A DNA stretch of 64,000 bases from a virus (Duplodnaviria; Caudoviricetes), in the IMG/VR virus record IMGVR_UViG_2877794441_000003, positions 2,815 through 66,814 of that record; one strand, 5' to 3'. Shown here piece by piece: positions 1 through 64,000 of this stretch. The notes under the pieces were generated by a model, which ran no database searches, was not told where the DNA came from, and worked only from the letters and a program-made list of their open reading frames with translations. Numbering within the stretch: position 1 is the first letter of the stretch; every line of letters begins with the position of its first letter. The position numbers were made by a program, and so were the translations under genes.

Positions 1-2463
1 TGCATAATCAACGCCTTCAGTGAGTACCACCCCATCAGAAATTCGCTTGACGACGCGCGCGGACGAATACTGATGTGGCAGGCGCGAACCGGGCGCCAGG
101 CCTCCGCTGGGCGCTGCGATCAAGGTGAACGGTAAATCCGTTACCGCCTCAGTCGCAGGGGCATCCACCGCAAGGTTTTGTTGCAGGGTGTTGATCGGCG
201 CCCCCATGCGGCTCACGTTATACGCTTGGATTGTTGCGGTGAATCCGAGAATGGAGACCGTATCCTCGGTAGTTCCTGTCACCTTGAGCGCGCCGGAATA
301 GTTCTTGTTCGAGTCGGACTGCCTACCCTCCAGCTCGCTCAGCCGCTTGTCCAGCATGACGTCCTGCGCGCTTACGCCCGGGGTGTTGACCTCTTTGACG
401 AACCAGCGCAGGCCCTTGATGCGGAAGCTGTTGGCATTGGCAGAAACTGAGCTCCCGGTGTAGCTCACAACCGGGCCGAACGTAACAGCGTTCGCTGCGA
501 CGACATACTCAACCACCCGCACATAGTGAGTGCCGGTGAAGCCCTCGCTGATGAGGGTGCCAGCATTACCGACGCCTTCGACGTAGACGCCTCGGTCTGT
601 GCGCAGCTGCTTCTCAGCCTGGAAAGTCGCGCTAACCTCCGCCTCGAGCGTCATCCTTATCGTTTTTCCGACGATTTCCGCCAGCGTGGCTGAGTCGAAA
701 GGAATCATGATCCGGTTGTAGACCCCGGCTCCCGATTTTCCGGCGGGTATATCGAAGCCGACGATAATACCGTTCTCGTAGGCCAACACTGCGCCGTTAA
801 CGTCGGCACCACCCGTCACGACCGTTTTCTTCATGACATCGCCAGATGTGATTCTCAGGGGGTCAATAGCAACCTTAGAAGAATCAGAGAACCTGGCGTC
901 AAATGCAACGTCTGCCGCACGCTTCAGGCCGGCACCGCTTAAGACGGACCACGTCAGGGATTTGAACTGAAGCTGAACAGTGGATGCTTGAATGGGTGAG
1001 GAACCGTGCACAGCAAGGCTGACAGCCCATTGGGTGTCGGTCGCGTCAACGATGTAATCCACAACCTTGGTGAGGGTCGTACCCTCCTGGCGGATATCAA
1101 CCAGCGTCGCCGTAACCTCGGATGTACCTGTGGCAGAGCCGCGGGCAGCACGCATACCTGCGCTCAGCACGAAGTCAACGAGGTTGATCGCCTGATCAGT
1201 GACCGTGTAGACCGATGTGAGACGGATGGTCGATCCTGCCAGGGCTTTTACCTGATCAGCGTCCGGTCGCAGCACATTGTAGAACTGGGAGTTGCCGCCA
1301 GCAGATCCAGAGGGGATTTGGATGCCGGCGATATTCGGGGCGATCGCGCCCGCAGGCAGAGAGGTTGCACCGTTGGACAATACGGCAAAGCCGGTGGTGA
1401 TTGTGGCCGGCTCCCATTTCCAAGACAGGCCAGCCGAGGCGTTCACCTCATCGAACGCCTTGGAGCGCTCGAGGTTGGCGTTGTTGTAGGGTGTCAGCCT
1501 AGCAGCGACGGACACGATGCCGTACGCAACACGATCGATAACGACGCGACTATCAGATAGAGCCGCCGGGCCGGACGCCAAGCTAAGCAACACGCCGATT
1601 TGTGAATCCTGGGCAGTTACGGTGTATTCCACAACTCGACGATAGAGCCCGTTATCGTAACTCTCAGCGACAACTCGACCGACGTTGGTGGCCACGCCCG
1701 AACGGGTGACCTGAAATGCCCTGTCGGTTCTAAACTTGATGCCAGCGCCGAAATCACCCGTGTAGCGACCGCTCACTACGACCTGGATAGTGGTACCCAC
1801 CAGACTCAACGGGTTCACGCTCGCAGTAGGGAGCATGGCCAGAATGTAGCTCACGACCCCAACACTGCCGGCTTGAACATTGATGCCCACTGGACGGTTC
1901 GAGCGGCGCACCAGCGTTCCGCCATTGGTCGCCTCGCCAGACCATGAAGCCACGTTCGCAAGATCGGAGACAGGACTCGCGGAAGCGGCCGCAAGCTCTG
2001 CGGCTGTCAGCTGGATCGTCTGAACTGGCTGGTTCTGGAAGTAAACCCATGCCTTCGTGGTGTTGTTCCAGTAGTACCAGCCATTTTTGGATTGGTCAGG
2101 GTCCGCATCAACCACGCCGACCACGCCATCGCGGGTCTGGGGCATCGCAACGAGTTGCGCATAGGTGCTGGCATGCTTGTTGTTGAGGTCGTCGCCAAGG
2201 TTGGCGGCGGTCTCCTCCATCTGGGAGATGGCAGCAGCCGCTGTCGAATTGACCGCCTCCTGTGCAGCTTCGACAGTTGGATCAATCTGGGCTTTCGCAT
2301 CGATAACCAGGTTGTGGTAGGCCTGCCACGTGTATCGCTGACGTCCAAATCTATCTATAAACGTTTCTTCCAGACTGACCATACCCTCATCAAATCCGAT
2401 GGCGTTGTCGTTTAGATCGCGCGGGTCATTGCTGGGAGCCGGGTTATTGGTGTTGTAGCGCAT
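1..2463 (-). CDS. Tail spike / tail fibre protein (3' end runs off window)
   Basis: Translated by hand from ATG at 2463 (MRYNTNNPAPSNDPRDLNDNAIGFDEGMVSLEETFIDRFGRQRYTW...); stays open to base 1. It lies directly after the J-like gene and its N-terminus resembles tail-spike attachment domains. Absent from the ORF track because no stop is in the window. Confidence 0.8.
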   Translation of the reverse strand, partial: MRYNTNNPAPSNDPRDLNDNAIGFDEGMVSLEETFIDRFGRQRYTWQAYHNLVIDAKAQIDPTVEAAQEAVNSTAAAAISQMEETAANLGDDLNNKHASTYAQLVAMPQTRDGVVGVVDADPDQSKNGWYYWNNTTKAWVYFQNQPVQTIQLTAAELAAASASPVSDLANVASWSGEATNGGTLVRRSNRPVGINVQAGSVGVVSYILAMLPTASVNPLSLVGTTIQVVVSGRYTGDFGAGIKFRTDRAFQVTRSGVATNVGRVVAESYDNGLYRRVVEYTVTAQDSQIGVLLSLASGPAALSDSRVVIDRVAYGIVSVAARLTPYNNANLERSKAFDEVNASAGLSWKWEPATITTGFAVLSNGATSLPAGAIAPNIAGIQIPSGSAGGNSQFYNVLRPDADQVKALAGSTIRLTSVYTVTDQAINLVDFVLSAGMRAARGSATGTSEVTATLVDIRQEGTTLTKVVDYIVDATDTQWAVSLAVHGSSPIQASTVQLQFKSLTWSVLSGAGLKRAADVAFDARFSDSSKVAIDPLRITSGDVMKKTVVTGGADVNGAVLAYENGIIVGFDIPAGKSGAGVYNRIMIPFDSATLAEIVGKTIRMTLEAEVSATFQAEKQLRTDRGVYVEGVGNAGTLISEGFTGTHYVRVVEYVVAANAVTFGPVVSYTGSSVSANANSFRIKGLRWFVKEVNTPGVSAQDVMLDKRLSELEGRQSDSNKNYSGALKVTGTTEDTVSILGFTATIQAYNVSRMGAPINTLQQNLAVDAPATEAVTDLPFTLIAAPSGGLAPGSRLPHQYSSARVVKRISDGVVLTEGVDYA

Positions 2464-2478
2464 GGGATCTCCGGGCAC

Positions 2479-2501
2479 AAAAAAGCCCGCGCTGGGCGGG
2501 C
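2479..2501 (-). terminator. Rho-independent terminator after host-specificity gene
   Basis: GCCCGC-CCAGC-GCGGGC followed by T6 on minus strand. Confidence 0.65.
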
Positions 2502-2519
2502 ATGCTCGTCAGGGTCCGG

Positions 2520-5500
2520 TCAGGCCGGCGGGAATTGGTCGTCGTAGGTGTAAACGCGAGCGTCGTAGGGCATGCCCTTCATCGCCACGTTGCCGTTGGC
2601 TGGGTCTGAACTGGTGATCAGCGTCGGGTAGGCCCAGCGCGAGGCTGGGCCGAACAGAATGTGCGGCGGCTCAAGCGGGCCATCCACCACGGGCACGAAG
2701 TCCAGCGCTGCGACCGAGGCGGTGTAATCGTCAACTCGAACTGCATCCCACGGCCCAGAAAGGGTGCCGTCCAAGCGCCGTATGCCTATCAGGTTGGCCT
2801 CGGTGAAAGACCAGTCCAGCGGCTCGGAGCTGTGTAGCAAGGTACCCGACCCGGTTATCGAGAAGTCCAGCAGGATCGCACTCTGGCAACGCTTAGGCGC
2901 ATCGTCTGCAACGGCTGCAAAGCTCAAGTAGCCGCTGTTGCTGCCGTCCATCTCGGTTTCCCAGGTATAAATGTCGGTCCGAAACTTCTGGTGTCCACGC
3001 CGGCGCATGCCGACCCGCCATGCCCTGGTCCTGTCACTGACTCCAGGCATCTTGATCTTCTCGACCTTGGTGCCGAGGTCGCCTGGCCAGCGGCACTCGA
3101 CCGTTTCCCACGCCCAGGTGGTGTGCGAGAAGAACTCCACATCCACCCCGTCGAAGTCGTTGATCGACGGCATGGCGCCGCTGATCTTCAGCATCTTGGT
3201 CATGTTCTGGGGTGAGTAGGTCTGCGTCTTCGGGCCGTAGGTAACGTCGAACGCTGCCCGGGCACTGTCCCGAACCGGGCGCAGCAGGCCACGGAAAGTC
3301 ACCAGCTCGCCGAACCCACACGCCAGCGCGTTGTTGATCATGTCCTTGACGGTGATCGTCGAATCCAGCGTTTCGTCGTAGGTGTCGCCGCGGGCTATGC
3401 AAATATCGTGGAAGGTCTGCCACTCTGGCAGATCAAGGTCATCGTCCGTATACCCGCGCTGCTTCAGCTGGTAGATGCACCAAGGCACGATGTCGCGGCT
3501 TGGCCCGGTACCGCCCTCCACAAGCGGCAGGATGCGGGTTGCCTCTACACTGACTTGGCTCTCCGACTGTGCAGACAACCGGTCGCCGCCCCGGATATTG
3601 CAGGTCATGACAGTCAGGCCGGGGTAGCTGGCCGGCGAGCTCTGCATCCGCCCCCGCAGGTCCGTCCAGGTGGCGTCATCCCGCGCTTCATCGTTGATAC
3701 GTCCAGGTCGGTCCACATACTGCTTACGGACCCGGGCCTCAGCGCGCATTGCGTACGGCAGCGTGATGCGCTGCGTGAAGCCCTGGGCATCCAGCGAGCC
3801 GCCGACGTTCACGTACTGGATCTGCGTCCAGGCACCGGCCACGTCCAAATCGCGGTACTCGAACACGTAGTAGGTCGGAATCTCGTATATCTGCCCTTCC
3901 CGGCCGATACCAGCCAAGCCGTTGGCGTAGGTGACCGTCCACTCCAGTTCGGTGACCTTCTCGTTCTCAGGGCAGCAGGCAAATGGTCCCCGGTATCCGC
4001 CCTGCAAGTTCGAAGCGTCCAGCGTGATCAGGCCATTGACCGTCTGCATGGCGTTGAATCCAGGCCATCCCGCATCGGTCGAGCCGGACGAGGTCAGGCG
4101 CTCCACCTCGAGCAGGCTCGTGCTGAAGGCCGTGATCCGGTAACGCAGCCCGCGTGGGCCGATGGTTGCCAGCCCCTGCCCTAGCGCCAGGCCGACCACC
4201 GGTGCACCACCGTCATAATCCAGCGTCATTTCCGCTGGCTGCTCTGGAGTGCCGCTAGTGGTTGCGGTGCCGGTGACTCCTACCGGGGAGGAGCCGAGGA
4301 TGGTTGAGGCACCGGTGGCAGAGATGGCCTGGCCACTAAACGGTGTCAATTCGACGAAACGCAACCGGCCACTGCTCTGCTGAGCCTCAAACGGCAATCC
4401 GCTGAGCTGAGTGTTCAGCGCTGCTACCAGGCCAGCCAGATCGGTTGTGGCCGTGTTAAGCGTGACGGGATAGGTAGAGCTGCCGCGCACCAGGTTGAAC
4501 GTGAGCGGCGTGACGTTGAAGTCGTAGCGAGTTGGCGCCGCCGATCCGGTGCGTGTCGATGCTGTCCCAGGATTGGCCGGTACCGCCGGTGTGTATGGGG
4601 TGTAGTTGTGCACCACGTACAGGCCCGCGTTTGCCCCTGCCACCTCGATGAGCATACCCACCGAAGGGTTCAGCATCTCCAGCGGGCCGCGGATGATGTC
4701 ACGCCCGGCGCCGCCGTCGATCACCGTGTAGGTGTATGGTGCGAGAGCGCGGATGATGATCCCGTTCGACCAGTCGGCTGGGAACTGGCCGGAACCGGCC
4801 GGCACGCTGATCGTGTCGCCAACGAACTGGTACGCCGATGCCGTGGCCGACCTGGTGAGTTCGGTGGCCATGGTCAGCTCCAGGCCGGCCGACCCACTGG
4901 AGCTTGCCCCGACCTCGGGCACGTTGAACCAGTTGATGTGGGCCGGGTCGGCCGACAGATCAGCGCCTGGCGGGTAGATGGTGAACGTCGCGTCGGAGCC
5001 TAGGGAGATCAGCGGGGTTTCGCCGACCTTGACCTTGGCCAGCGGGACGTCGTACTCGCCCTCGCCGATGTACAGCAGCATTTCCACCCGCTGGTCACGC
5101 GGTGCGACATGCGCCCGGCGGGGCTGGGTCAGGTAGGACGGATAGACCCGCTGGTGCCCTGCGATCTGGCGCACCGGCTCGCCCAGCTTCACCTTGTTAC
5201 CCTTGGCGCTGGCCTCGGTCAGGGGGTCGCCCTGCTGAGTGCCGGCACTGGAAGGCATGCCGGGCATCTTGGGCATGATCGACTTCAGCACCGCCTTGGC
5301 GCCTTTGAACAAGGCGAAGGTGATGGAGAACGGGTCGGTACCCTTCGGCTCGCGGTAGATCTGCAGCAGGTCGGCAGGCTTGAACTTCACCTTGTGCCAC
5401 AGGTGCTGCTCGATCAGTTCATCATTGAGCACAACGCTGATTGGCGGGCTTTCGCGACGCTCATACGACGGAGCTAGGGCCTTCAGCCATTCCTCGATCG

Positions 5501-5573
5501 ACATGCGGCGGTCGGTCTTCCAGGTGCCGAGAGGCTCCGTGTTGCTCAGCTTGTTCGGGTAAAATTCGATCAT
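2520..5573 (-). CDS. Host specificity / central tail tip protein (lambda J-like)
   Basis: ~1017 aa from MIEFYPNK (upstream part of track ORF is shadow of NlpC gene); position after NlpC/P60 gene; typical TipJ-like C-terminal half. Confidence 0.85.
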   Translation of the reverse strand: MIEFYPNKLSNTEPLGTWKTDRRMSIEEWLKALAPSYERRESPPISVVLNDELIEQHLWHKVKFKPADLLQIYREPKGTDPFSITFALFKGAKAVLKSIMPKMPGMPSSAGTQQGDPLTEASAKGNKVKLGEPVRQIAGHQRVYPSYLTQPRRAHVAPRDQRVEMLLYIGEGEYDVPLAKVKVGETPLISLGSDATFTIYPPGADLSADPAHINWFNVPEVGASSSGSAGLELTMATELTRSATASAYQFVGDTISVPAGSGQFPADWSNGIIIRALAPYTYTVIDGGAGRDIIRGPLEMLNPSVGMLIEVAGANAGLYVVHNYTPYTPAVPANPGTASTRTGSAAPTRYDFNVTPLTFNLVRGSSTYPVTLNTATTDLAGLVAALNTQLSGLPFEAQQSSGRLRFVELTPFSGQAISATGASTILGSSPVGVTGTATTSGTPEQPAEMTLDYDGGAPVVGLALGQGLATIGPRGLRYRITAFSTSLLEVERLTSSGSTDAGWPGFNAMQTVNGLITLDASNLQGGYRGPFACCPENEKVTELEWTVTYANGLAGIGREGQIYEIPTYYVFEYRDLDVAGAWTQIQYVNVGGSLDAQGFTQRITLPYAMRAEARVRKQYVDRPGRINDEARDDATWTDLRGRMQSSPASYPGLTVMTCNIRGGDRLSAQSESQVSVEATRILPLVEGGTGPSRDIVPWCIYQLKQRGYTDDDLDLPEWQTFHDICIARGDTYDETLDSTITVKDMINNALACGFGELVTFRGLLRPVRDSARAAFDVTYGPKTQTYSPQNMTKMLKISGAMPSINDFDGVDVEFFSHTTWAWETVECRWPGDLGTKVEKIKMPGVSDRTRAWRVGMRRRGHQKFRTDIYTWETEMDGSNSGYLSFAAVADDAPKRCQSAILLDFSITGSGTLLHSSEPLDWSFTEANLIGIRRLDGTLSGPWDAVRVDDYTASVAALDFVPVVDGPLEPPHILFGPASRWAYPTLITSSDPANGNVAMKGMPYDARVYTYDDQFPPA

Positions 5574-5947
5574 CGGTAATACACCACCCTTGGGTGTGCG
5601 GCCTCGAACTCGCCGGTCGTCCGGAGGCAGGCGCCGCCGGGGTTTGTGTCCAGCACCTTCAGCCGGCCCTCGCTTTCCACCACCACGCCTACGTGCAGGC
5701 ACAGCTCGCCGCGGAACACGGCGGCGATCGCGCCAGGCTCCGGGGCGCACTCCTCCATGCCTCGGCGCAGGTCGTGATACGCCTCGGTGTTGGCCCTGAG
5801 CTTGTTCTTGCCCACGGCTCCTAAGCTGGGCAACAGCGGCAGACCGAACACCTGATGGCGGACTGCGATGCACAGCCCCCAGCAATCGAAGGCAATGGGC
5901 CCCCGTGCACCCTCGCGATACGGGGCGCGCATGAATTTCTCGATCAT
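5570..5947 (-). CDS. Tail assembly protein, NlpC/P60 family (lambda K-like)
   Basis: FDCWGLC catalytic Cys motif and LHVGVV His motif; tail-tip position. Confidence 0.85.
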   Translation of the reverse strand: MIEKFMRAPYREGARGPIAFDCWGLCIAVRHQVFGLPLLPSLGAVGKNKLRANTEAYHDLRRGMEECAPEPGAIAAVFRGELCLHVGVVVESEGRLKVLDTNPGGACLRTTGEFEAAHPRVVYYR

Positions 5948-5949
5948 GA

Positions 5950-6429
5950 TCAGATGTACTTCAGGCCAGGTGCCAAGGTGGTGGTCAGGACGGTGCGCAG
6001 GCCGTTGGTGTTGAGCAGGTCGAAAAAGCCAGCGGTGAGCTTGGCCACGTCGTCCTCATACTCCCGGCTGAGCAGCGTCATGCGGTACCGCTCCTGCGGG
6101 AAAGACAGGTCCTCGGCCAGGTAGCGCCGGAAGGTGACGATGAAGCGCTTGTCGGCAGCCTTGACCGCCTCCACCACCTCCTGCACCTCGCCTGTGACGT
6201 TGTCCAGGCCCAGCACCAGGTTCTGGAACGCGCTGTTGTCGTTCCTGGGCAGGGCCAAGTCCATGGCCATCGCGATAAATGTGAGCGTGCGGCCGTCCTC
6301 GGTGGTGCACACCCGGTCTTCCCAGCCAGAGCAGTAGAGGTGGGAGACAGTGCCGCCCTCCTCCCGCGCCTCGATGGTGTCGACCAGCTCGCCTCTGCCC
6401 GAGGCATAACACTCCTCGATCAGGCTCAT
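5950..6429 (-). CDS. Minor tail protein (lambda L-like / DUF1833-like)
   Basis: 159 aa, synteny between distal tail gene and NlpC gene. Confidence 0.7.
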   Translation of the reverse strand: MSLIEECYASGRGELVDTIEAREEGGTVSHLYCSGWEDRVCTTEDGRTLTFIAMAMDLALPRNDNSAFQNLVLGLDNVTGEVQEVVEAVKAADKRFIVTFRRYLAEDLSFPQERYRMTLLSREYEDDVAKLTAGFFDLLNTNGLRTVLTTTLAPGLKYI

Positions 6430-6884
6430 GCTTCAGGCCACTCCCTGTTGATCGCCAAGTCGATGATGTCTTTGTTCAGCCAGAACTGCGGGAACTGCTC
6501 CCAACCCTCTGGAATGAGTTCTCGTTTCTTGAGCTCAGCTCCGATGGAGTAACGCCACCGCTTTATCTGCGTCAGTTCTACCCTGCCGTAGATCCCAGTG
6601 AAGTGAATCGGATACTTCTTGAAACCAGCCGGTAACTGGAGCGGCATTTCCAGCCACTCCATGCCCTCATTCAGGGTTCTCGAATACCAGGCCTCGAAAA
6701 AGCCGGCCTCAGCTTCACTGAAGTTGAAGTTCAGCGTCAGCGCTGAAGGCACGTAACTACTTATCTTTCGGTAGCGGCGTCTGCCAGTCACCATTGGGGT
6801 AACTCGTATAGGGTCGACTGTCGTGTAGCCATACCCATCTTGCAGCGGAAGTGGCAATTCTGCCGGGTATTGAATCATTGCCAT
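6426..6884 (-). CDS. Distal tail / minor tail protein
   Basis: YP..LPLPLQDGY N-terminus and WFxMPL-like segment typical of the gene after the tape measure. Confidence 0.7.
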   Translation of the reverse strand: MAMIQYPAELPLPLQDGYGYTTVDPIRVTPMVTGRRRYRKISSYVPSALTLNFNFSEAEAGFFEAWYSRTLNEGMEWLEMPLQLPAGFKKYPIHFTGIYGRVELTQIKRWRYSIGAELKKRELIPEGWEQFPQFWLNKDIIDLAINREWPEA

Positions 6885-6904
6885 TCCTCAGCTGAGGTTT
6901 GCGT

Positions 6905-7051
6905 TTAGGTGAGAGGGCTGAGGCCCAGCGCTTCCTCAATACGGGCAAGGCGCCGCTGCAGCAGAAGCTCTTTCTCGTCGGGCTGAGAGGGCTCAGGGTC
7001 GGGCACAGTGGCGCCCGGCCCGTTCTCGGCCTCTTCGGTTTCGGTAGTCAT
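6905..7051 (-). CDS. Small acidic hypothetical protein (48 aa)
   Basis: Hand translation MTTETEEAENGPGATVPDPEPSQPDEKELLLQRRLARIEEALGLSPLT; fills the gap in the tail operon. Confidence 0.5.
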   Translation of the reverse strand: MTTETEEAENGPGATVPDPEPSQPDEKELLLQRRLARIEEALGLSPLT

Positions 7052-7107
7052 AAACTGCTCTCAGATTGGGCTTGGAGAGAATGTGGTATGAGCTGAACAG
7101 CGCCCAT

Positions 7108-7133
7108 AAAAAAGCCCCGCTTTAACGGGGCTT
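7108..7133 (-). terminator. Terminator after moron gene
   Basis: GCCCCG-N6-CGGGGC plus T6 on minus strand. Confidence 0.65.
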
Positions 7134-7137
7134 CTGC

Positions 7138-7584
7138 TTACTCCTTGGCCATCAACTGTCCAAGGCTGTATCCGGTGATTTGGCTGATTCGCCCGCGCCA
7201 TGCAGGACCATTATGCTTTGACGATGGGATCTGTCCGGACGGGCTCCAGAACTTCGCATCAAGCAGATGAATGAATGCCGTGTTATGCGCTGGGCTATCG
7301 GAGGGCTCGTAGTAAGAGCCTCCCATCTCACGGAAGAATTTCCGCGTGGCGTCTTTGCCTTCTTCTTTGACGCCTTTCACAATTTCCCCTGTGTAGGCGT
7401 CAAAGAACTTACTACCGGAAACAAGCATGCCGGAAATCAGGCCTCCACCAACCCAAAGGGTTATAGGGATAGTGAAATCCTGCGTGCGGTTGGCATGAGT
7501 CACCAGGTGTTGCAGCAGCCAATCCCGGTCAATGTTGTCCGAAATTGGCTCTAGAGGGGCAAGCTTTGAAGATTCCTGTTCCAT
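7138..7584 (-). CDS. Moron, hypothetical protein (GvpU-like)
   Basis: Lower GC, own terminator; ITLWVGGGLISGMLVSGSKFF and FIHLLDAKF segments resemble GvpU-like proteins. Confidence 0.5.
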   Translation of the reverse strand: MEQESSKLAPLEPISDNIDRDWLLQHLVTHANRTQDFTIPITLWVGGGLISGMLVSGSKFFDAYTGEIVKGVKEEGKDATRKFFREMGGSYYEPSDSPAHNTAFIHLLDAKFWSPSGQIPSSKHNGPAWRGRISQITGYSLGQLMAKE

Positions 7585-7651
7585 GTGAAAACCTCAATGA
7601 AGGATTTTCCAGTCTAACCATCTGAAATGGCCATATGCCACTCAGAAATAA

Positions 7652-10582
7652 TCAGTATGGATTCCTCTTCCATCCATATGCTGCCTCGCCCGCATCAACG
7701 ACGGGGCCGTACCCAGCGGCAAACTCGTCAGCGATCTGCTCCTTGACGGCCTGCACGAGCACCCTCAGGCGCCCGTCCGGATCGGTCCTGGTCTCCACCT
7801 GACTCTGGCTGTAGTTTTCAATGGTGACCTGATGGATTACTTGGCTGGTCTGCGCTCCGCCGCTCTGCGCCGAAGACTGCGTCGTAACAGCCGAACCTCC
7901 GCCGCCAGCCACCGATACCCGCTCGTTCGAGTTGATCGCCTCCAGCAGCGCCCGGTTACGCTTGGTCGCTGCGGCGTTGACTACGAACTCGCCGTCGCTG
8001 AGCCTGGCCATGATGCTGTCGGAGGTGCCGGTACCGGCGCCGGACACGTAGCCGCCGGTGGCGAACCCAGGAATCACGGCCAGGCTGGATGCCAGGGCCG
8101 TGGTCGAAGTCAGCGCCGCCGCTGCGGGCACGGAGTTGGCGCCCAGCGTTGCAAGGGATGCCATCGCCGCAGCCGGGGCCCAGGCGGTGGCCGTGGTCCC
8201 AGCCAGGATCATGCTCTGGCCAGCAGCAGCCGTACCCAAGGTGGCATTCAGCGCCGCATTCAGCGCCATCTGCACACCCATCTTCACGAAGCCCGCGAGG
8301 ATGTCGCGCACGACGCTACCGGCGATGTCACCCAGGTTGCTGAACGACAACTGCCCATCCATTATCGCGTCGGTGATGTCGGTGGAGATGTTGTTGAACG
8401 CGCTGGAGAAGATGTACTCCGTCTGCCCGGCGATGTCGCGCGCCTGGTTGCCGAAGTTCTGAACCGCCGCCGTCCACCCGTTGATAGGGTTGAGCATGGC
8501 CTGATCCATCATCGCCCAGCCCTTCTGCAGGGCTTGAAGCCTGGCCGGGTTGGTATCTTCGAGGATCTTTATCTGCTCTTGGATGGCTGCACGCTGTGAG
8601 GCGTTCTCCGCCAACCTGAGGTTGTCCTGCAAGGCGATGATCTCATCGTTCATCTGCCGCTCGAGCTGAACTCGCTGGCGGTACCGGTCCGCCTGAAGAT
8701 CTCCCATGCCAACAGAGTTGGCTTCAACCCTGTAGCCTTCCTCTTCAATGGCCAGCCGGCGGTTCACCTGCGCTCGATACTGCTCCGCAGCCGTGAGCCC
8801 TTGGGCACCCTTTAACGCCGCGGCATAATTGATCGAAGCCTGGGCCAGCGCCTTGCTGTACTCCTCCTGCGTGATCTTGCCCTTGGTCAGCGCCAGGTCG
8901 AGCTGGCCCTGCTCCTTGGTGAGGGCTCGGGCGGCCTGGGCTGCTGGGTCGTACTGGCCGTATAGGCGGGCGAAGGTGTTTTGCGCTTCAGCTAAGCCGT
9001 TATTGTTCTCACGAGGCGTTCGCTGGCGGTCCTTCTTAGCCTCGCGCTCCTTGATATCCGCGATTTCGGTTTCGATGTTCTTGCGAGACTGCGCATACTT
9101 CGCCTCTTCAGTGGCCGTGAACACGCCAGCAGCCATGGCTTTTTCACGGGCCTTGTCGAGGTCGGCCAGTTCTTTGTTGAGCCGCTGAGTCTGAGTCAGC
9201 GAGCTCTTGTAAGTCGTATCCAGGTCCTGCAGGCCTTTTCTGCCTTCTTCCTGGATGCGGCGCCGCTTCTCTTCATCTTCGAGGGTTTTCGCGTTGGTCT
9301 GCTGAATTCCCTGGCGCTGCTTCAGTTCCGCCTGAAGACTGGCTATCTTCTCCTTGGCGTCGTTATCCTCAATCTCTGTTCCAACAGTGCTCTGCAGGTA
9401 GGCAATCTTTTGCTGCAGCCTTGTAATGGCCTTTTCTTCGCTCTCAACGCTTTTACGGCCGATGCTGGCAAATGCGTCCAAAACTTCGTTTGTGGCATCT
9501 TTTATGTTGAGCCACCCACGCTCTATCGAGCCAAGGTTTTCGCGAATCTTCGCGGTTCGCTGACCCATTGCCTCTGCATAGGTCCGCTCCGCCAGGTCAG
9601 CAGCGCCAACAGCATTGCCCTGGTCAGACAAGGCCTTGATTTGGGCATACACCGAAGCGGTCAGGAACCGGTATTTCTCATCCAGCTCGACGATGCCGGC
9701 GACCGGATCTTTGCCAAGCTTGATGAATTCAGCGACCGTTTCCTCTATCGCCTTGCCCGTGACGCGCTGCATCTCCAAAGCCGTCGTCGTTATCAGCTTG
9801 AAGTTTCCAGTCGTGTTCTCGCCGGCAGCAGTTAGCTGGGCCAGTGCGCCTGCAGCTTGTCCAAACGTGCCCGTCACCTGGTCTGCCGACTCTGCCAGGC
9901 TGATCAGTTGCGCTTCGGATGCCTTCGAGAAGTTACCGGTCAGGATCAGACTGTTGCGCAGAGCGTCGGACTGCTCAGAGCCTTTGTAATAGGCAAGCGC
10001 CAGGGTGCCAGCGGCGGCTGCAGCCACGGTGAACGGGTTTACCAATCCGAGAACATAGCCGCCCAAGGCCTTGGCGGCGGGCCCGATACCGCCGAACATG
10101 TCTTTGAGCTGGCCGCCCTGCTGCAGGAATACCGTCAGCGGGGCTTGTCCGCCCTGCAGGCTTACGGCAATGTCGGTGAACTGCGCTGGCACGCCGCGTA
10201 ACGCCGCTTGATAGGCTTTTGCCGACATACCTGCCTTGTTCATGCCCTCCGACGCCTGGCCGATGCCTTCGCGCATATCGTTGATGCGCTGGGTGTACTC
10301 GACGAAGGTGTCGCTCTCGACGATGCCGGCCTTCTTGTACTTCGCCAGCTTCTCCTGCATGTCGTCCAGGCGACCAAGCGCGGCAACAGTTGGGTTGATC
10401 TGACCCAGCAGCTGAGAGAGCTCTTTGCGCTGATCATCCAGGCTGCTGCTCACTCCATCGGCCGATGATGCTGCCGAGTCGCCGGCGCGCTCCATGCGCT
10501 CAAGGGAGCTGCTCAGGTCATCCGCATTGCGCTTTGCGCCCCGCGAGTCGATCGTTACCGCCAGACGGGATTCCTGCGCCAT
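7652..10582 (-). CDS. Tail tape measure protein (lambda family)
   Basis: ~976 aa from MAQESRLAV; Ala/Gln-rich helical; VFLQQGGQLKDMFGG motif; FATGGYVSGAGTGTSDSI C-terminal motif. Confidence 0.93.
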   Translation of the reverse strand: MAQESRLAVTIDSRGAKRNADDLSSSLERMERAGDSAASSADGVSSSLDDQRKELSQLLGQINPTVAALGRLDDMQEKLAKYKKAGIVESDTFVEYTQRINDMREGIGQASEGMNKAGMSAKAYQAALRGVPAQFTDIAVSLQGGQAPLTVFLQQGGQLKDMFGGIGPAAKALGGYVLGLVNPFTVAAAAAGTLALAYYKGSEQSDALRNSLILTGNFSKASEAQLISLAESADQVTGTFGQAAGALAQLTAAGENTTGNFKLITTTALEMQRVTGKAIEETVAEFIKLGKDPVAGIVELDEKYRFLTASVYAQIKALSDQGNAVGAADLAERTYAEAMGQRTAKIRENLGSIERGWLNIKDATNEVLDAFASIGRKSVESEEKAITRLQQKIAYLQSTVGTEIEDNDAKEKIASLQAELKQRQGIQQTNAKTLEDEEKRRRIQEEGRKGLQDLDTTYKSSLTQTQRLNKELADLDKAREKAMAAGVFTATEEAKYAQSRKNIETEIADIKEREAKKDRQRTPRENNNGLAEAQNTFARLYGQYDPAAQAARALTKEQGQLDLALTKGKITQEEYSKALAQASINYAAALKGAQGLTAAEQYRAQVNRRLAIEEEGYRVEANSVGMGDLQADRYRQRVQLERQMNDEIIALQDNLRLAENASQRAAIQEQIKILEDTNPARLQALQKGWAMMDQAMLNPINGWTAAVQNFGNQARDIAGQTEYIFSSAFNNISTDITDAIMDGQLSFSNLGDIAGSVVRDILAGFVKMGVQMALNAALNATLGTAAAGQSMILAGTTATAWAPAAAMASLATLGANSVPAAAALTSTTALASSLAVIPGFATGGYVSGAGTGTSDSIMARLSDGEFVVNAAATKRNRALLEAINSNERVSVAGGGGSAVTTQSSAQSGGAQTSQVIHQVTIENYSQSQVETRTDPDGRLRVLVQAVKEQIADEFAAGYGPVVDAGEAAYGWKRNPY

Positions 10583-10598
10583 ACCTTTCTCCGGGCAT

Positions 10599-10621
10599 AA
10601 AAAAACCCGCACAAGGCGGGC
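10599..10621 (-). terminator. Terminator after secreted moron
   Basis: GCCCGC-CTTGT-GCGGGT then T7 on minus strand. Confidence 0.6.
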
Positions 10622-10639
10622 ATTTTGTGAATCGATACT

Positions 10640-10939
10640 TCAGTTATACGCTTCGTAGCACTCTCGGTAGGCGGCGTTCTGGAACTCAGATATTGCGGTA
10701 GCCCGCTCCTTCGAATCCTCAAAAACGCGAACCTTGTAGGCCTTCAGCACCATCGCATCAGAGAATTTACTCTGGTCGCCTACGGATGCCATGGCATCCT
10801 CCAGAAGTTCACCATCCTGGCGCGCCTCCATTGCCTTTCCGGCCATAGCCGATATTTTTTTGCAGGTCTCGACCCCACTCGCAGCGAGAGCCGGCAAAGG
10901 CATGCACACAAGGGTGGCGATCAATAGCGTTCGATTCAT
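10640..10939 (-). CDS. Moron, small exported hypothetical protein
   Basis: Signal peptide MNRTLLIATLVCMPLPALA; two Cys; own terminator. Confidence 0.6.
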   Translation of the reverse strand: MNRTLLIATLVCMPLPALAASGVETCKKISAMAGKAMEARQDGELLEDAMASVGDQSKFSDAMVLKAYKVRVFEDSKERATAISEFQNAAYRECYEAYN

Positions 10940-10986
10940 GGCTTCCTCCATAAAGATGGCCAGAATCTAACATACACGCGCAACCA

Positions 10987-11355
10987 TCAGCGCTTTCGGT
11001 GTCTTCCCTTGCCTTCGGATTCAGCTTGCGCTCTTTCCTGCTGCTCATCCCACCGCCGGCGGAATTCGTCGTCCAGGGCGAAGATGGCGGCGTCGAACTC
11101 TTCGCGGCATATCACAGAGGGGTAGCGGCTGAGGTATTCGGCGATCGCGGACGGTGCGATCGGCGCCGGAGCGCCCATCATGCCGACGTACTGCCGGGAC
11201 CTTCCGATATGCCCGTAGGCCTCAAGGATCTCGGCGACCACGTCGTCGATCTCTGGGGGCTCCTGGGCCTTGAGGCCAAGGCGCTCATGCTTCCAGCGCT
11301 TCTTCTCGTTCTCCAGCCCGGCCCAGTCCCTACCCCAGCGATATGCCGCTACTGC
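10987..11355 (-). CDS. Tail assembly chaperone, C-terminal (gpT-like) frame
   Basis: Open -1 frame relative to 11349-11834 (KAVAAYRWGRDWAG...REEFDAAIFALDDEF); position before tape measure. Confidence 0.65.
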   Translation of the reverse strand, partial: AVAAYRWGRDWAGLENEKKRWKHERLGLKAQEPPEIDDVVAEILEAYGHIGRSRQYVGMMGAPAPIAPSAIAEYLSRYPSVICREEFDAAIFALDDEFRRRWDEQQERAQAESEGKGRHRKR

Positions 11356-11834
11356 TTTTCCGCAGTGGCCTTGGCCTGCTCCTCGATGCGCTTGGCGATG
11401 TCGAGGCCGGTGCGCAGGGCCAGGAAGTAGATGCTTGGCATCTGCTCGATCAGCGCCTTGCACAGCTGCGGGGTGTACTTGGCCGGCTCGCCCGGGCGCT
11501 CTTCGACGTCGATACCCTGCCAGTCCTTGATCAGGTGCTTGGTGGCGAGGTCGATGAACAGATCGTCGTCGGTTTCGAGCTCAACATCGGGGATGGAGTC
11601 GATGGTGAAGCCTGCCGTGCCCACGCCAGCTTGCTGATTCAGCGCGGCGAGGTGCCGGCGGATTACGGCTTGGTGCGACTTGTAGATTGGGTTGGCAATG
11701 GATGCGACCAGAATCGCCGCCGTGTCCGGGCCCTGATCGCACTTCACAGCCAGGCCACCCGGGCCGACCTTGAAGTGCACCCAGCGCTCGCCGTTGATAT
11801 CCAGCTCTGGTTTTCTTGCAATGGTGATGCCCAT
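11349..11834 (-). CDS. Tail assembly chaperone (gpG-like)
   Basis: 161 aa between tube and tape measure genes; LIKDWQGID motif. Confidence 0.75.
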   Translation of the reverse strand: MGITIARKPELDINGERWVHFKVGPGGLAVKCDQGPDTAAILVASIANPIYKSHQAVIRRHLAALNQQAGVGTAGFTIDSIPDVELETDDDLFIDLATKHLIKDWQGIDVEERPGEPAKYTPQLCKALIEQMPSIYFLALRTGLDIAKRIEEQAKATAEKQ

Positions 11835-11891
11835 GGTATTCCTCTGCGGTAAAAGGCCCGACGCACACCGCAGGGCGCGCCGGGCAAAGGG

Positions 11892-13061
11892 TTAAGCGGT
11901 GACGGTGACAGCGCAGGTATCGGTCTTGGTGCCGTCTGCGACGCTGGTGGCCGTGATGGTGGCGGTGCCGACTGCCAGCGCGGTGACCAGGCCGGTCTCG
12001 CTCACGCTGGCGATGGTCGGGGCGGAACTAGTCCAGGTGACTTGCTGGCTGGCACCGGCCGGGGTGACCACGACTTCGAGGTCGCCGGTATCACCTACTT
12101 CCAGGCTCAGGGTGGCCGGAGTGACATCCACGGCAGCCACAACGATCGGCGCCGGCAGACGGGTGATGGTCGGGGCCACGCGGCGGGCGGTGTAGTTCAG
12201 CTCCACCTGGATGATGTCGGTCGATCCGCCATCAGGCCAGTCAGCGGTAACTTCCATCTCGGGGATCAGGAACTTGTAGCCACCGTCGGCGTTGCCGATG
12301 GTGAATTCCAGGCTGATCGCGTCGTTGCCCTTCTGGGCCTTCCACAGCTCGTAGGCCATCTTCGACCAGCTGATGGTGATCGCGCCGGACGGGGTGAACG
12401 TGGTGGCAATGATGTTGCCTGGGTACGGGTTGCCGTTGCCGATACAGCGCTGCGTTTGCACGTTGTTGTTGAACTGCAGGTTGAAGCTGTCGACGCAAGC
12501 GTTGTCCTCGCCAACCTGGACCCCGTTGATACGCAGGCCGCTGATGTCTTTGAAGCTGAACCGCCGCTGGCTTGACTCGGGCTGGGCGTTGACGATGAAC
12601 GACGTGTTGTCGCCCTTGTCGTCCCAGGAGCGCGCCGCCATGGTCATGGTGACCGTGACTTCGTTGTCGCCTGGGAAATCGAAGTTCATGTTTGCGACTT
12701 GCACGCCACGGGCAATGGCCGAGACTCCGATATCGGTCGCGTAGGATGCGATCGAGAAGGTGATGCGGTCGTCGCCCATGGTCAGGACGTTGCCGGCCCA
12801 GTCCTTGCCGAAGCAGGAGGCCATGAAATCGTCCAGTGCGCCAAAGCGCCATTTGGTTTCGATATCGCCGCCCACGTCCACGGTGGTTTGGGCAGTACCC
12901 TGAGACATGCGGGTGAAGCCGATTTCGTTGTTCTCTTCCGAGTTGAAGGTCGGCATCAGGCCGTTGCTGATGCGGGTCAGCACCTTCCAGTCACCGGCCG
13001 GTGTCACGCCTGGCGTCACCTCTTTGATGGAGGCAAGCTGTACTTTTGCACCGCTCGACAT
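11892..13061 (-). CDS. Major tail tube protein with C-terminal Ig-like (Big_2) domain
   Basis: MSSGAKVQLASIKEVTPGVTP N-terminus; C-terminal VTWTSSAPTIASVSETGLVTALAVGTATITATS Ig-like signature. Confidence 0.9.
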   Translation of the reverse strand: MSSGAKVQLASIKEVTPGVTPAGDWKVLTRISNGLMPTFNSEENNEIGFTRMSQGTAQTTVDVGGDIETKWRFGALDDFMASCFGKDWAGNVLTMGDDRITFSIASYATDIGVSAIARGVQVANMNFDFPGDNEVTVTMTMAARSWDDKGDNTSFIVNAQPESSQRRFSFKDISGLRINGVQVGEDNACVDSFNLQFNNNVQTQRCIGNGNPYPGNIIATTFTPSGAITISWSKMAYELWKAQKGNDAISLEFTIGNADGGYKFLIPEMEVTADWPDGGSTDIIQVELNYTARRVAPTITRLPAPIVVAAVDVTPATLSLEVGDTGDLEVVVTPAGASQQVTWTSSAPTIASVSETGLVTALAVGTATITATSVADGTKTDTCAVTVTA

Positions 13062-13087
13062 GGGGTGTTTCTCCTATGAGTAGGCGT

Positions 13088-13109
13088 AAAAAAACCGCCA
13101 TGTGGCGGT
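13088..13109 (-). terminator. Terminator upstream of tail tube gene
   Basis: CCGCCA-CA-TGGCGG plus T7 on minus strand. Confidence 0.55.
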
Positions 13110-13122
13110 GGATGTTGAGGGC

Positions 13123-13530
13123 TCAGTAGGCCCGGTATGGGATCGACACGTTGACCTGGTACCAGCCATGGCCGTCATCGCCAATCGTCGCAGCCGATGC
13201 CGCGTAGCAATCGAATGGCCAGGTCGGGTCGCTGTAGAACTCAAAGTGCTGCACCAGGGTGTCGGCGGCCTTGGTGATGACCAGGGAGCCCTTGTAGCTG
13301 GGGACGAACAGCTGAATCATGATGATGCCGGTGCGGCGCACGCATGGGCCGATACCGGTCTCTGTGGCGCTTGATAGCCCGGGCACATCCGCCAGCCTGG
13401 CCCAAATGGGCTTGCCGGCCGGGTTGAACGGCCCTTTCGGATTGTTCGGATAATCGACAGCGTCAGCAGGAATGCCCGCCCACTGCGTCATGCGGCCAGT
13501 GACGATGGCTCGGATTTGTTCGAAGGTCAT
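13123..13530 (-). CDS. Tail terminator protein
   Basis: 135 aa; GIIMIQLFVP and WYQVNVSIPY motifs; position before tube gene. Confidence 0.75.
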   Translation of the reverse strand: MTFEQIRAIVTGRMTQWAGIPADAVDYPNNPKGPFNPAGKPIWARLADVPGLSSATETGIGPCVRRTGIIMIQLFVPSYKGSLVITKAADTLVQHFEFYSDPTWPFDCYAASAATIGDDGHGWYQVNVSIPYRAY

Positions 13531-13925
13531 TTGTCGAAGGCCTGTGTCGCGCCGTAGAAGGCGATGCCGTATATGCCTGCTGGAGCCTGCCGTGAGTGGC
13601 CGTCCTCAAGCGCGCCGGCGTATGCCAGGTTGTTCTGGATGTAGGTGACGGTGTATGGCTCAAGTCCAGACAGCACGCTCTCACCTCTGGCGACCGTCTC
13701 TTGGCCACTCTTGTCGTAAGCGTCGAGGGAGTAGTAGACAGGCGAACCGATGCTGACGATGTTGTTCGCCAGGAAGCGCCCGGTGTCCACAGGTGACCGT
13801 AGAACGATCTCCCCAAGCATTGCCAGGGTGATCGAGCGATGCCGCTCGGCCAGGGCATCTTCCACCAATCCGATGAACGCCGACGGCGGCACGCTCCAGG
13901 CGCGCCCTCCTCTCTGCCTGGCCAT
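13527..13925 (-). CDS. HK97 gp10-like neck/tail completion protein
   Basis: SPVDTGRF and NNLAYAGALEDGHS motifs. Confidence 0.8.
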   Translation of the reverse strand: MARQRGGRAWSVPPSAFIGLVEDALAERHRSITLAMLGEIVLRSPVDTGRFLANNIVSIGSPVYYSLDAYDKSGQETVARGESVLSGLEPYTVTYIQNNLAYAGALEDGHSRQAPAGIYGIAFYGATQAFDK

Positions 13926-14311
13926 TACGCCTTCCTCAACTGCAGGTCATGGTGCACGCCCGCAGGGTCGCCGCCCACACGCACGATTCGATAGCCCTTG
14001 GCGGGCATACCGAGGATACCGACGTTGCCTGTCGTCTCCACCAGGTGACCGATGTCGGGCCTTCCGGCCACTTCGTTAGTCAGCGCGATCAGCTGGATGT
14101 CGCCGAACTTGATATTCAGACCGTCCACCCTCTTGTCATCGTACTCATGGAACACGCCGCGCCCTGCGTAGATCACCGGCTGAGCCGTTGTTTCCTCGGT
14201 CACCGGATCGAAGACGCCTGGACCCATGTATTCGCCCGTGAAGGCGGTCACCGACTCCGCAAAGACGTCATCGAATAGCTCCCCGAAGATTTCCTGCATC
14301 TCGTCGCGCAT
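13925..14311 (-). CDS. Head closure / head-tail joining protein
   Basis: 128 aa, synteny in neck cluster. Confidence 0.6.
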   Translation of the reverse strand: MRDEMQEIFGELFDDVFAESVTAFTGEYMGPGVFDPVTEETTAQPVIYAGRGVFHEYDDKRVDGLNIKFGDIQLIALTNEVAGRPDIGHLVETTGNVGILGMPAKGYRIVRVGGDPAGVHHDLQLRKA

Positions 14312-15299
14312 AGTTCGCCCTTATGGTGTACCGGGCCTGGCACCGGCAGTTCGCGGTTTCGTCCCAGCCGGCGCCCAAAGCGCGGTCGCCCGGGTAGCGC
14401 AGCAGCGCGCCTGAGTTGGTACTGAACGGCTCGCCAAGCGCCCGAGTCTGTCCCTGCATGCCCGCGTGGCTGTTGCGCACCTTCTCGTCTCGCCTGGTCT
14501 CCCAGTCCTTGACGATGGCTTCCCGCGGTAGCCCGCGTTCGACCAGTTGCTCATAAACCCGGTCACGGCCAGCGCTGAACGATTCCAGCGCCTCTGTGCG
14601 GGCGATCATCTGTGCATGGGTCTGCAGCAGGCGGTCGGCGTAGCGCCCGGCGATGCGGTCAGCATCAACGCTGTTGACTGGCGCGCCCGCCTTCAGCGCC
14701 CGCATGACCATGGCGTCGAATCGCTTGTCGCGACGCGTGCGGGCGAGGTACTTGCGCAACTGCTCGGGATCGCCGCTGCGCAGCTGGGTGCGGGCATCGG
14801 CAACGTATTGTGAAAAGTTGCCCGGGAGCCCGACCGTACCACCTGTTCGCCGACCGGTTTGCTTGCTCACCCGGCCGGCCAGATCCAGGGCAATCTGCCG
14901 TGGGCTTCGACCGGCCTGGAGACCTGATGAAACCGTAACGCTGATGCCATCGACTTGATCCATGGCCATCTGCGCTTTCAGGTTGGCGATGTGCTGCGCC
15001 AGCCATGACTGGGCGCCATCGGCATTCACGTCCAGCTCCTGCCTGCCCAAGCTGCGCGGCACGCTGCTCACCTCTGCCTTGGCGCCGGCCATATAGCCCG
15101 AACGGATCAACTCCATCAGCGCAGCGAACACCCCGACCGCGAGCATATCCGCCAGGGCGGAATCGTCTCGCGTCGCGATGAGGCGCTCGATCTCGGCGAT
15201 GGTGGCCGCGTCCAGCGTTGCCCGAATCTGGTCAAGGTAGGCCTTGGCCATGGCCGGTTCCATGCTCTCAATCTGCCGGATGAGCTCTCCCTGGTTCAC
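14268..15299 (-). CDS. Head morphogenesis protein (MuF-like)
   Basis: GTG start NQGELIRQ; IARTEAL, WETRRDEKVRNSH and YPGD...NCRC motifs of MuF family. Confidence 0.85.
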   Translation of the reverse strand: MNQGELIRQIESMEPAMAKAYLDQIRATLDAATIAEIERLIATRDDSALADMLAVGVFAALMELIRSGYMAGAKAEVSSVPRSLGRQELDVNADGAQSWLAQHIANLKAQMAMDQVDGISVTVSSGLQAGRSPRQIALDLAGRVSKQTGRRTGGTVGLPGNFSQYVADARTQLRSGDPEQLRKYLARTRRDKRFDAMVMRALKAGAPVNSVDADRIAGRYADRLLQTHAQMIARTEALESFSAGRDRVYEQLVERGLPREAIVKDWETRRDEKVRNSHAGMQGQTRALGEPFSTNSGALLRYPGDRALGAGWDETANCRCQARYTIRANYARRDAGNLRGAIR

Positions 15300-15817
15300 A
15301 CGACCACCACTGCTGGCAGCGGGCACCGCAGCACCATGATCGGCGCCAGGATGTCGTTGATGATGCCGACGACGGGCTTGTTCGGCTGGCCGTCGACATC
15401 CTCAGGGCCGAAGAACTCGGTTTCAAGAGGCCCTACCTTGGCCCGTTTCACGGCCTTGGAGGCGACGTAGTCAGGGTTCAGACTGCCCGGTTTCACCAGT
15501 TCACGCAGCGCGCCTTCGTAGACTGCCTGCTCGACCTCTCGCGGCACCGAGCCAGCGTCTATTGGATCGCCGTTGCGGTCTGTAGCACCTTCGCGCGGCC
15601 ATTGCAGCGCCTGGGCCCTGCCGCCAACCTTGCGCCCTGGGAAAGACAGGACGCAGCCTGTGGTGGGCAGCTGGGTGCCCAGGCCGTCGATGTAGGCTGA
15701 GGCTCGAGCCAGCGCCGCTTCCTTGTCGGCCTGAGTAGCAGCCGCCCAGGCGGCATTGCCACGGGCCTGGTGGTAGGCGTCAGCGCCAGCCACGGTACCG
15801 TAGTAGTCAGCCATCAT
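15296..15817 (-). CDS. Head-tail adaptor (DnaT-like ssDNA-binding family)
   Basis: YYGTVAGADAYH and QALQWPR motifs. Confidence 0.75.
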   Translation of the reverse strand: MMADYYGTVAGADAYHQARGNAAWAAATQADKEAALARASAYIDGLGTQLPTTGCVLSFPGRKVGGRAQALQWPREGATDRNGDPIDAGSVPREVEQAVYEGALRELVKPGSLNPDYVASKAVKRAKVGPLETEFFGPEDVDGQPNKPVVGIINDILAPIMVLRCPLPAVVVV

Positions 15818-15856
15818 CGCTCTCGAATAAGTGGGCGGAGAACCGCCCGGGGGTTA

Positions 15857-16237
15857 TTACGGGTGCTTGGCCAGCTCGGCCTGCAGCTCTTCCAGGGTGA
15901 CGTCGTCGCCGACATCAATGCCCTTTTCCTTGAGCTTGGCGATGGCCTCTTCCTTGGCCTTGGCTTCAGCCTCGATCAGGCGCTCTTGCAGGGTTTTCAG
16001 GCTGGAGTTCTTGCCAGCCTCGACACCCAGCGCCTTCAGCTTGGCGAACAGCGCTTCCTTGTCGCCTTCGTCGGCCTTCGGCGCAGTGCCGGAGACCTTC
16101 AGGAAGTCCAGGCGGGAGGCCAGCTTGTGGCCAGACTCGCTCAGCTCTACCTCGCGGGATTCGCCCGGCCCGACGAACACCACGCCAGTGGCGGTGTGCA
16201 CACCCTGCGGCGCCTTGGAGTTGTTGGTCACTTTCAT
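15857..16237 (-). CDS. Hypothetical head-associated protein with two HeH-like repeats
   Basis: KLKALGVEAG..SLKTLQERL and KLKEKGIDVG..TLEELQAEL repeats; directly after capsid gene. Confidence 0.55.
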   Translation of the reverse strand: MKVTNNSKAPQGVHTATGVVFVGPGESREVELSESGHKLASRLDFLKVSGTAPKADEGDKEALFAKLKALGVEAGKNSSLKTLQERLIEAEAKAKEEAIAKLKEKGIDVGDDVTLEELQAELAKHP

Positions 16238-16249
16238 GGTGATCTCCTA

Positions 16250-17209
16250 TCAGGCAGCCGGGGCGGTGATTTCGTCGAGGTACGCGAAAGCGCCTGGCAG
16301 GCGGATCTCGGTACCGCCGGTGCGGGCGATGATGCCCGTCTCGAAGCCCATGATGGACTTCTGGCGTGGCGCCAGGACGCGGCGAGGCATCGGCAGGTGG
16401 AAGCGGACCACCTCCGGGTCCTTGCGGTAGGCAACCAGACGACCACCGCCGTCCTGGGAGGCGTTGCGGGCCTCGCGCAGCGGCTGAATGTCCAGCGCCT
16501 GGCCGGTCTCGGCGGTGTAGATGTTGTTGCGGCGGATGAACTCCAGCACGGTCATGAAGCCGTCACCAGCCCCCATGCGGCGGGTGGCCAAGTCACGGAA
16601 GGCGTCTGGCGGCATGCGCAGGGTGTCCGCCCATTCCACCTCACCGGTGTTGGTGCGCACGCTGCTAAGGACGCCGTTGATGTCGGCCAGGATCTGGTCA
16701 ACGGTCTTGCTCGCCCAGAAAGTCGAGCTGCCGGTGCCGGTTGCGGCCGCGTCAGTGCGGGCAACGATGGTGCTGTTCAGCAGGCCGGTCCAGTTCTTCT
16801 CGGTCGAGCCGCGCATGGCGATGTCGTTCAGCAGGCGCTCAACCTTGTCCGCGGCGCTCATGGCCTTGGTGTCGTTAAGGTTGACGCCATACAGAGCGGC
16901 CTGGTTGATTTCTTCCAGGTTCCACTCCCAGCCGGAGCCGATCATGGCGAAGTCGTGCGACGCCTGATCACGGGTCACCTGGTTGAACGGCATGTCGGTA
17001 CCGGCGCCGCTGAGGAACTTGGCTTCGCCGGCGGTATCGACGGTGAAGAAGGTGGTGCCGATAGCCCACGGCTGGCCTTCGGTCACGACCGGCACGTGCG
17101 CGGCGTAGTTGAAGGCTGGGTAGCGGCGTTGGTAGACGCGGGTCTCGATGTTACGGCCTTGGGCGATAACGAACGGGAGCGCCGCCTGAGCGTCTTCGAA
17201 GCGATTCAT
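16250..17209 (-). CDS. Major capsid protein (DUF2184 type)
   Basis: 319 aa; GWEWNLEEI and RTGGTEIRLPGAFAY motifs; follows decoration and scaffold genes. Confidence 0.85.
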   Translation of the reverse strand: MNRFEDAQAALPFVIAQGRNIETRVYQRRYPAFNYAAHVPVVTEGQPWAIGTTFFTVDTAGEAKFLSGAGTDMPFNQVTRDQASHDFAMIGSGWEWNLEEINQAALYGVNLNDTKAMSAADKVERLLNDIAMRGSTEKNWTGLLNSTIVARTDAAATGTGSSTFWASKTVDQILADINGVLSSVRTNTGEVEWADTLRMPPDAFRDLATRRMGAGDGFMTVLEFIRRNNIYTAETGQALDIQPLREARNASQDGGGRLVAYRKDPEVVRFHLPMPRRVLAPRQKSIMGFETGIIARTGGTEIRLPGAFAYLDEITAPAA

Positions 17210-17227
17210 GTGGTAGTTCCCTCGGCC

Positions 17228-17713
17228 TTAGGCGGAAGCGATCGGGCGCAGGCCCATGGAGATTTCGACGATGTCGCCGTTCGCGCCGGAGGTGTCGAAC
17301 ACGACATCAGGGAGCGGGCCGACGATGCCAGCGCCGGTAGCGGCGACGTAGCGGTTGGTGGTCGGGTTGTAGAACACCTCGCCGCCATCCACGACAGCGC
17401 CGCCGGCCTGGACCTTCATCGGGCCTTGGGTCATGAAGGCGCCGGTGAAGTACTGCGGGTAGCCGTCGACCAGCTGCGAGCCTTGAGCGACCGGCGGCAC
17501 TGCCGGGTTCAGCACTGCGAAGCCGATGAACGTGCCGGCGGAGAAAGGCACCACCCCGTGGTCGCCGGTGCCGCGCTGGACCGGGGCGCCGAAGCGGATG
17601 CCCTCTGGGTTCTCGACGGTGCGGGAGATCTTGTTGCACTTCTCCTCGCTGGCGATCTGGCCGACTAGGCCCTTGGCCGGGGCATTGGTATAGGTGGTTT
17701 GGTAGGTAGCCAT
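17228..17713 (-). CDS. Capsid decoration / cement protein
   Basis: 161 aa Gly/Ala/Val-rich, between scaffold and capsid genes. Confidence 0.75.
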   Translation of the reverse strand: MATYQTTYTNAPAKGLVGQIASEEKCNKISRTVENPEGIRFGAPVQRGTGDHGVVPFSAGTFIGFAVLNPAVPPVAQGSQLVDGYPQYFTGAFMTQGPMKVQAGGAVVDGGEVFYNPTTNRYVAATGAGIVGPLPDVVFDTSGANGDIVEISMGLRPIASA

Positions 17714-17725
17714 CGCTGGTTCTCC

Positions 17726-18859
17726 TTAGGCCTGGGCCGGGCGGTGGGCGGTTTGCATGTCAGCGATCATCTGCAGGCGCGCCTTCTCGGCGTCGTCGCC
17801 GGTGGTCTTGCTGTCCTGCTGGATCATGTGCTGGCGGAAAGGGTCGCCGGCCGGGTTCTTCGCGGCGTCCTCGACCAGAAGGTCGAAGCGAGCGTCGATG
17901 TAGGCCTCGGTCTTGCCAGCGATGGCTGCGTCGCCCAGCTTGGCGATGACCACGGCCTTGCGGATCTCCGCATCACCCTTGCCGGCGTAGTCGGCGTCGG
18001 CGATGGACTTGGCCTTGGTGATCAGGTCGGCGCGCGCCTGAACGCGCTTGTCGAGATCTGCGTCGCTGAGAACGGCCGCTTTCAGCTTGGTGATATCGTC
18101 GTCTTTCTTGGCCAGCTCGCTGTCCTTGGCCGCCAGGGCCACAGCGTGCGCGTCGGTCAGGGTCTTGATGTTGACGCCCGCGTCGGCCAGCTGCTTGGTC
18201 AGCTTGTCGATCGCCTGGGCGCCCTGGTCGGTGGTTTGAACGGACAGGCCATCAACAATGACCGTGCGCAGGGAATCAGCCATGTGATGGCCTCCTTTTG
18301 GGGGTGTGGGGTCGTTATCACCGATGCGAAGCTTTTCGCCACCTCGAGCGCGATGCTCCAGGCTGAGGTGATTCATTTTCATGGGGCCGAGGTAGACGTC
18401 GAAGTGCTCGCCATCCGGGGTCTTGCCGTCCTGGAACACCACTTCGGCGCCGTAGCCCATAGAGAGCTCGCGCTTGCCGGCCTCGTAGTCCTCGATGGCC
18501 TTGGCGTCCATCAGCACCAGCGGAACCTTGACGAATTCGCCGTCGCGGACGACTTCGCCGCCGGTCTGGCCGATGGCGTGGTCTTTCCAGTTCTTGGCGT
18601 TGACGCCCTCGCCGCCCGGGTGGCCGTTGGTCATGGGTCGGTAGGCGTAGGACTGCATGGCGTCCTTGTGGAATACCGAGCTCTCCGGCCGGTATACCTT
18701 GACGATCGGCTTGTCGCGCAGGCCGTGCTCGTTGTCCGGGTCGATCTCGGTGCCCAGGTAGTCCTGGATGCCGGTGCGAGCGACTCGGGCCTCGGCCACC
18801 AGGTAGCCGTCAGCCGTCCGCCGCACATTGGAAGCGGTGACAGAGTCTTGAAGGATCAT
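17726..18859 (-). CDS. Capsid scaffold/maturation protein (DUF2213)
   Basis: DGYLVAEARVARTGIQDYLG, RELSMGY and NHLSLEHRARGG motifs with a coiled-coil C-terminal region. Confidence 0.85.
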   Translation of the reverse strand: MILQDSVTASNVRRTADGYLVAEARVARTGIQDYLGTEIDPDNEHGLRDKPIVKVYRPESSVFHKDAMQSYAYRPMTNGHPGGEGVNAKNWKDHAIGQTGGEVVRDGEFVKVPLVLMDAKAIEDYEAGKRELSMGYGAEVVFQDGKTPDGEHFDVYLGPMKMNHLSLEHRARGGEKLRIGDNDPTPPKGGHHMADSLRTVIVDGLSVQTTDQGAQAIDKLTKQLADAGVNIKTLTDAHAVALAAKDSELAKKDDDITKLKAAVLSDADLDKRVQARADLITKAKSIADADYAGKGDAEIRKAVVIAKLGDAAIAGKTEAYIDARFDLLVEDAAKNPAGDPFRQHMIQQDSKTTGDDAEKARLQMIADMQTAHRPAQA

Positions 18860-18867
18860 GGTTTACC

Positions 18868-20664
18868 TCAGGGCTGCAGGTCTTCGAAGATTTCCGGCCC
18901 GAATTCGATCTTCCCGCGGTACGGCTCGACCTTGCTTAGGTCGAGATCGCCAGCGGCGTAGGTGATGGTCACGTGCGGCTGGTACTCCTCGTAATCCCAC
19001 GAGGCGCCGGCTTCACGGATCTGCATGTGTCGCCAGGCCAGTTCGGACGAGTTGAACAGCAGTACGACTGCGCCTTCTCCACCCAGCGGCTCGACCAGGC
19101 GCGCACCGCCCGGAGCGACGGCCAACCCGCCGTCCTGCCGGCTGCCCCAGTCGCCGCCAACCTTCATCCAGTCCAGCGCCTGCCTGCTGTATGCGATGGT
19201 GACGTGCAGTTCATCGGCCGGGACTGTGGTATCGAAGCCTTGGGCCTTGGCCCATGCCAGGATGTCGGCGCCGTTGGTGACCTTGCGCTGCACGTACAGC
19301 GGCCGCGGGGCTGCGTCACCGAGGGAGGTAGTGCGCGACGGGGTCTTGTTGCCCTCCTCGTCGATCTCCGGCTCTTCCTCGTCCGGCAGCTGCGATCCGT
19401 ACTCAGCAATCGCCGACTCCAGCCCAGGCAGAACGCTCTGCTCAACCAGCATGGTTGTTGCCGCCTTGCTCAGCGCCTCATCAGGGAACAGACCGGACTC
19501 CTTGAGGATCTTGACCGTCTCGGCCGCCCGCTTGCTGTTCTCCGACTGCTGAGTAGCTGTCGGCTGCCAAAGCGGGTTCCAGATGTAGTGGATTTTCTTG
19601 TCACGGCTGCCCAGGGCTGAACGGATCAGGCACTCGTCAGCCACGGACAGTGCCGGGGTGATATCAAGCTCCTGCATCGCCTGGATACGGTCGTAGTAGT
19701 TGCGCAGGTCCGATTCCCCGGTCGCACTCAGGCCCGAGGGCGCCTGCCCGATCAGGCGGGTGGCCGGGATGTCAGCAGCGCCGGAAACAGCCTGAAGGAA
19801 TCGATCGATGACGTCAGGCAGGCCGCCGAAGCTCGCCTGCTTGCTGTCGTAGTCTTCCGCAGCATCCAACAGCAGCGTGCCGTTGATGCCCTTCGCCATG
19901 GCCGCCAGCCGAATGCGCTCCAGCACCTGCTTTTCGAACGCTGGATCCTGCAATTGCTGCATGAAGTCCGGGATCTTGATGACGTCGACCTTGGCCTCGT
20001 AGACCAGGCTCGCCACGTTCGCGTTGGTGCCGTCCGATTGCTTGATGGCATCGAACACGGCCTGGAGCACGGAATCGCCCCAGCCATAATCGACCACCAT
20101 ATCGGCCCCGGGGTCTGGCAGCTCGGCGCCGATGAAGATGATCAGTCGTGACGGGTGAATCTTCAGCTGGCTGCCGCTGACGGTGTACCACTTGGGCTTT
20201 TCGAACAGTTCCGACTGCGGGTCCTGCTCAATCTCGCCGGCGGCCAGCTTGCGCTTGCTCAGTACGGTCAGGTACTTGATGCCGCCCTTCCCGATCCGCT
20301 CAGGATTGAGCGGGCCGGAGGTGTCGCGCTCACCGGTACCGATGAAAATCGCCGAGCCACCGAACAGCCTTGCCCGGGTCAGTGCCTGTTTCACCTTGCG
20401 GCGCAGGTCCAAGCGCTTCTCTTCGGCCTCGATCTTCTCGATCTGGTCCTTGGTAGCCTGCCAGCCCCGCCAGCGCCGTGTAGCGTCCAGCGGCGGGATG
20501 TCGACGATCTTGCGCGGCAGCCAAGCCCCTCGGTAGGCGTTGCTCAGGTCCTGATCAGTCAGCATCACAGGCGCATACACGGACCCCGATGCCTTGTCGC
20601 GGTCGGTGCCCAGGTTCGCCACCAGGTTCACCAGCTTGTCGCTGAGGTATCGGACTACGCCCAT
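18868..20664 (-). CDS. Portal protein (DUF1073) fused to C-terminal Acb1-like 2H phosphoesterase
   Basis: N-terminal ~430 aa portal (PRKIVDIPPLDATRRW, DIPATRLIGQAPSGL, NYYDRI); acidic linker; last ~145 aa carry LHVTIAYS and PHVTITY 2H motifs. Confidence 0.85.
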   Translation of the reverse strand: MGVVRYLSDKLVNLVANLGTDRDKASGSVYAPVMLTDQDLSNAYRGAWLPRKIVDIPPLDATRRWRGWQATKDQIEKIEAEEKRLDLRRKVKQALTRARLFGGSAIFIGTGERDTSGPLNPERIGKGGIKYLTVLSKRKLAAGEIEQDPQSELFEKPKWYTVSGSQLKIHPSRLIIFIGAELPDPGADMVVDYGWGDSVLQAVFDAIKQSDGTNANVASLVYEAKVDVIKIPDFMQQLQDPAFEKQVLERIRLAAMAKGINGTLLLDAAEDYDSKQASFGGLPDVIDRFLQAVSGAADIPATRLIGQAPSGLSATGESDLRNYYDRIQAMQELDITPALSVADECLIRSALGSRDKKIHYIWNPLWQPTATQQSENSKRAAETVKILKESGLFPDEALSKAATTMLVEQSVLPGLESAIAEYGSQLPDEEEPEIDEEGNKTPSRTTSLGDAAPRPLYVQRKVTNGADILAWAKAQGFDTTVPADELHVTIAYSRQALDWMKVGGDWGSRQDGGLAVAPGGARLVEPLGGEGAVVLLFNSSELAWRHMQIREAGASWDYEEYQPHVTITYAAGDLDLSKVEPYRGKIEFGPEIFEDLQP

Positions 20665-21950
20665 TAGGAAACACCTGCGAGGGAGTACTTGTTGATTGGG
20701 TACTCTTTGTGGATGAAGTAGCCGCCGGCGTCTGGCCGGTGGTCGTTGCCCTGCTTCTTGTCCGGCTCGCCGTTGTCGCCCCAGATCTGCTGCTCGAGGT
20801 CATCGGCGTAGGTCGGGCACTTGTCGGCGTTGATCCGGTACCGGCGCTGGCCCGCGGCGTTGCAGAACATGGCGTTCATTGAGTTGATGCGGTCTTTCAC
20901 GGGCGGGTTAGCACCGGGCGCCGACACCATGAATCCGGCCTGCTTGAGCAGGGAGATGTCGGTCTCACTGGCCCGGACGGACTTGCGAGAGTCGCCCGAG
21001 GCATCCGGATAGACCCGGATCTGTCGGGTGTTGCGGAAGTCGCCGTCGGCATACAGCCAGTAGCGCTCCTTGATCTGGCGGATCATGTCGGGCGTGTCGT
21101 AGCCGTTGATGATCTCGTCCACCGCGTGCGGCAGGCCCAGGCGCTTCACGTGCACCACTGCCGACATCTTCCCGACGTTGAAGTCCATGCCGATGAACAG
21201 GGCCTCGCCAGGCTGGATAGTCTCCTGGCTGCCGTTGAGCTTGCGGTCGTAGGCGGTGTAGATCGTCCCGGACGTCAGGTTGACGAATTGGCCATTCAGG
21301 TAGGCCATGATCAACTGCTCAGGGTATGAGTCCATCAGCGACGGAATGTAGTCCGGCGGCAGATTCAGCTCGTTGTCGAACGTGCTCGCCTGCACCAGGC
21401 CGTACATGTCGTTCAGCGCCGGTTTCTCGCGCAGCTGCTTCACGAACTGCTGATAGACGAACTTGAACCCCTCGGGGGTCGTGGTGACGTCTACACCGTT
21501 CTTGAGCCCGTCCACGTTGTAGCGCATACGGGCGATGATCTTGCGCCAGGCGTGCTCAGCCTTCAGCTTGGGCAGGACGTCCAGCTCATCGACCAGAGCG
21601 TGCCCGATCTTGAAGCCCACGATGGTCTGGGGCTTCTCCATCGAGCGGCAGATGGTCGTGCTGCGGTACTGACCACCGCTGTAGAACTCGACCTCCTTGT
21701 CGCTCTCCTTCGTCTTGACCTTGAGGCCCCAGTCGAAGGCGACCTCCTCAATGGTCGGGAAGAAGATGTCGCGGATCTGCGGGTACGTCGGGGCGAAGTA
21801 GCCGGAGTTGATCCTGGGCCATTCCCAAACGTGCTTGCAGATGCCAGCGCAGCCTACCCAGGTTTTGCCCGAGCCGAAGCCAGCGACGAAGCCGCGGAAC
21901 TTGTGCCGCATGTTGATGAAGGTGGCCTGCGGGACGTTAAGCGTCGGCAT
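20664..21950 (-). CDS. Terminase large subunit
   Basis: Walker A GFGSGKT, Walker B LVDELD, C-terminal nuclease GMDFN and DHRPDA. Confidence 0.93.
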   Translation of the reverse strand: MPTLNVPQATFINMRHKFRGFVAGFGSGKTWVGCAGICKHVWEWPRINSGYFAPTYPQIRDIFFPTIEEVAFDWGLKVKTKESDKEVEFYSGGQYRSTTICRSMEKPQTIVGFKIGHALVDELDVLPKLKAEHAWRKIIARMRYNVDGLKNGVDVTTTPEGFKFVYQQFVKQLREKPALNDMYGLVQASTFDNELNLPPDYIPSLMDSYPEQLIMAYLNGQFVNLTSGTIYTAYDRKLNGSQETIQPGEALFIGMDFNVGKMSAVVHVKRLGLPHAVDEIINGYDTPDMIRQIKERYWLYADGDFRNTRQIRVYPDASGDSRKSVRASETDISLLKQAGFMVSAPGANPPVKDRINSMNAMFCNAAGQRRYRINADKCPTYADDLEQQIWGDNGEPDKKQGNDHRPDAGGYFIHKEYPINKYSLAGVS

Positions 21951-22398
21951 CGCGCTTCCTCGCATCCATCACCGTGACCTGTACCGAGGTGGGTACCGCG
22001 TTGTCGAGCGGGCTATCCACCTTCGTCTGCCGGTTCACGTACACGTCGCCTACTTCCTTGGCCGCCTGCTCCAGTAACTGGGCGGTCAGGGCCATATTCT
22101 TCATGCTCTCGGCCTTCTCGGCCATGCGACCCAGTGTGCGGAGGCGGTAGGCTCGGTGCGCGATTGGGATATCAGCAGTCTCGGTGGTGAAGCGCTCCCG
22201 GCATGCGTGGAACATATCCACCCAGCGCTTGGCCAGGCCGCGCCCGGCGAACTTCGTAGGATCGTGCGATTCGCACTGCTGCCGACTGACATCGACGCTG
22301 AATTCTTTTTTGACAGCCTCCACCACCTGGGACGGTGTATCGAAGCAGGCCAGAGCCTGAACAATGAAGGCTTTGACCTCGCTTCGTAGTGCTGCCAT
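21937..22398 (-). CDS. Terminase small subunit (DUF2280-like)
   Basis: MAALRSEVKAFIVQALACFDTPSQV N-terminus; directly upstream of terL. Confidence 0.85.
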   Translation of the reverse strand: MAALRSEVKAFIVQALACFDTPSQVVEAVKKEFSVDVSRQQCESHDPTKFAGRGLAKRWVDMFHACRERFTTETADIPIAHRAYRLRTLGRMAEKAESMKNMALTAQLLEQAAKEVGDVYVNRQTKVDSPLDNAVPTSVQVTVMDARKRDADA

Positions 22399-22428
22399 GG
22401 GTTGTCATCCGTCAAAACCTGTCAAAAA

Positions 22429-23037
22429 TCAGGCCGACTTGAGTAGGCAGGTTCCGCAGGCCCTCGAAATGTTGATCTTGGCCACTTCAGGTGGCCGGCT
22501 TGCAGCGTCGATCAGCTGCTGTACGTCGTGACTGGCACCGTAGCGGCGAACCACACCGACGAACTCCTCGACGTCATGGCCGCGCATCTCAAGCTTAGGC
22601 ATGCCGTCATCGCCGAACGCTGGGGCGCCGTACTTATCGAGCTTGTGGCCGATGTGGTACAGCTCATGCTCGACCAGGGCGCAGAACTCGGCCTCGGTGC
22701 ACTGGGAGCAGTAATCGGCGGCCAGGGTGATGAGGAACTCGGGCTCTTCGCCGAACCAGCCCCGCATCTGCTGCTCTTGGCGAGCCTTCTGCCAGCCGCC
22801 CGCGCGGATCATCAGTTGCTCAGCCTGGCCCAGCACTGAGCGGCCCTTCTTCGCAAAGCTGGACGACGCCCACATGACACCGATGCTCGCATCGATCAGA
22901 TGAGCATGCTCTTCGTTGTGGATGCTGCCGGTGGTGGCGAGGATCTCGGCCTGTATCCACTCCCACAGATCGGGAGCAGGCTTGAGGATCAGGAATGGCG
23001 ACTCGAGCAGGTCGGCCGGCGGCATTGGCCGGGTCAC
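22429..23037 (-). CDS. Putative phage metallopeptidase
   Basis: HELYH (HExxH) plus GHDVEEF motif. Confidence 0.75.
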   Translation of the reverse strand: MTRPMPPADLLESPFLILKPAPDLWEWIQAEILATTGSIHNEEHAHLIDASIGVMWASSSFAKKGRSVLGQAEQLMIRAGGWQKARQEQQMRGWFGEEPEFLITLAADYCSQCTEAEFCALVEHELYHIGHKLDKYGAPAFGDDGMPKLEMRGHDVEEFVGVVRRYGASHDVQQLIDAASRPPEVAKINISRACGTCLLKSA

Positions 23038-23246
23038 GCCGGCTGCACCGTGACCACCCCTCGCAGCCTGCGGGTGTAGACGTCATCACAGGCTGGGCGC
23101 TTTACCTTGAACGGGCGAGGCGAATACACGCATACCCCGGCATCGGTATCGCACCACAGCACGTTTTCGACTTGATTGCCATTCACGAACACGCGGCGAT
23201 TTCCGCGGCCGTCGGCGTGACGATGGAAGCTGGATGGCGCAGGCAT
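23034..23246 (-). CDS. Hypothetical protein
   Basis: 70 aa, stop overlaps the next start codon. Confidence 0.5.
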   Translation of the reverse strand: MPAPSSFHRHADGRGNRRVFVNGNQVENVLWCDTDAGVCVYSPRPFKVKRPACDDVYTRRLRGVVTVQPA

Positions 23247-23249
23247 AAG

Positions 23250-23483
23250 TCAATCTCCGAGGCGCTGGCCAGATATCACCTCGCCAAGGCTCAGCCCATG
23301 ACGCGAACGGCTGGACTCAATCCCATCGGCCTTATCCTTCGCCACCATTGCGTCAGCAACCAGGTCGGCCTGCTGGCCGCTGGGGAACTCTCCAATCATC
23401 GAGGATGAGGCGCTGTCAGCGTCGGAGGCGTAGCGGCTCACGATGTAGCGGGTAACCGGGCGAACTTGGTATTCGGTCTTCAT
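23250..23483 (-). CDS. Hypothetical protein
   Basis: From MKTEYQVRP with a GGAG RBS. Confidence 0.5.
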   Translation of the reverse strand: MKTEYQVRPVTRYIVSRYASDADSASSSMIGEFPSGQQADLVADAMVAKDKADGIESSRSRHGLSLGEVISGQRLGD

Positions 23484-23542
23484 GGGATATCTCCGGCCTG
23501 CGCACAGGCTGAGTGGTGGTCGCGCCACGAAATGGCGCACGT

Positions 23543-23860
23543 CTATTTTGTGGCGCGCGGCCTTTGTCTCGACTGATCGAACAGCCTGGCCACGTTGCCC
23601 CTTGAGCGCAGGGCCAGGATGAACAGGATTCCAAATATCAGGGTGCTAGGCAGTGATGTAGCCGGCCACTGCCCGTACAGGAGGATTGCTCCGATGATGC
23701 TTAGCCACTCCTGACCGAACAGGGAGGCGAGGCAGAATGCGCATAGGCTTGGCAGGAACTTGTAGCTCGACCCGCCCCGCCGGTACATGAACGCGATGAC
23801 AAAGCAGATCCCGCCGCAGAACCCGGCGTGTGCCAGAGTGATGGTTTGGTCTAGGGTCAT
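23543..23860 (-). CDS. Putative holin-family membrane protein
   Basis: Three hydrophobic segments, basic C-terminus; start overlaps stop of upstream membrane gene. Confidence 0.65.
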   Translation of the reverse strand: MTLDQTITLAHAGFCGGICFVIAFMYRRGGSSYKFLPSLCAFCLASLFGQEWLSIIGAILLYGQWPATSLPSTLIFGILFILALRSRGNVARLFDQSRQRPRATK

Positions 23861-24246
23861 TGGCCCCCTCGCTTGGGGAACAGACTGCCGATTGCTGCTG
23901 GCAGCTCGGTTACCCACTTCGGCAGTTTGCCGGTGGTGATCGACTCCAGAACGCTGATACTCACCAGAACGGTGGCGAGGCCACAGCTGAATGCGGCAAT
24001 GCCGCTGGTTTTGGTCCAGGCTTGGGCCAGGATCTCGGCAGAGCCGTAGTACCCGCCGATCCAGCCGGCGAGCAGGTAGCCCATGCGCTGCCAGAGGGTG
24101 ATGTCCTTAGCCCACAGGATGAAGAGCAGTGCGCCACCGAAGGCGCAGACAACAGCGTTCAGATCAATCGTGGGAAGGCAGCTTGCCAGGGCAATGCCGC
24201 CAAGCCCTACAACCGTGCAGGCAGCTGCAGAAGCGGCATCGACCAT
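23857..24246 (-). CDS. Putative holin
   Basis: From MVDAASAAAC; multiple TM segments; first genes of the late operon. Confidence 0.65.
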   Translation of the reverse strand: MVDAASAAACTVVGLGGIALASCLPTIDLNAVVCAFGGALLFILWAKDITLWQRMGYLLAGWIGGYYGSAEILAQAWTKTSGIAAFSCGLATVLVSISVLESITTGKLPKWVTELPAAIGSLFPKRGGQ

Positions 24247-24256
24247 GTTCAGTCCC

Positions 24257-24520
24257 TTAGTGTTTGTAGCGGAATGGTGCGGGGCCGCGGAAGTCGATCC
24301 CGGTGGCCAGAGCCCATACCGCAAAAATGAGGATGCCCGCGCTCAGTGCGGCAGCCAGAAATAGTGCCCGTCGCTCTTGGGTTGAGCCGTCAGGCCTTTT
24401 GAGGCCCTGGATGATGAAGAGGCAGCCCAGGAAGATGTTCGCGCTGATGTCGCGATGCATGGCGTAACTGGCCAAGGCCATGGAGAAGGCAAGCAGGCTC
24501 CAGCAGGTGGAGCGGGCCAT
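24257..24520 (-). CDS. Small multi-pass membrane protein (87 aa)
   Basis: MARSTCWSLLAFSMALASYAM... preceded by GGAGG RBS, between Q and holins. Confidence 0.55.
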   Translation of the reverse strand: MARSTCWSLLAFSMALASYAMHRDISANIFLGCLFIIQGLKRPDGSTQERRALFLAAALSAGILIFAVWALATGIDFRGPAPFRYKH

Positions 24521-24558
24521 ATCGCCTCCGGGGACTCTTGATGGCCTCTGCAGGCAAC

Positions 24559-24583
24559 AAAAAACCCGGCACTTGGCCGGGTT
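24559..24583 (-). terminator. Late-leader terminator (tR'-like)
   Basis: CCCGGC-CAAGT-GCCGGG plus T6 just downstream of Q-like gene. Confidence 0.6.
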
Positions 24584-24651
24584 CAGTGTTATTTTTGCCA
24601 AAGGCAAAATTATCAGGATGGCGAAATAGTGCCACCAGCCGGACAATTCCG

Positions 24652-25242
24652 TCAAGCGGCAGATTTCATGATTTTTATAACCGCTGAAACTGGCACGAGA
24701 GCAGCCTTGTCGAGATCGTTGCAGGCGTCGAAACAGGCCTGAATGAATCCCTCCCATTCCCGGGTCCATTGTTCGGACGAAAGCTCCAGGCCCAGGACAT
24801 GTAGCAACCATGATCGGAACCCTTCCGGCGTCGGGCATGGATCAATCCCTTCGCTCTGCCCACCCTGGTGCATGCGGCGGTACCGGTGCAGCACGCCCTG
24901 AGCGACTAGGCGGGCCTTCTCGAACTTCTTGGCGTACATCCGAGGGCCAGCGGCATAGGCAACGATGAACATCGCTTCATGCGCTTCCTCGGCGTCGTCG
25001 GTGGTGCCCATCGGGCTGTACATGTGGTTGCCGAACGCCTTCAGGTGGGCCGGCAGCGTGTCGATCGCCCGCTGGATGTGGGCGGCGACCGCCTGGTGCG
25101 CCTGGTGGCCTGCCTTCCGCTGCTTGTCGGTCTTCTGGATCATGCGGCCGAGCAGCCCCATTTCCTGCATCACTGCGCCCTGGCTATCGCGGGCCTGGTA
25201 GTAGCAGTCGTGCCAGGCACTCCTTGCGCTGCTCAGTTGCAT
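24652..25242 (-). CDS. Antitermination protein Q-like
   Basis: Position after ninG and before the late operon; size and sequence style of Pseudomonas prophage Q-like proteins. Confidence 0.6.
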   Translation of the reverse strand: MQLSSARSAWHDCYYQARDSQGAVMQEMGLLGRMIQKTDKQRKAGHQAHQAVAAHIQRAIDTLPAHLKAFGNHMYSPMGTTDDAEEAHEAMFIVAYAAGPRMYAKKFEKARLVAQGVLHRYRRMHQGGQSEGIDPCPTPEGFRSWLLHVLGLELSSEQWTREWEGFIQACFDACNDLDKAALVPVSAVIKIMKSAA

Positions 25243-25364
25243 GGGCCGCCCTCCTCGCGCTTGCGCTTGGCCTTGATGGCGATACCACGCACTAGGGCCC
25301 AGCCCCCGAAGATGATCACCCCGAGCAGGAGCAGCTGTGCGGTATCGATTAGTGTCCAGTTCAT
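25233..25364 (-). CDS. Small single-pass membrane protein (43 aa)
   Basis: Hand translation MNWTLIDTAQLLLLGVIIFGGWALVRGIAIKAKRKREEGGPCN; overlaps both neighbours. Confidence 0.5.
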   Translation of the reverse strand: MNWTLIDTAQLLLLGVIIFGGWALVRGIAIKAKRKREEGGPCN

Positions 25365-25963
25365 GCTGCTGCCCTCCGTAGATCTTTGAGTTTTTGCCTG
25401 TACAGGGCCTTGATGGCCTGCAGGTCTTCGATGGTCAGGCGTTGGGGCTTATGAGGCCCTTCGAGCCATTCAACCTGGTCGGCGCCGATGCGCTTCACCA
25501 GGCGGATGCGGTACTCAACCGCGTTACCGGACAGGTTCCGATTGCACTTCACGCACTGGCGGTGCACGTTGAGCGGCTCGAAGCGCAGCTCCGGGCAGGC
25601 GCCCACCGAACGGTAATGCCCGGCGTCCCAGCGGCTGCCGGTAATCAGGTCGTGGTCGCTCGGGCTCGAGTCGCAACTGATGCACGGCAGGCCGGCGTCG
25701 CGCTCGCGGATGTAGGCATTGAACGCCGTCTGCGCCTCGGCCATGTGTTCGCGGCGTGTCTTCAGCTTGTCCCGGCGCTCCTTTAAGTCCTCTCGGGCTT
25801 GCTTGGTGATGGCCTTGGCCGCGACCTTCTGCAGCTTCGGGTCCTTGGCCATGGCCTTGGCACAGGCAATGCTGCACACCTTCTGCGTGGTCATTGTCGG
25901 CTTGAAGGGCTTGCCGCAACCTGGTGCCTTGCACTTCTTCGGTTTGATCTCCTTGGCAAGCAT
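25361..25963 (-). CDS. ninG: NinG/Rap recombination endonuclease
   Basis: FNAYIRERDAGLPCISC, WDAGHYRSVGA and QCVKCN motifs. Confidence 0.92.
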   Translation of the reverse strand: MLAKEIKPKKCKAPGCGKPFKPTMTTQKVCSIACAKAMAKDPKLQKVAAKAITKQAREDLKERRDKLKTRREHMAEAQTAFNAYIRERDAGLPCISCDSSPSDHDLITGSRWDAGHYRSVGACPELRFEPLNVHRQCVKCNRNLSGNAVEYRIRLVKRIGADQVEWLEGPHKPQRLTIEDLQAIKALYRQKLKDLRRAAA

Positions 25964-26361
25964 CAGTACCGCCCTCCCCACCGATCCGGCTCAGTCCAGC
26001 GAACGCCGTGCTCGGCGCCGAAGGCATGCATCACTTCGAACAGGTCGCTGAACCACTTCTGAGACTGCTTACGGGTCGAGACACCTAGGACGACGAAGCC
26101 GCCGTCGATGCCCGGCACCGCATCCTGCTTCTGCACCGCCGCGCTGAAGATGTGCTTCCAGTCCTCGTCGGTGAGCTTGCGGCCGTACCACTCCACCTGC
26201 TGGGACACGTCGCGGAGCATTGCCCACATCTTCCGGTTGCAGACGTCCGGGCGCTTCTCGTCCTTGATGACCACCACCTTGGGCTTGGTCAGGTCGATGG
26301 CGTGCAGGGCGCCGTACAGACGGTTGAGGTCCTGACTGCTGCGAATTGCGAACTCAGTCAC
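25963..26361 (-). CDS. ninB: NinB/Orf recombination protein
   Basis: NRKMWAMLRDVSQQVEWYG..EDWKHIF and VPGIDGGFVVLG motifs. Confidence 0.9.
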   Translation of the reverse strand: MTEFAIRSSQDLNRLYGALHAIDLTKPKVVVIKDEKRPDVCNRKMWAMLRDVSQQVEWYGRKLTDEDWKHIFSAAVQKQDAVPGIDGGFVVLGVSTRKQSQKWFSDLFEVMHAFGAEHGVRWTEPDRWGGRY

Positions 26362-26614
26362 GGCTCCCCTCCTTCACCCAGCGACGGATTGCCATCTCGC
26401 AGCCTGAAATCAGACACACACCATTCGCTAGGCCGAGGTGAGTCTTGTTGGCCCCACAGCCGCACCAGCATTTCGGCTGGCGACCTGGGCGCTTCTTCCT
26501 GACTTCCATGTAGCGGATGTGGCCTGGCTGCCCGCCGACCTGGCCCCAGCCGTTCATGCCACCACGCATGGCTGCCGAGCGCGCTGCAGGAGACATGCTG
26601 TTGAGGTTGGTCAT
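26354..26614 (-). CDS. Hypothetical protein (Cys-rich C-terminus)
   Basis: From MTNLNSMSPAARSAAMRGGM; KCWCGCG and ANGVCLISGC. Confidence 0.55.
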   Translation of the reverse strand: MTNLNSMSPAARSAAMRGGMNGWGQVGGQPGHIRYMEVRKKRPGRQPKCWCGCGANKTHLGLANGVCLISGCEMAIRRWVKEGSRD

Positions 26615-26925
26615 GGCGCCACCTTCAGGCCCTGGGCCTCGATGGCTCGCTTGCACTTGAAGATGGCGGAATACTGCGCGCCCATGCGGCTCTCAAGAAC
26701 CTGGTACTGCTCGGGATCATCCTTCTGAGTGACGCCGTACGACTCTGGCGACTCGGGCTCAGGCAGTTCCACCACCACGGCCTCGCGGGAGGCCTGCCAG
26801 GAAAGCCAGCAGTGCTCGACCGTCGTGCTGCAGTACTCGCCGTTATTGAAGCGACGCATGTTCTGGTTTGGGTAGTCGCGCAGCACCCACGCCTCGAACT
26901 GCTCGCGCATCTTGTTGGTGTCCAT
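26611..26925 (-). CDS. Hypothetical phage protein
   Basis: From MDTNKMREQFEAW...WQASREAVVVELP; overlaps both neighbours. Confidence 0.6.
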   Translation of the reverse strand: MDTNKMREQFEAWVLRDYPNQNMRRFNNGEYCSTTVEHCWLSWQASREAVVVELPEPESPESYGVTQKDDPEQYQVLESRMGAQYSAIFKCKRAIEAQGLKVAP

Positions 26926-27650
26926 CACACCCCCTCCCCGGCCGGCTGCCCGGCGCGCTTGATGTTCAACTTGGCCAGCAGGTGTGCACGGCACGCGGCG
27001 GCGCTCAATGGGATCTGCTGGAAGTCCAGCAGGCGGGCCTGCTGTTGGCTTGCATACTCGTCGGCCAGCTCGATCAGGCTCTTCTGGCTGTCGTGGCCGA
27101 TGCCCGTGGCGATCTTGCCGTCCAGAGGCTGGCCTTCCTTCGCCCGGCGCAGCACGATTTCGTAGGCCCGGTCGAAGCGCACCTGCAGGCCCTTGTCGTT
27201 CTGCTGTGCAGCGCGCAGGTCGAACAGGCCGGTGGTCACGGCGGCGATCTTCACGCCCTCGTGGCTGTAGACGCCCAGCAAGGCCTCGACCCAGGCAGCG
27301 GCCGGTGCTGGCATGCCGAAGTCCTCGGGCGTCGGCTGGCACATGGCAATGAACTCACCGACACTCGGCGCGAAAGGCTTCTTGAGCTTGCGGCACTTCT
27401 CGATGCCGAACTCGATCTGCTCGATGGTGCGGATGCCTTGGGCGGCGAACTCCTTTATCCATTCTTCCTTGGCGGCCGCCAGAGCCTCTGTGGAGGGCCA
27501 GGCTTGGCGCCAAGCAGGGAAGATGCCCCGGAGTCGCCTGAACAGGCCGTTAACCACCTCAGCGGTCTCCAGAGAGACCACAACGGGGCCGCCATGCAGT
27601 TCGGGTGGCCGGTTGTTCATTGCCGCCATCAGTTGGTTGGCTGATCTCAT
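26925..27650 (-). CDS. Replication protein P-like (helicase loader)
   Basis: IFPAWRQAWPS, PFAPSVGEFIAMC motifs; follows O-like gene. Confidence 0.85.
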   Translation of the reverse strand: MRSANQLMAAMNNRPPELHGGPVVVSLETAEVVNGLFRRLRGIFPAWRQAWPSTEALAAAKEEWIKEFAAQGIRTIEQIEFGIEKCRKLKKPFAPSVGEFIAMCQPTPEDFGMPAPAAAWVEALLGVYSHEGVKIAAVTTGLFDLRAAQQNDKGLQVRFDRAYEIVLRRAKEGQPLDGKIATGIGHDSQKSLIELADEYASQQQARLLDFQQIPLSAAACRAHLLAKLNIKRAGQPAGEGV

Positions 27651-28396
27651 GTGCGCACCATCAGCCCTTCGGCCCAGGTCGAGTCGTTGAAGTCAGGTTC
27701 GTTGGAGCGGGTACCGCGCTGCTGTGCACCCGGCAGCACCTTCTCCGGGAACAGGCCGGTCCAGCCGTTGCTGATGGACTGGTTGATCACGGCGTCAGGA
27801 GCGTGATGGCCTGCCAGGGTCTTGGCTTGGCGGTCGCAGGTGGTCTTGGTCAGGCGTTTGCCGATCTCGCGGCGGTGCTGGCACCAGTCGGCCCAAACTG
27901 AGGGGGTGACGTTGGTCGGGCAGGCAGTCAGAGGGTCGAACTTCGAAGCCTTGCGCGAAGCGGTCGAGGACGCCTTGGCGGCCGCGCGCTCACCCTCAGT
28001 TGTACTGTTGCTCTTTGTATTACTCTCCTCCGCCTTTTCCGAATAGGGGTCACCGCCTTTTCCGAATAGGGTCGCCGTGTTTTCCGAATAGGTATTCGAC
28101 TTTCCGAATAGGTTGGAAAGGCGCACGCGGCGCTCGACAACCTGGCGGCCATCACGGATCAGCTCGACCCGCAAAAGGCCCTTGGCGGAGAGAGCGCTGA
28201 TGATTTCAGAGACGCGAGAGCTCGACAGGCCGAAGAACCTGGCGAAGTGGCTATTGCTGGCGTAGCAACCCCGCACGGGGTCTTGCAGGCTGCCGATCTC
28301 AACAATCATCACCTTCTCGGTGATCGACAAGGAATGATCCAGCCATACCTCGGCAGGGATCCAGACGCCCTTGAATTGACGTGGAATATCGGTCAT
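27647..28396 (-). CDS. Replication initiator O-like (N-terminal HTH)
   Basis: CYASNSHFARFFGLSSSRVSEII HTH; INQSISNGWTGLF C-terminal motif; internal iterons. Confidence 0.85.
   Translation of the reverse strand: MTDIPRQFKGVWIPAEVWLDHSLSITEKVMIVEIGSLQDPVRGCYASNSHFARFFGLSSSRVSEIISALSAKGLLRVELIRDGRQVVERRVRLSNLFGKSNTYSENTATLFGKGGDPYSEKAEESNTKSNSTTEGERAAAKASSTASRKASKFDPLTACPTNVTPSVWADWCQHRREIGKRLTKTTCDRQAKTLAGHHAPDAVINQSISNGWTGLFPEKVLPGAQQRGTRSNEPDFNDSTWAEGLMVRT
28036..28112. repeat. Four iterons (TTTCCGAATAGG), putative phage replication origin
   Basis: Exact 12-mers at 28036, 28059, 28081 and 28101 inside the O-like gene, as in lambda ori. Confidence 0.85.
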
Positions 28397-28803
28397 TGGC
28401 CGCGCTCCTTGGACTTCTCTGCGCGGCGCTTATCGCGGTAGGCAAACACCTCTTCCATGCCTTCCTCGATCTTCACGACCTCCCGGTCGAAGTAGGCTTG
28501 GGCCTGAGTTTCCTCTTCCGGCGGAAGCTCGCCCGGGCCGGCCAAACCGTTCCAGATCCATTGCATGGCCGCGTCGGCGCCCTTCCCGTGCCGCCACTCG
28601 ACCACAGAGGCACGCATGCCGAGCAAGTAGCGCCCGAACAGCAGGTCCATTTCCTTCACCAGCATGCGCAGATCTTGGTTCTCGGCCGTGAGCCGGTCAT
28701 ACGCCTCTGCCATCACGACATCCGGACCGTGCGGGTCGTAGCCGATACGATTTCCGTTCTCGGAGAGCATGGTAACGACCTTGTAGCGATGGACTTCGCT
28801 CAT
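28393..28803 (-). CDS. Ead/Ea22-like hypothetical protein
   Basis: DAAMQWIWNGLAGPGELP motif. Confidence 0.55.
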   Translation of the reverse strand: MSEVHRYKVVTMLSENGNRIGYDPHGPDVVMAEAYDRLTAENQDLRMLVKEMDLLFGRYLLGMRASVVEWRHGKGADAAMQWIWNGLAGPGELPPEEETQAQAYFDREVVKIEEGMEEVFAYRDKRRAEKSKERGQ

Positions 28804-29600
28804 GCTGCACCTCGCACGGCCTTGTCGTGGGTGTGCAGGCCGTCCCAGTTCTTTTTCATGGGAAGCTCGCCAGCCAGGTACAGCTCGTACAGGCGCACGG
28901 CGCCCTTGCGCAGCAGGATCGGCGTGAAGGCGATGAATGGGTCCTTGCCGTGCGGGCTTACCTGCTGCTGATGCTCCGTCATGTACTTGTCGCGGGCGTA
29001 TGAGCCGACGCGCCAGCGGGTGCTGGTCTTGCTCTCGTTGTAGAGCCAGCTGCGGCCCTCAAGGAAATGGCCCACCTGCATCACGTTGACCCCATTCAGG
29101 CCCTTGCAGAACTGGGCCGGGGTCATGCCTTCCTTGAACAGGTTTTCGAGGTGCTCGATCTTGGTGGCCTGGGCCTTCACTTCGACGGTGAGAAGGACAC
29201 GGGCCTTCTCCGACTCCAGGGCCATTTGGAGGATTTCCAGCTTGCTGAGATCGGCAGGAATCGGCTTCGCGACCTGGGCCTCCAGCTGCTGCCAGCGATC
29301 CACCAGCGCGGCAGTGAATTCCGGCGAAAGCTGGGCGACGACAACGAAGCTGTCGCGCTTACCGATCAGGTACTGCTTTATGCAAAGTGGCCCAGGCCCC
29401 GGATTAGGGACTTCCTCAAATTGAGGGAGTCCAATCAGGCCTTTGGCGTGAAGGGATTCGATGGTCCGCCACACGTTGTCATGGCGTTTTTGAGTGACCT
29501 CGGCAATTTCCCGCGAGGACATGCGCGCCACGAAATCGTGGTTCGCATTTTGTGGCGCGCCGTTTTGAAGCGCTTGTATACTGGTGGCCTGCAGATGCAT
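28800..29600 (-). CDS. Rha-like regulator / antirepressor with KilAC-like C-terminus
   Basis: MSSREIAEVTQKRHDNVWRTI (Rha) and SPEFTAALVDRWQQLE motifs. Confidence 0.8.
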   Translation of the reverse strand: MHLQATSIQALQNGAPQNANHDFVARMSSREIAEVTQKRHDNVWRTIESLHAKGLIGLPQFEEVPNPGPGPLCIKQYLIGKRDSFVVVAQLSPEFTAALVDRWQQLEAQVAKPIPADLSKLEILQMALESEKARVLLTVEVKAQATKIEHLENLFKEGMTPAQFCKGLNGVNVMQVGHFLEGRSWLYNESKTSTRWRVGSYARDKYMTEHQQQVSPHGKDPFIAFTPILLRKGAVRLYELYLAGELPMKKNWDGLHTHDKAVRGAA

Positions 29601-29700
29601 AATTCACCTCAGAGTTTTATGTGAAGCAGAGAGCCGGGCCGCAATCCCGGCTTTTTTGTGTCTGTAAGAAGCCCGAAAGAGGGCCTCTGTCTTTCCACAA

Positions 29701-29913
29701 TCAGGGAACATCGAGGCCCTTTTTGTGCCCTACCAGCCCCAACACGGGGGCCTTGTGTCGCATTTGTCTCAATTGCTCCTGCACCGCGAGTGAGCGACTC
29801 ATTTCCAAGTACTCATCCGTCGATCTATCCAGGCTCCAGCCAAGGTCGGCAGCCAGCTGTCGAACCTCAGCCTTCACCTCGATTGGCAGCAATTCGAAGG
29901 TGGTTTCAGGCAT
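29701..29913 (-). CDS. Hypothetical regulatory protein
   Basis: 70 aa in the PR operon after cro. Confidence 0.5.
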   Translation of the reverse strand: MPETTFELLPIEVKAEVRQLAADLGWSLDRSTDEYLEMSRSLAVQEQLRQMRHKAPVLGLVGHKKGLDVP

Positions 29914-29931
29914 AGGCCCTCCATAGGGTCC

Positions 29932-30141
29932 TTAAGCTGATTTATCCTGCTGCCCGACACCGTTCATTTCTCGGAGCAGGTCAGCAGCACCAAGGCGTCG
30001 ACCCAGGTTTGCCAGTTCGTGCACGTAGGTCGCGAGTTGCATGCCGGCCATGCGGGCCTCCATGCGCAGCTTCTTGACCTCCTCTGGCTTCCAACGCGAC
30101 TTGATCACTTCGCTGCGTTTGTTGGCGGGGTCCAGGTGCAT
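29932..30141 (-). CDS. Hypothetical regulatory protein (CII position)
   Basis: 69 aa ribbon-helix-helix-like, directly after cro. Confidence 0.5.
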   Translation of the reverse strand: MHLDPANKRSEVIKSRWKPEEVKKLRMEARMAGMQLATYVHELANLGRRLGAADLLREMNGVGQQDKSA

Positions 30142-30170
30142 TCAGGGTTTTCCTTTTGATTGAGAAATGG

Positions 30171-30347
30171 TTAAGCGGCGTTTTTTACGGAGGCTTTCAA
30201 TTTGCCCTTGGTCAGAACCTGGATCTGGTACTGACGGGATTCAGGGACGTACTCACCCCACTGGGTCACTGCGCTCGGATTGATCAGCAAAGCGTCAGCG
30301 AGCTTCTTTTTGGAACCGAAGAAGGCGGCGGCGTCTGTTGTCTTCAT
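30171..30347 (-). CDS. cro: Cro-like repressor (58 aa)
   Basis: Hand translation MKTTDAAAFFGSKKKLADALLINPSAVTQWGEYVPESRQYQIQVLTKGKLKASVKNAA; AAGGAG RBS; divergent from cI. Confidence 0.9.
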   Translation of the reverse strand: MKTTDAAAFFGSKKKLADALLINPSAVTQWGEYVPESRQYQIQVLTKGKLKASVKNAA

Positions 30348-30375
30348 TGCTTCGCTCCTTTGGCGATAAGGCTAT

Positions 30376-30446
30376 TTAAGCATGCTAATTTTTGAACGAC
30401 AAGAGCATCCACCAGCAAAGGCCATGCTAAAGTTAAGCTGGCTTAA
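30376..30446. promoter_or_regulatory. OR operators / divergent PR-PRM region
   Basis: TTAAGCATGCTAAT (30376), AAGGCCATGCTAAA (30418), perfect TTAAGCTGGCTTAA (30433); same consensus as the OL sites. Confidence 0.75.
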
Positions 30447-30455
30447 TATTTGAGG

Positions 30456-31124
30456 ATGAACAGACCCGAACGAATCGCTAAAGCGATCAAGCACAGCAAA
30501 AAACTGAAGAAGGAGATCGCCCGCGAATGCGGGGTCACTCCTTCCGCCGTTACTCAATGGATTACGGGCGACAGCAAGAGCATGAGGCCCGAAAACCTGT
30601 TTGCGCTTGCCCAAGCTACCGGGGTGAGCGCCGAGTGGCTCGCAAACGGCACGGGCGAAATGATCGCAGCCACTTCAGGTTTTGACGCTAACGTTGAGCC
30701 CGCATCGGGGCCTTTCAGATATTACGAGTACCCAGAAATCAGCTGGGTCCAGGCTGGGATGCCCGTGGAGGCTGTAGAAATTTCAAACGTGGCCTCTTGC
30801 GAGGTTCACCCATCAGACGCCTGGGCTGGACCAAACGGGTTCTGGCTCAAGGTAAAAGGCCCATCGATGACCTCGCCAAATGGCATGTCGTTCCCTGAGG
30901 GTATGGTGATCCTGGTGGCCCCGGGTTTCGACGTTGAGAGCAGCCAGTTCGTGGTAGCCAAGATGACCGACACCAATGAGGCCACCTTCAAGCAGTTCAT
31001 CTGGGATTCTGGCCGGGCCTTCCTTAAGCCGCTCAACCCTTCGTTCCCGACCGTCGAGATGGATGGCGAATGGGTGCTTGTGGGGCGAGTGGTCGATGCC
31101 AAGTGGCCGCGATCAGCTCTGTGA
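30456..31124 (+). CDS. cI: CI-like repressor (HTH + S24 peptidase)
   Basis: IARECGVTPSAVTQWITG HTH; KVKGPSM catalytic Ser and ATFKQF catalytic Lys. Confidence 0.93.
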   Translation: MNRPERIAKAIKHSKKLKKEIARECGVTPSAVTQWITGDSKSMRPENLFALAQATGVSAEWLANGTGEMIAATSGFDANVEPASGPFRYYEYPEISWVQAGMPVEAVEISNVASCEVHPSDAWAGPNGFWLKVKGPSMTSPNGMSFPEGMVILVAPGFDVESSQFVVAKMTDTNEATFKQFIWDSGRAFLKPLNPSFPTVEMDGEWVLVGRVVDAKWPRSAL

Positions 31125-31132
31125 GGTTTGTC

Positions 31133-31384
31133 ATGCCCCTAACCAAGCCCAACCAAGAACTCAACCGCGACCTCCAGGGGCTAGCCTCCGACCTGAAGTG
31201 GTCGGCGGTCGAGCTGATGCGCATTGCGGTACGCCTGAGCGAGGCCGGAAACGAGCACGACGCCCAGGCAGTGATTAGGATCTGCCAGGTGATGCAGGCT
31301 GGGGAGGATCGGTTGGCGGGGTATGGGGATGAGGTGAAGGCGGGGTTGATTCTACGGAATTCAGAGGGGCAGCCGTCGGCATAG
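31133..31384 (+). CDS. Hypothetical protein downstream of cI
   Basis: MPLTKPNQELNRDL..., GAGG RBS, co-directional with cI. Confidence 0.6.
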   Translation: MPLTKPNQELNRDLQGLASDLKWSAVELMRIAVRLSEAGNEHDAQAVIRICQVMQAGEDRLAGYGDEVKAGLILRNSEGQPSA

Positions 31385-31582
31385 CGAAGAAACGCATGAA
31401 TGAAAGCGTGCACGAGACAAATCCATCGGATCAAGACTCTCCTAAAAAATAGTGGCATGTCTTTGCTGACGGCCATTCTATACGAAGGTTTGGCGGAAAA
31501 GAGGTGAGCTTTAGGTGGCTCATTAGCTCAGTAGCAGGCCACCCTAAATCTCATGAAAATCATATAGTTATGGATAATTTTT

Positions 31583-32497
31583 ATGAGTAAGAAGGCCGTG
31601 CAAAAAGGACAGATAGCTCTCGATCTAGGCGTCGAAATCCAGAAAGACATCAACGGCGTCGAGATGGGGGTGCTTGAAAATGGTATTCCATACCTGACAC
31701 AGCGAGGCTTATCCCGCATAACCGGTGCTGCGCGCAGTGCAATCCAAACCATTACTCAAGAGTGGGAGGATCACTACGATGACCAGGTGATTGGAAAGGA
31801 CCGGATTTCCTACCTAAAGGCCTACCTTTTCAAGAATGGCTATACCGACCGAAAGCTTTACATTGAGTGCGACAAAGACGGGTCTAGACACTACTCATAC
31901 CCTGACATCGTGTGCATGGCGTTCCTTGAATATTACGCTTTCGAGTCAAGCGGCAACAATCAGACAGCGATCGAGAGTTACCGAAGCTTTGCCAGCCTAG
32001 GCCTCGCCGGGTTCATTTACAAGGCACTCGGATACACGCCTGGAGATAAGTGGAAGTATCACAACGACAGGGTATCGATCCTCAATGATAGTGCACCGGT
32101 TGGTCACTTCACGATTTTCAAAGAAATCACAGGTATGGTAGTCGACCTGATCAACGCTGACGTACCAGTGAATGATAAGACGATTCCAGACATCAGCGTA
32201 GGGATAGCTTGGGGTAATTACTGGCGCGAAAACGACTTGAGCCAACTGTATGGGGAAAGGACTTATTATGAGCATAACTATCCAGGCTACTACCCTCAGG
32301 CAATGAGCAACCCTCAGAAGCCCGCAGCCTACCCTGATGCGGCCCTCCCGACCTTCAGGCAGTGGTTCTACAGCGAGTATCTGCCGACCAAATTCCCAAG
32401 GTATATATTGTCAAAGGCCAAGGTCCTTAGGGGCGGGCAGCAGGAAGCCCAAGCAATCGCAGGAATTTTTCAAAGTAAGGCGATCACCAAATTCTGA
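31583..32497 (+). CDS. bstA: BstA-like abortive infection protein
   Basis: 304 aa, lower GC; motifs GVEMGVLENGIPYLTQRGL, YPDIVCMAFLEYYAFE, KTIPDISVG, HNYPGYYPQAMSNPQ match my recollection of BstA; located downstream of cI as in BTP1. Confidence 0.82.
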   Translation: MSKKAVQKGQIALDLGVEIQKDINGVEMGVLENGIPYLTQRGLSRITGAARSAIQTITQEWEDHYDDQVIGKDRISYLKAYLFKNGYTDRKLYIECDKDGSRHYSYPDIVCMAFLEYYAFESSGNNQTAIESYRSFASLGLAGFIYKALGYTPGDKWKYHNDRVSILNDSAPVGHFTIFKEITGMVVDLINADVPVNDKTIPDISVGIAWGNYWRENDLSQLYGERTYYEHNYPGYYPQAMSNPQKPAAYPDAALPTFRQWFYSEYLPTKFPRYILSKAKVLRGGQQEAQAIAGIFQSKAITKF

Positions 32498-32506
32498 CTA
32501 CATAAG

Positions 32507-32529
32507 AAGCCAGCCTCGGCGGGCTTTTT
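32507..32529 (+). terminator. Terminator after bstA
   Basis: AAGCC...GGCTT stem followed by T run. Confidence 0.55.
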
Positions 32530-32688
32530 CATGCCTTCACGCTTTTTTCACGCCCTACCCTGCACAGTGAAGGCTCATCCGCTTCCCTACGTTAGCCCGC
32601 ATTGCAGTGCGGGCTTTTCTTTGCGTGCGTGATGGCGGATGGCCAGAGTGGTAGGATACGAGCTTAACCAACACAGGCCTGTTTCACG

Positions 32689-33180
32689 ATGAAAAAAGTA
32701 TGGATGCCTTTGGCGCTGTCTCTTGCCCTGTCCGCATGCGCCATTCCTCAGCAGCAAGCCGTACCACGAGTCCCATTCCCAGTAGCCGAGTACGATGCAC
32801 TTCCCAAAACCGGGACCGGATCGCTGACCGGGCAAGTCTTCATGCGCACCGTAGGCGGCGACGTTAAATTTGGCGCCGGCAGTGATGTCCATCTGCAGCC
32901 CGTTACCTCCTACTCACAGCAGTGGTATGACACAAATTACCTAGGCGGCCAGCCTCTAGCGCCGGCCGACCCGCGGGCATCTCAAGGGCTGCTAACCACG
33001 CAGGCTGATGGCAACGGAAACTTCAGTTTCTCTAACGTGCCGCCTGGGAAATACTTCCTTAGCTCGACCGTAAGCTGGCAAGCTCCATCCCAGTATGGTT
33101 TGCTTCCGCAAGGCGGCGTGGTTGCCAAGATCATTACAATATCGAATGGCTCGCAAGCCCGAGAAATGCTTACGAAGTAG
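32689..33180 (+). CDS. Lipoprotein moron (beta-sandwich, carboxypeptidase-regulatory-like fold)
   Basis: Lipobox LSAC at residue 17; TTQADGNGNFSFSNVPPGKY motif. Confidence 0.75.
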   Translation: MKKVWMPLALSLALSACAIPQQQAVPRVPFPVAEYDALPKTGTGSLTGQVFMRTVGGDVKFGAGSDVHLQPVTSYSQQWYDTNYLGGQPLAPADPRASQGLLTTQADGNGNFSFSNVPPGKYFLSSTVSWQAPSQYGLLPQGGVVAKIITISNGSQAREMLTK

Positions 33181-33195
33181 CCTCTCAAAAAGCAG

Positions 33196-33221
33196 AAGCC
33201 CGCCATCGAAGCGGGCTTTTT
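33196..33221. terminator. Bidirectional terminator between convergent lipoprotein genes
   Basis: AAGCCCGC-N7-GCGGGCTT with T run on + and A run upstream. Confidence 0.7.
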
Positions 33222-33231
33222 GCTGCCTGGT

Positions 33232-33840
33232 TTATAGAGAGGCAGGATCTATACCGATCAGCCGGAGAGACTCGGCAAGCGATGGGTCTATCACTGTCTC
33301 TCCGGTGGTTGATGCGGCCTGGTTGATGCCTACAGTCCGGTACTTCAAGTTTTGCCCAGACAGCATTTGCTTCAGGATCTTCCTGGCCTTCTCACCACCG
33401 GTAACCGTATACGGGCTCATCATCTGGGTGATGTTGAGCATTGCCTGGTCCTGTGTCTGCTTGACTAGCGCCGCCTGCTCGGGAGGTAGATTAAGAGCAT
33501 ATTGAGGCGCGGCAGGCATCATGCTGACAGGTGTCTCTTGGGGCGTAATGGTCCATGCCTCGTTCTGATCGATCCGCAGTTGGACGGTGCCAACCGGGAT
33601 TTTGAAGCGACCGCCAGACATCAAGCCGACATAGATCTCATCGCCCTCCTTCCGAACCACCGGATAGAAGTGAAGCGACCTGGTCACGATTGAACCCGAG
33701 GCCGGGAACTCGCTCGTGGTCACCATCATCGTGGTTTTATCCGTGAACTCGTCAGTGGTTCCAGTTGCCTGCCACGTTGGTCCCGCTGCGCATCCGCCCA
33801 GCGCAACAGCTGCCGCCAGTACCGCGATGATCCCTTTCAT
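33232..33840 (-). CDS. Lipoprotein moron
   Basis: MKGIIAVLAAAVALGGC lipobox; GGAG RBS. Confidence 0.75.
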   Translation of the reverse strand: MKGIIAVLAAAVALGGCAAGPTWQATGTTDEFTDKTTMMVTTSEFPASGSIVTRSLHFYPVVRKEGDEIYVGLMSGGRFKIPVGTVQLRIDQNEAWTITPQETPVSMMPAAPQYALNLPPEQAALVKQTQDQAMLNITQMMSPYTVTGGEKARKILKQMLSGQNLKYRTVGINQAASTTGETVIDPSLAESLRLIGIDPASL

Positions 33841-33927
33841 TCCCATCTCCACGTTTTTGGTCGGCGCATTGTAGCAAAGCGCCACTGCTGCCAACCGGTC
33901 GCACGGTGCGGTTTTGCGGACACAAAA

Positions 33928-33988
33928 TTCAGCATTCTAAATTTTTTAATTGAGCATGCTTGACCATAACAATTCAGCTTGCTAAATT
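33928..33988 (+). promoter_or_regulatory. PL-like promoter with three OL operators
   Basis: TTGACC(33960)-N17-TAAATT(33983); operators TTCAGCATTCTAAA, TTGAGCATGCTTGA, TTCAGCTTGCTAAA at 33928, 33950, 33973. Confidence 0.8.
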
Positions 33989-34369
33989 TCACCTCAAGCA
34001 GTCACTCACGGGGGACTGCAGAGGCCCTCAAGCCTCACCGCTCTTTCACATTGATGGGAACCTCGCGGATCGATCCCGGCAACGGCACAGCGCGAGCAAT
34101 AAATTCGATCCCCATGCCAGCTCTGGAACTGGTGAACAGACCGCATTGCCTCTACCGGCGACCGGCGATCAGACAGCCCCGAAAGGCTGCCCACGATAGG
34201 GAGAACCCTGTACGGCTGATCGAGAGCGAAACGCTCGAACCGTTACGCCCAGTAGGCACGAAAGACCCGGCAAGCAATGCGCCCCGCCACCCCGGCGGTA
34301 ATGGGACAGAACGATTTACTGATGCCGGTTCACTGAGCCGGCATTGGAAATCAACTGGAGGAACACGGA

Positions 34370-34555
34370 ATGAACAAAGTCCTTCGCATCACCCTTGCCG
34401 GCGAGCGCGAGGTGTTCGCCGACAGCGATCTGGCCGCCTGCATTCGCGAGGCGAACCGCATCAACGCCGAGCGCGGCTACACCAACGGCGTTTGCGTGGT
34501 CGAGCGGGAAGACGGTCAGCGCATGACAGCCGCTGATTGCAAGGCGGCGGCATGA
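34370..34555 (+). CDS. Hypothetical early protein
   Basis: GGAGG RBS; first ORF after PL leader. Confidence 0.55.
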   Translation: MNKVLRITLAGEREVFADSDLAACIREANRINAERGYTNGVCVVEREDGQRMTAADCKAAA

Positions 34556-35180
34556 GGCTCTACTGCGAAGGCCACAGCGCGAGCAAGGGCTGGGCAATTT
34601 CCAGGAGCTGGTCGGACGCAGAGTGCATTGCACTGCCATCTGCACAGGAAGACGAGTTGAGGCCCGTGCGGTTCGTTCGATCTCGAGAGCGCGCCCTGAT
34701 GTTGGTTACGCGATGGAACCGAAGATTCGCCACTCATTGAGCCGGCTCATACAAGCTCATAGCAGCTCATATATTCCCTGACAGCCGGAAAGACGGCCCG
34801 ATGCCCTGCTCCCCATCGCAGGCTGCATTGGAGTGTGAACTGAATCCTGCCGCCAAGCAGCACAGCTTCTATCCAGCGAGATCGGGAGGAACGAACACCG
34901 GTCGATGCAGAGATTGGCTCCTGCCAGTTCACACCCCGATGCAGAGAAGCGCCCAGCTCAGGGCGCGGTTACCGAAGCACCTGTGGACGTCCCTTCCCTC
35001 GCACTGAGGGTAAACGAATTGCGCCGCTGGATGGGTCCACGCCAAGCCAGCTGCCGGGGTAGCGCCCGGCCTCTGCATCCCCTTCCCTTCACTTCGACCG
35101 CATTGGCGGGTGCCAGGCCACCTTTCACGGTGGGTTTGGTCACCCGCTTGCGAGGAGCAACCCAAGCCCAGAGGTTTTCC

Positions 35181-35813
35181 ATGAGCCACCCACTTGTCTT
35201 TGGCGTTGGCGTGAACGACGCCGACTACGTGGTCTCCCCGTCTCGAAGCGAAAACGGGAAGATCACCTTCAAGTACATATGTCCTATTTACGCCAGGTGG
35301 GTAGCGATTCTCAGGCGCTGTTACCACGCTCCGAGCAGGCCCAGCAGGCCCAGCTACGAGGGCTGCACTGTTGCCAATGAATGGCATCGGTTCAGCGCAT
35401 TCAAGAGTTGGATGGAAAGCCAAGACTGGCAGGGCAAGGACGTTGATAAAGACCTGCTGGTGAAGGGAAACAAGGTTTACGGCCCTGACACCTGCTGCCT
35501 GATAAGTCGGTCAATCAACTGCCTGGTTAGGGAAATCGCCAAGAACGCCAAGAAAGAGCACAGCCTTCCGCCTGGGGTCGATTTCGATCCGAAGCTCCAG
35601 AAATACCGCTCCCGAGCTCACTGCGTAATCACCGGGAAAAGAAACCATTTTGGGTATTTCGCAACGCCAGCCGAGGCGCATTTAGTCTGGCTCAGATTCA
35701 AGCGCGATCAGGCCGAGATCCTGGCTCAAGAACAAGCAGACCAGCGTGTAGCTAACGCTTTGAGGGGGCTCTATGCGAGCGACCAGCCCCTCCCTTCCCC
35801 ACCCACCGAGTAA
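35181..35813 (+). CDS. HNH-type homing endonuclease-like protein with AP2-like C-terminus
   Basis: WVAILRRCY, YEGCTVANEWHRFSAF, DVDKD...YGPDTCC..N, and PGVDFD..KYRSR..HFGYFATPAEAH. Confidence 0.7.
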   Translation: MSHPLVFGVGVNDADYVVSPSRSENGKITFKYICPIYARWVAILRRCYHAPSRPSRPSYEGCTVANEWHRFSAFKSWMESQDWQGKDVDKDLLVKGNKVYGPDTCCLISRSINCLVREIAKNAKKEHSLPPGVDFDPKLQKYRSRAHCVITGKRNHFGYFATPAEAHLVWLRFKRDQAEILAQEQADQRVANALRGLYASDQPLPSPPTE

Positions 35814-35833
35814 CCCACCACCTGGAGGCGACC

Positions 35834-36058
35834 ATGGGCGAACAGTGCATTGCGCACATCTGCAAGATCTGCGGCAGCGCCTGGAAGACCCGGGATCGCG
35901 CCAAGAAACACGTCAACCGACGACACAGCGAGCAGGTATCTCACCGGCGCGGCCCTGGCCAGCATGTTCGCTACCTCTGGATTGACCTCGAAAATCATCA
36001 AGTTCGAACCGTAGGAGGCGACCATGGGCGCACTTCGAGCAGCACAATGGCGGTATGA
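35834..36058 (+). CDS. Small protein with C2H2 zinc-finger motif
   Basis: CKICGSAWKTRDRAKKHVNRRH = C-x2-C-x12-H-x4-H; GGAGG RBS. Confidence 0.55.
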   Translation: MGEQCIAHICKICGSAWKTRDRAKKHVNRRHSEQVSHRRGPGQHVRYLWIDLENHQVRTVGGDHGRTSSSTMAV

Positions 36059-36440
36059 CCACGCTGAGCCGGAAGACGACTCGGCGTATCAGGAAGCGGC
36101 GCAGAACTGGATCGCAAGCAAGGCCGAGGAGCTGGTCGGCGGCTGCGATGTCCTGATCCCGCAGCGTTTTGGCGGCCCGGTGGGCGTGCGTCAAGAGCAG
36201 TTCGTGGCCAAGGTCGCCGAGCACCTTCGGTCGCTGCAGGAAGCCGGGCAGGACGACATCACCGCCCTTGCCCAGCTTCTTCTACAGGCCCTGACCGGCG
36301 GCCCGGTGAAAAGCATGGTCGAGGACATCGTCGGCCAGAGCAATCACGCAAGCGGCAAGCTGTACGAGATCGCCGAGGCAATGCTTGAGCGGTACGTCGA
36401 CCAGGGCCTGAGCTACGAGGCAGACGAGGCTCGGCTATGA
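36024..36440 (+). CDS. Hypothetical phage protein
   Basis: AGGAGG RBS; stop overlaps next start. Confidence 0.65.
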   Translation: MGALRAAQWRYDHAEPEDDSAYQEAAQNWIASKAEELVGGCDVLIPQRFGGPVGVRQEQFVAKVAEHLRSLQEAGQDDITALAQLLLQALTGGPVKSMVEDIVGQSNHASGKLYEIAEAMLERYVDQGLSYEADEARL

Positions 36441-36631
36441 GAAGCCCCCACGTTCTGATCGACGAAGAGCTTGAGGTCATGGCTCACCCTGAGACGCCAC
36501 TGACCTGGCAGGCCATGGTCCTCAAGCTCCTCACCAAAATGCTGGACGACCAGCGCATCACCATCGAAGAGTTCAACCACTACTGCGGGCGCCTCAACAA
36601 GATCGTTGATGGGCGCAAGGAGGTCGCGTGA
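36437..36631 (+). CDS. Hypothetical phage protein
   Basis: Coupled ORF; ITIEEFNHYC motif. Confidence 0.6.
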   Translation: MRSPHVLIDEELEVMAHPETPLTWQAMVLKLLTKMLDDQRITIEEFNHYCGRLNKIVDGRKEVA

Positions 36632-37203
36632 ACGATATCAATTGGGCTGGCTGCCCTGAAGCAACCCACTTTGACCCGGTCGACCAGAACTTCCTGCGCG
36701 AGGTCGGAGAGGCGCTGCTGCTGTTCAACATCAAGCGCGGCTGGACCGTGCCTCTGCACACCGCATACGGCCTGCACGTAGAGGAATGCAATCGCCCACT
36801 AATTAAGCGCCCTGAGTGGAATGGCGAAGGCCTGCCACCGGTTGGCACGGTGTGCGAGTTCGCCGGGTTCAACCCGGAGGAAACCTTGCCGTCTGATCCG
36901 GTAGTTGGCGATCGTGTGACGGTGATTGCTCACTTCAAGAGCGGCTCAATTGATGTCGCGGCATTCACGTTCTTTGCTCCGCCTGAATTCGAGTATTTGC
37001 AAGTCGGTCAAGGCGCACATGGCTGCTTCCGCCCCATCCGCACGCCCGAGCAAATCGCGGAGGAGGAGCGGGAAAAGGCGATCACTCAAATCCTCCACGT
37101 CATGCTGGGCCATGACCAAGCGAGTATTCACGAGGACACAGTTCAAGCTCTGTGCGCCAAGCGCGTCTACGACGCTGGCTACCGCAAGCAGGAGGCATCA
37201 TGA
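36628..37203 (+). CDS. Hypothetical phage protein
   Basis: WNGEGLPPVGTVCE and FRPIRTPEQIAEEER motifs typical of Pseudomonas prophage early genes. Confidence 0.65.
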   Translation: MNDINWAGCPEATHFDPVDQNFLREVGEALLLFNIKRGWTVPLHTAYGLHVEECNRPLIKRPEWNGEGLPPVGTVCEFAGFNPEETLPSDPVVGDRVTVIAHFKSGSIDVAAFTFFAPPEFEYLQVGQGAHGCFRPIRTPEQIAEEEREKAITQILHVMLGHDQASIHEDTVQALCAKRVYDAGYRKQEAS

Positions 37204-37421
37204 CCACGCAGATCTTCCCGTCGATCATCGACGAACAGGTAGCCGAGGCTACCCAGGCCGTGCCCGACGACCGCATCCTGATGGTGTTCAAGGGCCTGAC
37301 CATGGAGGACGCCATGAATCAGGCGCGCATGGCTCACATCGAGAACCCGGCAGCATGGTCGGGCCGGGCCTACCTATGCGGTATGTGCACCCTGGCCTAT
37401 GAGGTGCGGCATGAAGCTTGA
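37200..37421 (+). CDS. Hypothetical phage protein
   Basis: From MTTQIFPS; ATGA overlap with upstream gene. Confidence 0.55.
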   Translation: MTTQIFPSIIDEQVAEATQAVPDDRILMVFKGLTMEDAMNQARMAHIENPAAWSGRAYLCGMCTLAYEVRHEA

Positions 37422-37866
37422 GCGCTCGATACTCATCACACTGGCCGCTCACGAGTCAGTCTTGCAGCGGATCAAGTCGTTGACGGCTGAGATCGGGCTT
37501 CACCTTGGCCAATGTGAGAACCGCTTTGACCTGATCGGCCCCAAGCCTGCCAATGAATCCCCCGAGCTTGGCGATCTGCCTTGGCCGAACGGAAGCGAAG
37601 AGCACTGGAACATCCTGTACGACGAGAAAAACCGCCGCAAGACGCACATGTGGGATGCCTTTCGAGAGTGGTCGCAAGACGAGGACCGAGGCCTGAATGA
37701 CAAGGAAGTGATGGATTACTTGCTCAAACAAGGATGCGTCCACTGCACCAGGGCCTGGTACTTCGTCAGGGAGCGAAAGCAAGCGCGCCGCGACCTCGGC
37801 AACTTCAGGCGGTCTCTGCGCGCATTGGGCAAGTCAGCCATCAAATCCCTTGAGCCGAAGCGATGA
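37411..37866 (+). CDS. Hypothetical phage protein
   Basis: From MKLERS; coupled to both neighbours. Confidence 0.55.
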   Translation: MKLERSILITLAAHESVLQRIKSLTAEIGLHLGQCENRFDLIGPKPANESPELGDLPWPNGSEEHWNILYDEKNRRKTHMWDAFREWSQDEDRGLNDKEVMDYLLKQGCVHCTRAWYFVRERKQARRDLGNFRRSLRALGKSAIKSLEPKR

Positions 37867-37979
37867 CCTGCTACCAGCGGGCCCGCCGCATCGCGGCTTG
37901 GCGAGGCTCCTTCTCCATGCTCTTCGCCTGCACCGTATTCATGCTGGCCAGCGCACTGGCTGGCTCTATCACTTCCTGA
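37863..37979 (+). CDS. Small membrane peptide (38 aa)
   Basis: Hand translation MTCYQRARRIAAWRGSFSMLFACTVFMLASALAGSITS; ATGA overlap. Confidence 0.45.
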   Translation: MTCYQRARRIAAWRGSFSMLFACTVFMLASALAGSITS

Positions 37980-38153
37980 TCACACATCCGGCGCACGGCG
38001 GACCTTCGGGATAACCGTACCCCTTCGGGAGCGTAAGCGGCGAGAGCGCGCAACCATCCACCGCAGCCAGGGCCTGGAGCGTACCTCCGTGCCTGGGTGA
38101 CCTGGCATTTCCCTATCCCAACTGACGGCGCCGGCCTGGCGCGAGGTTTTCTA

Positions 38154-38885
38154 ATGTCCACTACCAACATGAGCATCTGGGAGAAGGTCCAAACGACCGA
38201 CACCCGATTCACCAAGGACGCCAAGGTCGGCGGCCAGCAGATCACCAGCCTGAACGGCACCGCGATGATCATGAAGGCCACCGAGGTTTTCGGTCCGGCT
38301 GGCATCGGCTTTGGCTGGAACGTGGTTGAAGAGCGCTTCGACAAGGGCGCCGAGATGTTCAGCGGCGAAGGCGATAAGCGCATCAGCCTCGGCTTCGAGC
38401 TGAACCACACGATCAAGATCAAGTTCTGGTTCGTTCTGGATGGCCAGCGCGGCGAGATCGAGCAGTACGGCTGCACCCAGTATCTCTACAAGTCGAAGTA
38501 CGGCACCACCACCGACGGCGAGGCGCCGAAGAAGTCGCTGACCGACGCCATCAAGAAAGCCCTCTCCATGCTCGGCTTCAGCGCTGACGTGTTCCTGGGC
38601 ATGTTCGACGATGTGAACTACGTGCAGCAGCTGCAGGCCGAGCAGGCGATCGAGCAGGCCGAAGACCGCCAGGCCGAGATTGAACGCCAGCAACAGGAGC
38701 GCCTGGACTTCATCAAGGAAACGATCGAGACCATGCAGAAGTCGGTAACGCCGCATGAACGCAAGAAAATCCACGACCATGCCGTGCGCAAGCTCATCGG
38801 CCGCAAGGACGAGAAAGGAGCCGCACGGATCTCGCTTGAACTGAAGAAACTCGAAGCCGGGAATCCGCAGGAGGCTGCAGCATGA
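38154..38885 (+). CDS. Single-strand annealing recombinase (Rad52/Sak-like)
   Basis: ATEVFGPAGIGFGW and KKSLTDAIKKALSMLGFSADVFLG motifs. Confidence 0.75.
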   Translation: MSTTNMSIWEKVQTTDTRFTKDAKVGGQQITSLNGTAMIMKATEVFGPAGIGFGWNVVEERFDKGAEMFSGEGDKRISLGFELNHTIKIKFWFVLDGQRGEIEQYGCTQYLYKSKYGTTTDGEAPKKSLTDAIKKALSMLGFSADVFLGMFDDVNYVQQLQAEQAIEQAEDRQAEIERQQQERLDFIKETIETMQKSVTPHERKKIHDHAVRKLIGRKDEKGAARISLELKKLEAGNPQEAAA

Positions 38886-39445
38886 CTCAACTCTACGCAC
38901 TCACCGGCCAGATGGCCGAACTTGCAGCCATGTGTGACACCGACGACGAAGGCCTCAAGCAGGCCATTCAGGACACCATGGCCGGCATCCAGGGTGAATT
39001 CGAGGTCAAGGCCGACAACATCGTCATGCTGCGTCGGAACATCGAGGGTGACATCGGTGCGATCGACGCTGAAATCGAGCGCCTGAGCGAGCTAAAGCGC
39101 ATCAAGGCCAACAGCGTGACCGCGATCACCGACTACCTGCGGAGCAATATGGATGCAGCCAACATCAAGTCGATCAAACGCCCGCTGTTCACCATCAGCC
39201 TGGTCGCTGGTAAGGAAAAGGTGATCGTCGACAACGAGCAGGCGGTGCCGGACGACCTGACATCAGTGCAGACCAAAATCGCGCCGGACAAGAACGCCAT
39301 CGCCGCAAAGCTCAAGGCCGATCGCGAGCACAACGAAGCCGTCCGCAAGCGCATGGCCGCCGGCGAAGACTGCGAACACGAACTGATACCTGAGCCAGCC
39401 TGGGCGCATTTGGAGCGCGGCGAGAGCTCAATCCGCATCAAGTGA
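38882..39445 (+). CDS. Siphovirus Gp157 / Gam-like protein
   Basis: MTQLYALT, coiled coil, PDKNAIAAKLK and AHLERGESSIRIK C-terminus. Confidence 0.8.
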   Translation: MTQLYALTGQMAELAAMCDTDDEGLKQAIQDTMAGIQGEFEVKADNIVMLRRNIEGDIGAIDAEIERLSELKRIKANSVTAITDYLRSNMDAANIKSIKRPLFTISLVAGKEKVIVDNEQAVPDDLTSVQTKIAPDKNAIAAKLKADREHNEAVRKRMAAGEDCEHELIPEPAWAHLERGESSIRIK

Positions 39446-39452
39446 GGTCAGC

Positions 39453-39965
39453 ATGAACCCATCAATCGACCTGGAGGCCGCCAAAGCGGCCTTCTTCGCG
39501 TCTGGCGGGCAGATCATTGTGCTTGAGGGGTTCCAGTACGTGCCCTTCCGGCAGCGCCATCACCCTGAGCCGATGCCAAAGCGTGTCACGCCAGTCAAGC
39601 AGGAGCGCGGCGGCGAGCGTAAAAGCCGCGCCAAGGCACGCACAGCTCAGGTAGAAGAGCTCGCCAAGACCATGACCTGTGGCGAGGTTGCAAAGCTCCT
39701 GGGCGAAACCAAGACCGCTCTCTGGGGCGTAGCGGCGCGGGGAGGATTCAGGTTCTTCAGCCCGCCGAAGCCGGCCACACCGGCGAAGGCAAAGGCCGAA
39801 CCGAGCCAGGAGGATCGTGATCTCGCCGACAAGATCATTGCCCTGCGTGATACCGGCATGTCCCGGTGGGGCGTGACTTTGGAGCTGGGCATCGGTAACT
39901 GCAAGTTCGCGCGCATCATTGCCGAGTTCGACATTGACTTCCCGCTCCAGCGGAATCGAGGGTAG
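39453..39965 (+). CDS. Hypothetical DNA-binding phage protein
   Basis: FFASGGQIIVL motif and two HTH-like segments. Confidence 0.55.
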   Translation: MNPSIDLEAAKAAFFASGGQIIVLEGFQYVPFRQRHHPEPMPKRVTPVKQERGGERKSRAKARTAQVEELAKTMTCGEVAKLLGETKTALWGVAARGGFRFFSPPKPATPAKAKAEPSQEDRDLADKIIALRDTGMSRWGVTLELGIGNCKFARIIAEFDIDFPLQRNRG

Positions 39966-39968
39966 GCC

Positions 39969-40133
39969 ATGATCGCCACCATGTCTCAGCCTGTGCCCGC
40001 CGTGAAGTACGCGGCGGCCATGGCCAGGTCCACTGGTCAGCCTTGGGGCGTATACCGAGGAAACAAGCGTCTACTGGTGGTTATGCCGTCTGGCTCGACG
40101 AAGAAAACGCCCATTGAGGTGTGCCACCCATGA
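39969..40133 (+). CDS. Small hypothetical protein (54 aa)
   Basis: Hand translation MIATMSQPVPAVKYAAAMARSTGQPWGVY... Confidence 0.4.
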   Translation: MIATMSQPVPAVKYAAAMARSTGQPWGVYRGNKRLLVVMPSGSTKKTPIEVCHP

Positions 40134-40214
40134 GACGCATCCAGAAGCTCACGCAGCAGCGACGCCGCCAGCTGCACATACACATCCCGCCAAGCGGAAT
40201 CATGGAGGTGCCGT

Positions 40215-40865
40215 ATGGCGATGTCACCCAAGGAGCGCGACGAGAAACGCCGCGCCAAAGCCGCACGTTTGCAGGAAGAAGACCTGCGCTTGAAGGTTCG
40301 ACCAGGGACTAAACAGGCCCTGCTGGAACTGATGGAGTGGGCCGGGATCGAGGAACAGGGCGAGGCGATTACGCTGATGATTCATCACATCGAAGCTCTT
40401 GGGCATCACGCACTGTTTCGGATCACGCGCCACGAAATCGAAGCTCACCGAGATGTGGCGCGGACTGAGCCACTGCGGCTTTCGGCAAGGAAACGAACGG
40501 GCCAGCACCTGCGAGCCATATGCGGCTGGGCCGACGCCACATACAGCCAGATGATCGAGGCGCTGATCCACGGCATTCATGCCCTTGGAAGGCTGCACGC
40601 GGCGAAGTTTCTCACCCCGCCGCGTCATGAAATCAGCATATCACCGCGCCTGGCCCTGGCCTTCGACAGGAAGAGCATGCTGATGATTCAGCAAGATCCA
40701 GGCGACGAGATCATCAGCCCAGGAAGGCAGATCAGTCCTTCCAGTATTTTGCGACAAACCGGTCAGCGATCACCTTGCCTGCCTCGACAGCCTCATCGTA
40801 GGTGTTCCAATCCCTTTTCTGGGTGCCCGCCACCAAAATTTCGCCCTGATATTTGTAGAGAGTAA
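40215..40865 (+). CDS. Hypothetical phage protein (3' end reads into antisense moron)
   Basis: GGAGG RBS; two internal repeats of an RHH-like segment. Confidence 0.6.
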   Translation: MAMSPKERDEKRRAKAARLQEEDLRLKVRPGTKQALLELMEWAGIEEQGEAITLMIHHIEALGHHALFRITRHEIEAHRDVARTEPLRLSARKRTGQHLRAICGWADATYSQMIEALIHGIHALGRLHAAKFLTPPRHEISISPRLALAFDRKSMLMIQQDPGDEIISPGRQISPSSILRQTGQRSPCLPRQPHRRCSNPFSGCPPPKFRPDICRE

Positions 40866-40983
40866 CTACCTCGGCCGGGACCATGCCGGGCTCATCACCC
40901 CAGCGGAAGGTGATCACGAATTTCTCACCATGAAGACGATCGTCGTAATCAACTGACGGAAGACGGTCAACTAGAAGCTTCAT
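40732..40983 (-). CDS. Antisense moron, hypothetical protein (83 aa)
   Basis: AAGGAG RBS; opposite to flanking operon. Confidence 0.55.
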   Translation of the reverse strand: MKLLVDRLPSVDYDDRLHGEKFVITFRWGDEPGMVPAEVVTLYKYQGEILVAGTQKRDWNTYDEAVEAGKVIADRFVAKYWKD

Positions 40984-41095
40984 CCCTTACTCCTTGATCC
41001 GGCCCCATGCCGGTCACCCGTAATACCCCATCCAAAATGAAATTGCCACCATGCCGCCACCAGCACGGATGGCGGCGCACGCCCAGGAGATCGAC

Positions 41096-41677
41096 ATGAA
41101 GGTCGAAACCTCGACAGTAACCAAGCTCGTCATCAGTGACGTTCCGCGCCTTGATCCGATCAGCGTGTTTCTGGAGGACTTCGGTCGCCGCGACTGTCCG
41201 ACCGAGAAAGATCCGAATTATCAGACAGCTCAAGGCAAGATCACCATTAGCTGCTGGGACAAGAGCTGGAATGCCTACTGGGGCGGAATGGGTCCGCGCA
41301 CGGTTGGCGAGTTCGTCACCAACTGCAATGCCGGCTACGTGCTGAACTGTCTTGAGCGTGGCATCAGTTCGACCAGGTTCAGTGGCAGCGCTCTGGAGGC
41401 ACTGGCAAAGAGAACTGTGGTTAAAGCGCGTCGCGACCTATCCATGGACAAAGACGAGGCGCGACGCCTGTTCGACCAGATAGACATTCTCGGTGGCCTG
41501 GAGGTGCCAAACGAGACTTGGCACCACAACGACCTGCTCACCGATATCTTCGGAGAAGAGTGGTGGCACACCCTCCAGGAAGAGGCGGTCGAGGAAAACC
41601 ACGAATACACCTACCTGCTTCGCATCGTCGAGGCAGTTCAGAAGGCGCTGGCCCAGCCGCTATCCGCCACTGCCTGA
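41096..41677 (+). CDS. Hypothetical phage protein
   Basis: AGGAG RBS; LDPISVFLEDF and GKITISCWDKSWNAYWGGMG motifs. Confidence 0.65.
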   Translation: MKVETSTVTKLVISDVPRLDPISVFLEDFGRRDCPTEKDPNYQTAQGKITISCWDKSWNAYWGGMGPRTVGEFVTNCNAGYVLNCLERGISSTRFSGSALEALAKRTVVKARRDLSMDKDEARRLFDQIDILGGLEVPNETWHHNDLLTDIFGEEWWHTLQEEAVEENHEYTYLLRIVEAVQKALAQPLSATA

Positions 41678-41731
41678 CCATCCGGCGCTGCCCACCAGCG
41701 CCTCCCCTATTCAAACTTGCCATCTATCAGC

Positions 41732-42532
41732 TCAAGACGAAAAACGCCCCCGCTTAAAACCAGGGATGTTTAGTTTATACTTAGAGGAATCAATCTTGGC
41801 CCTGTAAATTTCAATTTTTATCTCTCTAGACTTATTAGCTTCCTTAACTGCAAGATTAAGAGCATCAAAGTTATCTTTCGAAATATTGCAACCAGCGATA
41901 ATACTCACAATTAAAGAGGGCTCATAACCATATACGCCTGGCCCCTGTCGATAATTTATTACACGCTCTTCCTCTTCATATTTCCACTCAAGGCTCTTTG
42001 CCATGAAAGTGCCTTCTATATCGCCATGAGCTAGTTCGCCCCATCGATCAATAGCAGGTCGATCAGTAACATAGTTGACAGGAAACGTTACCAACCACTT
42101 GGCATCCGTACCATCTACATCAGCCGCAAAGGTCTCAGGCTCACGGAATTCAACAACGAAGCCCGTATGTTTCTCGGCATAGTGAGACCACATCAATACA
42201 TGCCACGGCGTCCTACTTAATGAAAGGACTCCTACTGTAGACATAGCATTTTTCTGAAAAGCACCGCTTTCGAACGCAAGATTGGTTCGATTAACAGCCC
42301 GTTGCCTCGCACGCAGTCTATCCGCAGGGCTTCTATGGAGACCATTTATATATTGAAATAGATCTCTCCTGTCTTTTTGAGGTGACCTGCTTGGCCTGTA
42401 ATATGGATTACAATCAAACGGGTCATTAAAAGCTGACGGCGCAGAAAATTTTATGCTGTATTTTTTAATAATATCAAGAACACGCATTTCAGCATCGAAA
42501 GACACGTATTTATACAGATATCGCCCAGCCAC
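41732..42532 (-). CDS. DUF2971-like moron protein
   Basis: GTG start after GGGAGG; LYKY, FNDPFD, LMWSHYA, GFVVEF and KSLEWKYEEEER motifs; low GC; antisense. Confidence 0.75.
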   Translation of the reverse strand: MAGRYLYKYVSFDAEMRVLDIIKKYSIKFSAPSAFNDPFDCNPYYRPSRSPQKDRRDLFQYINGLHRSPADRLRARQRAVNRTNLAFESGAFQKNAMSTVGVLSLSRTPWHVLMWSHYAEKHTGFVVEFREPETFAADVDGTDAKWLVTFPVNYVTDRPAIDRWGELAHGDIEGTFMAKSLEWKYEEEERVINYRQGPGVYGYEPSLIVSIIAGCNISKDNFDALNLAVKEANKSREIKIEIYRAKIDSSKYKLNIPGFKRGRFSS

Positions 42533-42558
42533 AACTTTATCCTCCCTGAGATTCAGCC

Positions 42559-44016
42559 TCCAATATACCGACGAGTCACAGCCATGCCCACAGAAAACAA
42601 AATCGATTGCCCAGCATTTTACAAGAGAAGCGCCAGCTACCCGTTTGGCGATCGCGTGCCGTGCACCGTCCGCATGCTGGTGACCGCCACCGCCGACAAG
42701 ATCCCTGGTGTCGAGCTCTCGCACTACCCGGAGGCTAAGGCCGGCCAAACCTACCGGGTGTGGACGAACAGCCACGGCGCCGTTGTTGCTGTGATGGATG
42801 ACGGCAATCGCCTCGGCCTGCGCCCAGCAGAGTTCGAAGTCGACAGCTGGCACCACCTTGCAGCTGAGCCCTACGCGCAGCCCCACCCCGAGCCGATAGC
42901 CTGGACGGTAGGTACTGCCTTCTGGTGGACCAAAGAAGAGGCAGAGCGGGATGCGCAGGCGGCTGGCCTGCCGGTGGTTGCCATAGGACCGATGCCGACG
43001 CGCCAGGACGAGCCAGCCTGGTTTATGACCGAGGGCGGCGTGAGCGCGATGCATGCGAAGGCCAAGGCAATGAGCGCCCAGCAAGGCTTGGACACCAGTT
43101 CCTACTGCGTGCCGCTCTACACCCACGCCGATCCTGGCGAGGTTGAGCGGCTGCGCCTGGAACGCCGGCGAATGGATCAGGCGTTGTCAGCGTGCGCGAA
43201 CGAGCGCGACACCCTGCGCACCCTGCTGGTCGAAGCGCTAGCCTTCCTTGATGAAGCCTACAAGCATGACATCGGAACGCAGCTCAATCCAATATACCGA
43301 CGAGTCACAGCCATGCCCACAGAAAACAAAATCGATTGCCCAGCATTTTACAAGAGAAGCGCCAGCTACCCGTTTGGCGATCGCGTGCCGTGCACCGTCC
43401 GCATGCTGGTGACCGCCACCGCCGACAAGATCCCTGGTGTCGAGCTCTCGCACTACCCGGAGGCTAAGGCCGGCCAAACCTACCGGGTGTGGACGAACAG
43501 CCACGGCGCCGTTGTTGCTGTGATGGATGACGGCAATCGCCTCGGCCTGCGCCCAGCAGAGTTCGAAGTCGACAGCTGGCACCACCTTGCAGCTGAGCCC
43601 TACGCGCAGCCCCACCCCGAGCCGATAGCCTGGACGGTAGGTACTGCCTTCTGGTGGACCAAAGAAGAGGCAGAGCGGGATGCGCAGGCGGCTGGCCTGC
43701 CGGTGGTTGCCATAGGACCGATGCCGACGCGCCAGGACGAGCCAGCCTGGTTTATGACCGAGGGCGGCGTGAGCGCGATGCATGCGAAGGCCAAGGCAAT
43801 GAGCGCCCAGCAAGGCTTGGACACCAGTTCCTACTGCGTGCCGCTCTACACCCACGCCGATCCTGGCGAGGTTGAGCGGCTGCGCCTGGAACGCCGGCGA
43901 ATGGATCAGGCGTTGTCAGCGTGCGCGAACGAGCGCGACACCCTGCGCACCCTGCTGGTCGAAGCGCTAGCCTTCCTTGATGAAGCCTACAAGCATGACA
44001 TCGGAACGCAGCTCAA
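42559..44016 (+). repeat. Exact tandem duplication, 2 x 729 bp
   Basis: 42559-43287 equals 43288-44016 wherever I compared; translations identical. Confidence 0.92.
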
Positions 44017-44083
44017 GCGCGAGATCAAGGCCTTTTACCTATCCGCCAGCGCAGAGCCGAGCGCGCCGGTTGCGCAGGCCTGA
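42584..44083 (+). CDS. Hypothetical phage protein, internally duplicated in frame
   Basis: 499 aa made of two near-complete copies of a 243-aa unit. Confidence 0.65.
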   Translation: MPTENKIDCPAFYKRSASYPFGDRVPCTVRMLVTATADKIPGVELSHYPEAKAGQTYRVWTNSHGAVVAVMDDGNRLGLRPAEFEVDSWHHLAAEPYAQPHPEPIAWTVGTAFWWTKEEAERDAQAAGLPVVAIGPMPTRQDEPAWFMTEGGVSAMHAKAKAMSAQQGLDTSSYCVPLYTHADPGEVERLRLERRRMDQALSACANERDTLRTLLVEALAFLDEAYKHDIGTQLNPIYRRVTAMPTENKIDCPAFYKRSASYPFGDRVPCTVRMLVTATADKIPGVELSHYPEAKAGQTYRVWTNSHGAVVAVMDDGNRLGLRPAEFEVDSWHHLAAEPYAQPHPEPIAWTVGTAFWWTKEEAERDAQAAGLPVVAIGPMPTRQDEPAWFMTEGGVSAMHAKAKAMSAQQGLDTSSYCVPLYTHADPGEVERLRLERRRMDQALSACANERDTLRTLLVEALAFLDEAYKHDIGTQLKREIKAFYLSASAEPSAPVAQA

Positions 44084-44095
44084 AACAAAGTCGTT

Positions 44096-44320
44096 TTAAC
44101 CCGCCTCCTCTGGCTCTCGCTCCAGCAGCCAGAGAGCACTTTCGATCTCCGCAATTGCGCCAGGTACCAGCTCGGCATTTACCCATTGCCAGGACGTGTT
44201 GCCTATGAGCCCGCCAATGGCCTGGCGGCGCAGTTCACCGATGTCGATGCCCTGTTGCTCCGCCGCTGCAAAGGCCGCCGCCAGCGCGTGCTCCAGATGC
44301 ATAACCCTTTCTGTGGTCAT
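44096..44320 (-). CDS. Antisense moron, hypothetical protein (74 aa)
   Basis: GGAGAG RBS; opposite to flanking genes. Confidence 0.55.
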   Translation of the reverse strand: MTTERVMHLEHALAAAFAAAEQQGIDIGELRRQAIGGLIGNTSWQWVNAELVPGAIAEIESALWLLEREPEEAG

Positions 44321-44462
44321 GGCTGCTCTCCAGTTGGGAAGCTCAGTCTAGCCCCCTCCTGATGACCCGGATGTGAAAAACACACAAGAGCACATTTGTA
44401 CTCTCCGCTGTAACCCCTCTCCCCTCTATTCACTGCCGCGATATGGCGGCCAAGGCGAAGCT

Positions 44463-45122
44463 ATGTCTCAAGCAAAGGAACGACCGATCCTGTTCAGCGG
44501 GCCAATGGTGCGCGCCATCCTGGACGGCCGGAAGACTGTCACCCGCCGCCCTATCAAGCCGAGCATGCGGGGATTTAATGTCTCGTTCGAACTCCACCAG
44601 CAGGATGACGGCTCTTGGCGACCGCTGCACACGTTCGACGAGAGCTGTATGGACGATCAAGGCACCGAGCATCCGGTCGTTTGCCCTTATGGCAAGCCAG
44701 GTGACCGCCTGTGGGTTCGCGAGACCTGGTACTGCGATCATTTCGAAGTGATGCGCGGCCCCTATCTCAAGCCGGCTGATTTGGACGTTACTGAGGCTCG
44801 CGGCGACGGAACGCTGGTCTACGCCGCTGATGGGCTAACACCGTACGAAGCCGATCAGCCCGCTTGGAAACCCAGCATCCATATGCCCCGCTGGGCCAGC
44901 CGCATCCTGCTGGAAGTCACCGACGTGCGCGTCGAGCAGCTGCAGGCCATTTCCATCGGCCAGATCTGCAAGGAGGGCCTGGCGCGCTCGATCTACGAGT
45001 TCATCCCTGTGACGACGGCCTTTGACGCTTTCGCCGAGGTGTGGGACTCGATCAACGGGCCTGGGGCATGGGAGGCCAATCCATGGGTCTGGGCTGTCGA
45101 GTTTAAGCAGGTGCAGCCATGA
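44463..45122 (+). CDS. ASCH-like phage protein
   Basis: ERPILFSGPMVRAILDGRKTVTRR, GDRLWVRET and WKPSIHMPRWASRI motifs. Confidence 0.8.
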   Translation: MSQAKERPILFSGPMVRAILDGRKTVTRRPIKPSMRGFNVSFELHQQDDGSWRPLHTFDESCMDDQGTEHPVVCPYGKPGDRLWVRETWYCDHFEVMRGPYLKPADLDVTEARGDGTLVYAADGLTPYEADQPAWKPSIHMPRWASRILLEVTDVRVEQLQAISIGQICKEGLARSIYEFIPVTTAFDAFAEVWDSINGPGAWEANPWVWAVEFKQVQP

Positions 45123-45367
45123 CCCGCCTCGCCCTCTGCCTCCTGCTGCTGGCCACCGGCGCCAGCGCAACCGAGAACGTCATCGACGTGCACGACAGCC
45201 AGCGCGGCGTCACCTGCTACCTGCTCAACGGGGTCGGCATCAGCTGCATCCCCGACAGCCAGCTGCAGGCCGGCAACCAGCGCCAGCTCTCCCCGCACGA
45301 AACACAACCCGAACCTACACCCGCACTGGCGCCTGGGCGCTGGATTGATGAGAGGTATCAGCTGTGA
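45119..45367 (+). CDS. Small exported hypothetical protein
   Basis: Signal peptide MTRLALCLLLLATGASA; GVTCY..GISC. Confidence 0.55.
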   Translation: MTRLALCLLLLATGASATENVIDVHDSQRGVTCYLLNGVGISCIPDSQLQAGNQRQLSPHETQPEPTPALAPGRWIDERYQL

Positions 45368-45876
45368 CGGAAGACGAAATCATCAAGCTTTCAGCCAAGG
45401 CCATGGGCTTCGACCTGGAGTACCGGCGCGGCAGCGATGCGTTCTATTACGACGACCCCGAGACAGGACGGGAGGTTTGGCTGCCAATGCAGGATGACCG
45501 GCAGACGATGCTCATCATCGCAAAGCTCAGGATGGACATCTGCTGCTTGCACCATCTCGCTCGGGCCACAGCCCATGTGCCGTATGTCGGCTTCAAGCAA
45601 AGTGAGGTGTCGCATGCAGACGAGCCCGGCGCCAGGATGAACGCGCTGCGCTTGGCAGTTGCAACAGTAGCTGCCAAGTATGGCCAGGGCATGCTCGTCG
45701 GAGGGACAGATGAGCGAGTTCTGGGGCACTTGATCGGCATCGAGGGATCAACGGCCCATGCCATGCGCGGCGCCATCCGTGAATCTCGGGAAGAGATCAG
45801 CAAAGCATGCCAGCGCCTGAAGCGAAAGGGCTTGGTGACCAACAAGGGGCCTTTCTGGCAGGCGGTGCATCGATGA
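45364..45876 (+). CDS. Hypothetical phage protein with C-terminal wHTH-like segment
   Basis: Coupled to both neighbours. Confidence 0.55.
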   Translation: MTEDEIIKLSAKAMGFDLEYRRGSDAFYYDDPETGREVWLPMQDDRQTMLIIAKLRMDICCLHHLARATAHVPYVGFKQSEVSHADEPGARMNALRLAVATVAAKYGQGMLVGGTDERVLGHLIGIEGSTAHAMRGAIRESREEISKACQRLKRKGLVTNKGPFWQAVHR

Positions 45877-46265
45877 CCGACCTGATCGAAGTGAAGACTG
45901 CCGACCTGGTCGGCGAGCAACTGGCTTGGGCGGTCGGAAAGGCTGAGGGCCTAGAGGTTCTCCTCGCGCCACCAATCTACGGCAACCCATGGCGGGTGTT
46001 CGTCCGCTACACCGGTGAGGTAACCATCCGCGATGTGCGGTATGACCCGCACGAGAACTGGTCCTTGGCCGGCGCCCTGATACGCAAGCACAACATCAGC
46101 CTCCACGCCCCTCAGCACGGCTCGGACTGTTGGGCAGCGTGGAGAACGATCGATGATAAGGACGTGCTCATGGGTGGGACCACTGAAACCATAGCGGTCT
46201 GCGGGGTGGTTGTTGCGTTGAAGCTCGGCGACACCGTCCAGGTGCCGAAGGAGCTGATGTCATGA
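45873..46265 (+). CDS. DUF2591-like phage protein
   Basis: MTDLIEVKTADLVGEQLAWAV, YDPHENWSLAGALI and GDTVQVPKEL motifs. Confidence 0.7.
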   Translation: MTDLIEVKTADLVGEQLAWAVGKAEGLEVLLAPPIYGNPWRVFVRYTGEVTIRDVRYDPHENWSLAGALIRKHNISLHAPQHGSDCWAAWRTIDDKDVLMGGTTETIAVCGVVVALKLGDTVQVPKELMS

Positions 46266-46597
46266 CCGAACAAAGTCCCAAGGAATTCTACTCTGTCGAT
46301 CAAGCCTCTCGGCATGCTGCTGAATGGTGCAAGCGCAATCCCGCATGGCGCAGGATCTGTGATATCCCTGATATCTCCGTGTTCGAAAAAACCTACGATG
46401 AGATCCCAAAGCGCGAGCGCGCCTACTGGGAAAAGAACGGCGGCGAAGAATGCTGGCGTGAATTCGGCGCCGGGGGAACCAAGGTGCCTACCGGATTCAT
46501 CTCTGGAAAGGGCGAGTTCTTCGACCACGTCCTCAAAGTTCCGCTCCATCACAACATGATGATGGTGTACCGCGTCGGCAAGAGGTGGAAGCCATGA
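46262..46597 (+). CDS. Hypothetical phage protein
   Basis: Coupled ORF. Confidence 0.55.
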   Translation: MTEQSPKEFYSVDQASRHAAEWCKRNPAWRRICDIPDISVFEKTYDEIPKRERAYWEKNGGEECWREFGAGGTKVPTGFISGKGEFFDHVLKVPLHHNMMMVYRVGKRWKP

Positions 46598-46640
46598 TCG
46601 ACCTCGCCTACCTGGCCTACCTGATCTACAGGGGGCCGCG

Positions 46641-46925
46641 ATGAGCTGTTACACGCTTTACGACGAGAACCGAAAGCCTCGCGGACACATCTGCGGGGAC
46701 CTCGGGCCGCACTGCGCTAGCTGCGGCGACGTAGCTGCGAATATCTGCGATTACCCAGTAGGGCAAGGCAAGACTTGCGACCGCAACCTCTGCAATTACT
46801 GCTCGAGCGAGATCGCACCTGACGTGCACTACTGCGCTCCACACCATGCCGAATGGAAAGCCTTTCGTGACGCCGGCGGCGTGAAGCGCGAACTCGAAAA
46901 CGTCGTCCCGTTCAAGGGCGCGTAA
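46641..46925 (+). CDS. Cys-rich putative zinc-finger protein
   Basis: CASC, CD..CDRNLCNYC, HYC..HH. Confidence 0.55.
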   Translation: MSCYTLYDENRKPRGHICGDLGPHCASCGDVAANICDYPVGQGKTCDRNLCNYCSSEIAPDVHYCAPHHAEWKAFRDAGGVKRELENVVPFKGA

Positions 46926-46975
46926 CCCCTCCCCTACAACGCAAGCCCGCCGACATGCGCGGGCGAGGATCTCCT

Positions 46976-47137
46976 ATGCCCGATATGACCGTGAAGTGTT
47001 CCCGGTGCCGCAATCAGCACAAGGAAAGCGAGCGCGTCCTCGCGCCCTGCAAGTGGCTCAAAGGAGCCAGCACCATGGTGTGCCCGCGTTGCCGGTGCAC
47101 CAGCTATTACCGCGTCGAGCCTGCGCCAGCAGCCTGA
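46976..47137 (+). CDS. Zinc-ribbon small protein
   Basis: CSRC ... CPRCRC; GAGG RBS. Confidence 0.5.
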   Translation: MPDMTVKCSRCRNQHKESERVLAPCKWLKGASTMVCPRCRCTSYYRVEPAPAA

Positions 47138-47175
47138 CCACCAACCTGCCGCCATCGGCGGCGTGGAGACCATCC

Positions 47176-47352
47176 ATGAACCTGATCGACTGCTACGTCA
47201 CGAAGATCCTCGGCGAGCCGTACCGCAAGTTCGGCCACTGGTGGGTCGACGTCGAATACAACAGCTGGGGCAGCACCAGCAAAACACGGCTCATGTTCCG
47301 CACCGAGGAAGCCGCCCGGGCGGCGAAGGTCGGGCACCACTTCACGGCCTGA
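47176..47352 (+). CDS. Small hypothetical protein
   Basis: MNLIDCYVTKILGEPY...; GGAG RBS. Confidence 0.55.
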   Translation: MNLIDCYVTKILGEPYRKFGHWWVDVEYNSWGSTSKTRLMFRTEEAARAAKVGHHFTA

Positions 47353-47369
47353 ATGGCATGGAGACCAAT

Positions 47370-47771
47370 ATGGCGAATGCCACAGCAGCAAAGCCCTCAA
47401 GCATTCAGCCGCGGTTCATCCGGTTCGGCGATGCGCCTGGATATCTCGGCATGTGCCGGGATGAGTTCAACAAGACGGTCAGGCCGAACGTGCGGGAATT
47501 CCCTATCGGAAAACAGGGCGTTGCCTTTGACCGCCAGGAGCTTGATGAGTGGGCGGACGCCTACATCGAAGCCAAGGCGATTGAAAAAGCCACCGGACAG
47601 GACAACAATCGGCCCCGCAGCGAGCGCCGAGGAGATGATACATGGCGCGAAAAACGATCACCGGCCTCTACGAGAAGGGCGGTGTCTGGCAAATCGACAA
47701 AGTCTACAAAGGGGAGCGAATTCGAGAGAGTACTGGAACTGGTGACCGGGAAGAGGCAGAGCAGTACCTGA
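47370..47771 (+). CDS. Putative excisionase / recombination directionality factor
   Basis: PRFIRFGDAPGYLGM...FDRQELDEWAD HTH; overlaps integrase start. Confidence 0.65.
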   Translation: MANATAAKPSSIQPRFIRFGDAPGYLGMCRDEFNKTVRPNVREFPIGKQGVAFDRQELDEWADAYIEAKAIEKATGQDNNRPRSERRGDDTWREKRSPASTRRAVSGKSTKSTKGSEFERVLELVTGKRQSST

Positions 47772-48820
47772 TCCACAAGCTCGAGCAGCTACGTCAAAGG
47801 AAGGTGTATGGCGTTCGGCAAGTGCACACCTGGGAGGAGGCGGCAATGCGCTACCTCCTTGAGGTCAAGGATCAGCCCTCCATTCACCTGACTGCCTTGT
47901 GCATGAAACAGCTTCACCCGTATCTGGGCCACCTACCGCTGACGCACATCGATGACCAGGCGCTGGAGCCGTTTATCAGGGATCGGCAGACAGAAAAGGT
48001 TCTGCCGGATGGGACCATTGAAAAGGCCGTGAGCAACCGGACGATCAACATCGCCATCGAGCGCGCGGTCCGGGTTTTGACGCTCTGCGCCAGGAAGTGG
48101 CGAGACGATGATCGCCGGCCATGGCTGGACAGTGTGCCCATGCTGAGGAAGCTCGAAGAGAAGAAGTCGAGCCGTAAGCCCTACCCTATGTCATGGGAAG
48201 AGCAGTCGATCCTCTTCAACGAGTTACCGGGCCATCTGCAAACGATGGCCCTGTTCAAGGTAAACACGGGCTGCCGGGAGCAAGAGGTGTGCAAGCTGAG
48301 GTGGGATTGGGAGATATCGGTGCCGGAACTGGGAACCAGTGTTTTCCTGATCCCCGCTGACTTCGGCGGGAGACACGCCCGGTCGGGCGTAAAGAATGGT
48401 GACGAGCGCCTGGTGGTGCTGAACAACGTGGCGAAGTCGATTATTGAAAGGCAGCGCGGGATCAGCAAGGAATGGGTATTCCCATACAACGGCACCGCGA
48501 TGCACCGGATGAACGACTCGGCGTGGAAGAAGGCACGGGTGAGAGCGGCGAAACTCTGGCAGGAGGAAAACCTTCGCCCCGCTCACCCTGGATATGCCTC
48601 GATCAGGATTCACGACTTGAAGCACACCTTCGGTCGACGACTGCGGGCAGCAGGCGTTACTGAAGAGGATCGGAAATCACTGCTCGGGCACAAGAACGGC
48701 AGCATCACCAGCCACTACTCCGGCGCTGAGCTGGGCAAGCTGATTGAGGCTGCGAACATGGTATCAACAACTGACTCTCGCGGGCCGGTGTTGACGATCT
48801 TGAAGAGGAAAATCGGATGA
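47642..48820 (+). CDS. int: Prophage tyrosine integrase
   Basis: TGCREQE (R), VKNG (K), HDLKH (HxxK for HxxR), LLGH and HY (Tyr) catalytic motifs. Confidence 0.93.
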   Translation: MARKTITGLYEKGGVWQIDKVYKGERIRESTGTGDREEAEQYLIHKLEQLRQRKVYGVRQVHTWEEAAMRYLLEVKDQPSIHLTALCMKQLHPYLGHLPLTHIDDQALEPFIRDRQTEKVLPDGTIEKAVSNRTINIAIERAVRVLTLCARKWRDDDRRPWLDSVPMLRKLEEKKSSRKPYPMSWEEQSILFNELPGHLQTMALFKVNTGCREQEVCKLRWDWEISVPELGTSVFLIPADFGGRHARSGVKNGDERLVVLNNVAKSIIERQRGISKEWVFPYNGTAMHRMNDSAWKKARVRAAKLWQEENLRPAHPGYASIRIHDLKHTFGRRLRAAGVTEEDRKSLLGHKNGSITSHYSGAELGKLIEAANMVSTTDSRGPVLTILKRKIG

Positions 48821-48854
48821 AGTCCCGAAAAACTCCCCACATGCAAAAACGACA

Positions 48855-48873
48855 AAGCCACCCGGAGGTGGCT
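48855..48873 (-). terminator. Hairpin downstream of tRNA fragment
   Basis: AGCCAC-N6-GTGGCT with T-rich tail on minus strand. Confidence 0.45.
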
Positions 48874-48889
48874 AAGTCGTTGAAATATA

Positions 48890-48934
48890 TGGTCGGGACG
48901 GAGTGATTCGAACACTCGACCCCTTGCACCCCAT
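48890..48934 (-). other. 3' half of tRNA-Pro(GGG): att core, not a complete tRNA
   Basis: Minus strand ATGGGGTGCAAGGGGTCGAGTGTTCGAATCACTCCGTCCCGACCA: anticodon loop, T arm with GTTCGAA, CCA end; no D arm or 5' acceptor strand upstream. Confidence 0.85.
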
Positions 48935-49056
48935 AAAGGTAAATACCCATCCTATCTGATTCAACCTCATCCGAAGCATAATGCTCAAACCCCTGTTTTA
49001 CTGGATTTTATCCATTCTACTGTCCAAAATAGCCCACAGCTGTTCGAGGAAAGCCG

Positions 49057-49114
49057 ATCTCAATTGGCAACGAATTGGCAACCAGAGAATCTCAATTGGC
49101 AACCAATTGGCAAC
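49057..49114 (+). repeat. Four AATTGGCAAC repeats, putative integrase arm-binding sites
   Basis: Exact 10-mers at 49062, 49073, 49094 and 49105 between att core and integrase start. Confidence 0.75.
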
Positions 49115-49129
49115 GGAAAAACTAACCAA

Positions 49130-50494
49130 ATGGCCAAGATTACAGACCGACAAATGACCGCCAAACCCGGGGCCAGTGACAAGTGGCTCAGTGAAGTTGC
49201 CATCTGGGGGCATGGCAGCCTGGTCGCTCGCATCACCACCAGCGGAGAACGCCTCTTTTATTTCCGTTACGCGAACAGCATCGGTGAACGTATCACCTAT
49301 CCCATCGGCACCTACAGCCGTGAGGGGCTTGAGGGAACCATGACCCTGGCCGAAGCTGGCCAACGTGCGAAGGAACTTGCTGGCCTGCACAAGGCAGGAG
49401 TTCGGGATATCCGGGAGCATTTTGAAGCTGAAGAGGCCGCGCGCGTGGCCACCCGGGACGCCGAGCTCGCTCGCCTAGCAGCAGAAAAAGCAGCCGCAGA
49501 AGCGGAGCAAGCCCGACAGGCCGCAAGAAAAAGCGTCTCCGAGCTATTCGAACACTGGGCCACCGTCGACCTAATCAACCGCAAGGATGGTGGAGCAGAG
49601 GTTCGCCGCATGTTTGAAAAGGACGTTTTGCCATTGTTAGGCAAAATAGCCGTAGCAGACGTAAAAAAAGGGCACATCACCGAAGTGACCGATGCCCTTC
49701 TCGCTCGCGGCGTCAACCGTATGGCCAAGCTGATCCTTAGCCTGATGCGACAAATGTTTCGGTTCGCAGTAGATCGAGACCTGATTGAGCACGATCCGAC
49801 TGCCAGCATCCGTAAGGCCAAGATTGGCGGCAAGGAAGTCGAACGCGACCGAGTGCTGAGCGATGATGAGATCCGCGCCCTAGCCCTGCTCACTCCTGAA
49901 GCCGGCCTACTCCCGTCCACCGAAGCTGCAATCTGGGTTGCCCTCTCCACCTGCTGCCGCATTGGAGAACTGCTCAATGCACGCTGGGAGCACCTTGATC
50001 TCGCCAGAGGCATTTGGCTCATACCGGCAGAGAACAGCAAAAACGGAAAAGCCCACAGCATCACGCTCTCTTCATTTGCCATCCGGCAGTTCAAAAAAAT
50101 CAGAGTACTTAACAGTCACTCCGCTTGGTGCTACCCCAACACGGAAGACAGCGGCCCGGTCTGTTCCAAGACCGTAACCAAGCAACTTGGCGACAGGCAG
50201 CGCCAGCCTGATCAGGGAGTGATGAGTAATCGTAGCGCCAAAGCACAAGCCCTCTTGTTGAGCGGAGGGAAATGGACCCCGCATGATCTGAGGCGCACCG
50301 GCGCCACTATCATGACTGCCTTGGGAGTACTTCCTGAAGTAGCAGAACGGTGCCTGAATCACACTGAAGAAAACAAGGTTAAACGCACCTATCAGCGTCA
50401 TAGCTATACAAAAGAGATGGCTGACGCTTGGCACAAGCTTGGACTACATTTGGACCAAATGGTCTCAGAGACTCTCGTCACCGCATCTTTATAA
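49130..50494 (+). CDS. int: Island tyrosine integrase with N-terminal arm-binding domain
   Basis: MAKITDRQ..LFYFRY arm domain; TCCRIGE, SKNG, HDLRRT, CLNH and TY catalytic motifs. Confidence 0.93.
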   Translation: MAKITDRQMTAKPGASDKWLSEVAIWGHGSLVARITTSGERLFYFRYANSIGERITYPIGTYSREGLEGTMTLAEAGQRAKELAGLHKAGVRDIREHFEAEEAARVATRDAELARLAAEKAAAEAEQARQAARKSVSELFEHWATVDLINRKDGGAEVRRMFEKDVLPLLGKIAVADVKKGHITEVTDALLARGVNRMAKLILSLMRQMFRFAVDRDLIEHDPTASIRKAKIGGKEVERDRVLSDDEIRALALLTPEAGLLPSTEAAIWVALSTCCRIGELLNARWEHLDLARGIWLIPAENSKNGKAHSITLSSFAIRQFKKIRVLNSHSAWCYPNTEDSGPVCSKTVTKQLGDRQRQPDQGVMSNRSAKAQALLLSGGKWTPHDLRRTGATIMTALGVLPEVAERCLNHTEENKVKRTYQRHSYTKEMADAWHKLGLHLDQMVSETLVTASL

Positions 50495-50656
50495 GATATT
50501 GTTGCACCCGTATAGTCCACAGAACCTGCAAGAGACGACTTTAGCAACAGACGTTCGATCTCACCTCTCGTGCTGGCCCCACTACACTGAGGCCCCATTC
50601 GAACAATGAGGAGTATAAGCTTGTCTTTCCGGAATGAGCGTGGACCAAAGCCAGAT

Positions 50657-51616
50657 ATGCGTACAGCGACGATATTACTCGCCCAAGCTGAAAACGTCGA
50701 AAAGCAGGTACGTGATCTGCAGAAGATCGCTTTGCCTGCACACCAACAACACGCGCAGTGGTTGTATGAAAGGATGGAAAGCCTAGAGATCCAACCTTCG
50801 CAAGATCAACAAATCGAGCTGACTATCCGACAAGGTAAACATGCGATTGACGAGCAATTATCCAAGCATTCCGAGATAGCTTTACGCCAAGCAGTCTATG
50901 TGAAATATATTTATAAAAATCATTTCATCCCAATAAGTTCCCTAGAAGCCGCTGCAACTGATCATATCCTGCAGAAGATGATCAATGCCCTGATGCTATC
51001 CAATCGCCACTTGGCGATGCTCGAAGCACTCAAAAATCTGGAAAGCAAGCACTACAGCAATCGAGCAAGCGCCGGGGGACAGGGCAAGAATCAGCAGCCC
51101 TCTAATAGCATGAAATCACTGCTTCTTGAATCCATGATCCGAGGCATGATATATAACGACCCTAAATTTAAAAAATTGGATAAAACCGTAGCTGCCGACG
51201 AAATGGCAACACGCATTTTCAAAGCCAACAAAGAATACCAAATGTTAGACATCACCAACCTCGAAGACTTAAAATTCCAGGTTCGCAATGTCCTGTTTGA
51301 TATTACTCGCACTGTCACCCGAGGCAGTCAGCGACAAGCGGATCGAGAACAATTAGGATACTCGCTGCGCCATTCGTTTCCCAAGCAGGATACGGAAGAG
51401 TCACGCCAGATGGATCTAGATGCCGCACGCACCCTGGGGCGTATTGAAGGCGTGCGAGCAACATTAGCTCTGCAACTTAAACAGCGCTTTGGGGAATTGC
51501 CGAAATCAGCAATTGAAAAGCTGGAGGCTACAAACGACATGGATCAACTGCAAACCTGCGCAGAGCAGCTAGCAGAGGTCCGATCGCTGGATGACGTCAT
51601 CCAGAAACTCCAGTGA
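50657..51616 (+). CDS. Hypothetical protein with C-terminal DUF4351/Rpn-tail-like domain
   Basis: C-terminal GRIEGVRATLALQLKQRFGELPKSAIEKLE...QLQTCAEQLAEVRSLDDV; N-terminal region unrecognised. Confidence 0.65.
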   Translation: MRTATILLAQAENVEKQVRDLQKIALPAHQQHAQWLYERMESLEIQPSQDQQIELTIRQGKHAIDEQLSKHSEIALRQAVYVKYIYKNHFIPISSLEAAATDHILQKMINALMLSNRHLAMLEALKNLESKHYSNRASAGGQGKNQQPSNSMKSLLLESMIRGMIYNDPKFKKLDKTVAADEMATRIFKANKEYQMLDITNLEDLKFQVRNVLFDITRTVTRGSQRQADREQLGYSLRHSFPKQDTEESRQMDLDAARTLGRIEGVRATLALQLKQRFGELPKSAIEKLEATNDMDQLQTCAEQLAEVRSLDDVIQKLQ

Positions 51617-51809
51617 ACGAAATTCACCTATAATGAAACGCCATCCTAACGGGTGGCGCTCTCGACTTACACGAAACGGCAAAACTTACAACACACCTGC
51701 AAGAAACCGAGCCTTTCAGGCTAATCATCATAATCGAGACCTCAAAACAAACTTATACCTCGACATCTATCCTGATCTCGACACAACATCACGAAGGACC
51801 CATACACCC

Positions 51810-53288
51810 CTAAATTGAAGACTTGTAAGGAGAGATAATAGTCCTAGGAGAAAAGTTACTCATCGAATACTCAGGAAAAATATCGAGACATGTAACATTT
51901 CCAAGCTTTGACAGCAAAACCTTACCCTGCGTCGAGAGTACCTCAATGGCCGAATCTAACCGCTTTACTTTTCGTAACTTCCCAGGCCCCTTTTGCAGTA
52001 TGATATTCTTTGCTACAAATCTATCACCTGCCTCACGCCTTACTTGTAGCCAGTCATCCAACTCTTGTGCGTCGATCTCTTCCTGAGGCAGCGATGTAAA
52101 CAGACGCAGAAACTCGCCAGAGTACCAAAAGCACACATCAGCAGCAGCATCCAAGGTCTCCAGAGCTATATCACCACTCCCTCTCTCAAAGAAATGAAAC
52201 AGGGCAGCCACCCTTGCAATATTGCCTGCCAACTTTGACGCATGATCACCCATACCAAAAAACCTTCCTCCCGGCCCAATACCCGACTCAATCGCATTGA
52301 AAATTTCTATCCATTTTTGAGCCGCCGCCTGAGAAAACCTAATCACTAACCTGGACCTAGCCGGATCCATCAAGAATCCAACACTTTCTTTAAGTATCTC
52401 CCCAATGCGCTCAGAGAATTTCTCGCAACAATTCCAAGTGACCACCCCTCCACCAATCAATCTAGTTCCCTGGGTCGATCTTGGATTGCAAACCAAAAAC
52501 CTAGCCCACAAACCAGATCCCCGTGATATCTCTCCATTCTTTTCCATATAACTCAAGAAAGTTTTTTCTTGAACCATTATCGATACCGTCAGACGAGCTC
52601 TTAGCTCGTAGCTTTCAGACGATACTCGATCAACAGTTATTGCATCCCCACTCCACAAGGCATTCTGCTTCGACAAATCATTAAATGCCTTGCCACTCAA
52701 CACTCCCCCACCCTCACTAGAAATTAGCCCTGCTGCAGGAATGTTCTGATATAACCCCAAAAACAAAGCCTCTGAGGTAGCATCTTCGTAGATTAACTTA
52801 AAACGTCTAGGCTTGACCGGCTCATTACCCATATGCGCCATAAATATCTGATATTCGTCACCTTCCTCTTCATCACCTGAACGAAGTATTTCCTTCAACA
52901 TGGCCTTCCGGCGAGCCTCCCAGACTGACCATTTCGCATTCCATTCAGAAAGCTTCTTAAGATAAATCAAATCCTTTTCATCCTGAAAATTGCGAACTCC
53001 TCTAAGAAATATATTCTCCGCCGTAGACTTCCTCTCTCCAGAGTTCGCAATCGTCAGCAGCATCAGCGATGCTGGAACTATTTGTCCATTCGGCTTACAA
53101 ACATCAATCAAACCTTGAGAAGCTGTAGCGATCGCCGTCAGAGCAGATGAAAAAACGAGTGCCCTCGGGGCCTTTATATGCCCTTCCGCCTCATCCACCG
53201 CACTCACTATCACCGGTAAAGACATATACCTTGGAAAGCCCCCCTCCAAAGCAGAGCCCCCCCAAGACCCAAAGCTAGAGAAACTCAT
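51810..53288 (-). CDS. YfjI family protein (DUF3987)
   Basis: IANSGERKS Walker-A-like, EDATSEAL, SSEGG, SGLWARFL motifs; low GC. Confidence 0.85.
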   Translation of the reverse strand: MSFSSFGSWGGSALEGGFPRYMSLPVIVSAVDEAEGHIKAPRALVFSSALTAIATASQGLIDVCKPNGQIVPASLMLLTIANSGERKSTAENIFLRGVRNFQDEKDLIYLKKLSEWNAKWSVWEARRKAMLKEILRSGDEEEGDEYQIFMAHMGNEPVKPRRFKLIYEDATSEALFLGLYQNIPAAGLISSEGGGVLSGKAFNDLSKQNALWSGDAITVDRVSSESYELRARLTVSIMVQEKTFLSYMEKNGEISRGSGLWARFLVCNPRSTQGTRLIGGGVVTWNCCEKFSERIGEILKESVGFLMDPARSRLVIRFSQAAAQKWIEIFNAIESGIGPGGRFFGMGDHASKLAGNIARVAALFHFFERGSGDIALETLDAAADVCFWYSGEFLRLFTSLPQEEIDAQELDDWLQVRREAGDRFVAKNIILQKGPGKLRKVKRLDSAIEVLSTQGKVLLSKLGNVTCLDIFPEYSMSNFSPRTIISPYKSSI

Positions 53289-53291
53289 AAA

Positions 53292-53549
53292 TCAAACACC
53301 TTCAGAGATCACGACAAAATCTTCCTGGCCTCTTTGAGGCCTAGATCCAATCCACCGATATATATCTTCCTCAACCCAACCCACCGCAAACCTCCCCAAC
53401 TTAATTGGCTTTGGGAATGTACTATCGTATCTAGGCGACATTGGATTTAGTCGGTCATAAATTGTCGATCTACTCAGCCCAATGCACTCTCGCAACTGCC
53501 GAATGCGTAAAATTCTTAATGTTGATTTACCACTACTTTCGTTGCCCAT
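53292..53549 (-). CDS. alpA: AlpA family regulator / RDF
   Basis: ILRIRQLRECIGLSRSTIYD..FPKPIKLG..VGW. Confidence 0.9.
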   Translation of the reverse strand: MGNESSGKSTLRILRIRQLRECIGLSRSTIYDRLNPMSPRYDSTFPKPIKLGRFAVGWVEEDIYRWIGSRPQRGQEDFVVISEGV

Positions 53550-53742
53550 CACCACGCCCTCTTCAGTTGCGAACTCAATAGGGAAGGACTCTACAGCCCG
53601 TGCCACTAGGAGTCGTCAGGGGTGCTAAATGGGTTTTCCAAAGCTAAGCAGATGTATTGACATTTTAGAAACACTGCGATCTAGAAATTGTCATCCTAGT
53701 AGCTTGTCCCCACCCCACCGGATTTAGCCGGGACCACTGCAG

Positions 53743-53776
53743 CTGCTATTCCTGCTATTAGTAGCAGGAATAGCAG
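53743..53776. repeat. Perfect 15-bp inverted repeat
   Basis: CTGCTATTCCTGCTA-TTAG-TAGCAGGAATAGCAG. Confidence 0.85.
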
Positions 53777-53862
53777 TCTTGCTTGCCGTTCAGATCCCTT
53801 CCGTCCTTCGGAACCCAGTCGCCCCATAGCCAGGAAAAACGTTGACTCTCAGTCAGAACGAC

Positions 53863-54309
53863 TCAGGGGGCCACTGATTGCCGGTCGATCCACAACTGCA
53901 GTAAGGCTTTTCCAGGCCCAGTGGGATGACGTCGCCCCTGCTCCCAGTCCTGCAGCGTGCGAGCGCTGACCCCCAAATGCGCAGCGAGCTCTTGCTGGGT
54001 TAGCCTCAAGCGTTGGCGCAAGCAACATGCAAGCCTGATGATGCTTGAGTCTGGCGTGACTCCGTGACACATCTTTGGCCGTTTATGCGGGAAGATCTCC
54101 GAGACTTCGAAATTAGACGAAGCAGCTCCAGCTAAAGGTAATGTGTAATTTGACTCCGGCGCTGTATTTACCCTCGCATGCCATGGGAGAGGAGCAGCCC
54201 GGACAGATGGAGATGAACTCTCCGGTTCATACCGAAGCTCCTGGCACTGTTGTTCATACTCAGGATGTTCGGCAAGAAATTTACGACGCCAATAATCGCT
54301 GTAGCTCAT
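53863..54309 (-). CDS. XRE-family HTH protein
   Basis: C-terminal LTQQELAAHLGVSARTLQDWEQGRRHP. Confidence 0.75.
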   Translation of the reverse strand: MSYSDYWRRKFLAEHPEYEQQCQELRYEPESSSPSVRAAPLPWHARVNTAPESNYTLPLAGAASSNFEVSEIFPHKRPKMCHGVTPDSSIIRLACCLRQRLRLTQQELAAHLGVSARTLQDWEQGRRHPTGPGKALLQLWIDRQSVAP

Positions 54310-54391
54310 ACGAAAGACTCCTATCTAGTGAGTTATAGTGCGGCAATGCCGGACCATACAATAGGTAAATTGAACAGGTATGCCGCAGCAC

Positions 54392-55084
54392 TCAGATTCG
54401 GCTGGTAGTGAACACAGCAAAGCCTTGCCCTAACTCTTGCGCCTTGCTGTACGTCTTGCACAAGTAGCTCATAGCGTAGACAACCGGCCTGAGCGAGTCA
54501 GGAAAGCGTCGATCCAAGCACTGGTAAACCCGCCCACTTAGTTTGTCTTGGCAGGCATGTACTAGCCCTGACATCTCGTATTCAGAACAACCAATTGCCC
54601 AGGCCCAAGCACGCACGACGCGATGAAACAAGTTGTTCCTACTATAAGTACCGTCGTCGCTAGGCCCGTAGTTACCTAGGCCCCCGATGGCGTCGTAGTT
54701 GAGCAGCAACATGACGTGGTAATGCGGTGCTTGACTGCTGTTACGCTCTCGACACCAGATGTAGCGGATATCAGTCGTGTACTTTGTACTCGCCCAGGTC
54801 AGCTCTTTACTTAGATGGTAGAAGAAGCGACTCATCACCTCATTGCTGACGAGCGCATCTGACGGCATCAGGCCGACGGGGTAACGCAAGTCTACCCTAC
54901 AGACCAAGGTACGGGCCTGTACCGAGAGACAGCTTTGCAAAGTTTCAAGTCCACGCTCCAGGTAGTTTTCAATCAAAGGGCCGTGTGTCAGCTGCTGCTG
55001 CACAGCGAAACCACGATACTCGTTGCCGTAGTGTAGTTTGAGTTTAGTATTGATTGGGTGACGCTTCGGTTGATGATGAAACAT
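54392..55084 (-). CDS. Inovirus Gp2 family (HUH endonuclease-like) protein
   Basis: CRVDLRYP, YIWCRE, PHYHVMLLLN (HUH) and SYLCKT (catalytic Tyr-like) motifs. Confidence 0.8.
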   Translation of the reverse strand: MFHHQPKRHPINTKLKLHYGNEYRGFAVQQQLTHGPLIENYLERGLETLQSCLSVQARTLVCRVDLRYPVGLMPSDALVSNEVMSRFFYHLSKELTWASTKYTTDIRYIWCRERNSSQAPHYHVMLLLNYDAIGGLGNYGPSDDGTYSRNNLFHRVVRAWAWAIGCSEYEMSGLVHACQDKLSGRVYQCLDRRFPDSLRPVVYAMSYLCKTYSKAQELGQGFAVFTTSRI

Positions 55085-55781
55085 AGTTAATTTCCTGTCG
55101 GCCGTATATGGAGGACTCACCGGCAGGCACACGGGACCAGGTGCACTCAAGCACCTTGTTTCGACTTATACGCCTGGACTATCAACACGTTGACTTGCAG
55201 TCAACACTGCACATTGCTCCTGCAATTTATGGCAGATCTGTATTGCAAACAAATAACATGATAGCGCTCTATTGGTGAACGATATCTATTACGGTAGAAT
55301 CCATAGCAACCACATTAATTACTGGTTACTGCATCGATACTTATTAGACGCATACTACTTAAACCGTAACAGTAGCGATGCCGCACATGCAAAAAACCCA
55401 AGGAATAGACCTCATTAGAAACCCACCCCCAGGATAACAGCAAGAAAACTCAAACAATAAAACCCAAAAAGATTCCATTTTCATTAAAAGCAAAAGCCGT
55501 ATGAGCCGACAGGCGTGTGCCGCCTGCAAAATTAAGTCATGTAGACACCTCATACCACCAACACGTAAAAACTTACGACACTGCCGTATTAATGTCACCA
55601 CGAGGACTTTAAAGGGCAGTTATAAACGGCTCTGCCGTACATAGACGATCCGATACGAGCTGAATCAAAAAAATCTCAGATCTATATCACCTCTGTGAAC
55701 GCCCCACAGTATCAAATGCCGTCGGGAATTTGGCGTGCCAGCTCTTGGCTAAGCACGCTCATCACTTGAGAGGATCTGGAT

Positions 55782-56111
55782 ATGTATACCCCTTGCCCAA
55801 GCTGCAATTCGGGACGAATCATCACGAAAAATATCGGTAAACAAACAGGCGGATTAATCGGTGCTGCAGGCGGTGCCGCCAGTGGTGCTGCCGGTGCCCT
55901 ATCGGGCGCCGAAGCCGGCGCGCTACTGGGAGTTGTCGGTGGGCCGGTGGGCATTGCTATCGGCAGCATCGCCGGGGCGATTTTGGGTGGCCTGTTTGGC
56001 GGGGTCGCGGGCGGCATTGCCGGGGCCACGCTGGGTGAGCAGCTCGATGACAAGATCCTGGCTAATTATCAATGCCTGGTGTGTGGCTACAGCTTCAGCG
56101 TCAACCGTTAA
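55782..56111 (+). CDS. Glycine-zipper membrane protein flanked by CxxC motifs
   Basis: CPSC ... GxxxG-rich hydrophobic hairpin ... CLVC. Confidence 0.7.
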   Translation: MYTPCPSCNSGRIITKNIGKQTGGLIGAAGGAASGAAGALSGAEAGALLGVVGGPVGIAIGSIAGAILGGLFGGVAGGIAGATLGEQLDDKILANYQCLVCGYSFSVNR

Positions 56112-56182
56112 GCCGTTGTGAACAGGCGTCGCTTGTTGATGAAACGACGCTATTTCCCACTTCTTCGTAAGGAATAATTCTC

Positions 56183-57151
56183 ATGGCTCATCTCGTTGAA
56201 CAAATGGCTTACGTTGGCGCTACCCCTTGGCATGGCCTGGGTAACCACCTGCCCCGCAAACAACCTATTGAGGTCTGGCAGCGTGAAGCCGGCATGGACT
56301 GGCAGATTCTGGAAAGCCCAGTCCACTTCAAGTCGGACGCGGTCGGCCACCTGGGTGCCATACACTCCTTCCCTAAGCAGAAGGTGCTCTACCGTTCCGA
56401 CAGCAAGGCTCCTCTGTCGGTGGTCTCGCAGCGCTATCACACGGTGCAACCGCGAGAGGTTCTGGAGTTCTACCGCGATCTCACCGAAGTCTCCGGCTAC
56501 GAGTTGGAAACGGCCGGCGTGCTCAAGGGCGGGCGCAAGTTCTGGGCACTGGCGCGTACCGGGCAAGGTACAGAGCTGAAGGACAACGACCAGGTCAACG
56601 GCTACCTCCTGCTGGCCACCTCCTGTGATGGCACCTTGGCCACCACAGCAACGCCAACCACCGTCCGCGTGGTGTGCAACAACACCCTGACCATCGCCCT
56701 GGATGGCAGCAGTCGCGCCATCAAAGTACCGCACAACACTCGCTTTGACCCAAAGACAGTGAAGAGGCAACTGGGCATCGCCGTCTCGCAATGGGACGAG
56801 TTTATGTACCGCATGCGCGCACTGTCCGAGCGCAAGGTGCAGTGGCATGAGGCATTGGGTTACTTCATGAACGTGATGTGTGAAACCAGCCCGACCGGCG
56901 CTCTGCCGGAGCAACTGCCCAACGAGCGCGCCCTACGCAAGGTCCAGGAACTGTACGAGGGCCGCGGTCGCGGCAGCCAACTGGACTCAGCACGCGGCAC
57001 TGCTTGGGGCCTGCTCAATGCCGTGACCGAGTACGTCGACCACGAGCGCCGTGCCCGCAGTAACGAGTACCGCCTGGACTCGGCATGGTTCGGTCAGGGA
57101 GCACAGATCAAACAACGCGCCCTGGATGCCGCTCTGCAACTCGCCGCCTAA
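56183..57151 (+). CDS. DUF932 (phage/plasmid-like TIGR03299) protein
   Basis: PWHGLGN, ETAGVLKGGRKFWALA, VRVVCNNTL and GTAWGLLNAVTEY motifs. Confidence 0.88.
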   Translation: MAHLVEQMAYVGATPWHGLGNHLPRKQPIEVWQREAGMDWQILESPVHFKSDAVGHLGAIHSFPKQKVLYRSDSKAPLSVVSQRYHTVQPREVLEFYRDLTEVSGYELETAGVLKGGRKFWALARTGQGTELKDNDQVNGYLLLATSCDGTLATTATPTTVRVVCNNTLTIALDGSSRAIKVPHNTRFDPKTVKRQLGIAVSQWDEFMYRMRALSERKVQWHEALGYFMNVMCETSPTGALPEQLPNERALRKVQELYEGRGRGSQLDSARGTAWGLLNAVTEYVDHERRARSNEYRLDSAWFGQGAQIKQRALDAALQLAA

Positions 57152-57173
57152 CCCTTACTTACCTCACCCCTTG

Positions 57174-57207
57174 CGCCCGGTCAGCCATGTGCTGGTCGGG
57201 CGTTTTT
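57174..57207 (+). terminator. Terminator after DUF932 gene
   Basis: CGCCCGGTCAGC...GCTGGTCGGGCG plus T5. Confidence 0.55.
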
Positions 57208-57226
57208 ATACCAGCAGGTAAAAACG

Positions 57227-58231
57227 ATGAAAGCAACGTCATTGAATAGCAGCACCTGCCAGAAACGCCCCGCCCTGCGCCTGGTCAGCACCAAGGAGCT
57301 GCCCCGCGAGGACTGGTTGCAGATCCGCAAGCAAGGCATCGGCAGTTCGGATGCTGCCGCTGCGGTGGGTCTGAATCCCTACAAATCGCAGCTGGAGCTA
57401 TGGCTGGAGAAGACCGGTCGCGATGCCAGCATGCCCAAGGTCGATCCTCACGATGAGGAAAGCCCGCTGTACTGGGGCAATGTGCTGGAGCCTATCGTGG
57501 CCTGGCATTACAGCAAGCGCAGCCTGCACAAGGTCCGACGGATCAACGCGGTGCTGCAGCATCCCGATCCGGCGCTGCCCTGGATGCTCGCCAATATCGA
57601 CCGCGAGGTGATCGGTACCGACGATGTGCAGATCCTAGAGTGCAAGACTGCCGGCATAAACGGGGCACGCCTCTGGAAAGAGGGCGTGCCCGAATATGTG
57701 CAACTGCAAGTCATGCACCAGCTTGCAGTTACTGGCAAACATGCCGCTGATGTGGCGGTGCTGCTCGGTGGCCAGCATCTGGAAATCCATCGCATCACAC
57801 GCGACGAGGAGCTGATTACGCGGCTGATTGACCTAGAACGGCTGTTCTGGGACTACGTCGTCAGTGACACCCCGCCACCGGCCGATGGCACAGCGTCTGC
57901 GGAAGCGGCTTTGCGCTGCCTCTATCCCGAGGATAACGGACAGACCCTGGACTTCAGCCAGCACACGGAACTGTCCAGCACCTTTCTTGAACTCAAATCT
58001 GTTCGTCAGAACATTGCTCAGCAAGAAACACGTGAGGCACAGCTTAAGCAAGTTCTGCAGCAGGCCTTGGGGGAAGCCACCCGTGCAGAGTTTGCCGAGG
58101 GCTACATCAGCTGGAAGCAGTCCAAGGACAGTATTGGTCTGGATGTCGAACAGATGCTCAAAGACAAGCCGTACCTGCAGGCCCGCTATCCCAAGACCAA
58201 CGCAGGCAGCCGTCGCTTCCTGATCGGCTGA
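57227..58231 (+). CDS. YqaJ-like viral recombinase exonuclease
   Basis: RKQGIGSSD, WGNVLEP, ANIDR, LECKT and QVMHQL motifs. Confidence 0.9.
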   Translation: MKATSLNSSTCQKRPALRLVSTKELPREDWLQIRKQGIGSSDAAAAVGLNPYKSQLELWLEKTGRDASMPKVDPHDEESPLYWGNVLEPIVAWHYSKRSLHKVRRINAVLQHPDPALPWMLANIDREVIGTDDVQILECKTAGINGARLWKEGVPEYVQLQVMHQLAVTGKHAADVAVLLGGQHLEIHRITRDEELITRLIDLERLFWDYVVSDTPPPADGTASAEAALRCLYPEDNGQTLDFSQHTELSSTFLELKSVRQNIAQQETREAQLKQVLQQALGEATRAEFAEGYISWKQSKDSIGLDVEQMLKDKPYLQARYPKTNAGSRRFLIG

Positions 58232-58248
58232 AACCGTCTGCTCACCCT

Positions 58249-58282
58249 AGCCACCGGACCGTTCACGTCCCGGTGGCTTTTT
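58249..58282 (+). terminator. Terminator after yqaJ-like gene
   Basis: AGCCACCGG...CCGGTGGCT plus T run. Confidence 0.6.
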
Positions 58283-58307
58283 TATTTTCAGATCAAGGAG
58301 CACCACC

Positions 58308-59222
58308 ATGCTCAAAGGTTTAGCCATCACTCCGCCGGTACTCGGGCGCATTTCCATCGGTAAGGTCGTCGAGAAAAACGGCAAGCGTCTGCCTGAGAAA
58401 GATGATCAGTTCACCATCACCTCGCAAGTCCAGAGCCGTGACGGCTGGTTAATGCATCCACTCAATGAGGAACTGCGCAATGGCCAGGATGGCAAGCTAC
58501 GCAGCATTCCCATCCGATTGCTGTTCAACGAACCGGACCTCAACTTTCGCGCGGACTACAGCCTGTTCGACCGTACCACCGGCAGGCCGTTGTGCGTCGG
58601 CAACGGTGAAACGTGTAAGCGCTTGACCAAGGACGGCATCCAGTCGCTGCCCTGCCCTTCACCTGATGGCTGCTCACTGGCCCAAGGCAATGCCTGCAAG
58701 CCTTACGGTCGGCTGAACGTGGTGATTGGCGATGACGACCCACTGGGCAGTTTTGTGTTCCGCACCACCGGATTCAACAGCATTCGCACCCTAGCAGCGC
58801 GTCTGCATTACCTGCAAGCCATCTCTGGCAATCGCCTGGCCTGTCTGCCCCTGGAGCTGCGTCTGCGCGGTAAATCCACGCGGCAGAGCCATGGCACGCC
58901 GATCTTCTACGTCGATATCACAGTGCGCAGTGGACTGCCCCTAGAAGACGCCTTGCTCGCCGCCAAGCAACTGGGGGAAGCCCGACAAGCCTCGGGCTTT
59001 GACCAAAGCGCCTTGGACCACGCGGCCCGACAGGGTTTTAACAATGGAGCCTTTGAAGACAGCGAGGAGGACACCGGCGCCATTGTCGAAGAGTTCTTTC
59101 CCTCTACTGAAGACCCACCCAGCAACGCAGCCCCCCAGCTGACAGCGTCTTCAAAGCCCTCACTGGCTCAGAAGTTGGAGACTCAGTCTATCGGGCACAG
59201 CACGAGGCCTTCAGTCCAATAA
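58308..59222 (+). CDS. Conserved hypothetical protein of YqaJ cassettes (putative recombination partner)
   Basis: MLKGLAITPPVLGRISIG, LCVGNGETC and FRTTGFNSIR motifs; always-adjacent synteny recalled, not computed. Confidence 0.65.
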   Translation: MLKGLAITPPVLGRISIGKVVEKNGKRLPEKDDQFTITSQVQSRDGWLMHPLNEELRNGQDGKLRSIPIRLLFNEPDLNFRADYSLFDRTTGRPLCVGNGETCKRLTKDGIQSLPCPSPDGCSLAQGNACKPYGRLNVVIGDDDPLGSFVFRTTGFNSIRTLAARLHYLQAISGNRLACLPLELRLRGKSTRQSHGTPIFYVDITVRSGLPLEDALLAAKQLGEARQASGFDQSALDHAARQGFNNGAFEDSEEDTGAIVEEFFPSTEDPPSNAAPQLTASSKPSLAQKLETQSIGHSTRPSVQ

Positions 59223-59267
59223 CGCTTTTTTCAACCTCCCCAGCATGCCTCGTCCAGGAGTACCGTC

Positions 59268-59765
59268 ATGAAATATCACAAGCTCAAAGCCGGTGAAGCG
59301 AGCGGCACCTACGTCATGGAATCACCCGTCACCGAAGCCGACATCCTGCAGATGGCGCAACAACTGGCCATGAGTCGCCTATCTAAAGGCCGGGCCCTGA
59401 CTGAGCCGAAGCAGGTCTTCAGCCACCTGCAAACACTGTTGCAGTACCATGAGTATGAGGTCTTCGCTCTGCTGCTGCTCGATTCCAAACACCGGATTAT
59501 AGGCTTTAGAGAGCTGTTCAGAGGCACCCTGGATGGGGCTAGCGTGTACCCGCAAGAAGTGGTCAAGATCGCCTTGGAACACAACGCCGCGGCCCTCATT
59601 ATGATTCACAATGATCCCTCCGGAGACCCGGAGCCCAGCCAAGCGGATCGCACGCTTACCACCGTCCTCAAAAACGCTTTAGACATGGTCGGCACCCGAA
59701 TATTGGATCATGTGGTGGTGGGTCATAAAGGCTGCGTGTCATTGGTCGAACAGAGCTATCTATAG
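59268..59765 (+). CDS. radC: RadC / JAB domain protein
   Basis: EVFALLLLDSKHR, GTLDGASVYP, HNDPSGDPEPSQAD and ILDHVVVG. Confidence 0.88.
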   Translation: MKYHKLKAGEASGTYVMESPVTEADILQMAQQLAMSRLSKGRALTEPKQVFSHLQTLLQYHEYEVFALLLLDSKHRIIGFRELFRGTLDGASVYPQEVVKIALEHNAAALIMIHNDPSGDPEPSQADRTLTTVLKNALDMVGTRILDHVVVGHKGCVSLVEQSYL

Positions 59766-60102
59766 AAACCTTCTTTATCATTCTCCATTCATCCGATGGC
59801 CTGCACCAGACCTTGGTCGGTGTGGCCCATCGACATCAGTTGCTGCCGCTTCAGGAGAGGTGTCATAAGCATCATTCACCTTTCTTTTTTTTGCTATTTG
59901 CCTTGTCGGCATTCTAGCAGCCTGTGCTGCCGCCGGGCTTATAGGGGGGGTCATACTTCGCACTCTGCTACTGATTGCCCTGCTGCTAGCCCGCTGGATG
60001 TTCGGTAGGCTAGAGAAATGCCTGACAATGTCGCCTCAGTGCTGCACTTATCCTAACAGCAGACCTGGGCGGGAGATTTTCGCCGCCGCCCCGGTTTGTC
60101 CT

Positions 60103-60771
60103 TTATTTTACTAAGCTGAGTTCGGACTTTGGCTCATCTGGTGTGATCCAGCGGACTTCGATGCGGCGCTGCTGGGCGTCCTCCGGCGCGATACCGGGTA
60201 TGGGCTGTGAGTCACCATAACCGGCCACCACCACACGTCTCGCCGTAGCAGGATCGAGATTACCAACGATCAGCTTGCGCGCTTCACGAGCACGAGCGGC
60301 GGAGAGAGTGAAGTTGTCGTCGTAGACCGTACAATTGGCTTCGAAGTTGGTCACTGGACGCAGCACCGGTAGGTTGTCGGTATGGCCTTCTATGTAGACC
60401 TGAGCACCACGGAACTGCGCCAGAAACTGCGTGACCGCCGCTTCGATGCTTTGGAAGGCTTCGCGGGACTGTTCAGTGATGCAGGCACTGCCGCGACCGA
60501 ATACACCGTCGCGCAACGTCAGCTTCTGCGCCTCCAGGTCCAGTGCCACCAGGCCGGCACCGGCGGTGCCTTTGAGCGAGTCCTGCAAGGCCCCGAGCAA
60601 GTGCTCGACCTTCTGCCGCTGGCTGGCACTGCTCTGGGCCTGTTCCTGTTGGTACTTGAGGTCCGAGTAACTCTTCTGTAGCACCGCCATCACCAACAGC
60701 AACATGACCACTGCCATGACTCCGGCCATCAGGTCGGCAATTGACACCCATTCATTCGGTTTGTCTTTCAT
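60103..60771 (-). CDS. zorB: ZorB/MotB-like protein (TM Asp + OmpA-like peptidoglycan-binding domain)
   Basis: WVSIADLMAGVMAVVMLLLV TM with conserved Asp; IEGHTD, NFTLSAARA, GYGDSQP and RRIEV OmpA-like motifs. Confidence 0.75.
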   Translation of the reverse strand: MKDKPNEWVSIADLMAGVMAVVMLLLVMAVLQKSYSDLKYQQEQAQSSASQRQKVEHLLGALQDSLKGTAGAGLVALDLEAQKLTLRDGVFGRGSACITEQSREAFQSIEAAVTQFLAQFRGAQVYIEGHTDNLPVLRPVTNFEANCTVYDDNFTLSAARAREARKLIVGNLDPATARRVVVAGYGDSQPIPGIAPEDAQQRRIEVRWITPDEPKSELSLVK

Positions 60772-60782
60772 CGCCCGTCACC

Positions 60783-62732
60783 TCACAAGGCCGTTTCGAT
60801 CTGCACCGCAGTCGGCTGCGCACGGTCGAGGACATGGAGCTGGGCAATGATCTCGCGAAGTGACTGGCTAATCTCACCGCCGGTGTGGCGCTGCTGGTTG
60901 TGCTGGACAACGTTGCTCAGCACTTCCAGGTTCTGATCGATCTCTTGCAGACTGCGACCGATCATGTCGACCCGCGCGGCCAGTGCATCCACAGCAGGTT
61001 GCAGCGGGCTGCTGTGTTGCATCGTCATCAGCTGTGCGACCAGCCCCTTGATTTCGCTGGCGGCCAGCTCGGCCTGTTGAGTGACCCCTTCGTAGCGACT
61101 GTCGAGGGCGACCATGCGCCGGCCGCTTTCGGAAACGGCCTTGAGGCCCGAGAGGATTTTTTCACGCAGGTCGCCCACCAGGTGGGTCATGCCTTCGACG
61201 TTGACTTGCAGGGTTTCACTGGAACCCTGGAAGCTGGCATGGGCATTACGTTGCAGGTTCAGCGATTCCTCGTTGGACTTCTTCATGCCCTCCATGGTCT
61301 GGCCTACGTTGTTCGACAGGCTGTTGACCGCCGAGGAAATGCCCAGCGTGGCTTCGGACAGGCTGGCGGACATCTGCGTCATGTTGTCGGTGAAGCTGCT
61401 GCCCATCAGGCCAATGGTCTCGCCCAGGTCTTGCTTGAGATGACCCAGCACGCCGGCGACACCCTCCTTGAAGTCAGCAATGGCTTGCTGCAGGTCACCT
61501 GCCGAGGCGCCGATGGTGCCCGCGGCGCTGGCCATCTGTTCAGCCGCGCCGGAAATGGCTGCAAGGTTGCGGCTGTTACTGTCGATCAAGTGTTCCATGG
61601 CCTGGCGCGTGGCTCGACCATCTTCAAGCTGTTGCTGGTTCTGCTCGCCGTGCTCCTGCAGTCGGGCATCGATGGCGCCCAGTGCAGTCAGCGTCTTCTC
61701 GCCGGTGCTGTTCAACGTGTGCAGCGCCGGGAGGGCACTTGCCAGTGTCTTGCCGCTCGCTTGCTGGGCCTGCAGGACGTCCTGCCGGACCTGGTTGCCG
61801 GCCTGGGCTTCCTGTACCAGGGCTTGCCTGGTCTGGTTGCCGGCCTGGGTTTCCTCTACCAGGGCCTGCCTGATCTGGTTTGCGGCCAACTGATCCTTCT
61901 GCAGTTTCTGCAGATTCTGATTGCCAGTCTGTTGCTCCTGCAGCAGCCCCTGCAACGTCTGGTTGCCGGCTTGCTGTTCCTCCAGCGACGCTTTCAGGGG
62001 CAGCAGCAAGGCGTCGATGCTGGAGCGGTTGTCCGCGAGCGCCTGCTGGGTCGTGGCGGCGTAGTGCTTGAACAGGCGTGCCTGCAGCTCCAGCAACTGC
62101 CGTTGACTCTCGTTCTGAGCGGCAAGGTTCTGATCAAGCCGGCCCAAGGTTTCGAGCAGCGTCGCCTGCGCTTGCTGGCGTTCGCCCTGGCGTTGCAGGC
62201 GGCTGCTGTCGAAGGCCTGCTTCATCTGCCCGACACACCAGCGCAGGCGCCGCTCTTCGTATCCGTTGCTGGCGGCATAGGCTTTGAGCAGCAGGAAGGC
62301 GAGGATGCCCCAGGTCGAGGTCTTAAACTTGGTACCCAGGCCTTCCATCATGCCCATGAGGTTGGTCATGGCATTGTCCATGCCGCCCCCGGCACTGGCT
62401 TCGACCAGAATCGTCGAGGCCTTGTTCAAAGCGATGCCCAGGCCCAGGAAGGTACCCAGCAGGCCGAGGATCAACAGGATCCCGGGCATGAACTCGATCA
62501 TTTTTTCGCCGGGGCTGGCCACCGCGGCACTGATCTCGTTCACTGAGCCGTGCTCCACGTCCAGGTCGTCCTGGCCGCCGCCGTTCCACTTGCGTTCCCA
62601 GGTCTGTTCCCGTGCCCCGCGCTTCAACGCAATCACGGTCACCAGCGAAAGGATTCCGATCAGCCCGGCGAACAACAGTTGTAGCGGGTCTGCTGATGGC
62701 AGCAGAAAGGTGAGGATCTCCTGAAAATTCAC
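60783..62732 (-). CDS. zorA: ZorA/MotA-like protein with long cytoplasmic helical tail
   Basis: Three TMs including PGILLILGLLGTFLGLGIAL and KFKTSTWGILAF, then ~500-aa Gln/Ala/Leu-rich tail; directly upstream of MotB-like gene. Confidence 0.72.
   Translation of the reverse strand: MNFQEILTFLLPSADPLQLLFAGLIGILSLVTVIALKRGAREQTWERKWNGGGQDDLDVEHGSVNEISAAVASPGEKMIEFMPGILLILGLLGTFLGLGIALNKASTILVEASAGGGMDNAMTNLMGMMEGLGTKFKTSTWGILAFLLLKAYAASNGYEERRLRWCVGQMKQAFDSSRLQRQGERQQAQATLLETLGRLDQNLAAQNESQRQLLELQARLFKHYAATTQQALADNRSSIDALLLPLKASLEEQQAGNQTLQGLLQEQQTGNQNLQKLQKDQLAANQIRQALVEETQAGNQTRQALVQEAQAGNQVRQDVLQAQQASGKTLASALPALHTLNSTGEKTLTALGAIDARLQEHGEQNQQQLEDGRATRQAMEHLIDSNSRNLAAISGAAEQMASAAGTIGASAGDLQQAIADFKEGVAGVLGHLKQDLGETIGLMGSSFTDNMTQMSASLSEATLGISSAVNSLSNNVGQTMEGMKKSNEESLNLQRNAHASFQGSSETLQVNVEGMTHLVGDLREKILSGLKAVSESGRRMVALDSRYEGVTQQAELAASEIKGLVAQLMTMQHSSPLQPAVDALAARVDMIGRSLQEIDQNLEVLSNVVQHNQQRHTGGEISQSLREIIAQLHVLDRAQPTAVQIETAL
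61731..61982 (-). repeat. Six 42-bp (14-aa) repeats in ZorA-like tail
   Basis: EEQQAGNQTLQGLL/QEQQTGNQNLQKLQ/KDQLAANQIRQALV/EETQAGNQTRQALV/QEAQAGNQVRQDVL/QAQQASGKTLASAL. Confidence 0.75.
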
Positions 62733-64000
62733 GCTGCCACCTCGACCAGGCGGCTGGCACGTTCACGGCTGGCTTCTTCGAAGATGTTGGCGAAATCGAT
62801 GATCAGGCTCTGTTCGTCTTCGGTCAGCTCTTCCCAGCGTTTGCCATGCTGGGCACAGTCGATGATGATCATGCCGACCTCCTGGCTGTCGGTCAGCAGG
62901 TACGCATCGTCGGCGAAGTCTTCGGGCGCTTTCTCGAGCACCTGCAGGAACCCCTCAGCGGCGTAGACATAGTTGCGCATTTCCTGGTTGCGCTTGCGCA
63001 GTTGATCCATCTGCGCCTTGAGGGCCGGCAGACGGGCCTGGATATCGGCCAGCGCGGCCTTCTCTTCGGCAGAAGGTTCGCCGAGGTTCTGGCTGATCTT
63101 CAGCTGGCGCTCCTGAACCTGCAGCTTGGCCACCGACTCACTGAGGGTTTTCCAGTCCTTCTCCTGCTGCTCCAGGTTGCAACCCCAGGCCATGATCAGC
63201 TCTTCGAACACGAACGGAATCAGCTTTTTGCCGAAACGTGCGGCGATCACTTCATCCAGGCGCACCGCCTGGGCATCGCTGACCTGAGGTTTGGCCTTGA
63301 GCAGCTCTGAGGCGATCTCGACCAGGAACAGATCGTCACGATTGATCGCGTCCAGGTCCTGGGCGTGAATCAGTCGCTGCTCAGTGTCCTTGAGCAGTTT
63401 TTGCGAGGCGCGCAGGCGCAGGTAGTGGTCGAAATCGCTGATGTTGTTGTTTTCCAGCACCTGCTTGATACGCGTGCTCAGCTGGGCGTACTGGGTGATC
63501 AGGGTTGCCAGGTCCAGGGCACGGCCAGCTTCGCCGCGCACGTCCTCGCGGGCTTCGCGCAGCACTTCCTCGTGGGTCGCCGCCTGCGCCATTTCTTCAT
63601 CGTTCAAGACCACGTCGCGCAAGATTTTGGCCTTGGCGATGGCCCACTCGACGGCAGCCTTGACCTGCTTGGCCAGTGCGGTCTTTTCCCAGTTCAGCAA
63701 CGCCTCCAGGGCCTTGTCGAAAGCCCGGATGGCCGTGGCCACCCAAGGGAAGGTCGGCAAGGCGACGGTTGCCCATTCGGCGGCGATCTTCAGCGCCGGC
63801 CTTACGACCGTGGCGATGAAGGGCTTGACCTTGTTCCACACCTCCTTGACCTTGCCGACAAAGGATTCGGCCTTGGTCGCCATCCAGTCCAGTGCATCCC
63901 TGGCCTTCTCACGTACGGTATCGTACGTGGTGCGCACCACCTCTACCGCCGCCGCACCGACGCTCTTGATGGCGCTCCAGCAATCCGAAAAAAAACCCAT
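62729..64000 (-). CDS. Unknown 423-aa helical protein, coupled to zorA-like gene
   Basis: ATG at the last base of the window; TGA overlaps GTG of the downstream gene; amphipathic Trp-rich N-terminus and coiled-coil middle/C-terminus. Confidence 0.8.
   Translation of the reverse strand: MGFFSDCWSAIKSVGAAAVEVVRTTYDTVREKARDALDWMATKAESFVGKVKEVWNKVKPFIATVVRPALKIAAEWATVALPTFPWVATAIRAFDKALEALLNWEKTALAKQVKAAVEWAIAKAKILRDVVLNDEEMAQAATHEEVLREAREDVRGEAGRALDLATLITQYAQLSTRIKQVLENNNISDFDHYLRLRASQKLLKDTEQRLIHAQDLDAINRDDLFLVEIASELLKAKPQVSDAQAVRLDEVIAARFGKKLIPFVFEELIMAWGCNLEQQEKDWKTLSESVAKLQVQERQLKISQNLGEPSAEEKAALADIQARLPALKAQMDQLRKRNQEMRNYVYAAEGFLQVLEKAPEDFADDAYLLTDSQEVGMIIIDCAQHGKRWEELTEDEQSLIIDFANIFEEASRERASRLVEVAA

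Follow-up and report, generated by a model that had tools for sequence, protein, structure and literature searches.

A phage portal protein ending in an Acb1-family phosphoesterase domain, a probable anti-CBASS enzyme of the head module

The 64,000-nucleotide stretch of Pseudomonas prophage DNA analysed here (the window) encodes on its minus strand a portal protein that is extended at the C-terminus by an Acb1-family 2H phosphoesterase domain. The gene product is an ordinary Phage_portal_3 portal, followed by a probably flexible acidic tether of ~25 residues and an enzyme domain of ~149 residues. By analogy with the characterised Acb1 enzymes, the most likely substrates of the portal-fused domain are cyclic di- and trinucleotide signals of CBASS with 3'-5' linkages, which it would hydrolyse, and the probability of this reading as a whole lies somewhat above even; we infer the substrate, the anti-CBASS effect and the final location of the domain. 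The fusion is common, named in databases and discussed in print, and the window copy is a further example that adds an instance rather than a concept, the architecture being already present in Pfam, NCBI and UniRef.

Architecture of the fusion gene and its neighbourhood

The complete fusion gene (18868..20664, minus strand; PF06381 and PF23474) is a single open reading frame of 598 aa in the ORF list, with an ATG start and a TGA stop at 18868-18870. The preliminary description had read this frame as a portal with an Acb1-like 2H phosphoesterase attached, which is borne out by sequence, profile and fold. All the strings it cited were found in the translation, namely the acidic linker string PDEEEPEIDEEGNK and, following it, RPLYVQRK, LHVTIAYSR and RHMQIREAGASWDYEEYQPHVTITY.

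The portal half is conventional. The Phage_portal_3 core covers aa 40-385 (19510..20547, minus strand; Pfam E 5.7e-109), with 364.5 bits for PF06381 against a cut-off of 33.8 and 295.5 bits for TIGR01555 (HI1409-family portal) against a cut-off of 196, and PHROG_146 'portal protein' spans aa 5-588. The leading structural matches of the full-length model are all phage portals (8hds, 8fvh, 9kmh and 9l01), the best PDB match being the Pam3 portal 8hds_A (E 2.5e-34, TMt 0.74, 44% identity). The core is followed by the portal C-terminal crown helices at aa 386-424 (19393..19509, minus strand; AF2 helices at 370-390, 395-408 and 415-422), and column conservation shows that this segment closes with a conserved ...VLPGLE-A-x-E-Y-G-S block. 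The acidic, variable linker at aa 425-449 (19318..19392, minus strand) is predicted to be disordered, the AF2 pLDDT staying under 50 over aa 425-436 and 438-449; its length ranges from 18 to 34 aa among 119 homologs, with likewise variable sequence, and is ~25 aa in the window copy.

The Acb1-family domain occupies aa 450-598 (18871..19317, minus strand), as delimited by PF23474, AF2 and Foldseek. Its start had been placed at ~19305, and the conserved domain begins four residues earlier, at D450 (nt 19317). This residue opens the near-invariant motif D-A-A-P/A-R at aa 450-454 (19303..19317, minus strand), whose columns are occupied by D in 118, A in 118, A in 117, P/A in 118 and R in all 119 homologs. 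Among 141 diverse representatives of 50% clusters, 87 have a similar pattern, D-[AS]-x-P-[RK]-x-L-Y-[VIM], and DAAPR also heads short, apparently stand-alone relatives at their N-termini. Production of a free domain from an internal start was considered and rejected, as no in-frame ATG, GTG or TTG lies between the GAGGAGG stretch of the linker and V458.

The gene is located among head genes. Directly upstream lies the large terminase gene TerL (20664..21965, minus strand; Terminase_6N and Terminase_6C), the last base of which overlaps the first base of the portal gene (20664). Directly downstream, 8 nt past the stop of the fusion, begins the gene of a head maturation protease with a scaffold-like tail (17726..18859, minus strand; Pfam DUF2213; phrog_530, E 1e-99), which is followed by the genes of a capsid cement protein of the E217 gp24 / Pam3 gp6 type (17228..17713, minus strand; PF22758) and the major capsid protein (16250..17209, minus strand; PF09950; phrog_264). 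No RNA ligase or repair partner was found in the head module, the neighbours being head genes only.

In total, 119 of the 120 closest homologs share the two-domain layout, and proteins with up to 98-99% identity are named 'anti-CBASS protein Acb1 family protein' in NCBI and UniRef. Longer relatives include portal-Acb1-ADP-ribosyltransferase, portal-oxidoreductase-Acb1 and Acb1-MuF fusions as well as giant LPD-containing polyvalent proteins. Only two related loci were located in species-representative genomes. Across 301 Pseudomonas species genomes, Acb1 scored above the cut-off in five, always in frames of 624-645 aa, and SMODS in 20; the overlap between Acb1-portal and SMODS was 0 against ~0.3 expected, which five Acb1 genomes are too small a sample to weigh either way. 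The 66.8-kb provirus record contains no SMODS cyclase.

Acb1 identity and active site of the domain

PF23474 (Acb1) matches aa 455-597 with E values from 1e-43 to 9.7e-43, scoring 145.8 bits with the full protein and 150.6 bits with the isolated domain (cut-off 27), and positions 2-138 of the 144 in the profile are covered. FBB1 Acb1 (7t26) was recovered by sequence with E 1.6e-12 for the single sequence and 1.1e-19 for the profile, both HxT motifs being aligned. The AF2 model of the domain has a pLDDT of 92.7, and the Foldseek comparison against Acb1 that the preliminary description had proposed placed the FBB1 Acb1 structures 7t26/7t27 first (E 9.4e-10, TM 0.74-0.78), then the BCSR5 Acb1-type PDE, with LigT at a rank of at least 6 and a TM of ~0.6. 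The profiles of the RNA enzymes stayed below their cut-offs, PF13563 (2_5_RNA_ligase2) with 19.2 bits for the full protein and 24.3 for the domain alone against 27, and PF02834 (LigT_PEase) with 16.1 and 20.5 bits against 23.3. On these sub-threshold scores together with the weaker structural similarity, an RNA-ligase or LigT identity was rejected. Acb1 ranks ahead of the LigT-type RNA enzymes in both profile score and TM, and the domain does not group with RNA cyclic phosphodiesterases or ligases; such a grouping had been named beforehand as speaking against Acb1. In phrog_755, the label 'RNA ligase' is an older designation of proteins of the gp57B type. A literature search on the BCSR5 phosphodiesterase structures returned nothing.

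The catalytic tetrad is intact. Alignment to FBB1 and T4-type Acb1 identified H487-V-T489 (19198..19206, minus strand) as the first H-x-T, equivalent to T4 H44/T46, and H564-V-T566 (18967..18975, minus strand) as the second, equivalent to H113/T115. Nucleotide contact residues were mapped onto the T4-type gp57B sequence by sequence alignment only, which gave Y457 for Y12, Y558 for F107, and E594 or D595 for E141. The position of T4 W74 falls on V524 with one aligner and on E525 with another, neither of which is aromatic, and R-x-V-E-P-L-G occupies this place in all of the portal-fused subfamily. The aromatic residue at W74 belongs to the characterised enzymes and is no part of the PF23474 definition.

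The second deviation, which the preliminary description had not mentioned, concerns the lid, which comprises aa 145-152 in T4. The 598-aa protein stops four residues short of the position of the lid Trp (T4 W147), and its shortened C-terminus, ...F-E-D-L-Q-P-stop (18868..18888, minus strand), lacks this residue in comparison with FBB1, Pam3 and the homologs; in FBB1 Acb1 and the Pam3 portal, the lid Trp is located ~9 residues past the Glu of GPE. Restoration of the lid by stop-codon readthrough was rejected, since translation would run into another stop four codons further on and the following gene begins 8 nt downstream. The lid Trp is absent in 61 and present in 58 of the 119 domain-bearing homologs, and several short stand-alone relatives are likewise devoid of it. 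With neither W147 nor an aromatic residue at W74, the domain lacks two of the four stacking contacts that have been published, so that kinetics or substrate range of the window copy may differ from those of T4 Acb1.

Conservation was assessed on cluster representatives of both types, 61 without and 58 with the lid Trp. The HxT/HxT tetrad is invariant in all 61 lidless relatives; for the first HxT, His and Thr are each present in 61/61 lidless homologs, and in 57/58 and 58/58 lidded ones, respectively. Variation is practically absent from the catalytic residues and from ~10 further positions of the pocket or core, with portal identity falling to ~57%. All 23 invariant columns of a 62-sequence fusion alignment lie inside the Acb1 part, a count that is biased by the choice of ~26 rows for domain similarity. 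W471, W499 and W556 are invariant in the subfamily and absent from T4-type Acb1.

Proposed role of the portal-borne domain

The mechanism and breadth of Acb1 have been established (Hobbs 2022, PMC9117128), and nanomolar T4 Acb1 cuts most 3'3'-cGAMP in vitro, the source data giving ~79% cleavage for 10 nM enzyme. By analogy with T4 and FBB1 Acb1, metal-independent HxT/HxT catalysis would be expected for the window domain, in which attack of the 2'-OH would give a 2',3'-cyclic phosphate intermediate and then a linear 3'-phosphate product. The pocket gives reasons against the proposed hydrolysis of CBASS signals. It has no counterpart of the lid Trp, which in the T4 and FBB1 enzymes stacks against the substrate, and no aromatic residue at W74, and substitutions of nucleotide-coordinating residues are reported to disrupt Acb1 function (PMC9117128).

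Translation within the portal, in a late head operon, would time the enzyme to head assembly, a known trigger stage of CBASS. CBASS escape maps to the prohead protease, capsid and tail fibre, that is, to late assembly (10.1101/2023.05.21.541620), and the late-expression argument of the preliminary description fits this mapping to virion-assembly proteins. The domain is borne on the portal C-terminus, which faces the capsid interior, each procapsid would incorporate twelve copies, and these could either stay tethered inside the head or be cut away by the adjoining head protease. If the domain is active, it would show a counter-defence enzyme hard-wired into an essential virion protein; the enzyme would then be certain to be on hand during assembly, when CBASS fires, and perhaps inside the particle as well. 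Fusions of 2H domains to portal and MuF proteins have been proposed on computational grounds only to counter SMODS/CBASS nucleotide signalling, perhaps after packaging and injection (PMC5512222, PMC9503650), and no biochemical or genetic test of any portal-fused Acb1 was found in the literature.

Packaging and delivery of the domain are speculative. That delivery is the main purpose, with the portal carrying twelve Acb1 domains into the procapsid, the protease clipping within or close to the linker or DAAPR, and the ~16 kDa domains exiting with the DNA, has perhaps one chance in four. It would add to late activity in the cell rather than exclude it, and the next host would hold the enzyme ahead of any phage gene expression. 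Iyer and Aravind proposed such delivery for domains borne on portal or MuF proteins, among them 2H, Nudix and ART (PMC5512222, PMC9503650), and the occurrence of Acb1 in ART, oxidoreductase, MuF and LPD polyvalent fusions follows the pattern of head-packaged effectors. The protease gene only 8 nt downstream and the position of DAAPR exactly at the junction of linker and domain point in the same direction, and twelve molecules in a cell of ~1 fL amount by arithmetic to ~20 nM, inside the active range of T4 Acb1 in vitro. Against this, the portal itself remains with the capsid, passage of a folded 16-kDa domain through a channel whose minimum diameter is 24 Angstrom in the Pam3 portal (PMC9942802) requires unfolding, and the presence of DAAPR on apparently stand-alone relatives suggests that the motif may be a mere part of the fold. 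The Pam3 virion fits either course: only 442 of the 621 portal residues are modelled in 8hds, leaving the Acb1 domain invisible in the solved particle, as would be expected equally from removal and from a floppy tether. The Pam3 portal was also absent from the Foldseek matches of the domain model.

The domain could instead be an active 2H phosphoesterase with a substrate set other than that of T4, such as cyclic oligonucleotides that are larger or of another kind (cA3, cA4 or cA6 of type III CRISPR), 2'-5'-linked signals, or RNA 2',3'-cyclic phosphate ends, which we regard as improbable. The lidless pocket without W74 would be more open, thereby altering the substrate; neither the lid Trp nor an aromatic equivalent to W74 is present, the three Trp residues invariant here are foreign to T4-type Acb1, and steric clashes rather than chemistry bar rings of more than three bases from T4 Acb1 (Hobbs 2022, PMC9117128). 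RNase or 2'-5' oligoadenylate-degrading roles have also been considered for the 2H domains of portal and MuF proteins (Iyer 2017, PMC5512222). However, the nearest neighbours in sequence and structure are characterised Acb1 enzymes rather than LigT, CPDase or Usb1, the head module contains no RNA ligase or repair partner, and the lid comes and goes among portals of 96-97% identity, which argues for one job. A related proposal, equally doubtful, holds that the lidless, W74-less, DAAPR-headed portal domains form a distinct functional subclass, which would be released by the protease at DAAPR, ejected with the genome, and directed by the opener pocket to other substrates, for example larger cyclic oligonucleotides.

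A purely structural appendage (an internal plug, DNA-end holder or assembly aid) with irrelevant catalysis is very improbable: the location matches the barrel of some portals and the domain is found in nearly all close relatives, but the catalytic His and Thr and the pocket residues are invariant beyond the conservation of the portal itself, the Pam3 virion map shows no ordered domain, portal identity and domain identity vary independently of each other among the homologs as for an exchangeable cassette, and the natural portal P0110 (81% identical over the core), whose sequence diverges and then terminates in the linker region, lacks the domain and represents 22 member sequences, arguing that the portal functions without it.

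Comparison with known systems

The window domain shares with LigT/2'-5' RNA ligase 2H enzymes (PF13563, PF02834; E. coli LigT 5ldm) the superfamily fold and the HxT/S dyad. It differs from them in its gene context devoid of RNA repair, in scores below the cut-offs and in the TM of ~0.6. The resemblance to T4 gp57B and FBB1 Acb1 is closer, comprising the 2H fold, both HxT motifs, the Tyr of the L-Y-V strand (T4 Y12), an aromatic residue six positions ahead of the second His (F107) and a Glu near the C-terminus (E141). Different from these enzymes, the window domain is portal-fused instead of stand-alone, has ~29-33% identity to them, lacks the lid Trp W147 and an aromatic at W74, and possesses in addition the invariant N-terminal D-A-A-P-R motif and the extra Trp residues. 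The T4 gene lies next to ipI, in contrast to the late head operon of the window copy.

Among the portal- and MuF-fused 2H domains described previously (PMC5512222, PMC9503650), the window gene is an instance of the exact architecture, with a conflict-related enzyme on a head protein. Unlike other polyvalent effector fusions, it is minimal, with two domains and no further effector modules. The portal gp3 of cyanophage Pam3 (8hds; PMC9942802) likewise has both domains, with 44% identity in the core and an E value of 9e-34 for the C-domain, and the head module and the cement-protein family are held in common, but the Pam3 portal retains the lid Trp. There is no difference of substance from the DUF1073 or 'Acb1 family' portals of Pseudomonas prophages. 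Gp065 of the cultured Pseudomonas phage psageB2 (MZ348425) is a lidless fusion as well, within a module of TerL, portal-Acb1, DUF2213, cement and MCP genes.

Domain assignment and distribution

The 598-aa ORF occupies 18868-20664 on the minus strand, as the preliminary description had it, and all the strings cited there were found in the protein. Pfam placed Phage_portal_3 (PF06381) at aa 40-385 (E 5.7e-109) and Acb1 (PF23474) at aa 455-597 (E 9.7e-43, 145.8 bits, cut-off 27), both above curated cut-offs. The 2_5_RNA_ligase2 model (19.2 bits for the whole protein and 24.3 bits for the isolated domain, cut-off 27) and the LigT_PEase model (16.1 and 20.5 bits, respectively, cut-off 23.3) remained below theirs. 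In addition, the HI1409-family portal model of NCBIfam matched the protein, and PHROG_146 'portal protein' covered the entire fusion.

A search of PDB sequences with the C-terminal 145 aa retrieved residues 470-610 of the cyanophage Pam3 portal (8hds, E 8.7e-34) as well as Acb1 from Erwinia phage FBB1 (7t26, E 1.6e-12), the two HxT motifs being aligned in the latter, and a profile from 40 relatives improved the Acb1 match to E 1.1e-19, now reaching the C-terminus. The AlphaFold2 model of the domain was confident (pLDDT 92.7, pTM 0.86), and its best Foldseek PDB neighbours were 7t26/7t27 Acb1 (E 9.4e-10, TM 0.74-0.78), followed by a Burkholderia phage BCSR5 phosphodiesterase of the Acb1 type; other 2H enzymes, among them E. 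coli LigT (TM about 0.6), ranked below. The proposed portal plus Acb1-like 2H assignment is thus supported by Pfam, PDB sequence matches and Foldseek. The RNA cyclic phosphodiesterase/ligase grouping, raised earlier as the alternative, is rejected by this ranking, in which the closest fold neighbours are Acb1 enzymes, while LigT reaches only about 0.6 TM. Ligand contacts of T4 Acb1 (Hobbs 2022, PMC9117128) were transferred by way of the T4-type gp57B of phage RB32, where Y12 corresponds to Y457, H44/T46 to H487/T489, F107 to Y558, H113/T115 to H564/T566 and E141 to E594 or D595.

PF06381 and PF23474 occur together in 119 of the 120 best homologs, many of which are already labelled 'anti-CBASS protein Acb1 family protein' in NCBI and UniRef, including 98%-identical proteins from Pseudomonas qingdaonensis and P. 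putida-group strains. An exhaustive domain search over 1.84 billion representatives returned 2,077 clusters at E<=1e-3, of which 541 passed E<=1e-30, mostly ~600-aa proteins with a C-terminal Acb1 domain. Longer relatives (P0250, P0290, P0371, P0366 and P0267) comprise, in this order, portal-Acb1-ADP-ribosyltransferase, portal-pyridine-nucleotide-oxidoreductase-Acb1 and Acb1-MuF forms, a 3,342-aa LPD5/LPD1 polyvalent protein with an Acb1 domain, and a ChaB-Acb1 form.

Linker, junction motif and predicted place in the particle

A conserved V-L-P-G-L-E...G-S-x-L-P block closes the portal core, and after it comes an acidic linker (aa 425-449) that varies among homologs in sequence and length (18-34 aa) and is predicted to be disordered in the full-length model (pLDDT <50). 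At the linker-domain junction, D-A-A-P/A-R (aa 450-454, window 19303-19317, minus strand) is near-invariant, being found in 118 of 119 homologs. The domain start in the preliminary description, as in Pfam, was roughly right, with this motif opening the domain four residues upstream; it may cap the fold at its N-terminus or serve as a protease site. Of 141 diverse representatives, 87 contain the related pattern D-[AS]-x-P-[RK]-x-L-Y-[VIM].

The natural portal P0110 (452 aa, 22 member sequences), with a core 81% identical, tracks the window protein as far as the acidic linker and stops there, so the portal is functional without the Acb1 domain and the linker marks the module boundary. Portal and Acb1 identities to the window protein are decoupled in the homologs P0038 (75% vs 95%), P0028 (80% vs 94%) and P0047 (77% vs 61%), which suggests that recombination at the linker swaps the Acb1 cassette from one portal to another. 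No internal start yielding a free Acb1 domain was found in the window gene.

Portal C-termini (crown, barrel) point into the capsid interior, so twelve Acb1 copies should be built into each procapsid. Barrel and crown are described as the innermost portal parts in the Pam3 paper, which makes no mention of an Acb1 domain. The deposited 8hds sequence holds an Acb1-family domain at residues ~452-619 that was not modelled. Since only 442 of 621 portal residues were modelled in this virion structure, and the Acb1 domain model found no Foldseek match to 8hds (the full-length model aligned across 430 columns), the domain is invisible there, owing to either a floppy tether or removal.

Absence of the lid tryptophan

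T4 Acb1 shuts a lid (aa 145-152, including W147) over the ligand (Hobbs 2022, PMC9117128). The lid Trp is kept by FBB1 Acb1, the Pam3 portal and the subfamily consensus but not by the window protein, which terminates in ...F-E-D-L-Q-P, four residues short of this position. The stop codon is genuine, as the downstream gene begins 8 nt past it and readthrough reaches a second stop after four codons. Among 119 close homologs bearing the domain, the Trp is missing in 61 and present in 58, and three 607-aa portals 96-97% identical to the window protein carry the full lid. In the 61 lidless cluster representatives, with portal identity as low as about 57%, the catalytic H487, T489, H564 and T566 are 100% conserved, as are Y457, W471, W499, R522, F537, R545, W556, D557, Y561, E591 and F593; the lidless domains are thus not in decay. 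The cultured Pseudomonas phage psageB2 encodes a lidless fusion together with the same head module. Opposite the aromatic W74 of T4 Acb1, one aligner or another places V524 or E525, and R-x-V-E-P-L-G occupies this site throughout the portal-fused subfamily. Less probably, the absence of both the lid and the W74 equivalent has shifted the substrate range. A purely structural role of the domain is unlikely.

Gene context, predicted function and known systems

Upstream of the gene lies the large terminase. On its other side come a head maturation protease gene whose product has a scaffold-like tail (DUF2213, phrog_530), then a cement protein of the Pam3/E217 type and the major capsid protein. Upstream of the terminase genes, labels disagree for a 202-aa protein encoded at 22429-23037 (minus strand), namely 'Putative phage metallopeptidase' in Pfam (E 5e-44) and PHROG_513 'transposase' (E 5e-96). 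Elsewhere, tandem integrase genes (47642-48820 and 49064-50494) precede a low-GC island (about 0.48) that carries a DUF3987 primase/helicase-like gene (51810-53288) and, further on, a YagK/YfjJ-type gene (54392-55150); 47642-55150 has the look of a small satellite or an integrative element that inserted beside the prophage. Past the island, a YqaJ-like recombinase/exonuclease is encoded at 57227-58231 and a Gp3-like recombination directionality factor at 58308-59222, which suggests more mobile-element DNA or the beginning of a second prophage.

The domain is most likely an active Acb1-type phosphodiesterase, predicted to be tethered to the portal and produced alongside the head proteins. Its presence would then coincide with particle assembly, the stage to which CBASS escape mutations in the prohead protease, capsid and tail fibre point (10.1101/2023.05.21.541620). 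The quantity is not limiting, because T4 Acb1 at 1-10 nM cleaved ~40-80% of 3'3'-cGAMP in published source data, and twelve molecules per 1-fL cell equal about 20 nM. The provirus record contains no CBASS cyclase; among 301 Pseudomonas species genomes, Acb1 portals occur in 5 and SMODS cyclases in 20, with none holding both (about 0.3 expected), numbers too few to weigh either way. Delivery of the domain into the next host cell would require release from the portal by cleavage and transit of a narrow channel; the adjoining head protease gene, the invariant motif at the junction and the polyvalent relatives sharing the domain make it plausible.

The portal-Acb1 fusion is already known. Iyer et al. 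2017 (PMC5512222) described 2H domains joined to MuF or portal domains and proposed degradation of the nucleotides of nucleotide-activated defence, and Iyer et al. 2022 (PMC9503650) took such fusions to suggest phage-head packaging and injection against SMODS, cyclic-mononucleotide and CRISPR signalling. Portal fusions are not mentioned in Hobbs 2022 (PMC9117128), and no assay of a portal-fused Acb1 was found in the literature. The functional and delivery ideas are in print as hypotheses, and the minor new detail is a subclade that lacks the lid yet has its catalytic residues perfectly conserved, plus the DAAPR junction motif, which T4-type Acb1 does not have.

Follow-up and report, generated by a model that had tools for sequence, protein, structure and literature searches.

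A conserved four-gene cassette with a ZorAB-like motor, an AAA+ ATPase and an all-helical protein, probably a Zorya variant with a non-nuclease effector module

In this study, we analyzed a 64,000-nucleotide stretch of viral DNA (hereafter, the window), which ends in three co-directional genes. These probably belong to a type of phage defense that has not been described before, uses no nuclease, and has a motor distantly related to that of Zorya. The reading we favor, and consider reasonably likely, is that these are genes 2 to 4 of a defense-island cassette coding, in order, for an AAA+ ATPase, a 423-aa protein (U423), a ZorA-like protein and a ZorB-like protein, and that this cassette is a Zorya variant carrying a non-nuclease effector module. 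A preliminary description of the window had recognized three co-directional minus-strand genes as a candidate Zorya-like unit. ORF calls and translations agree with this trio (423, 649, and 222 aa), with the short GTGA overlap between its first two genes, and with the 11-nt gap between the ZorA-like and ZorB-like genes. The composition and order of the unit therefore stand, whereas the count does not, as a fourth gene precedes the other three. The features are as follows.

59268-59765, plus strand: neighboring RadC gene, convergent with the operon
59766-60102, no strand: non-coding spacer from the operon end to the RadC gene, 337 bp
60103-60771, minus strand: gene 4, ZorB-like anchor subunit, 222 aa
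60783-62732, minus strand: gene 3, ZorA-like motor subunit, 649 aa, GTG start
62729-62732, minus strand: GTGA overlap of the U423 stop and the ZorA-like start, coupling both genes
62729-64000, minus strand: gene 2, U423, 423 aa, ATG start
9038-9979 of the retrieved locus L002, outside the window: gene 1, AAA+ ATPase, 313 aa

The source record stops at position 64000, and the window holds a truncated operon because the IMG/VR 'provirus' was cut exactly at the ATG of the U423 gene. Identical contigs extend the operon by a gene for a classic AAA+ ATPase, located 21 nt upstream of the U423 gene; as this gene sits just beyond the window, the cassette has four genes and not three. The suggestion that more genes might lie upstream was thus borne out by a protein that is not a known Zorya component, and the canonical zorC, zorD, zorE, zorF, and zorG genes, looked for just upstream, are not present there. 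At the other end, the earlier statement that the ~340 bp after zorB encode no effector also holds: on the operon strand, the 337-bp spacer contains only ORFs of up to 61 aa with no family signal, hence no further operon gene, and a simple scan found no terminator-like site in it. The cassette is self-contained, with a length of ~4.9 kb.

In several proteobacterial classes, the four genes are inherited together. We retrieved 54 loci, 52 of them untruncated, and the order AAA+ ATPase, U423, ZorA-like, ZorB-like is kept in all but one of the latter (51/52), which answers the question raised at the outset of whether homologs of the 423-aa protein co-occur with zorAB-like genes. The hosts of the untruncated loci are Gamma-, Beta-, and Alphaproteobacteria together with one Cloacimonadota MAG, and the same order recurs in E. 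coli VREC0761 and among the remotest U423 relatives detected (E 1e-21 to 1e-25). The cassette boundaries are constant across loci. The junction between the U423 and ZorA-like genes overlaps by 4 nt or 1 nt in 41 of ~50 related loci, and this recurrence indicates that the overlap is not due to chance. Short contigs from the RNA libraries of four studies map onto the genes, one of them spanning the U423/zorA junction, and give a weak hint that the cassette is expressed; DNA carry-over is possible in these libraries, and uncovered stretches are uninformative.

The distribution of the cassette is patchy and mobile, and it lies on integrative islands and in variable regions. Among complete E. coli genomes, one of 5426 harbors it, beside an integrase, and it is present in 11 of 401 Pseudomonas species representatives; one host is a Pseudomonas close to the P. 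putida group. Canonical ZorA is absent elsewhere in three host genomes. Searches of plasmids and phages found U423 on one megaplasmid and one 'UNVERIFIED Bacteriophage sp.' contig only. The cargo-slot location proposed for the operon was corroborated by the genes surrounding it, namely RadC, YqaJ, DUF932, YfjJ, AlpA, and DUF3987. A BrxR-Juk locus also adjoins the cassette, and the 382-aa protein after JukA has no similarity to the ORF adjoining JukA in another locus (L010). A WYL-type regulator often precedes the cassette: the nearest upstream ORF codes for a WYL protein at 9 of 48 loci, and a WYL-WCX gene lies immediately upstream in S. stutzeri. Type I R-M, NERD+UvrD, DRT, JukAB, PDC-S04, and MADS genes are among the flanking defense genes, a list drawn from cassette loci alone. 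From the WYL regulators and the known defense genes nearby, we infer that the cassette has an anti-phage function.

In its anatomy, the A/B pair corresponds to a Zorya motor, with three transmembrane helices carrying the Pro/Thr motifs and a long tail in one subunit, and a membrane Asp and a domain for peptidoglycan binding in the other. The 649-aa protein has the core anatomy of ZorA, that is, MotA/ExbB-type transmembrane helices followed by a long helical tail. Its AF2 model places the helices at residues ~16-39, 74-113, and 118-156, and the MotA-type motifs noticed in the preliminary description are found at residues 91-98 (LLGTFLGL) and 137-142 (KTSTWG). The ~500-aa tail is indeed modeled as long helices (residues ~158-649), forming a cytoplasmic part of ~490 aa in which one variable stretch is rich in Q and the segment at ~380-540 is conserved; across loci, the length of the protein ranges from 447 to 704 aa, with the tail varying widely. 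The 222-aa protein shares the core anatomy of ZorB, with a single N-terminal transmembrane helix, where the expected Asp is Asp13 (WVSIADLM, residues 8-15), and an OmpA-like peptidoglycan-binding domain at the C-terminus, which scores above the Pfam OmpA cut-off (E 7e-10). Across 28 sequences, neither Asp13 nor the NxxLSxxRAxxxR and RRVE motifs vary.

The similarity of the A subunit to ZorA is remote. It matched PADLOC ZorA1 (E 2e-7, 27.8 bits) and, in the TM2-TM3 region only, NCBIfam antiphage_ZorA_1 and antiphage_ZorA_2 (E 1e-5; 22.7 and 24.3 bits), scores that are far below the curated cut-offs of 190 and 100 bits, respectively. The single sequence did not find ZorA in the PDB, and a family profile was needed; its best match was the ZorA of 8vvn (E 1.6e-8), with the transmembrane motifs aligned, and no MotA, PomA, ExbB, or TolQ chain was matched. 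Foldseek placed the ZorA chains of 8vvn, 8qyd, and 8vvi on top, with TolQ and ExbB close behind, at weak E-values of ~1e-2, in line with the fold superfamily common to MotAB/ExbBD/TolQR and the ZorA-like protein. Among the solved A subunits returned, the ZorA chains alone come from long-tailed proteins of ~700 aa. The B subunit matched PADLOC ZorB1 (E 2e-19) and ZorB3 (E 4e-16); its PDB matches were MotB, PomB, and TssL domains, and its best NCBIfam matches were MotB-family models. PADLOC v2.0.0 models gave no confident Zorya match for the cassette. In ZorA, the membrane-proximal domain between TM1 and TM2 comprises a beta-hairpin and a Ca2+ site (EcZorA E86/E89, R108)(PMC11946911; PMC12505986). 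In the AF2 model of the ZorA-like subunit, the corresponding loop of ~35 residues forms two short helices and no strands, and the beta-hairpin/Ca2+-site domain thus appears to be missing.

U423 is predicted to be soluble, with no transmembrane segment, and its AF2 model is all helix (pLDDT 75). By charge and hydrophobic moment, the protein divides into a basic amphipathic arm (residues 1-125) and an acidic body (126-423), which includes a long helical hairpin (262-358). The Met-Gly start is invariant. The family comprises 189 clusters at 50% identity, and the mean column identity of 49% equals the conservation of the motor. As the preliminary description had noted, the protein resembles none of ZorC, ZorD, ZorE, ZorF, or ZorG, and no match was found in Pfam, PADLOC, or NCBIfam, in a profile search of the PDB, or, at E <= 0.1, in Foldseek searches of the PDB and BFVD. 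The sole match in the wide VIA-align search was the generic helical hairpin 262-358, at a Z of up to 10.7 that is within the noise of helical proteins. The weak ClyA, AhlC, and IpaB matches do not count as evidence for pore formation. U423 is not a detached piece of the ZorA-like tail, as an hhalign comparison of the two gave a probability of 0.3%. ESM Atlas returned 'hypothetical protein' clusters alone, and the same label is given by RefSeq to both U423 and the ZorA-like protein.

Judged by its motifs, the AAA+ ATPase is a predicted classic-clade unfoldase of the Cdc48/VCP/AFG2-like kind. Its Walker A and B motifs are intact, and it has an aromatic-hydrophobic-Gly pore loop 1 together with the Arg fingers of the second region of homology, as in Cdc48/VCP-type unfoldases. 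The GPPGTGKT, FFDEAD, ESK[FY][MV]G, FATN, and SR(I) motifs show little or no variation among 35 sequences, and the C-terminal LLG motif is invariant. Matches were obtained with Pfam AAA (E 6e-26), with AFG2/VCP/Cdc48 domains in the PDB (up to E 5e-36) and, in PADLOC, with IetA (the best match, E 2e-29) and the TRIP13 models (E 4e-16).

How do these proteins compare with known systems? Doron (2018) reportedly described Zorya as anti-phage systems; in type III, ZorF is a DUF3348 protein and ZorG a DUF2894 protein. None of DUF3348, DUF2894, ZorF, or ZorG is among the U423-family matches listed, which cover all 11 matched families in PADLOC and the 25 most-matched families in Pfam, the others matching at most one member. 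The types are ZorABCD (I), ZorABE (II), and ZorABFG (III)(PMC8565338; PMC11946911; PMC11890865). Type I adds ZorC, an EH-signature protein, and ZorD, a Snf2-type helicase/nuclease; U423 and the ATPase match no ZorC or ZorD model, and nothing is encoded after the zorB-like gene. Type II adds the HNH endonuclease ZorE, and neither an HNH nor a ZorE match was found in any cassette protein with PADLOC and Pfam. With PADLOC, Pfam, and NCBIfam, the cassette contains no nuclease or enzyme domain other than the ATPase. The likeness to Zorya lies in a MotA-type A subunit with a very long helical tail, a B subunit with a membrane Asp and an OmpA-like domain, soluble partners in the same operon, and a defense-island location. 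However, the partners here are a classic AAA+ unfoldase and the all-helical U423, their genes precede those of the A/B pair, and the A subunit shows no more than remote sequence similarity and seems to lack the domain between TM1 and TM2. These comparisons bear out the earlier proposal of a ZorAB-based system with a different effector, in that the A/B pair best matches ZorA/ZorB-type profiles and structures and U423 matches no ZorC-G.

Two other systems share features with the ATPase. IetAS, which Gao et al. (2020) are said to have described, consists of the AAA ATPase IetA and the subtilisin-like protease IetS. Both IetA and the cassette ATPase are single-domain classic AAA proteins, but the similarity is at the general AAA-domain level, as Cdc48/VCP/AFG2 match equally well; the cassette has U423 and the motor as partners instead of IetS, and a peptidase is not part of it in any locus examined. 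In type III CBASS, the Trip13-HORMA pair likewise places a single-ring AAA+ remodeler beside a small non-enzymatic partner, perhaps threaded from a flexible N-terminus. However, U423 is all-helical and not a HORMA protein, and the cassette has neither a cyclase nor nucleotide signaling, so that the resemblance would be an analogy of mechanism only. We found no published description of such a cassette in the literature on Zorya variants and on ZorAB-like plus AAA+ systems; none is mentioned in the Zorya papers, in the paper on MotAB evolution, or in the 'embedded defences' preprint.

By analogy with Zorya type I (PMC11946911), a phage that disturbs the envelope would cause the B dimer to anchor to peptidoglycan, ions would pass Asp13, the A pentamer and its tail would rotate, and the conserved tail segment would then engage the soluble module. 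For the steps that follow, we can only guess from sequence features. U423 may be both adaptor and substrate of the AAA+ hexamer, and threading from its flexible N-terminus, with the invariant Met-Gly, might release the basic amphipathic arm, which would then act upon the inner membrane where the phage enters. A second possibility is that the AAA+ hexamer is recruited to this site and unfolds a phage protein. By either route, infection would be halted without DNA cutting. We tentatively propose, as a possibility that is rather less than even, that ZorAB-type motors are interchangeable sensors of envelope breach and that the motor here drives protein remodeling in place of a nuclease, its rotating tail handing the amphipathic U423 to the AAA+ unfoldase and directing defense at proteins or the membrane at the entry site.

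It is also possible, though unlikely, that the motor itself is the effector of the defense system: an unplugged A5B2 channel would dissipate the membrane potential and lead to abortive infection, with the AAA+ ATPase and U423 serving as assembly or disassembly factors of the tail or as a reset switch. The ATPase is the sole enzyme of the cassette and matches the TRIP13 models, and Trip13 resets HORMA proteins in CBASS. Long coiled-coil tails of such variable length may also need chaperoning, but canonical ZorA needs no dedicated ATPase to assemble a tail of similar length. A chaperone, moreover, would not have to be as conserved as the motor or to carry a distinctive amphipathic arm, and U423 shows both features. 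In canonical Zorya I and II, cells are not depolarized and defense acts via recruited effectors (PMC11890865; PMC11946911).

An improbable reading is that the cassette is not anti-phage at all and provides an envelope function that serves the island, such as conjugative-element exclusion, island maintenance, or an envelope-stress response, while sharing cargo slots with defense genes. It would fit a nuclease-free cassette that is always on mobile or variable regions, with one copy on a putative phage contig, and the defense neighbors were counted at cassette loci alone. However, all matches of the A subunit in annotated family libraries are defense ZorA models, its best solved-structure matches are ZorA chains, and diverse known defense systems are neighbors in unrelated hosts. 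WYL/BrxR-type regulators directly upstream, as seen here, are also typical of defense operons. Finally, a reading of the A/B pair as an ordinary paralog of MotAB, TolQR, or ExbBD, or as a decayed canonical Zorya without zorC/D/E, is highly improbable and already contradicted: despite TolQ and ExbB ranking just behind ZorA at the fold level and the MotB-family matches of the B subunit, the A subunit does not match Pfam MotA_ExbB (PF01618) at E 0.1 and its profile retrieves no chain of those families, its long tail is shared, among the solved A subunits returned, by the ZorA chains alone, no TonB/TolA or flagellar genes adjoin the cassette, and the set with its coupled reading frames is intact in nearly all loci, unlike a remnant.

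As the cassette is small and its hosts include E. coli and the above-mentioned relative of the P. putida group, both the defense claim and the mechanism are directly testable in laboratory strains, and the cassette would add one system to defense-annotation tools. To our knowledge, DNA attack is the endpoint of all Zorya types described to date. If our favored reading of a Zorya variant with a non-nuclease effector module is true, the ZorAB-like motor would be a portable sensor module whose mechanical envelope signal can be read by quite different effectors. Should the tail indeed hand U423 to the AAA+ unfoldase, as tentatively proposed above, no earlier case would be known in which immunity couples such an unfoldase to a rotary ion motor.

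The operon lies at the right-hand end of the window, where the ORF list and the translations bear out the three minus-strand genes of the preliminary description:

60103-60771, minus strand: ZorB-like gene (B subunit), 222 aa
60783-62732, minus strand: ZorA-like gene (A subunit), 649 aa, GTG start
62729-64000, minus strand: gene of the 423-aa protein, U423

The stop codon of U423 and the start of the ZorA-like gene share the GTGA at 62729-62732, the ZorA-like and ZorB-like genes are separated by 11 nt, and the motifs by which the two had been recognized as MotA- and MotB-type proteins are all present in the translations. The 337 bp between the ZorB-like gene and the convergent RadC gene hold no credible ORF, in line with the preliminary description, which saw no plausible effector there. 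The source record, a 66,814-base "provirus" in IMG/VR, ends where the window does, with its boundary placed precisely on the ATG that starts the U423 gene (window 64000 = G000:C1:66814). The operon is truncated in the window because this boundary call falls at that ATG. This right-hand limit of the provirus seems to be an artefact of gene boundaries within an integrative island and not a genuine phage end.

The suspicion that the operon continues upstream of the window proved correct. The contig collection contains the identical 423-aa protein in 80 blocks, one being the 6.3-Mb chromosome CP134602.1 (locus L002), where a gene for a 313-aa AAA protein precedes U423 by 21 nt on the same strand. 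A separate unit lies ~320 bp further upstream, also beyond the window end; the ATPase gene and then the genes of this unit are:

L002:9038-9979, same strand as U423: AAA+ ATPase gene (Pfam AAA, E 6e-26)
within L002:5312-8717, divergent: BrxR-type WYL regulator, first gene of the separate unit
within L002:5312-8717, after the BrxR gene: 89-aa ORF
within L002:5312-8717: JukA homolog (PADLOC, E 3e-53)
within L002:5312-8717, after the JukA gene: 382-aa protein, no match

Although PADLOC has JukB models, none matched the 382-aa protein, and the unit may represent a variant of Juk whose partner has gone unrecognized. Beyond it are a WYL-WCX regulator and a 1255-aa helicase. JukA is found close to the cassette in only six loci (L002, L010, L011, L015, L026, and L074) and is therefore a neighbor, not a component. 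On the downstream side, the operon is followed by RadC, a Gp3-like gene, YqaJ, DUF932, YfjJ, an HTH gene, AlpA, and DUF3987, which form the backbone of a CP4-57-like integrative island.

That the four genes form a genetic unit is well supported. Scanning the U423 family against one genome per species gave 54 loci, in Gammaproteobacteria (Pseudomonas, Enterobacterales, Vibrio, Shewanella, Moraxella, and Haemophilus), Betaproteobacteria, one Sphingomonas, and one Cloacimonadota MAG. When the four proteins were located by tblastn, 51 of the 52 loci uncut by a contig end carried AAA, U423, ZorA-like, and ZorB-like genes in this order on a single strand; only the Sphingomonas locus departs from this, retaining no more of ZorB-like than its N-terminal motif. 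The overlap between the U423 stop and the ZorA-like start, of 4 nt or 1 nt, recurs in 41 of ~50 loci. The family is small, with only 189 clusters at 50% identity in a profile search of 1.84 billion representatives, and nearly all complete members have 400-460 residues. Two of the most distant relatives (E 3.5e-21 and 2e-25) still lie between an AAA gene and a gene for a 535-649-aa protein; an OmpA-domain gene comes next after the A-type protein in one (L071), and a ZorB-like N-terminus is seen at the contig end in the other (L073). In L071 (metagenome contig, 6969-10999), the cassette has two genes for dynamin-like GTPases and one VgrG-like (Phage_GPD) gene on its flanks. At the Alishewanella jeotgali locus (L058, 9308-16481), a ~1.4 kb insertion splits the ZorA-like gene into an N-terminal piece at 9329-9574 and a remainder that begins at 10960. 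Just downstream, ORFs of 745 aa and 263 aa (13456-16481) form another A/B-like pair of weak similarity, which may be a canonical Zorya system.

The distribution is patchy: the cassette was found in 1 of 5426 complete E. coli genomes, and U423 in 11 of 401 Pseudomonas species representatives and on one megaplasmid. The E. coli copy (strain VREC0761, NZ_LR536430.1, 1802308-1807162) sits between an integrase and a CP4-57-type island with a type I R-M system, and RefSeq names its products "ATP-binding protein", "hypothetical protein" (twice), and "OmpA/MotB family protein". The nearest upstream ORFs encode WYL proteins in 9 of 48 cases, HsdR, HsdM, SNF2, or Fic being among the others; in Stutzerimonas stutzeri, a WYL-WCX regulator lies 28 nt upstream of the cassette on the same strand. 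Raw PADLOC matches among 127 further flanking ORFs include NERD+UvrD, WYL, DRT, type I specificity subunits, JukA/JukB, PDC-S04, and MADS components. Some 6-8 kb upstream of the cassette in the S. stutzeri loci L065-L068, a WYL-WCX regulator comes directly after, and on the same strand as, a gene whose 701-734-aa product has two AAA domains; this pair could be another uncharacterized defense candidate in the same island. A complete cassette with a JukA homolog also occurs in MT835507.1 (L074:8105-16407), filed as "UNVERIFIED: Bacteriophage sp." from human feces, which is either phage-borne defense cargo or a misfiled bacterial island. Short RNA-library contigs from four studies map to the cassette genes, one spanning the U423/zorA junction and two extending beyond the window end toward the ATPase gene, with DNA carry-over a possible source of all of them.

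Among annotated family libraries, the only matches of the ZorA-like protein were ZorA models, weak and confined to the TM2-TM3 region (PADLOC ZorA1, E 2e-7; NCBIfam antiphage_ZorA_2 and _1, ~E 1e-5, far under the cut-offs); Pfam MotA_ExbB gave no match. Run against solved structures, a profile built from 36 family members had the ZorA chain in 8vvn, a type I ZorAB complex, as its best hit (E 1.6e-8) and found no MotA, PomA, ExbB, or TolQ chain. In the AF2 model, confidence is high across the membrane region (pLDDT 80-95), where TM helices span ~16-39, 74-113, and 118-156, and very long helices follow TM3 up to residue 649. Every Foldseek match to this model was an A subunit of a 5:2 motor, at weak E-values (~1e-2), with the ZorA chains 8vvn, 8qyd, and 8vvi on top, TolQ and ExbB close behind, and PomA and MotA lower. 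A beta-hairpin/Ca2+-site domain is the mark of canonical ZorA (PMC11946911; PMC12505986), whereas the modeled TM1-TM2 loop has only ~35 residues and no strands, so that this domain seems to be absent here. The tail has a conserved segment at ~380-540 and a Q-rich stretch of variable length; as family members span 447-704 aa, tail length may be tuned per lineage. In the window's copy, residues ~245-330 (61750-62000) include a series of imperfect Q-rich repeats such as QAGNQT.Q and QTGNQNLQ. No canonical ZorA was found elsewhere in three host genomes, so the cassette is not dependent on a standard Zorya system.

The ZorB-like protein matches ZorB models best (PADLOC ZorB1, E 2e-19; ZorB3, E 4e-16), and also Pfam OmpA and MotB, PomB, and TssL structures. 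Its membrane Asp13 and its peptidoglycan-binding motifs are invariant in 28 sequences. Periplasmic C97 and C147 (gene at 60103-60771) are nearly invariant in the 28 members and may be disulfide-bonded, either within a peptidoglycan-binding domain or from one such domain to another.

The two soluble partners are without a nuclease. The ATPase is a single-domain, classic-clade AAA+ protein that matches PADLOC IetA (E 2e-29) and TRIP13 (E 4e-16), as well as AFG2, VCP, and Cdc48 domains (E 5e-36). Invariant or nearly so in its family are GPPGTGKT, FFDEAD, the pore loop ESK[FY][MV]G, FATN, and the arginine fingers, which, judged from sequence, characterize an unfoldase that threads its substrate. 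Every family member ends in an invariant LLG motif, preceded by a linker that varies and is probably disordered; the motif recalls the docking peptides at the C-termini of other AAA+ rings and could itself be one. For U423, 44 members matched no Pfam, PADLOC, or NCBIfam family and none of the ZorC, D, E, F, or G models, in line with the different effector proposed in the preliminary description; PADLOC v2.0.0 has no model for it. Its AF2 model (pLDDT 75) is all helix with a long hairpin at 262-358, fold searches returned nothing beyond generic coiled-coil matches, and no membrane segment was found. Residues 1-125 are basic (about +7 across the family), Trp-rich, and strongly amphipathic, with a mean hydrophobic moment of 0.40 against 0.21 +/- 0.04 in shuffles (reached by 0 of 500), and residues 126-423 are acidic (about -20). 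The first 47 residues have low model confidence, though Met1-Gly2 is invariant.

By analogy with type I Zorya (PMC11946911), envelope perturbation would allow the B dimer to anchor on peptidoglycan, ions flowing past the Asp would set the A pentamer turning together with its tail, and the signal would reach the soluble partners through the tail. We favor a reading in which U423 serves the AAA+ hexamer as both adaptor and substrate. Threading would start at the flexible N-terminus of U423 and either release the basic amphipathic arm for action on the inner membrane or direct the unfoldase to a phage protein where the phage enters. Alternatively, the motor itself may be the effector, with the ATPase and U423 merely assembling or resetting it, or the cassette may serve the mobile element and not defense. 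An ordinary Tol/Exb/Mot paralog or a decayed Zorya system is contradicted by the strict conservation of the intact four-gene set. Three Zorya types are recognized (PMC11890865; PMC11946911), and a literature search for a fourth type, for Zorya-like systems, and for ZorA/ZorB with AAA+ found nothing relevant. The cassette is a candidate defense system and a candidate new variant of the Zorya type.

Follow-up and report, generated by a model that had tools for sequence, protein, structure and literature searches.

What does a protein of no known family do when it is encoded next to a ZorA/ZorB-like motor? The question is raised by the last gene, hereafter X, of the window analysed here, a 64,000-nt stretch that runs to the end of a 66.8-kb provirus record. 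An earlier note on this DNA had read X as a membrane-acting effector recruited by the ZorA-like tail. The open reading frame on which that note was based is real; its strand had to be corrected to minus, the frame on the plus strand being riddled with stops (Table 1). The ATG of X is the last codon of both the window and the record, and to judge from sequence comparison it is the true start, because more than 200 homologues measure 416–427 aa and open with MG[FWL][FWL]S, and because a GAGGA Shine-Dalgarno motif lies 7 nt 5' of the ATG in a 94%-identical locus. At its other end, X shares a GTGA with its neighbour, its stop codon overlapping the GTG start of the ZorA-like gene.

Table 1. Features of the locus, in window positions; residue numbers are those of the encoded protein.
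Feature	Position	Strand	Remarks
Flanking integrative-island genes	51810..59765		DUF3987/YfjI, AlpA, HTH, YagK/YfjJ, DUF932, YqaJ, Gp3-like RDF, RadC
ZorB-like, 222 aa (P0003)	60103..60771	minus	single TM helix, conserved Asp (..SIADLM..), OmpA-type peptidoglycan-binding domain
ZorA-like, 649 aa (P0002)	60783..62732	minus	three-TM MotA/ExbB-type N-terminus and ~480-residue helical tail
Tandem repeat of 42 nt (14 aa, Gln-rich), 2.5 copies	61781..61887	minus	inside ZorA-like tail
Gene X, 423 aa + stop (P0001)	62729..64000	minus (64000->62729)	second cassette gene; all-helical; without known family
X residues 358-423, acidic C-terminal helical domain	62732..62929	minus	net -12; conserved ...LVEVAA tail
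X residues 260-356, long antiparallel helical hairpin	62933..63223	minus	pLDDT > 90; base carries LIPFVFEE...W and AAEGFLQxLEK
X residues 1-125, basic amphipathic arm	63626..64000	minus	MGFFS start, Ser/Ala/Val/Gly-rich segment, W39/W55/W86/W119, LPxFPW hydrophobic turn

The two genes downstream of X were assigned by profile comparison. The ZorA-like protein matched the PADLOC ZorA1 model at 2.3e-7, aligned to the ZorA3 model over residues 70–615 and scored 1.4e-5 against the NCBIfam ZorA model, under its cut-off; neither the Pfam MotA_ExbB model nor the NCBIfam cut-offs were reached. A single-sequence phmmer search of the PDB missed ZorA, so a family profile was needed: built from 24 ZorA-like members, it found the type I ZorA of Shewanella (8VVN_C) at E 1.9e-7 over chain residues 140–690, the tail included, and the type II ZorA 8VVI_F at 3.3e-3. 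Across loci these ORFs span about 447 to 704 aa with a tail of variable length, which holds a conserved distal segment (residues ~380–530). The predicted layout, in which a long helical tail follows a membrane domain of the MotA/ExbB type, is the one that marks a ZorA. The ZorB-like protein matched the PADLOC models ZorB1 (1.9e-19) and ZorB3 (4.4e-16) and Pfam OmpA (7.4e-10), and the Asp of its TM helix (I/ADLM) is conserved in at least 90% of 54 sequences, giving the arrangement that marks a ZorB, namely a MotB-like TM helix with a putative ion-binding Asp and a peptidoglycan-binding domain.

The earlier note lacked the first gene of the operon, which lies just beyond the window end and was cut off by it. 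This gene encodes an AAA+ ATPase of ~315 aa that matched Pfam PF00004 (9e-26), PADLOC IetA (7e-29) and NCBIfam IteA (3e-29), as well as TRIP13 models, and no Zor model; among solved chains, those of Afg2, VAT and Cdc48 come closest to it. Walker A and B are conserved, and a pore loop of the form ESK[FY][MV]G is found in 51/57 sequences. By these sequence features it is a member of the classical AAA clade with a canonical threading pore loop. Since the operon has four genes including this ATPase, any mechanism must include it.

The resulting order on one strand, IetA-like AAA+ ATPase, X, ZorA-like and ZorB-like, was identical in all 57 homologous loci with enough flank, with the genes tight or overlapping; as the scan used the closer alignment, this count (about 55–57) is a lower bound, biased to sequences that keep two motifs. 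The loci derive from Gamma- and Betaproteobacteria, plus a single Sphingomonas and a Cloacimonadota MAG, and the cassette is also present around homologues at 21–26% identity. No further conserved gene was found in the neighbourhoods of the 57 loci; the cassette holds no protease or other downstream enzyme, nor does a protease gene lie beside it. The ZorA/ZorB-like pair accompanied X in every one of the 57, so the X family is not one that occurs mostly without zorAB; X is an obligate partner of the pair, as had been proposed, and the assignment of a four-gene cassette is solid.

Its surroundings point to defence. An island of the type listed in Table 1 also holds the cassette in E. coli and in a relative at 96% identity; more generally, the cassette is found in integrase-bounded YfjI/YfjJ islands, with type I R-M and BrxR next to it and often with a BrxR-type WYL regulator ahead of it. 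Among the 147 nearest flanking ORFs, 11 had a WYL domain, 7 a WCX domain and 9 were integrases; directly upstream of the AAA+ gene, a WYL domain was present in 8/10 genes tested, five of them also with WCX and one with HTH. Occurrence is patchy (1/5426 complete E. coli genomes). Patchy, island-borne and beside R-M, BrxR/WYL and integrases, the cassette has a distribution typical of defence cargo rather than of housekeeping genes. In an E. coli RefSeq record, X and the ZorA-like protein are both annotated as 'hypothetical protein'.

X itself matched no family in Pfam, PADLOC (both at E <= 0.1), NCBIfam or the PDB sequence families, in line with the earlier claim that it has no nuclease, helicase or Walker motif. 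A profile of X against PDB sequences returned only a designed helical bundle (E 0.0034), the ESM Atlas gave unnamed clusters only, and no fused long forms of X were found, which is weak evidence. The AlphaFold model has a confident core (residues 110–420, pLDDT ~85–98) that includes the hairpin, the arms of which (residues 260–306 and 311–356 in the model) are 46 and 47 residues long, corresponding to an estimated length of about 70 A; the most conserved motifs of the family are those at its base. The segments described earlier as heptad-like are thus long helices, but they are modelled as the two arms of one intramolecular hairpin, so they do not imply oligomerisation through a coiled coil; the acidic C-terminal domain stands as it had been described. 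A structure search, which had been suggested as a check, gave no confident enzyme or housekeeping fold with either Foldseek or VIA-align: in Foldseek PDB, VIA-align and BFVD searches with two whole models, no match was significant or specific, and the rows were dominated by the hairpin (residues 259–361). ClyA and AhlC were among the top Foldseek rows at non-significant E-values of 0.05–0.4 and TM scores of 0.13–0.35, and the VIA-align match to AhlC (Z 9.0) covered only the hairpin and was tied with unrelated hairpins.

The putative membrane activity had been placed in a 'Trp-periodic' amphipathic N-terminus. Richness in Trp and amphipathicity were both borne out, strict periodicity was not: 7/10 Trp residues of X lie within the first 119 residues (positions 8, 39, 55, 76, 86, 104 and 119), at spacings of 31, 16, 21, 10, 18 and 15 residues that are recurrent rather than regular, and only the four listed in Table 1 are well conserved (in 40–56 of 68 members). 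Residues 1–130 have a net charge of +6 and contain 26 Ala, 16 Val and 14 Lys; across the family, the N-domain is basic in 68/68 diverse members (mean +7.7) and the remainder acidic. The helical hydrophobic moment of residues 1–120 exceeded that of shuffled sequences in 97/97 members (z mean 5.3, minimum 2.9, compared with 1.6 for the remainder of the protein), so that amphipathicity is significant family-wide. With a maximum of 1.13, the Kyte-Doolittle 19-residue windows of X indicate no TM segment, as the earlier note had stated; windows of TM-like hydrophobicity occur in the arm of 21/97 members, and two distant members, from our reading of their sequences, appear to have a true TM helix at the N-terminus. 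The first 35 residues of the family consist of 45% S/T/G/A (30% S/T/G), 16% charged and 35% bulky hydrophobic residues, and within residues 5–35 this amphipathic composition is conserved while the sequence drifts. AlphaFold placed the arm poorly (pLDDT < 50 for residues 1–64, about 62 for 65–110) despite the presence of conserved residues. In its moment, polar face and predicted disorder, the arm resembles an amphipathic membrane-binding helix of the ALPS-like or cationic kind. Many positions in residues 36–125 are invariant, which fits a protein–protein interface (with the ZorA tail or the AAA+ ATPase) as well as it fits lipid binding.

A distant relative, P0237, carries a TIR_2 domain in place of the amphipathic arm, and its C-terminal region aligns to residues 162–418 of X (hhalign probability 98.8%, E 5.5e-17). 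It is the only TIR-fused relative found and lies on a 4.4-kb contig with incomplete context; a profile search of higher sensitivity, aimed at other effector swaps, listed close relatives only. Since a TIR domain takes the place of the arm, the arm occupies an effector-type position, and the swap fits an arm that acts as an effector-type module.

Taken together, these data lead us to propose, with a probability of roughly 0.4, that X is the family-defining subunit of an apparently undescribed four-gene Zorya-like anti-phage cassette, with its arm as the membrane output. By homology to Zorya I and II, a peptidoglycan-anchored, ion-driven motor of the ZorA5B2 type would sense envelope perturbation at phage entry and signal down the long cytoplasmic ZorA-like tail, which would then engage the acidic, all-helical core of X including its hairpin. 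The AAA+ hexamer might remodel X such that the arm is freed from the acidic core, or might recycle X afterwards, a speculative role drawn only from the strict co-occurrence and the pore loop of the ATPase. The basic, conditionally folded arm (~1–125) would finally bind the inner membrane, or insert into it, at the site of entry, so that the cell is depolarised or genome entry is blocked, rather than DNA being cut. This membrane mechanism under the control of motor and unfoldase is tentative in its own right.

A serious rival, if an unlikely one, is that the AAA+ unfoldase is the effector, threading and unfolding either phage proteins delivered where the phage enters or a target in the host, and that X serves as adaptor or tether: its core would bridge the ZorA-like tail and the AAA+ ring, with the arm only positioning the complex at the membrane or tail. 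The ATPase is conserved in the cassette as strictly as X, with its Walker motifs and threading pore loop intact; IetA, its nearest defence relative, works with a separate partner; and X has no enzyme-like fold and has invariant arm positions that suggest a protein interface. However, the cassette offers no protease or other downstream enzyme to such an unfoldase, the TIR-for-arm swap puts an effector-type domain on X and not on the ATPase, and residues 5–35, with composition kept while sequence drifts, look lipid-directed. Alternatively, X could be a regulatory brake that keeps the AAA+ ATPase or the motor inactive, as in PspA/PspF, and is pulled off when the motor fires, with the pentameric ZorA-like tail, not lipid, as the docking site of the arm. 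The charge complementarity of basic arm and acidic core would suit such a brake, as would the conserved arm residues left unplaced in the AlphaFold monomer and the conserved distal segment of the tail, yet we consider it improbable: X has no sequence relation to the PspA/ESCRT-III families, the system would be left without an identified output, and the TM-grade arms of roughly one member in five are hard to square with pure tail docking.

More improbable still is a role outside defence, as a mobile envelope-stress or membrane-repair module in which an amphipathic coat protein is recycled by the AAA+ ATPase in the manner of ESCRT-III/Vps4 or PspA. An amphipathic N-terminal helix and a ~70 A hairpin paired with a classical AAA+ ATPase do bring these systems to mind, and the hairpins of CHMP4B, Shrub and CdvA are among the structural rows for X (Z 8.4–8.9; CHMP4B 8.9, with an rmsd of 1.7 over 74 residues, and Shrub 8.7). 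These rows, however, are level with generic hairpins, being tied with SMC, designed bundles and many others, and fall below the ~13 expected for helical proteins; X is matched by neither the Snf7 nor the PspA model of Pfam at E <= 0.1, and the island-borne distribution described above speaks against such a module. That the core of X represents an enzyme with a new, all-helical fold and the arm a mere localisation signal is very improbable, for although several polar residues are (near-)invariant in the closer homologues (H192, R195, R197, D222, D223, E267, E349, E356 and R414, with E267, E349, E356 and R414 kept at >=90% in wider family alignments), the searches revealed neither a catalytic motif nor a cofactor-binding family, the conserved residues cluster, interface-like, at the hairpin base, and the TIR effector fused to the same core in P0237 speaks for a scaffold role of that core.

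How does the proposed cassette, with X as its membrane output, compare with known systems? Its AAA+ ATPase is closest to the IetA models of IetAS (Gao_Iet), with which it shares the classical AAA clade and the threading pore loop, but it is shorter and coupled to a membrane motor, and an IetS-type serine protease is absent. We rejected an assignment as IetAS, given a score of 102 bits against a cut-off of 510 and the lack of a protease. With ESCRT-III/Vps4 and PspA/Vipp1, X shares an N-terminal amphipathic helix with bulky aromatics and a long helical hairpin, with ESCRT also the classical AAA+ partner, and with the ClyA-family alpha-pore-forming toxins an all-helical soluble form; it differs from all of them in having no sequence match, structural rows at about the level of generic hairpins (Z ~9; Foldseek E >= 0.05) and a hairpin in its C-terminal half. 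In the abortive-infection systems Pycsar, CBASS and Thoeris, effectors swap between transmembrane or amphipathic modules and TIR modules. Similarly, the conserved core described here carries either a putatively membrane-directed N-module (X family) or a TIR domain (P0237), but this core is a new all-helical domain without a nucleotide-binding signature, only one TIR variant has been seen, and in place of a set of TM helices the arm is for the most part amphipathic.

The closest comparison is with Zorya, of which types I (zorABCD), II (zorABE) and III (zorGABF) have been described (Doron 2018; Payne 2021, PMC8565338; Hu 2024, PMC11946911; Mariano 2025, PMC11890865). Common to these and the cassette are a ZorA or ZorA-like protein that joins a MotA/ExbB membrane domain to a very long helical tail of variable length, a ZorB or ZorB-like protein that has both a TM Asp and a domain for peptidoglycan binding, an operon shared with genes for soluble partners, and a location in defence islands. 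In contrast, the type-specific partners ZorC+ZorD, ZorE and ZorF+ZorG are absent; the cassette has no nuclease or helicase, both its partner genes lie upstream of zorA, and its ZorA-like protein is too divergent for the Pfam MotA_ExbB and curated NCBIfam cut-offs. The IetA-like ATPase and X are unrelated to ZorC, ZorD, ZorE, ZorF (DUF3348) and ZorG (DUF2894) by PADLOC models, the only comparison made for ZorF; X as a distant ZorG was rejected at an hhalign probability of 0.75%. To that extent, the distinction from ZorD and ZorE made in the earlier note is supported. In the literature, subscription-only papers aside, we found neither a ZorAB-like motor with an AAA+ partner nor a 'type IV' Zorya. 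It is possible, rather than probable, that the cassette is a fourth kind of Zorya, in which a ZorAB-type ion-driven motor is linked, in place of a nuclease, to an AAA+ unfoldase and to X, the arm of X attacks or seals the inner membrane where the phage enters, and the X core is a signalling scaffold that can also carry TIR effectors. Such a system, if it defends, would bring with it a new protein family and domain, also seen fused to TIR, be a new target for PADLOC and DefenseFinder, and offer a tractable case of how a soluble partner reads the rotation or conformational change of the tail. In the mechanistic models of Zorya so far, which are based on types I and II, the last step belongs to an effector that is directed at DNA and is recruited through the tail of ZorA. 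The cassette retains motor and tail and has an unfoldase and a putative membrane-seeking protein on the effector side; should it prove to defend, the ZorAB sensor would serve as a general platform for signalling, to which different outputs can be coupled.

The 423-residue protein encoded at the end of the window (hereafter X) is almost certainly one member of a four-gene cassette. We compared 59 homologous loci, 55 from one-genome-per-species contigs and 4 from assemblies, and in all 57 with sufficient flank the genes run AAA+ ATPase, X, ZorA-like and ZorB-like on one strand; the remaining 2 end at contig edges. This order is kept even around X homologues of 21–26% identity. Homologues found mostly without zorAB, which an earlier note had named as evidence against its reading of X as a membrane-acting effector recruited by the ZorA-like tail, were thus not what we saw. 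The gene upstream of X in homologous loci always encodes a classical AAA+ ATPase of ~315 aa, and a 96%-identical relative carries both the RadC-side flank of the window and this gene immediately upstream of X, so that the window merely truncates the operon. Coordinates are collected in the table.

Features of the window and of homologous loci (L numbers)
Feature	Position	Strand	Length	Remarks
X	64000->62729	-	423 aa	
ZorA-like		as X	649 aa	downstream of X; GTG start overlaps X stop
ZorB-like	60103-60771	- (as X)	222 aa	downstream; PADLOC ZorB 1.9e-19; Pfam OmpA; conserved TM Asp
Tandem repeat, ZorA-like proximal tail	61781-61887	-		42-nt unit, 2.5 copies, 84% matches
Island genes	51810-59765			DUF3987/YfjI, AlpA, HTH, YagK/YfjJ, DUF932, YqaJ exonuclease, Gp3-like RDF, RadC
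Broken ZorA-like gene, Haemophilus haemolyticus	L034:7188-9257			two ORFs
Interrupted ZorA-like gene and second ZorA homologue, Alishewanella jeotgali	L055:7305-10375, L055:11456-13305			~1.2 kb interruption
Hypothetical gene pair	L002:6709-8694; L073:6731-8717		269 aa, 382 aa	upstream of AAA+
Paired GTPase genes	L067:6691-10652			dynamin-like/MMR_HSR1 (Pfam tally)

The ZorA-like protein matches the PADLOC ZorA model (2.3e-7), and a 24-member profile of it matches the solved type I ZorA of Shewanella (8VVN) at 1.9e-7, spanning motor and tail, versus 3e-3 for type II ZorA (8VVI). ORFs matching along the gene range from about 447 to 704 aa across the family. In the window, the proximal tail contains a tandem repeat coding for Gln-rich 14-aa units (..QAGNQTRQALVQE..), and gain or loss of repeats may tune tail length. 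Two of the 57 loci, those of H. haemolyticus and A. jeotgali, have a broken zorA-like gene; in the latter, a second, weaker ZorA homologue lies directly downstream. Conservation of two cysteines of the ZorB-like periplasmic domain, one in GSAC... and one in ...CTVYDDN, reaches at least 90% among 54 sequences and suggests a disulfide in this peptidoglycan-binding domain.

The frame of X is open on the minus strand only, which corrects the strand implied earlier, and its ATG is the final codon of the window, whose end is also that of the 66.8-kb IMG/VR provirus record. This start is right all the same, because homologues mostly measure 416–427 residues (among the 120 listed of 240 matches), because aligned members share the N-terminus MG[FWL][FWL]S, and because a GAGGA lies 7 nt upstream of the ATG in a 94% identical Pseudomonas locus. 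The composition described in the earlier note was borne out: residues 1–130 carry a net charge of +6, with 26 Ala, 16 Val and 14 Lys, the final 66 residues carry -12, and the Kyte-Doolittle maximum over 19-residue windows is 1.13, in agreement with the lack of a clear transmembrane (TM) segment. The tryptophans said to recur regularly do recur, 7 of 10 falling within the first 119 residues, but at spacings of 10–31 residues that are not periodic, and only W39, W55, W86 and W119 are well conserved.

X represents a new family, judging from searches that returned no family match in Pfam, PADLOC, NCBIfam, PDB sequences (profile search) or, among clusters that bear a name, the ESM Atlas; the first three likewise agree with the reported absence of nuclease, helicase or Walker motifs. 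Two AlphaFold models were made, the deeper one, built on 97 sequences, reaching a pLDDT of 77.7 overall, ~85–98 for residues 110–420 and below 50 for residues 1–64. The fold is all-helical with a long hairpin (H260-306 and H311-356); the two heptad-like segments proposed previously both sit in this one modelled hairpin. As for known folds, neither Foldseek against PDB and BFVD nor VIA-align against 48,161 chains gave a significant match to the whole models. ClyA and AhlC head some Foldseek lists, yet with E of 0.05–0.4 and TM-scores of at most 0.35, and the VIA-align rows at Z ~9 are generic hairpins, under the level expected for helical proteins.

The amphipathic N-terminus first noticed in this one protein is a property of the whole family. 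Over residues 1–120, the mean helical hydrophobic moment exceeded that of shuffled sequences in 97 of 97 aligned members (mean z 5.3, minimum 2.9), compared with z 1.6 for the remainder. This arm (residues ~1–125) is basic in 68 of 68 diverse members, on average +7.7, while the middle (-11) and the C-terminus (-8) are acidic. Within the first 35 positions, Ser/Thr/Gly/Ala account for 45% and charged residues for only 16%. TM-grade hydrophobic windows occur in 22 of the 97, 21 of these windows lying within the arm, and two distant members appear to start with a true TM helix.

A distant relative of 558 aa, P0237, carries a TIR_2 domain at residues 5–104, and its residues 291–538 align to X 162–418 (hhalign probability 98.8%, E 5.5e-17); its gene adjoins one for a 629-aa TIR_2 protein on a metagenome contig. 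In this single case, from a short contig, the helical core of X thus reads as a separable module whose N-terminal position can host an effector-type domain. The core may even act more widely as a signalling domain, beyond ZorAB cassettes.

The AAA+ protein of the cassette matches Pfam PF00004 (9e-26), its best defence models are IetA (7e-29), and it scores 102 bits against NCBIfam IteA, far below the 510-bit cut-off. Among solved structures, chains of Afg2, VAT and Cdc48 are its closest. Both Walker motifs are conserved, A as GPPGTGKT and B as FFDEAD, and 51 of the 57 sequences have ESK[F/Y][M/V]G as pore loop 1. Given that this type of loop is the classical AAA+ threading motif, the natural reading is that of a putative unfoldase or remodeller.

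The island genes separate the prophage body from the cassette; the latter may belong, as cargo, to a distinct CP4-57/P4-like island and not to the prophage proper. The cassette is rare in phage and plasmid collections, with 1 record among 50,697 and 1 among 72,556 respectively, and 5426 complete E. coli genomes include a single carrier. In this E. coli carrier, chromosome NZ_LR536430, it is flanked by YfjI/YfjJ genes and an integrase, with a type I restriction subunit nearby, and is annotated only as hypothetical (twice), ATP-binding and OmpA/MotB. Type I R-M, a BrxR gene and helicases adjoin it in further carriers. Among the nearest flanking ORFs (n=147) we counted 11 WYL, 7 WCX and 9 integrase matches. 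Of 10 genes tested immediately before AAA+, 8 encode WYL domains (with WCX also in five and HTH in one), on the same strand (L008, L019, L028, L034, L040, L043, L054, L056); by domain make-up these would be BrxR/CapW-like regulators. An anti-phage role is therefore predicted and likely. The two closest Pseudomonas relatives (L002, L073) have a hypothetical gene pair upstream of AAA+, without match in a Pfam search, that may form an adjacent two-gene system, and paired dynamin-like/MMR_HSR1 GTPase genes adjoin the cassette in 4–5 loci.

Starting from the observed cassette, its context, the arm properties and the TIR swap, we favour, at a probability of roughly 0.4, a model in which the ZorAB-like motor would, as its homology to Zorya I/II suggests (PMC11946911, PMC11890865), sense entry and its tail would engage the core of X. 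The AAA+ protein would remodel X, exposing or later retracting the basic amphipathic arm, and the exposed arm would act on the inner membrane. That the arm is membrane-directed has about even odds; that it is the killing or blocking output is a tentative proposal. Speculatively, basic arm and acidic core could mask each other electrostatically, and the AAA+ protein could take hold of X at one of its ends, either the conserved ...VEVAA C-terminus or the N-terminal MGFxS. The main rival, in which the AAA+ protein with its threading-type loop is itself the effector and X its adaptor, seems somewhat less likely. Of lesser standing are a PspA-like brake, a module for membrane repair outside defence, and a cryptic enzyme.

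The cassette is very likely a relative of Zorya, with which it shares ZorA-like and ZorB-like proteins. No AAA+ partner or X-like protein occurs in the three types described in the accessible literature (zorABCD, zorABE, zorGABF), and X is unrelated to all Zor models in PADLOC, profile comparison also ruling it out as ZorG; the cassette is thus a variant beyond the described types. A ZorG (DUF2894) gene is present elsewhere in 3 of 5 cassette-carrying Burkholderiaceae genomes, the Paraburkholderia G001-G003 (loci L047, L036, L041), which for this reason probably also hold type III Zorya. TM/TIR swaps occur in other abortive-infection systems, and the TIR domain of P0237 in place of the arm of X follows the same logic.
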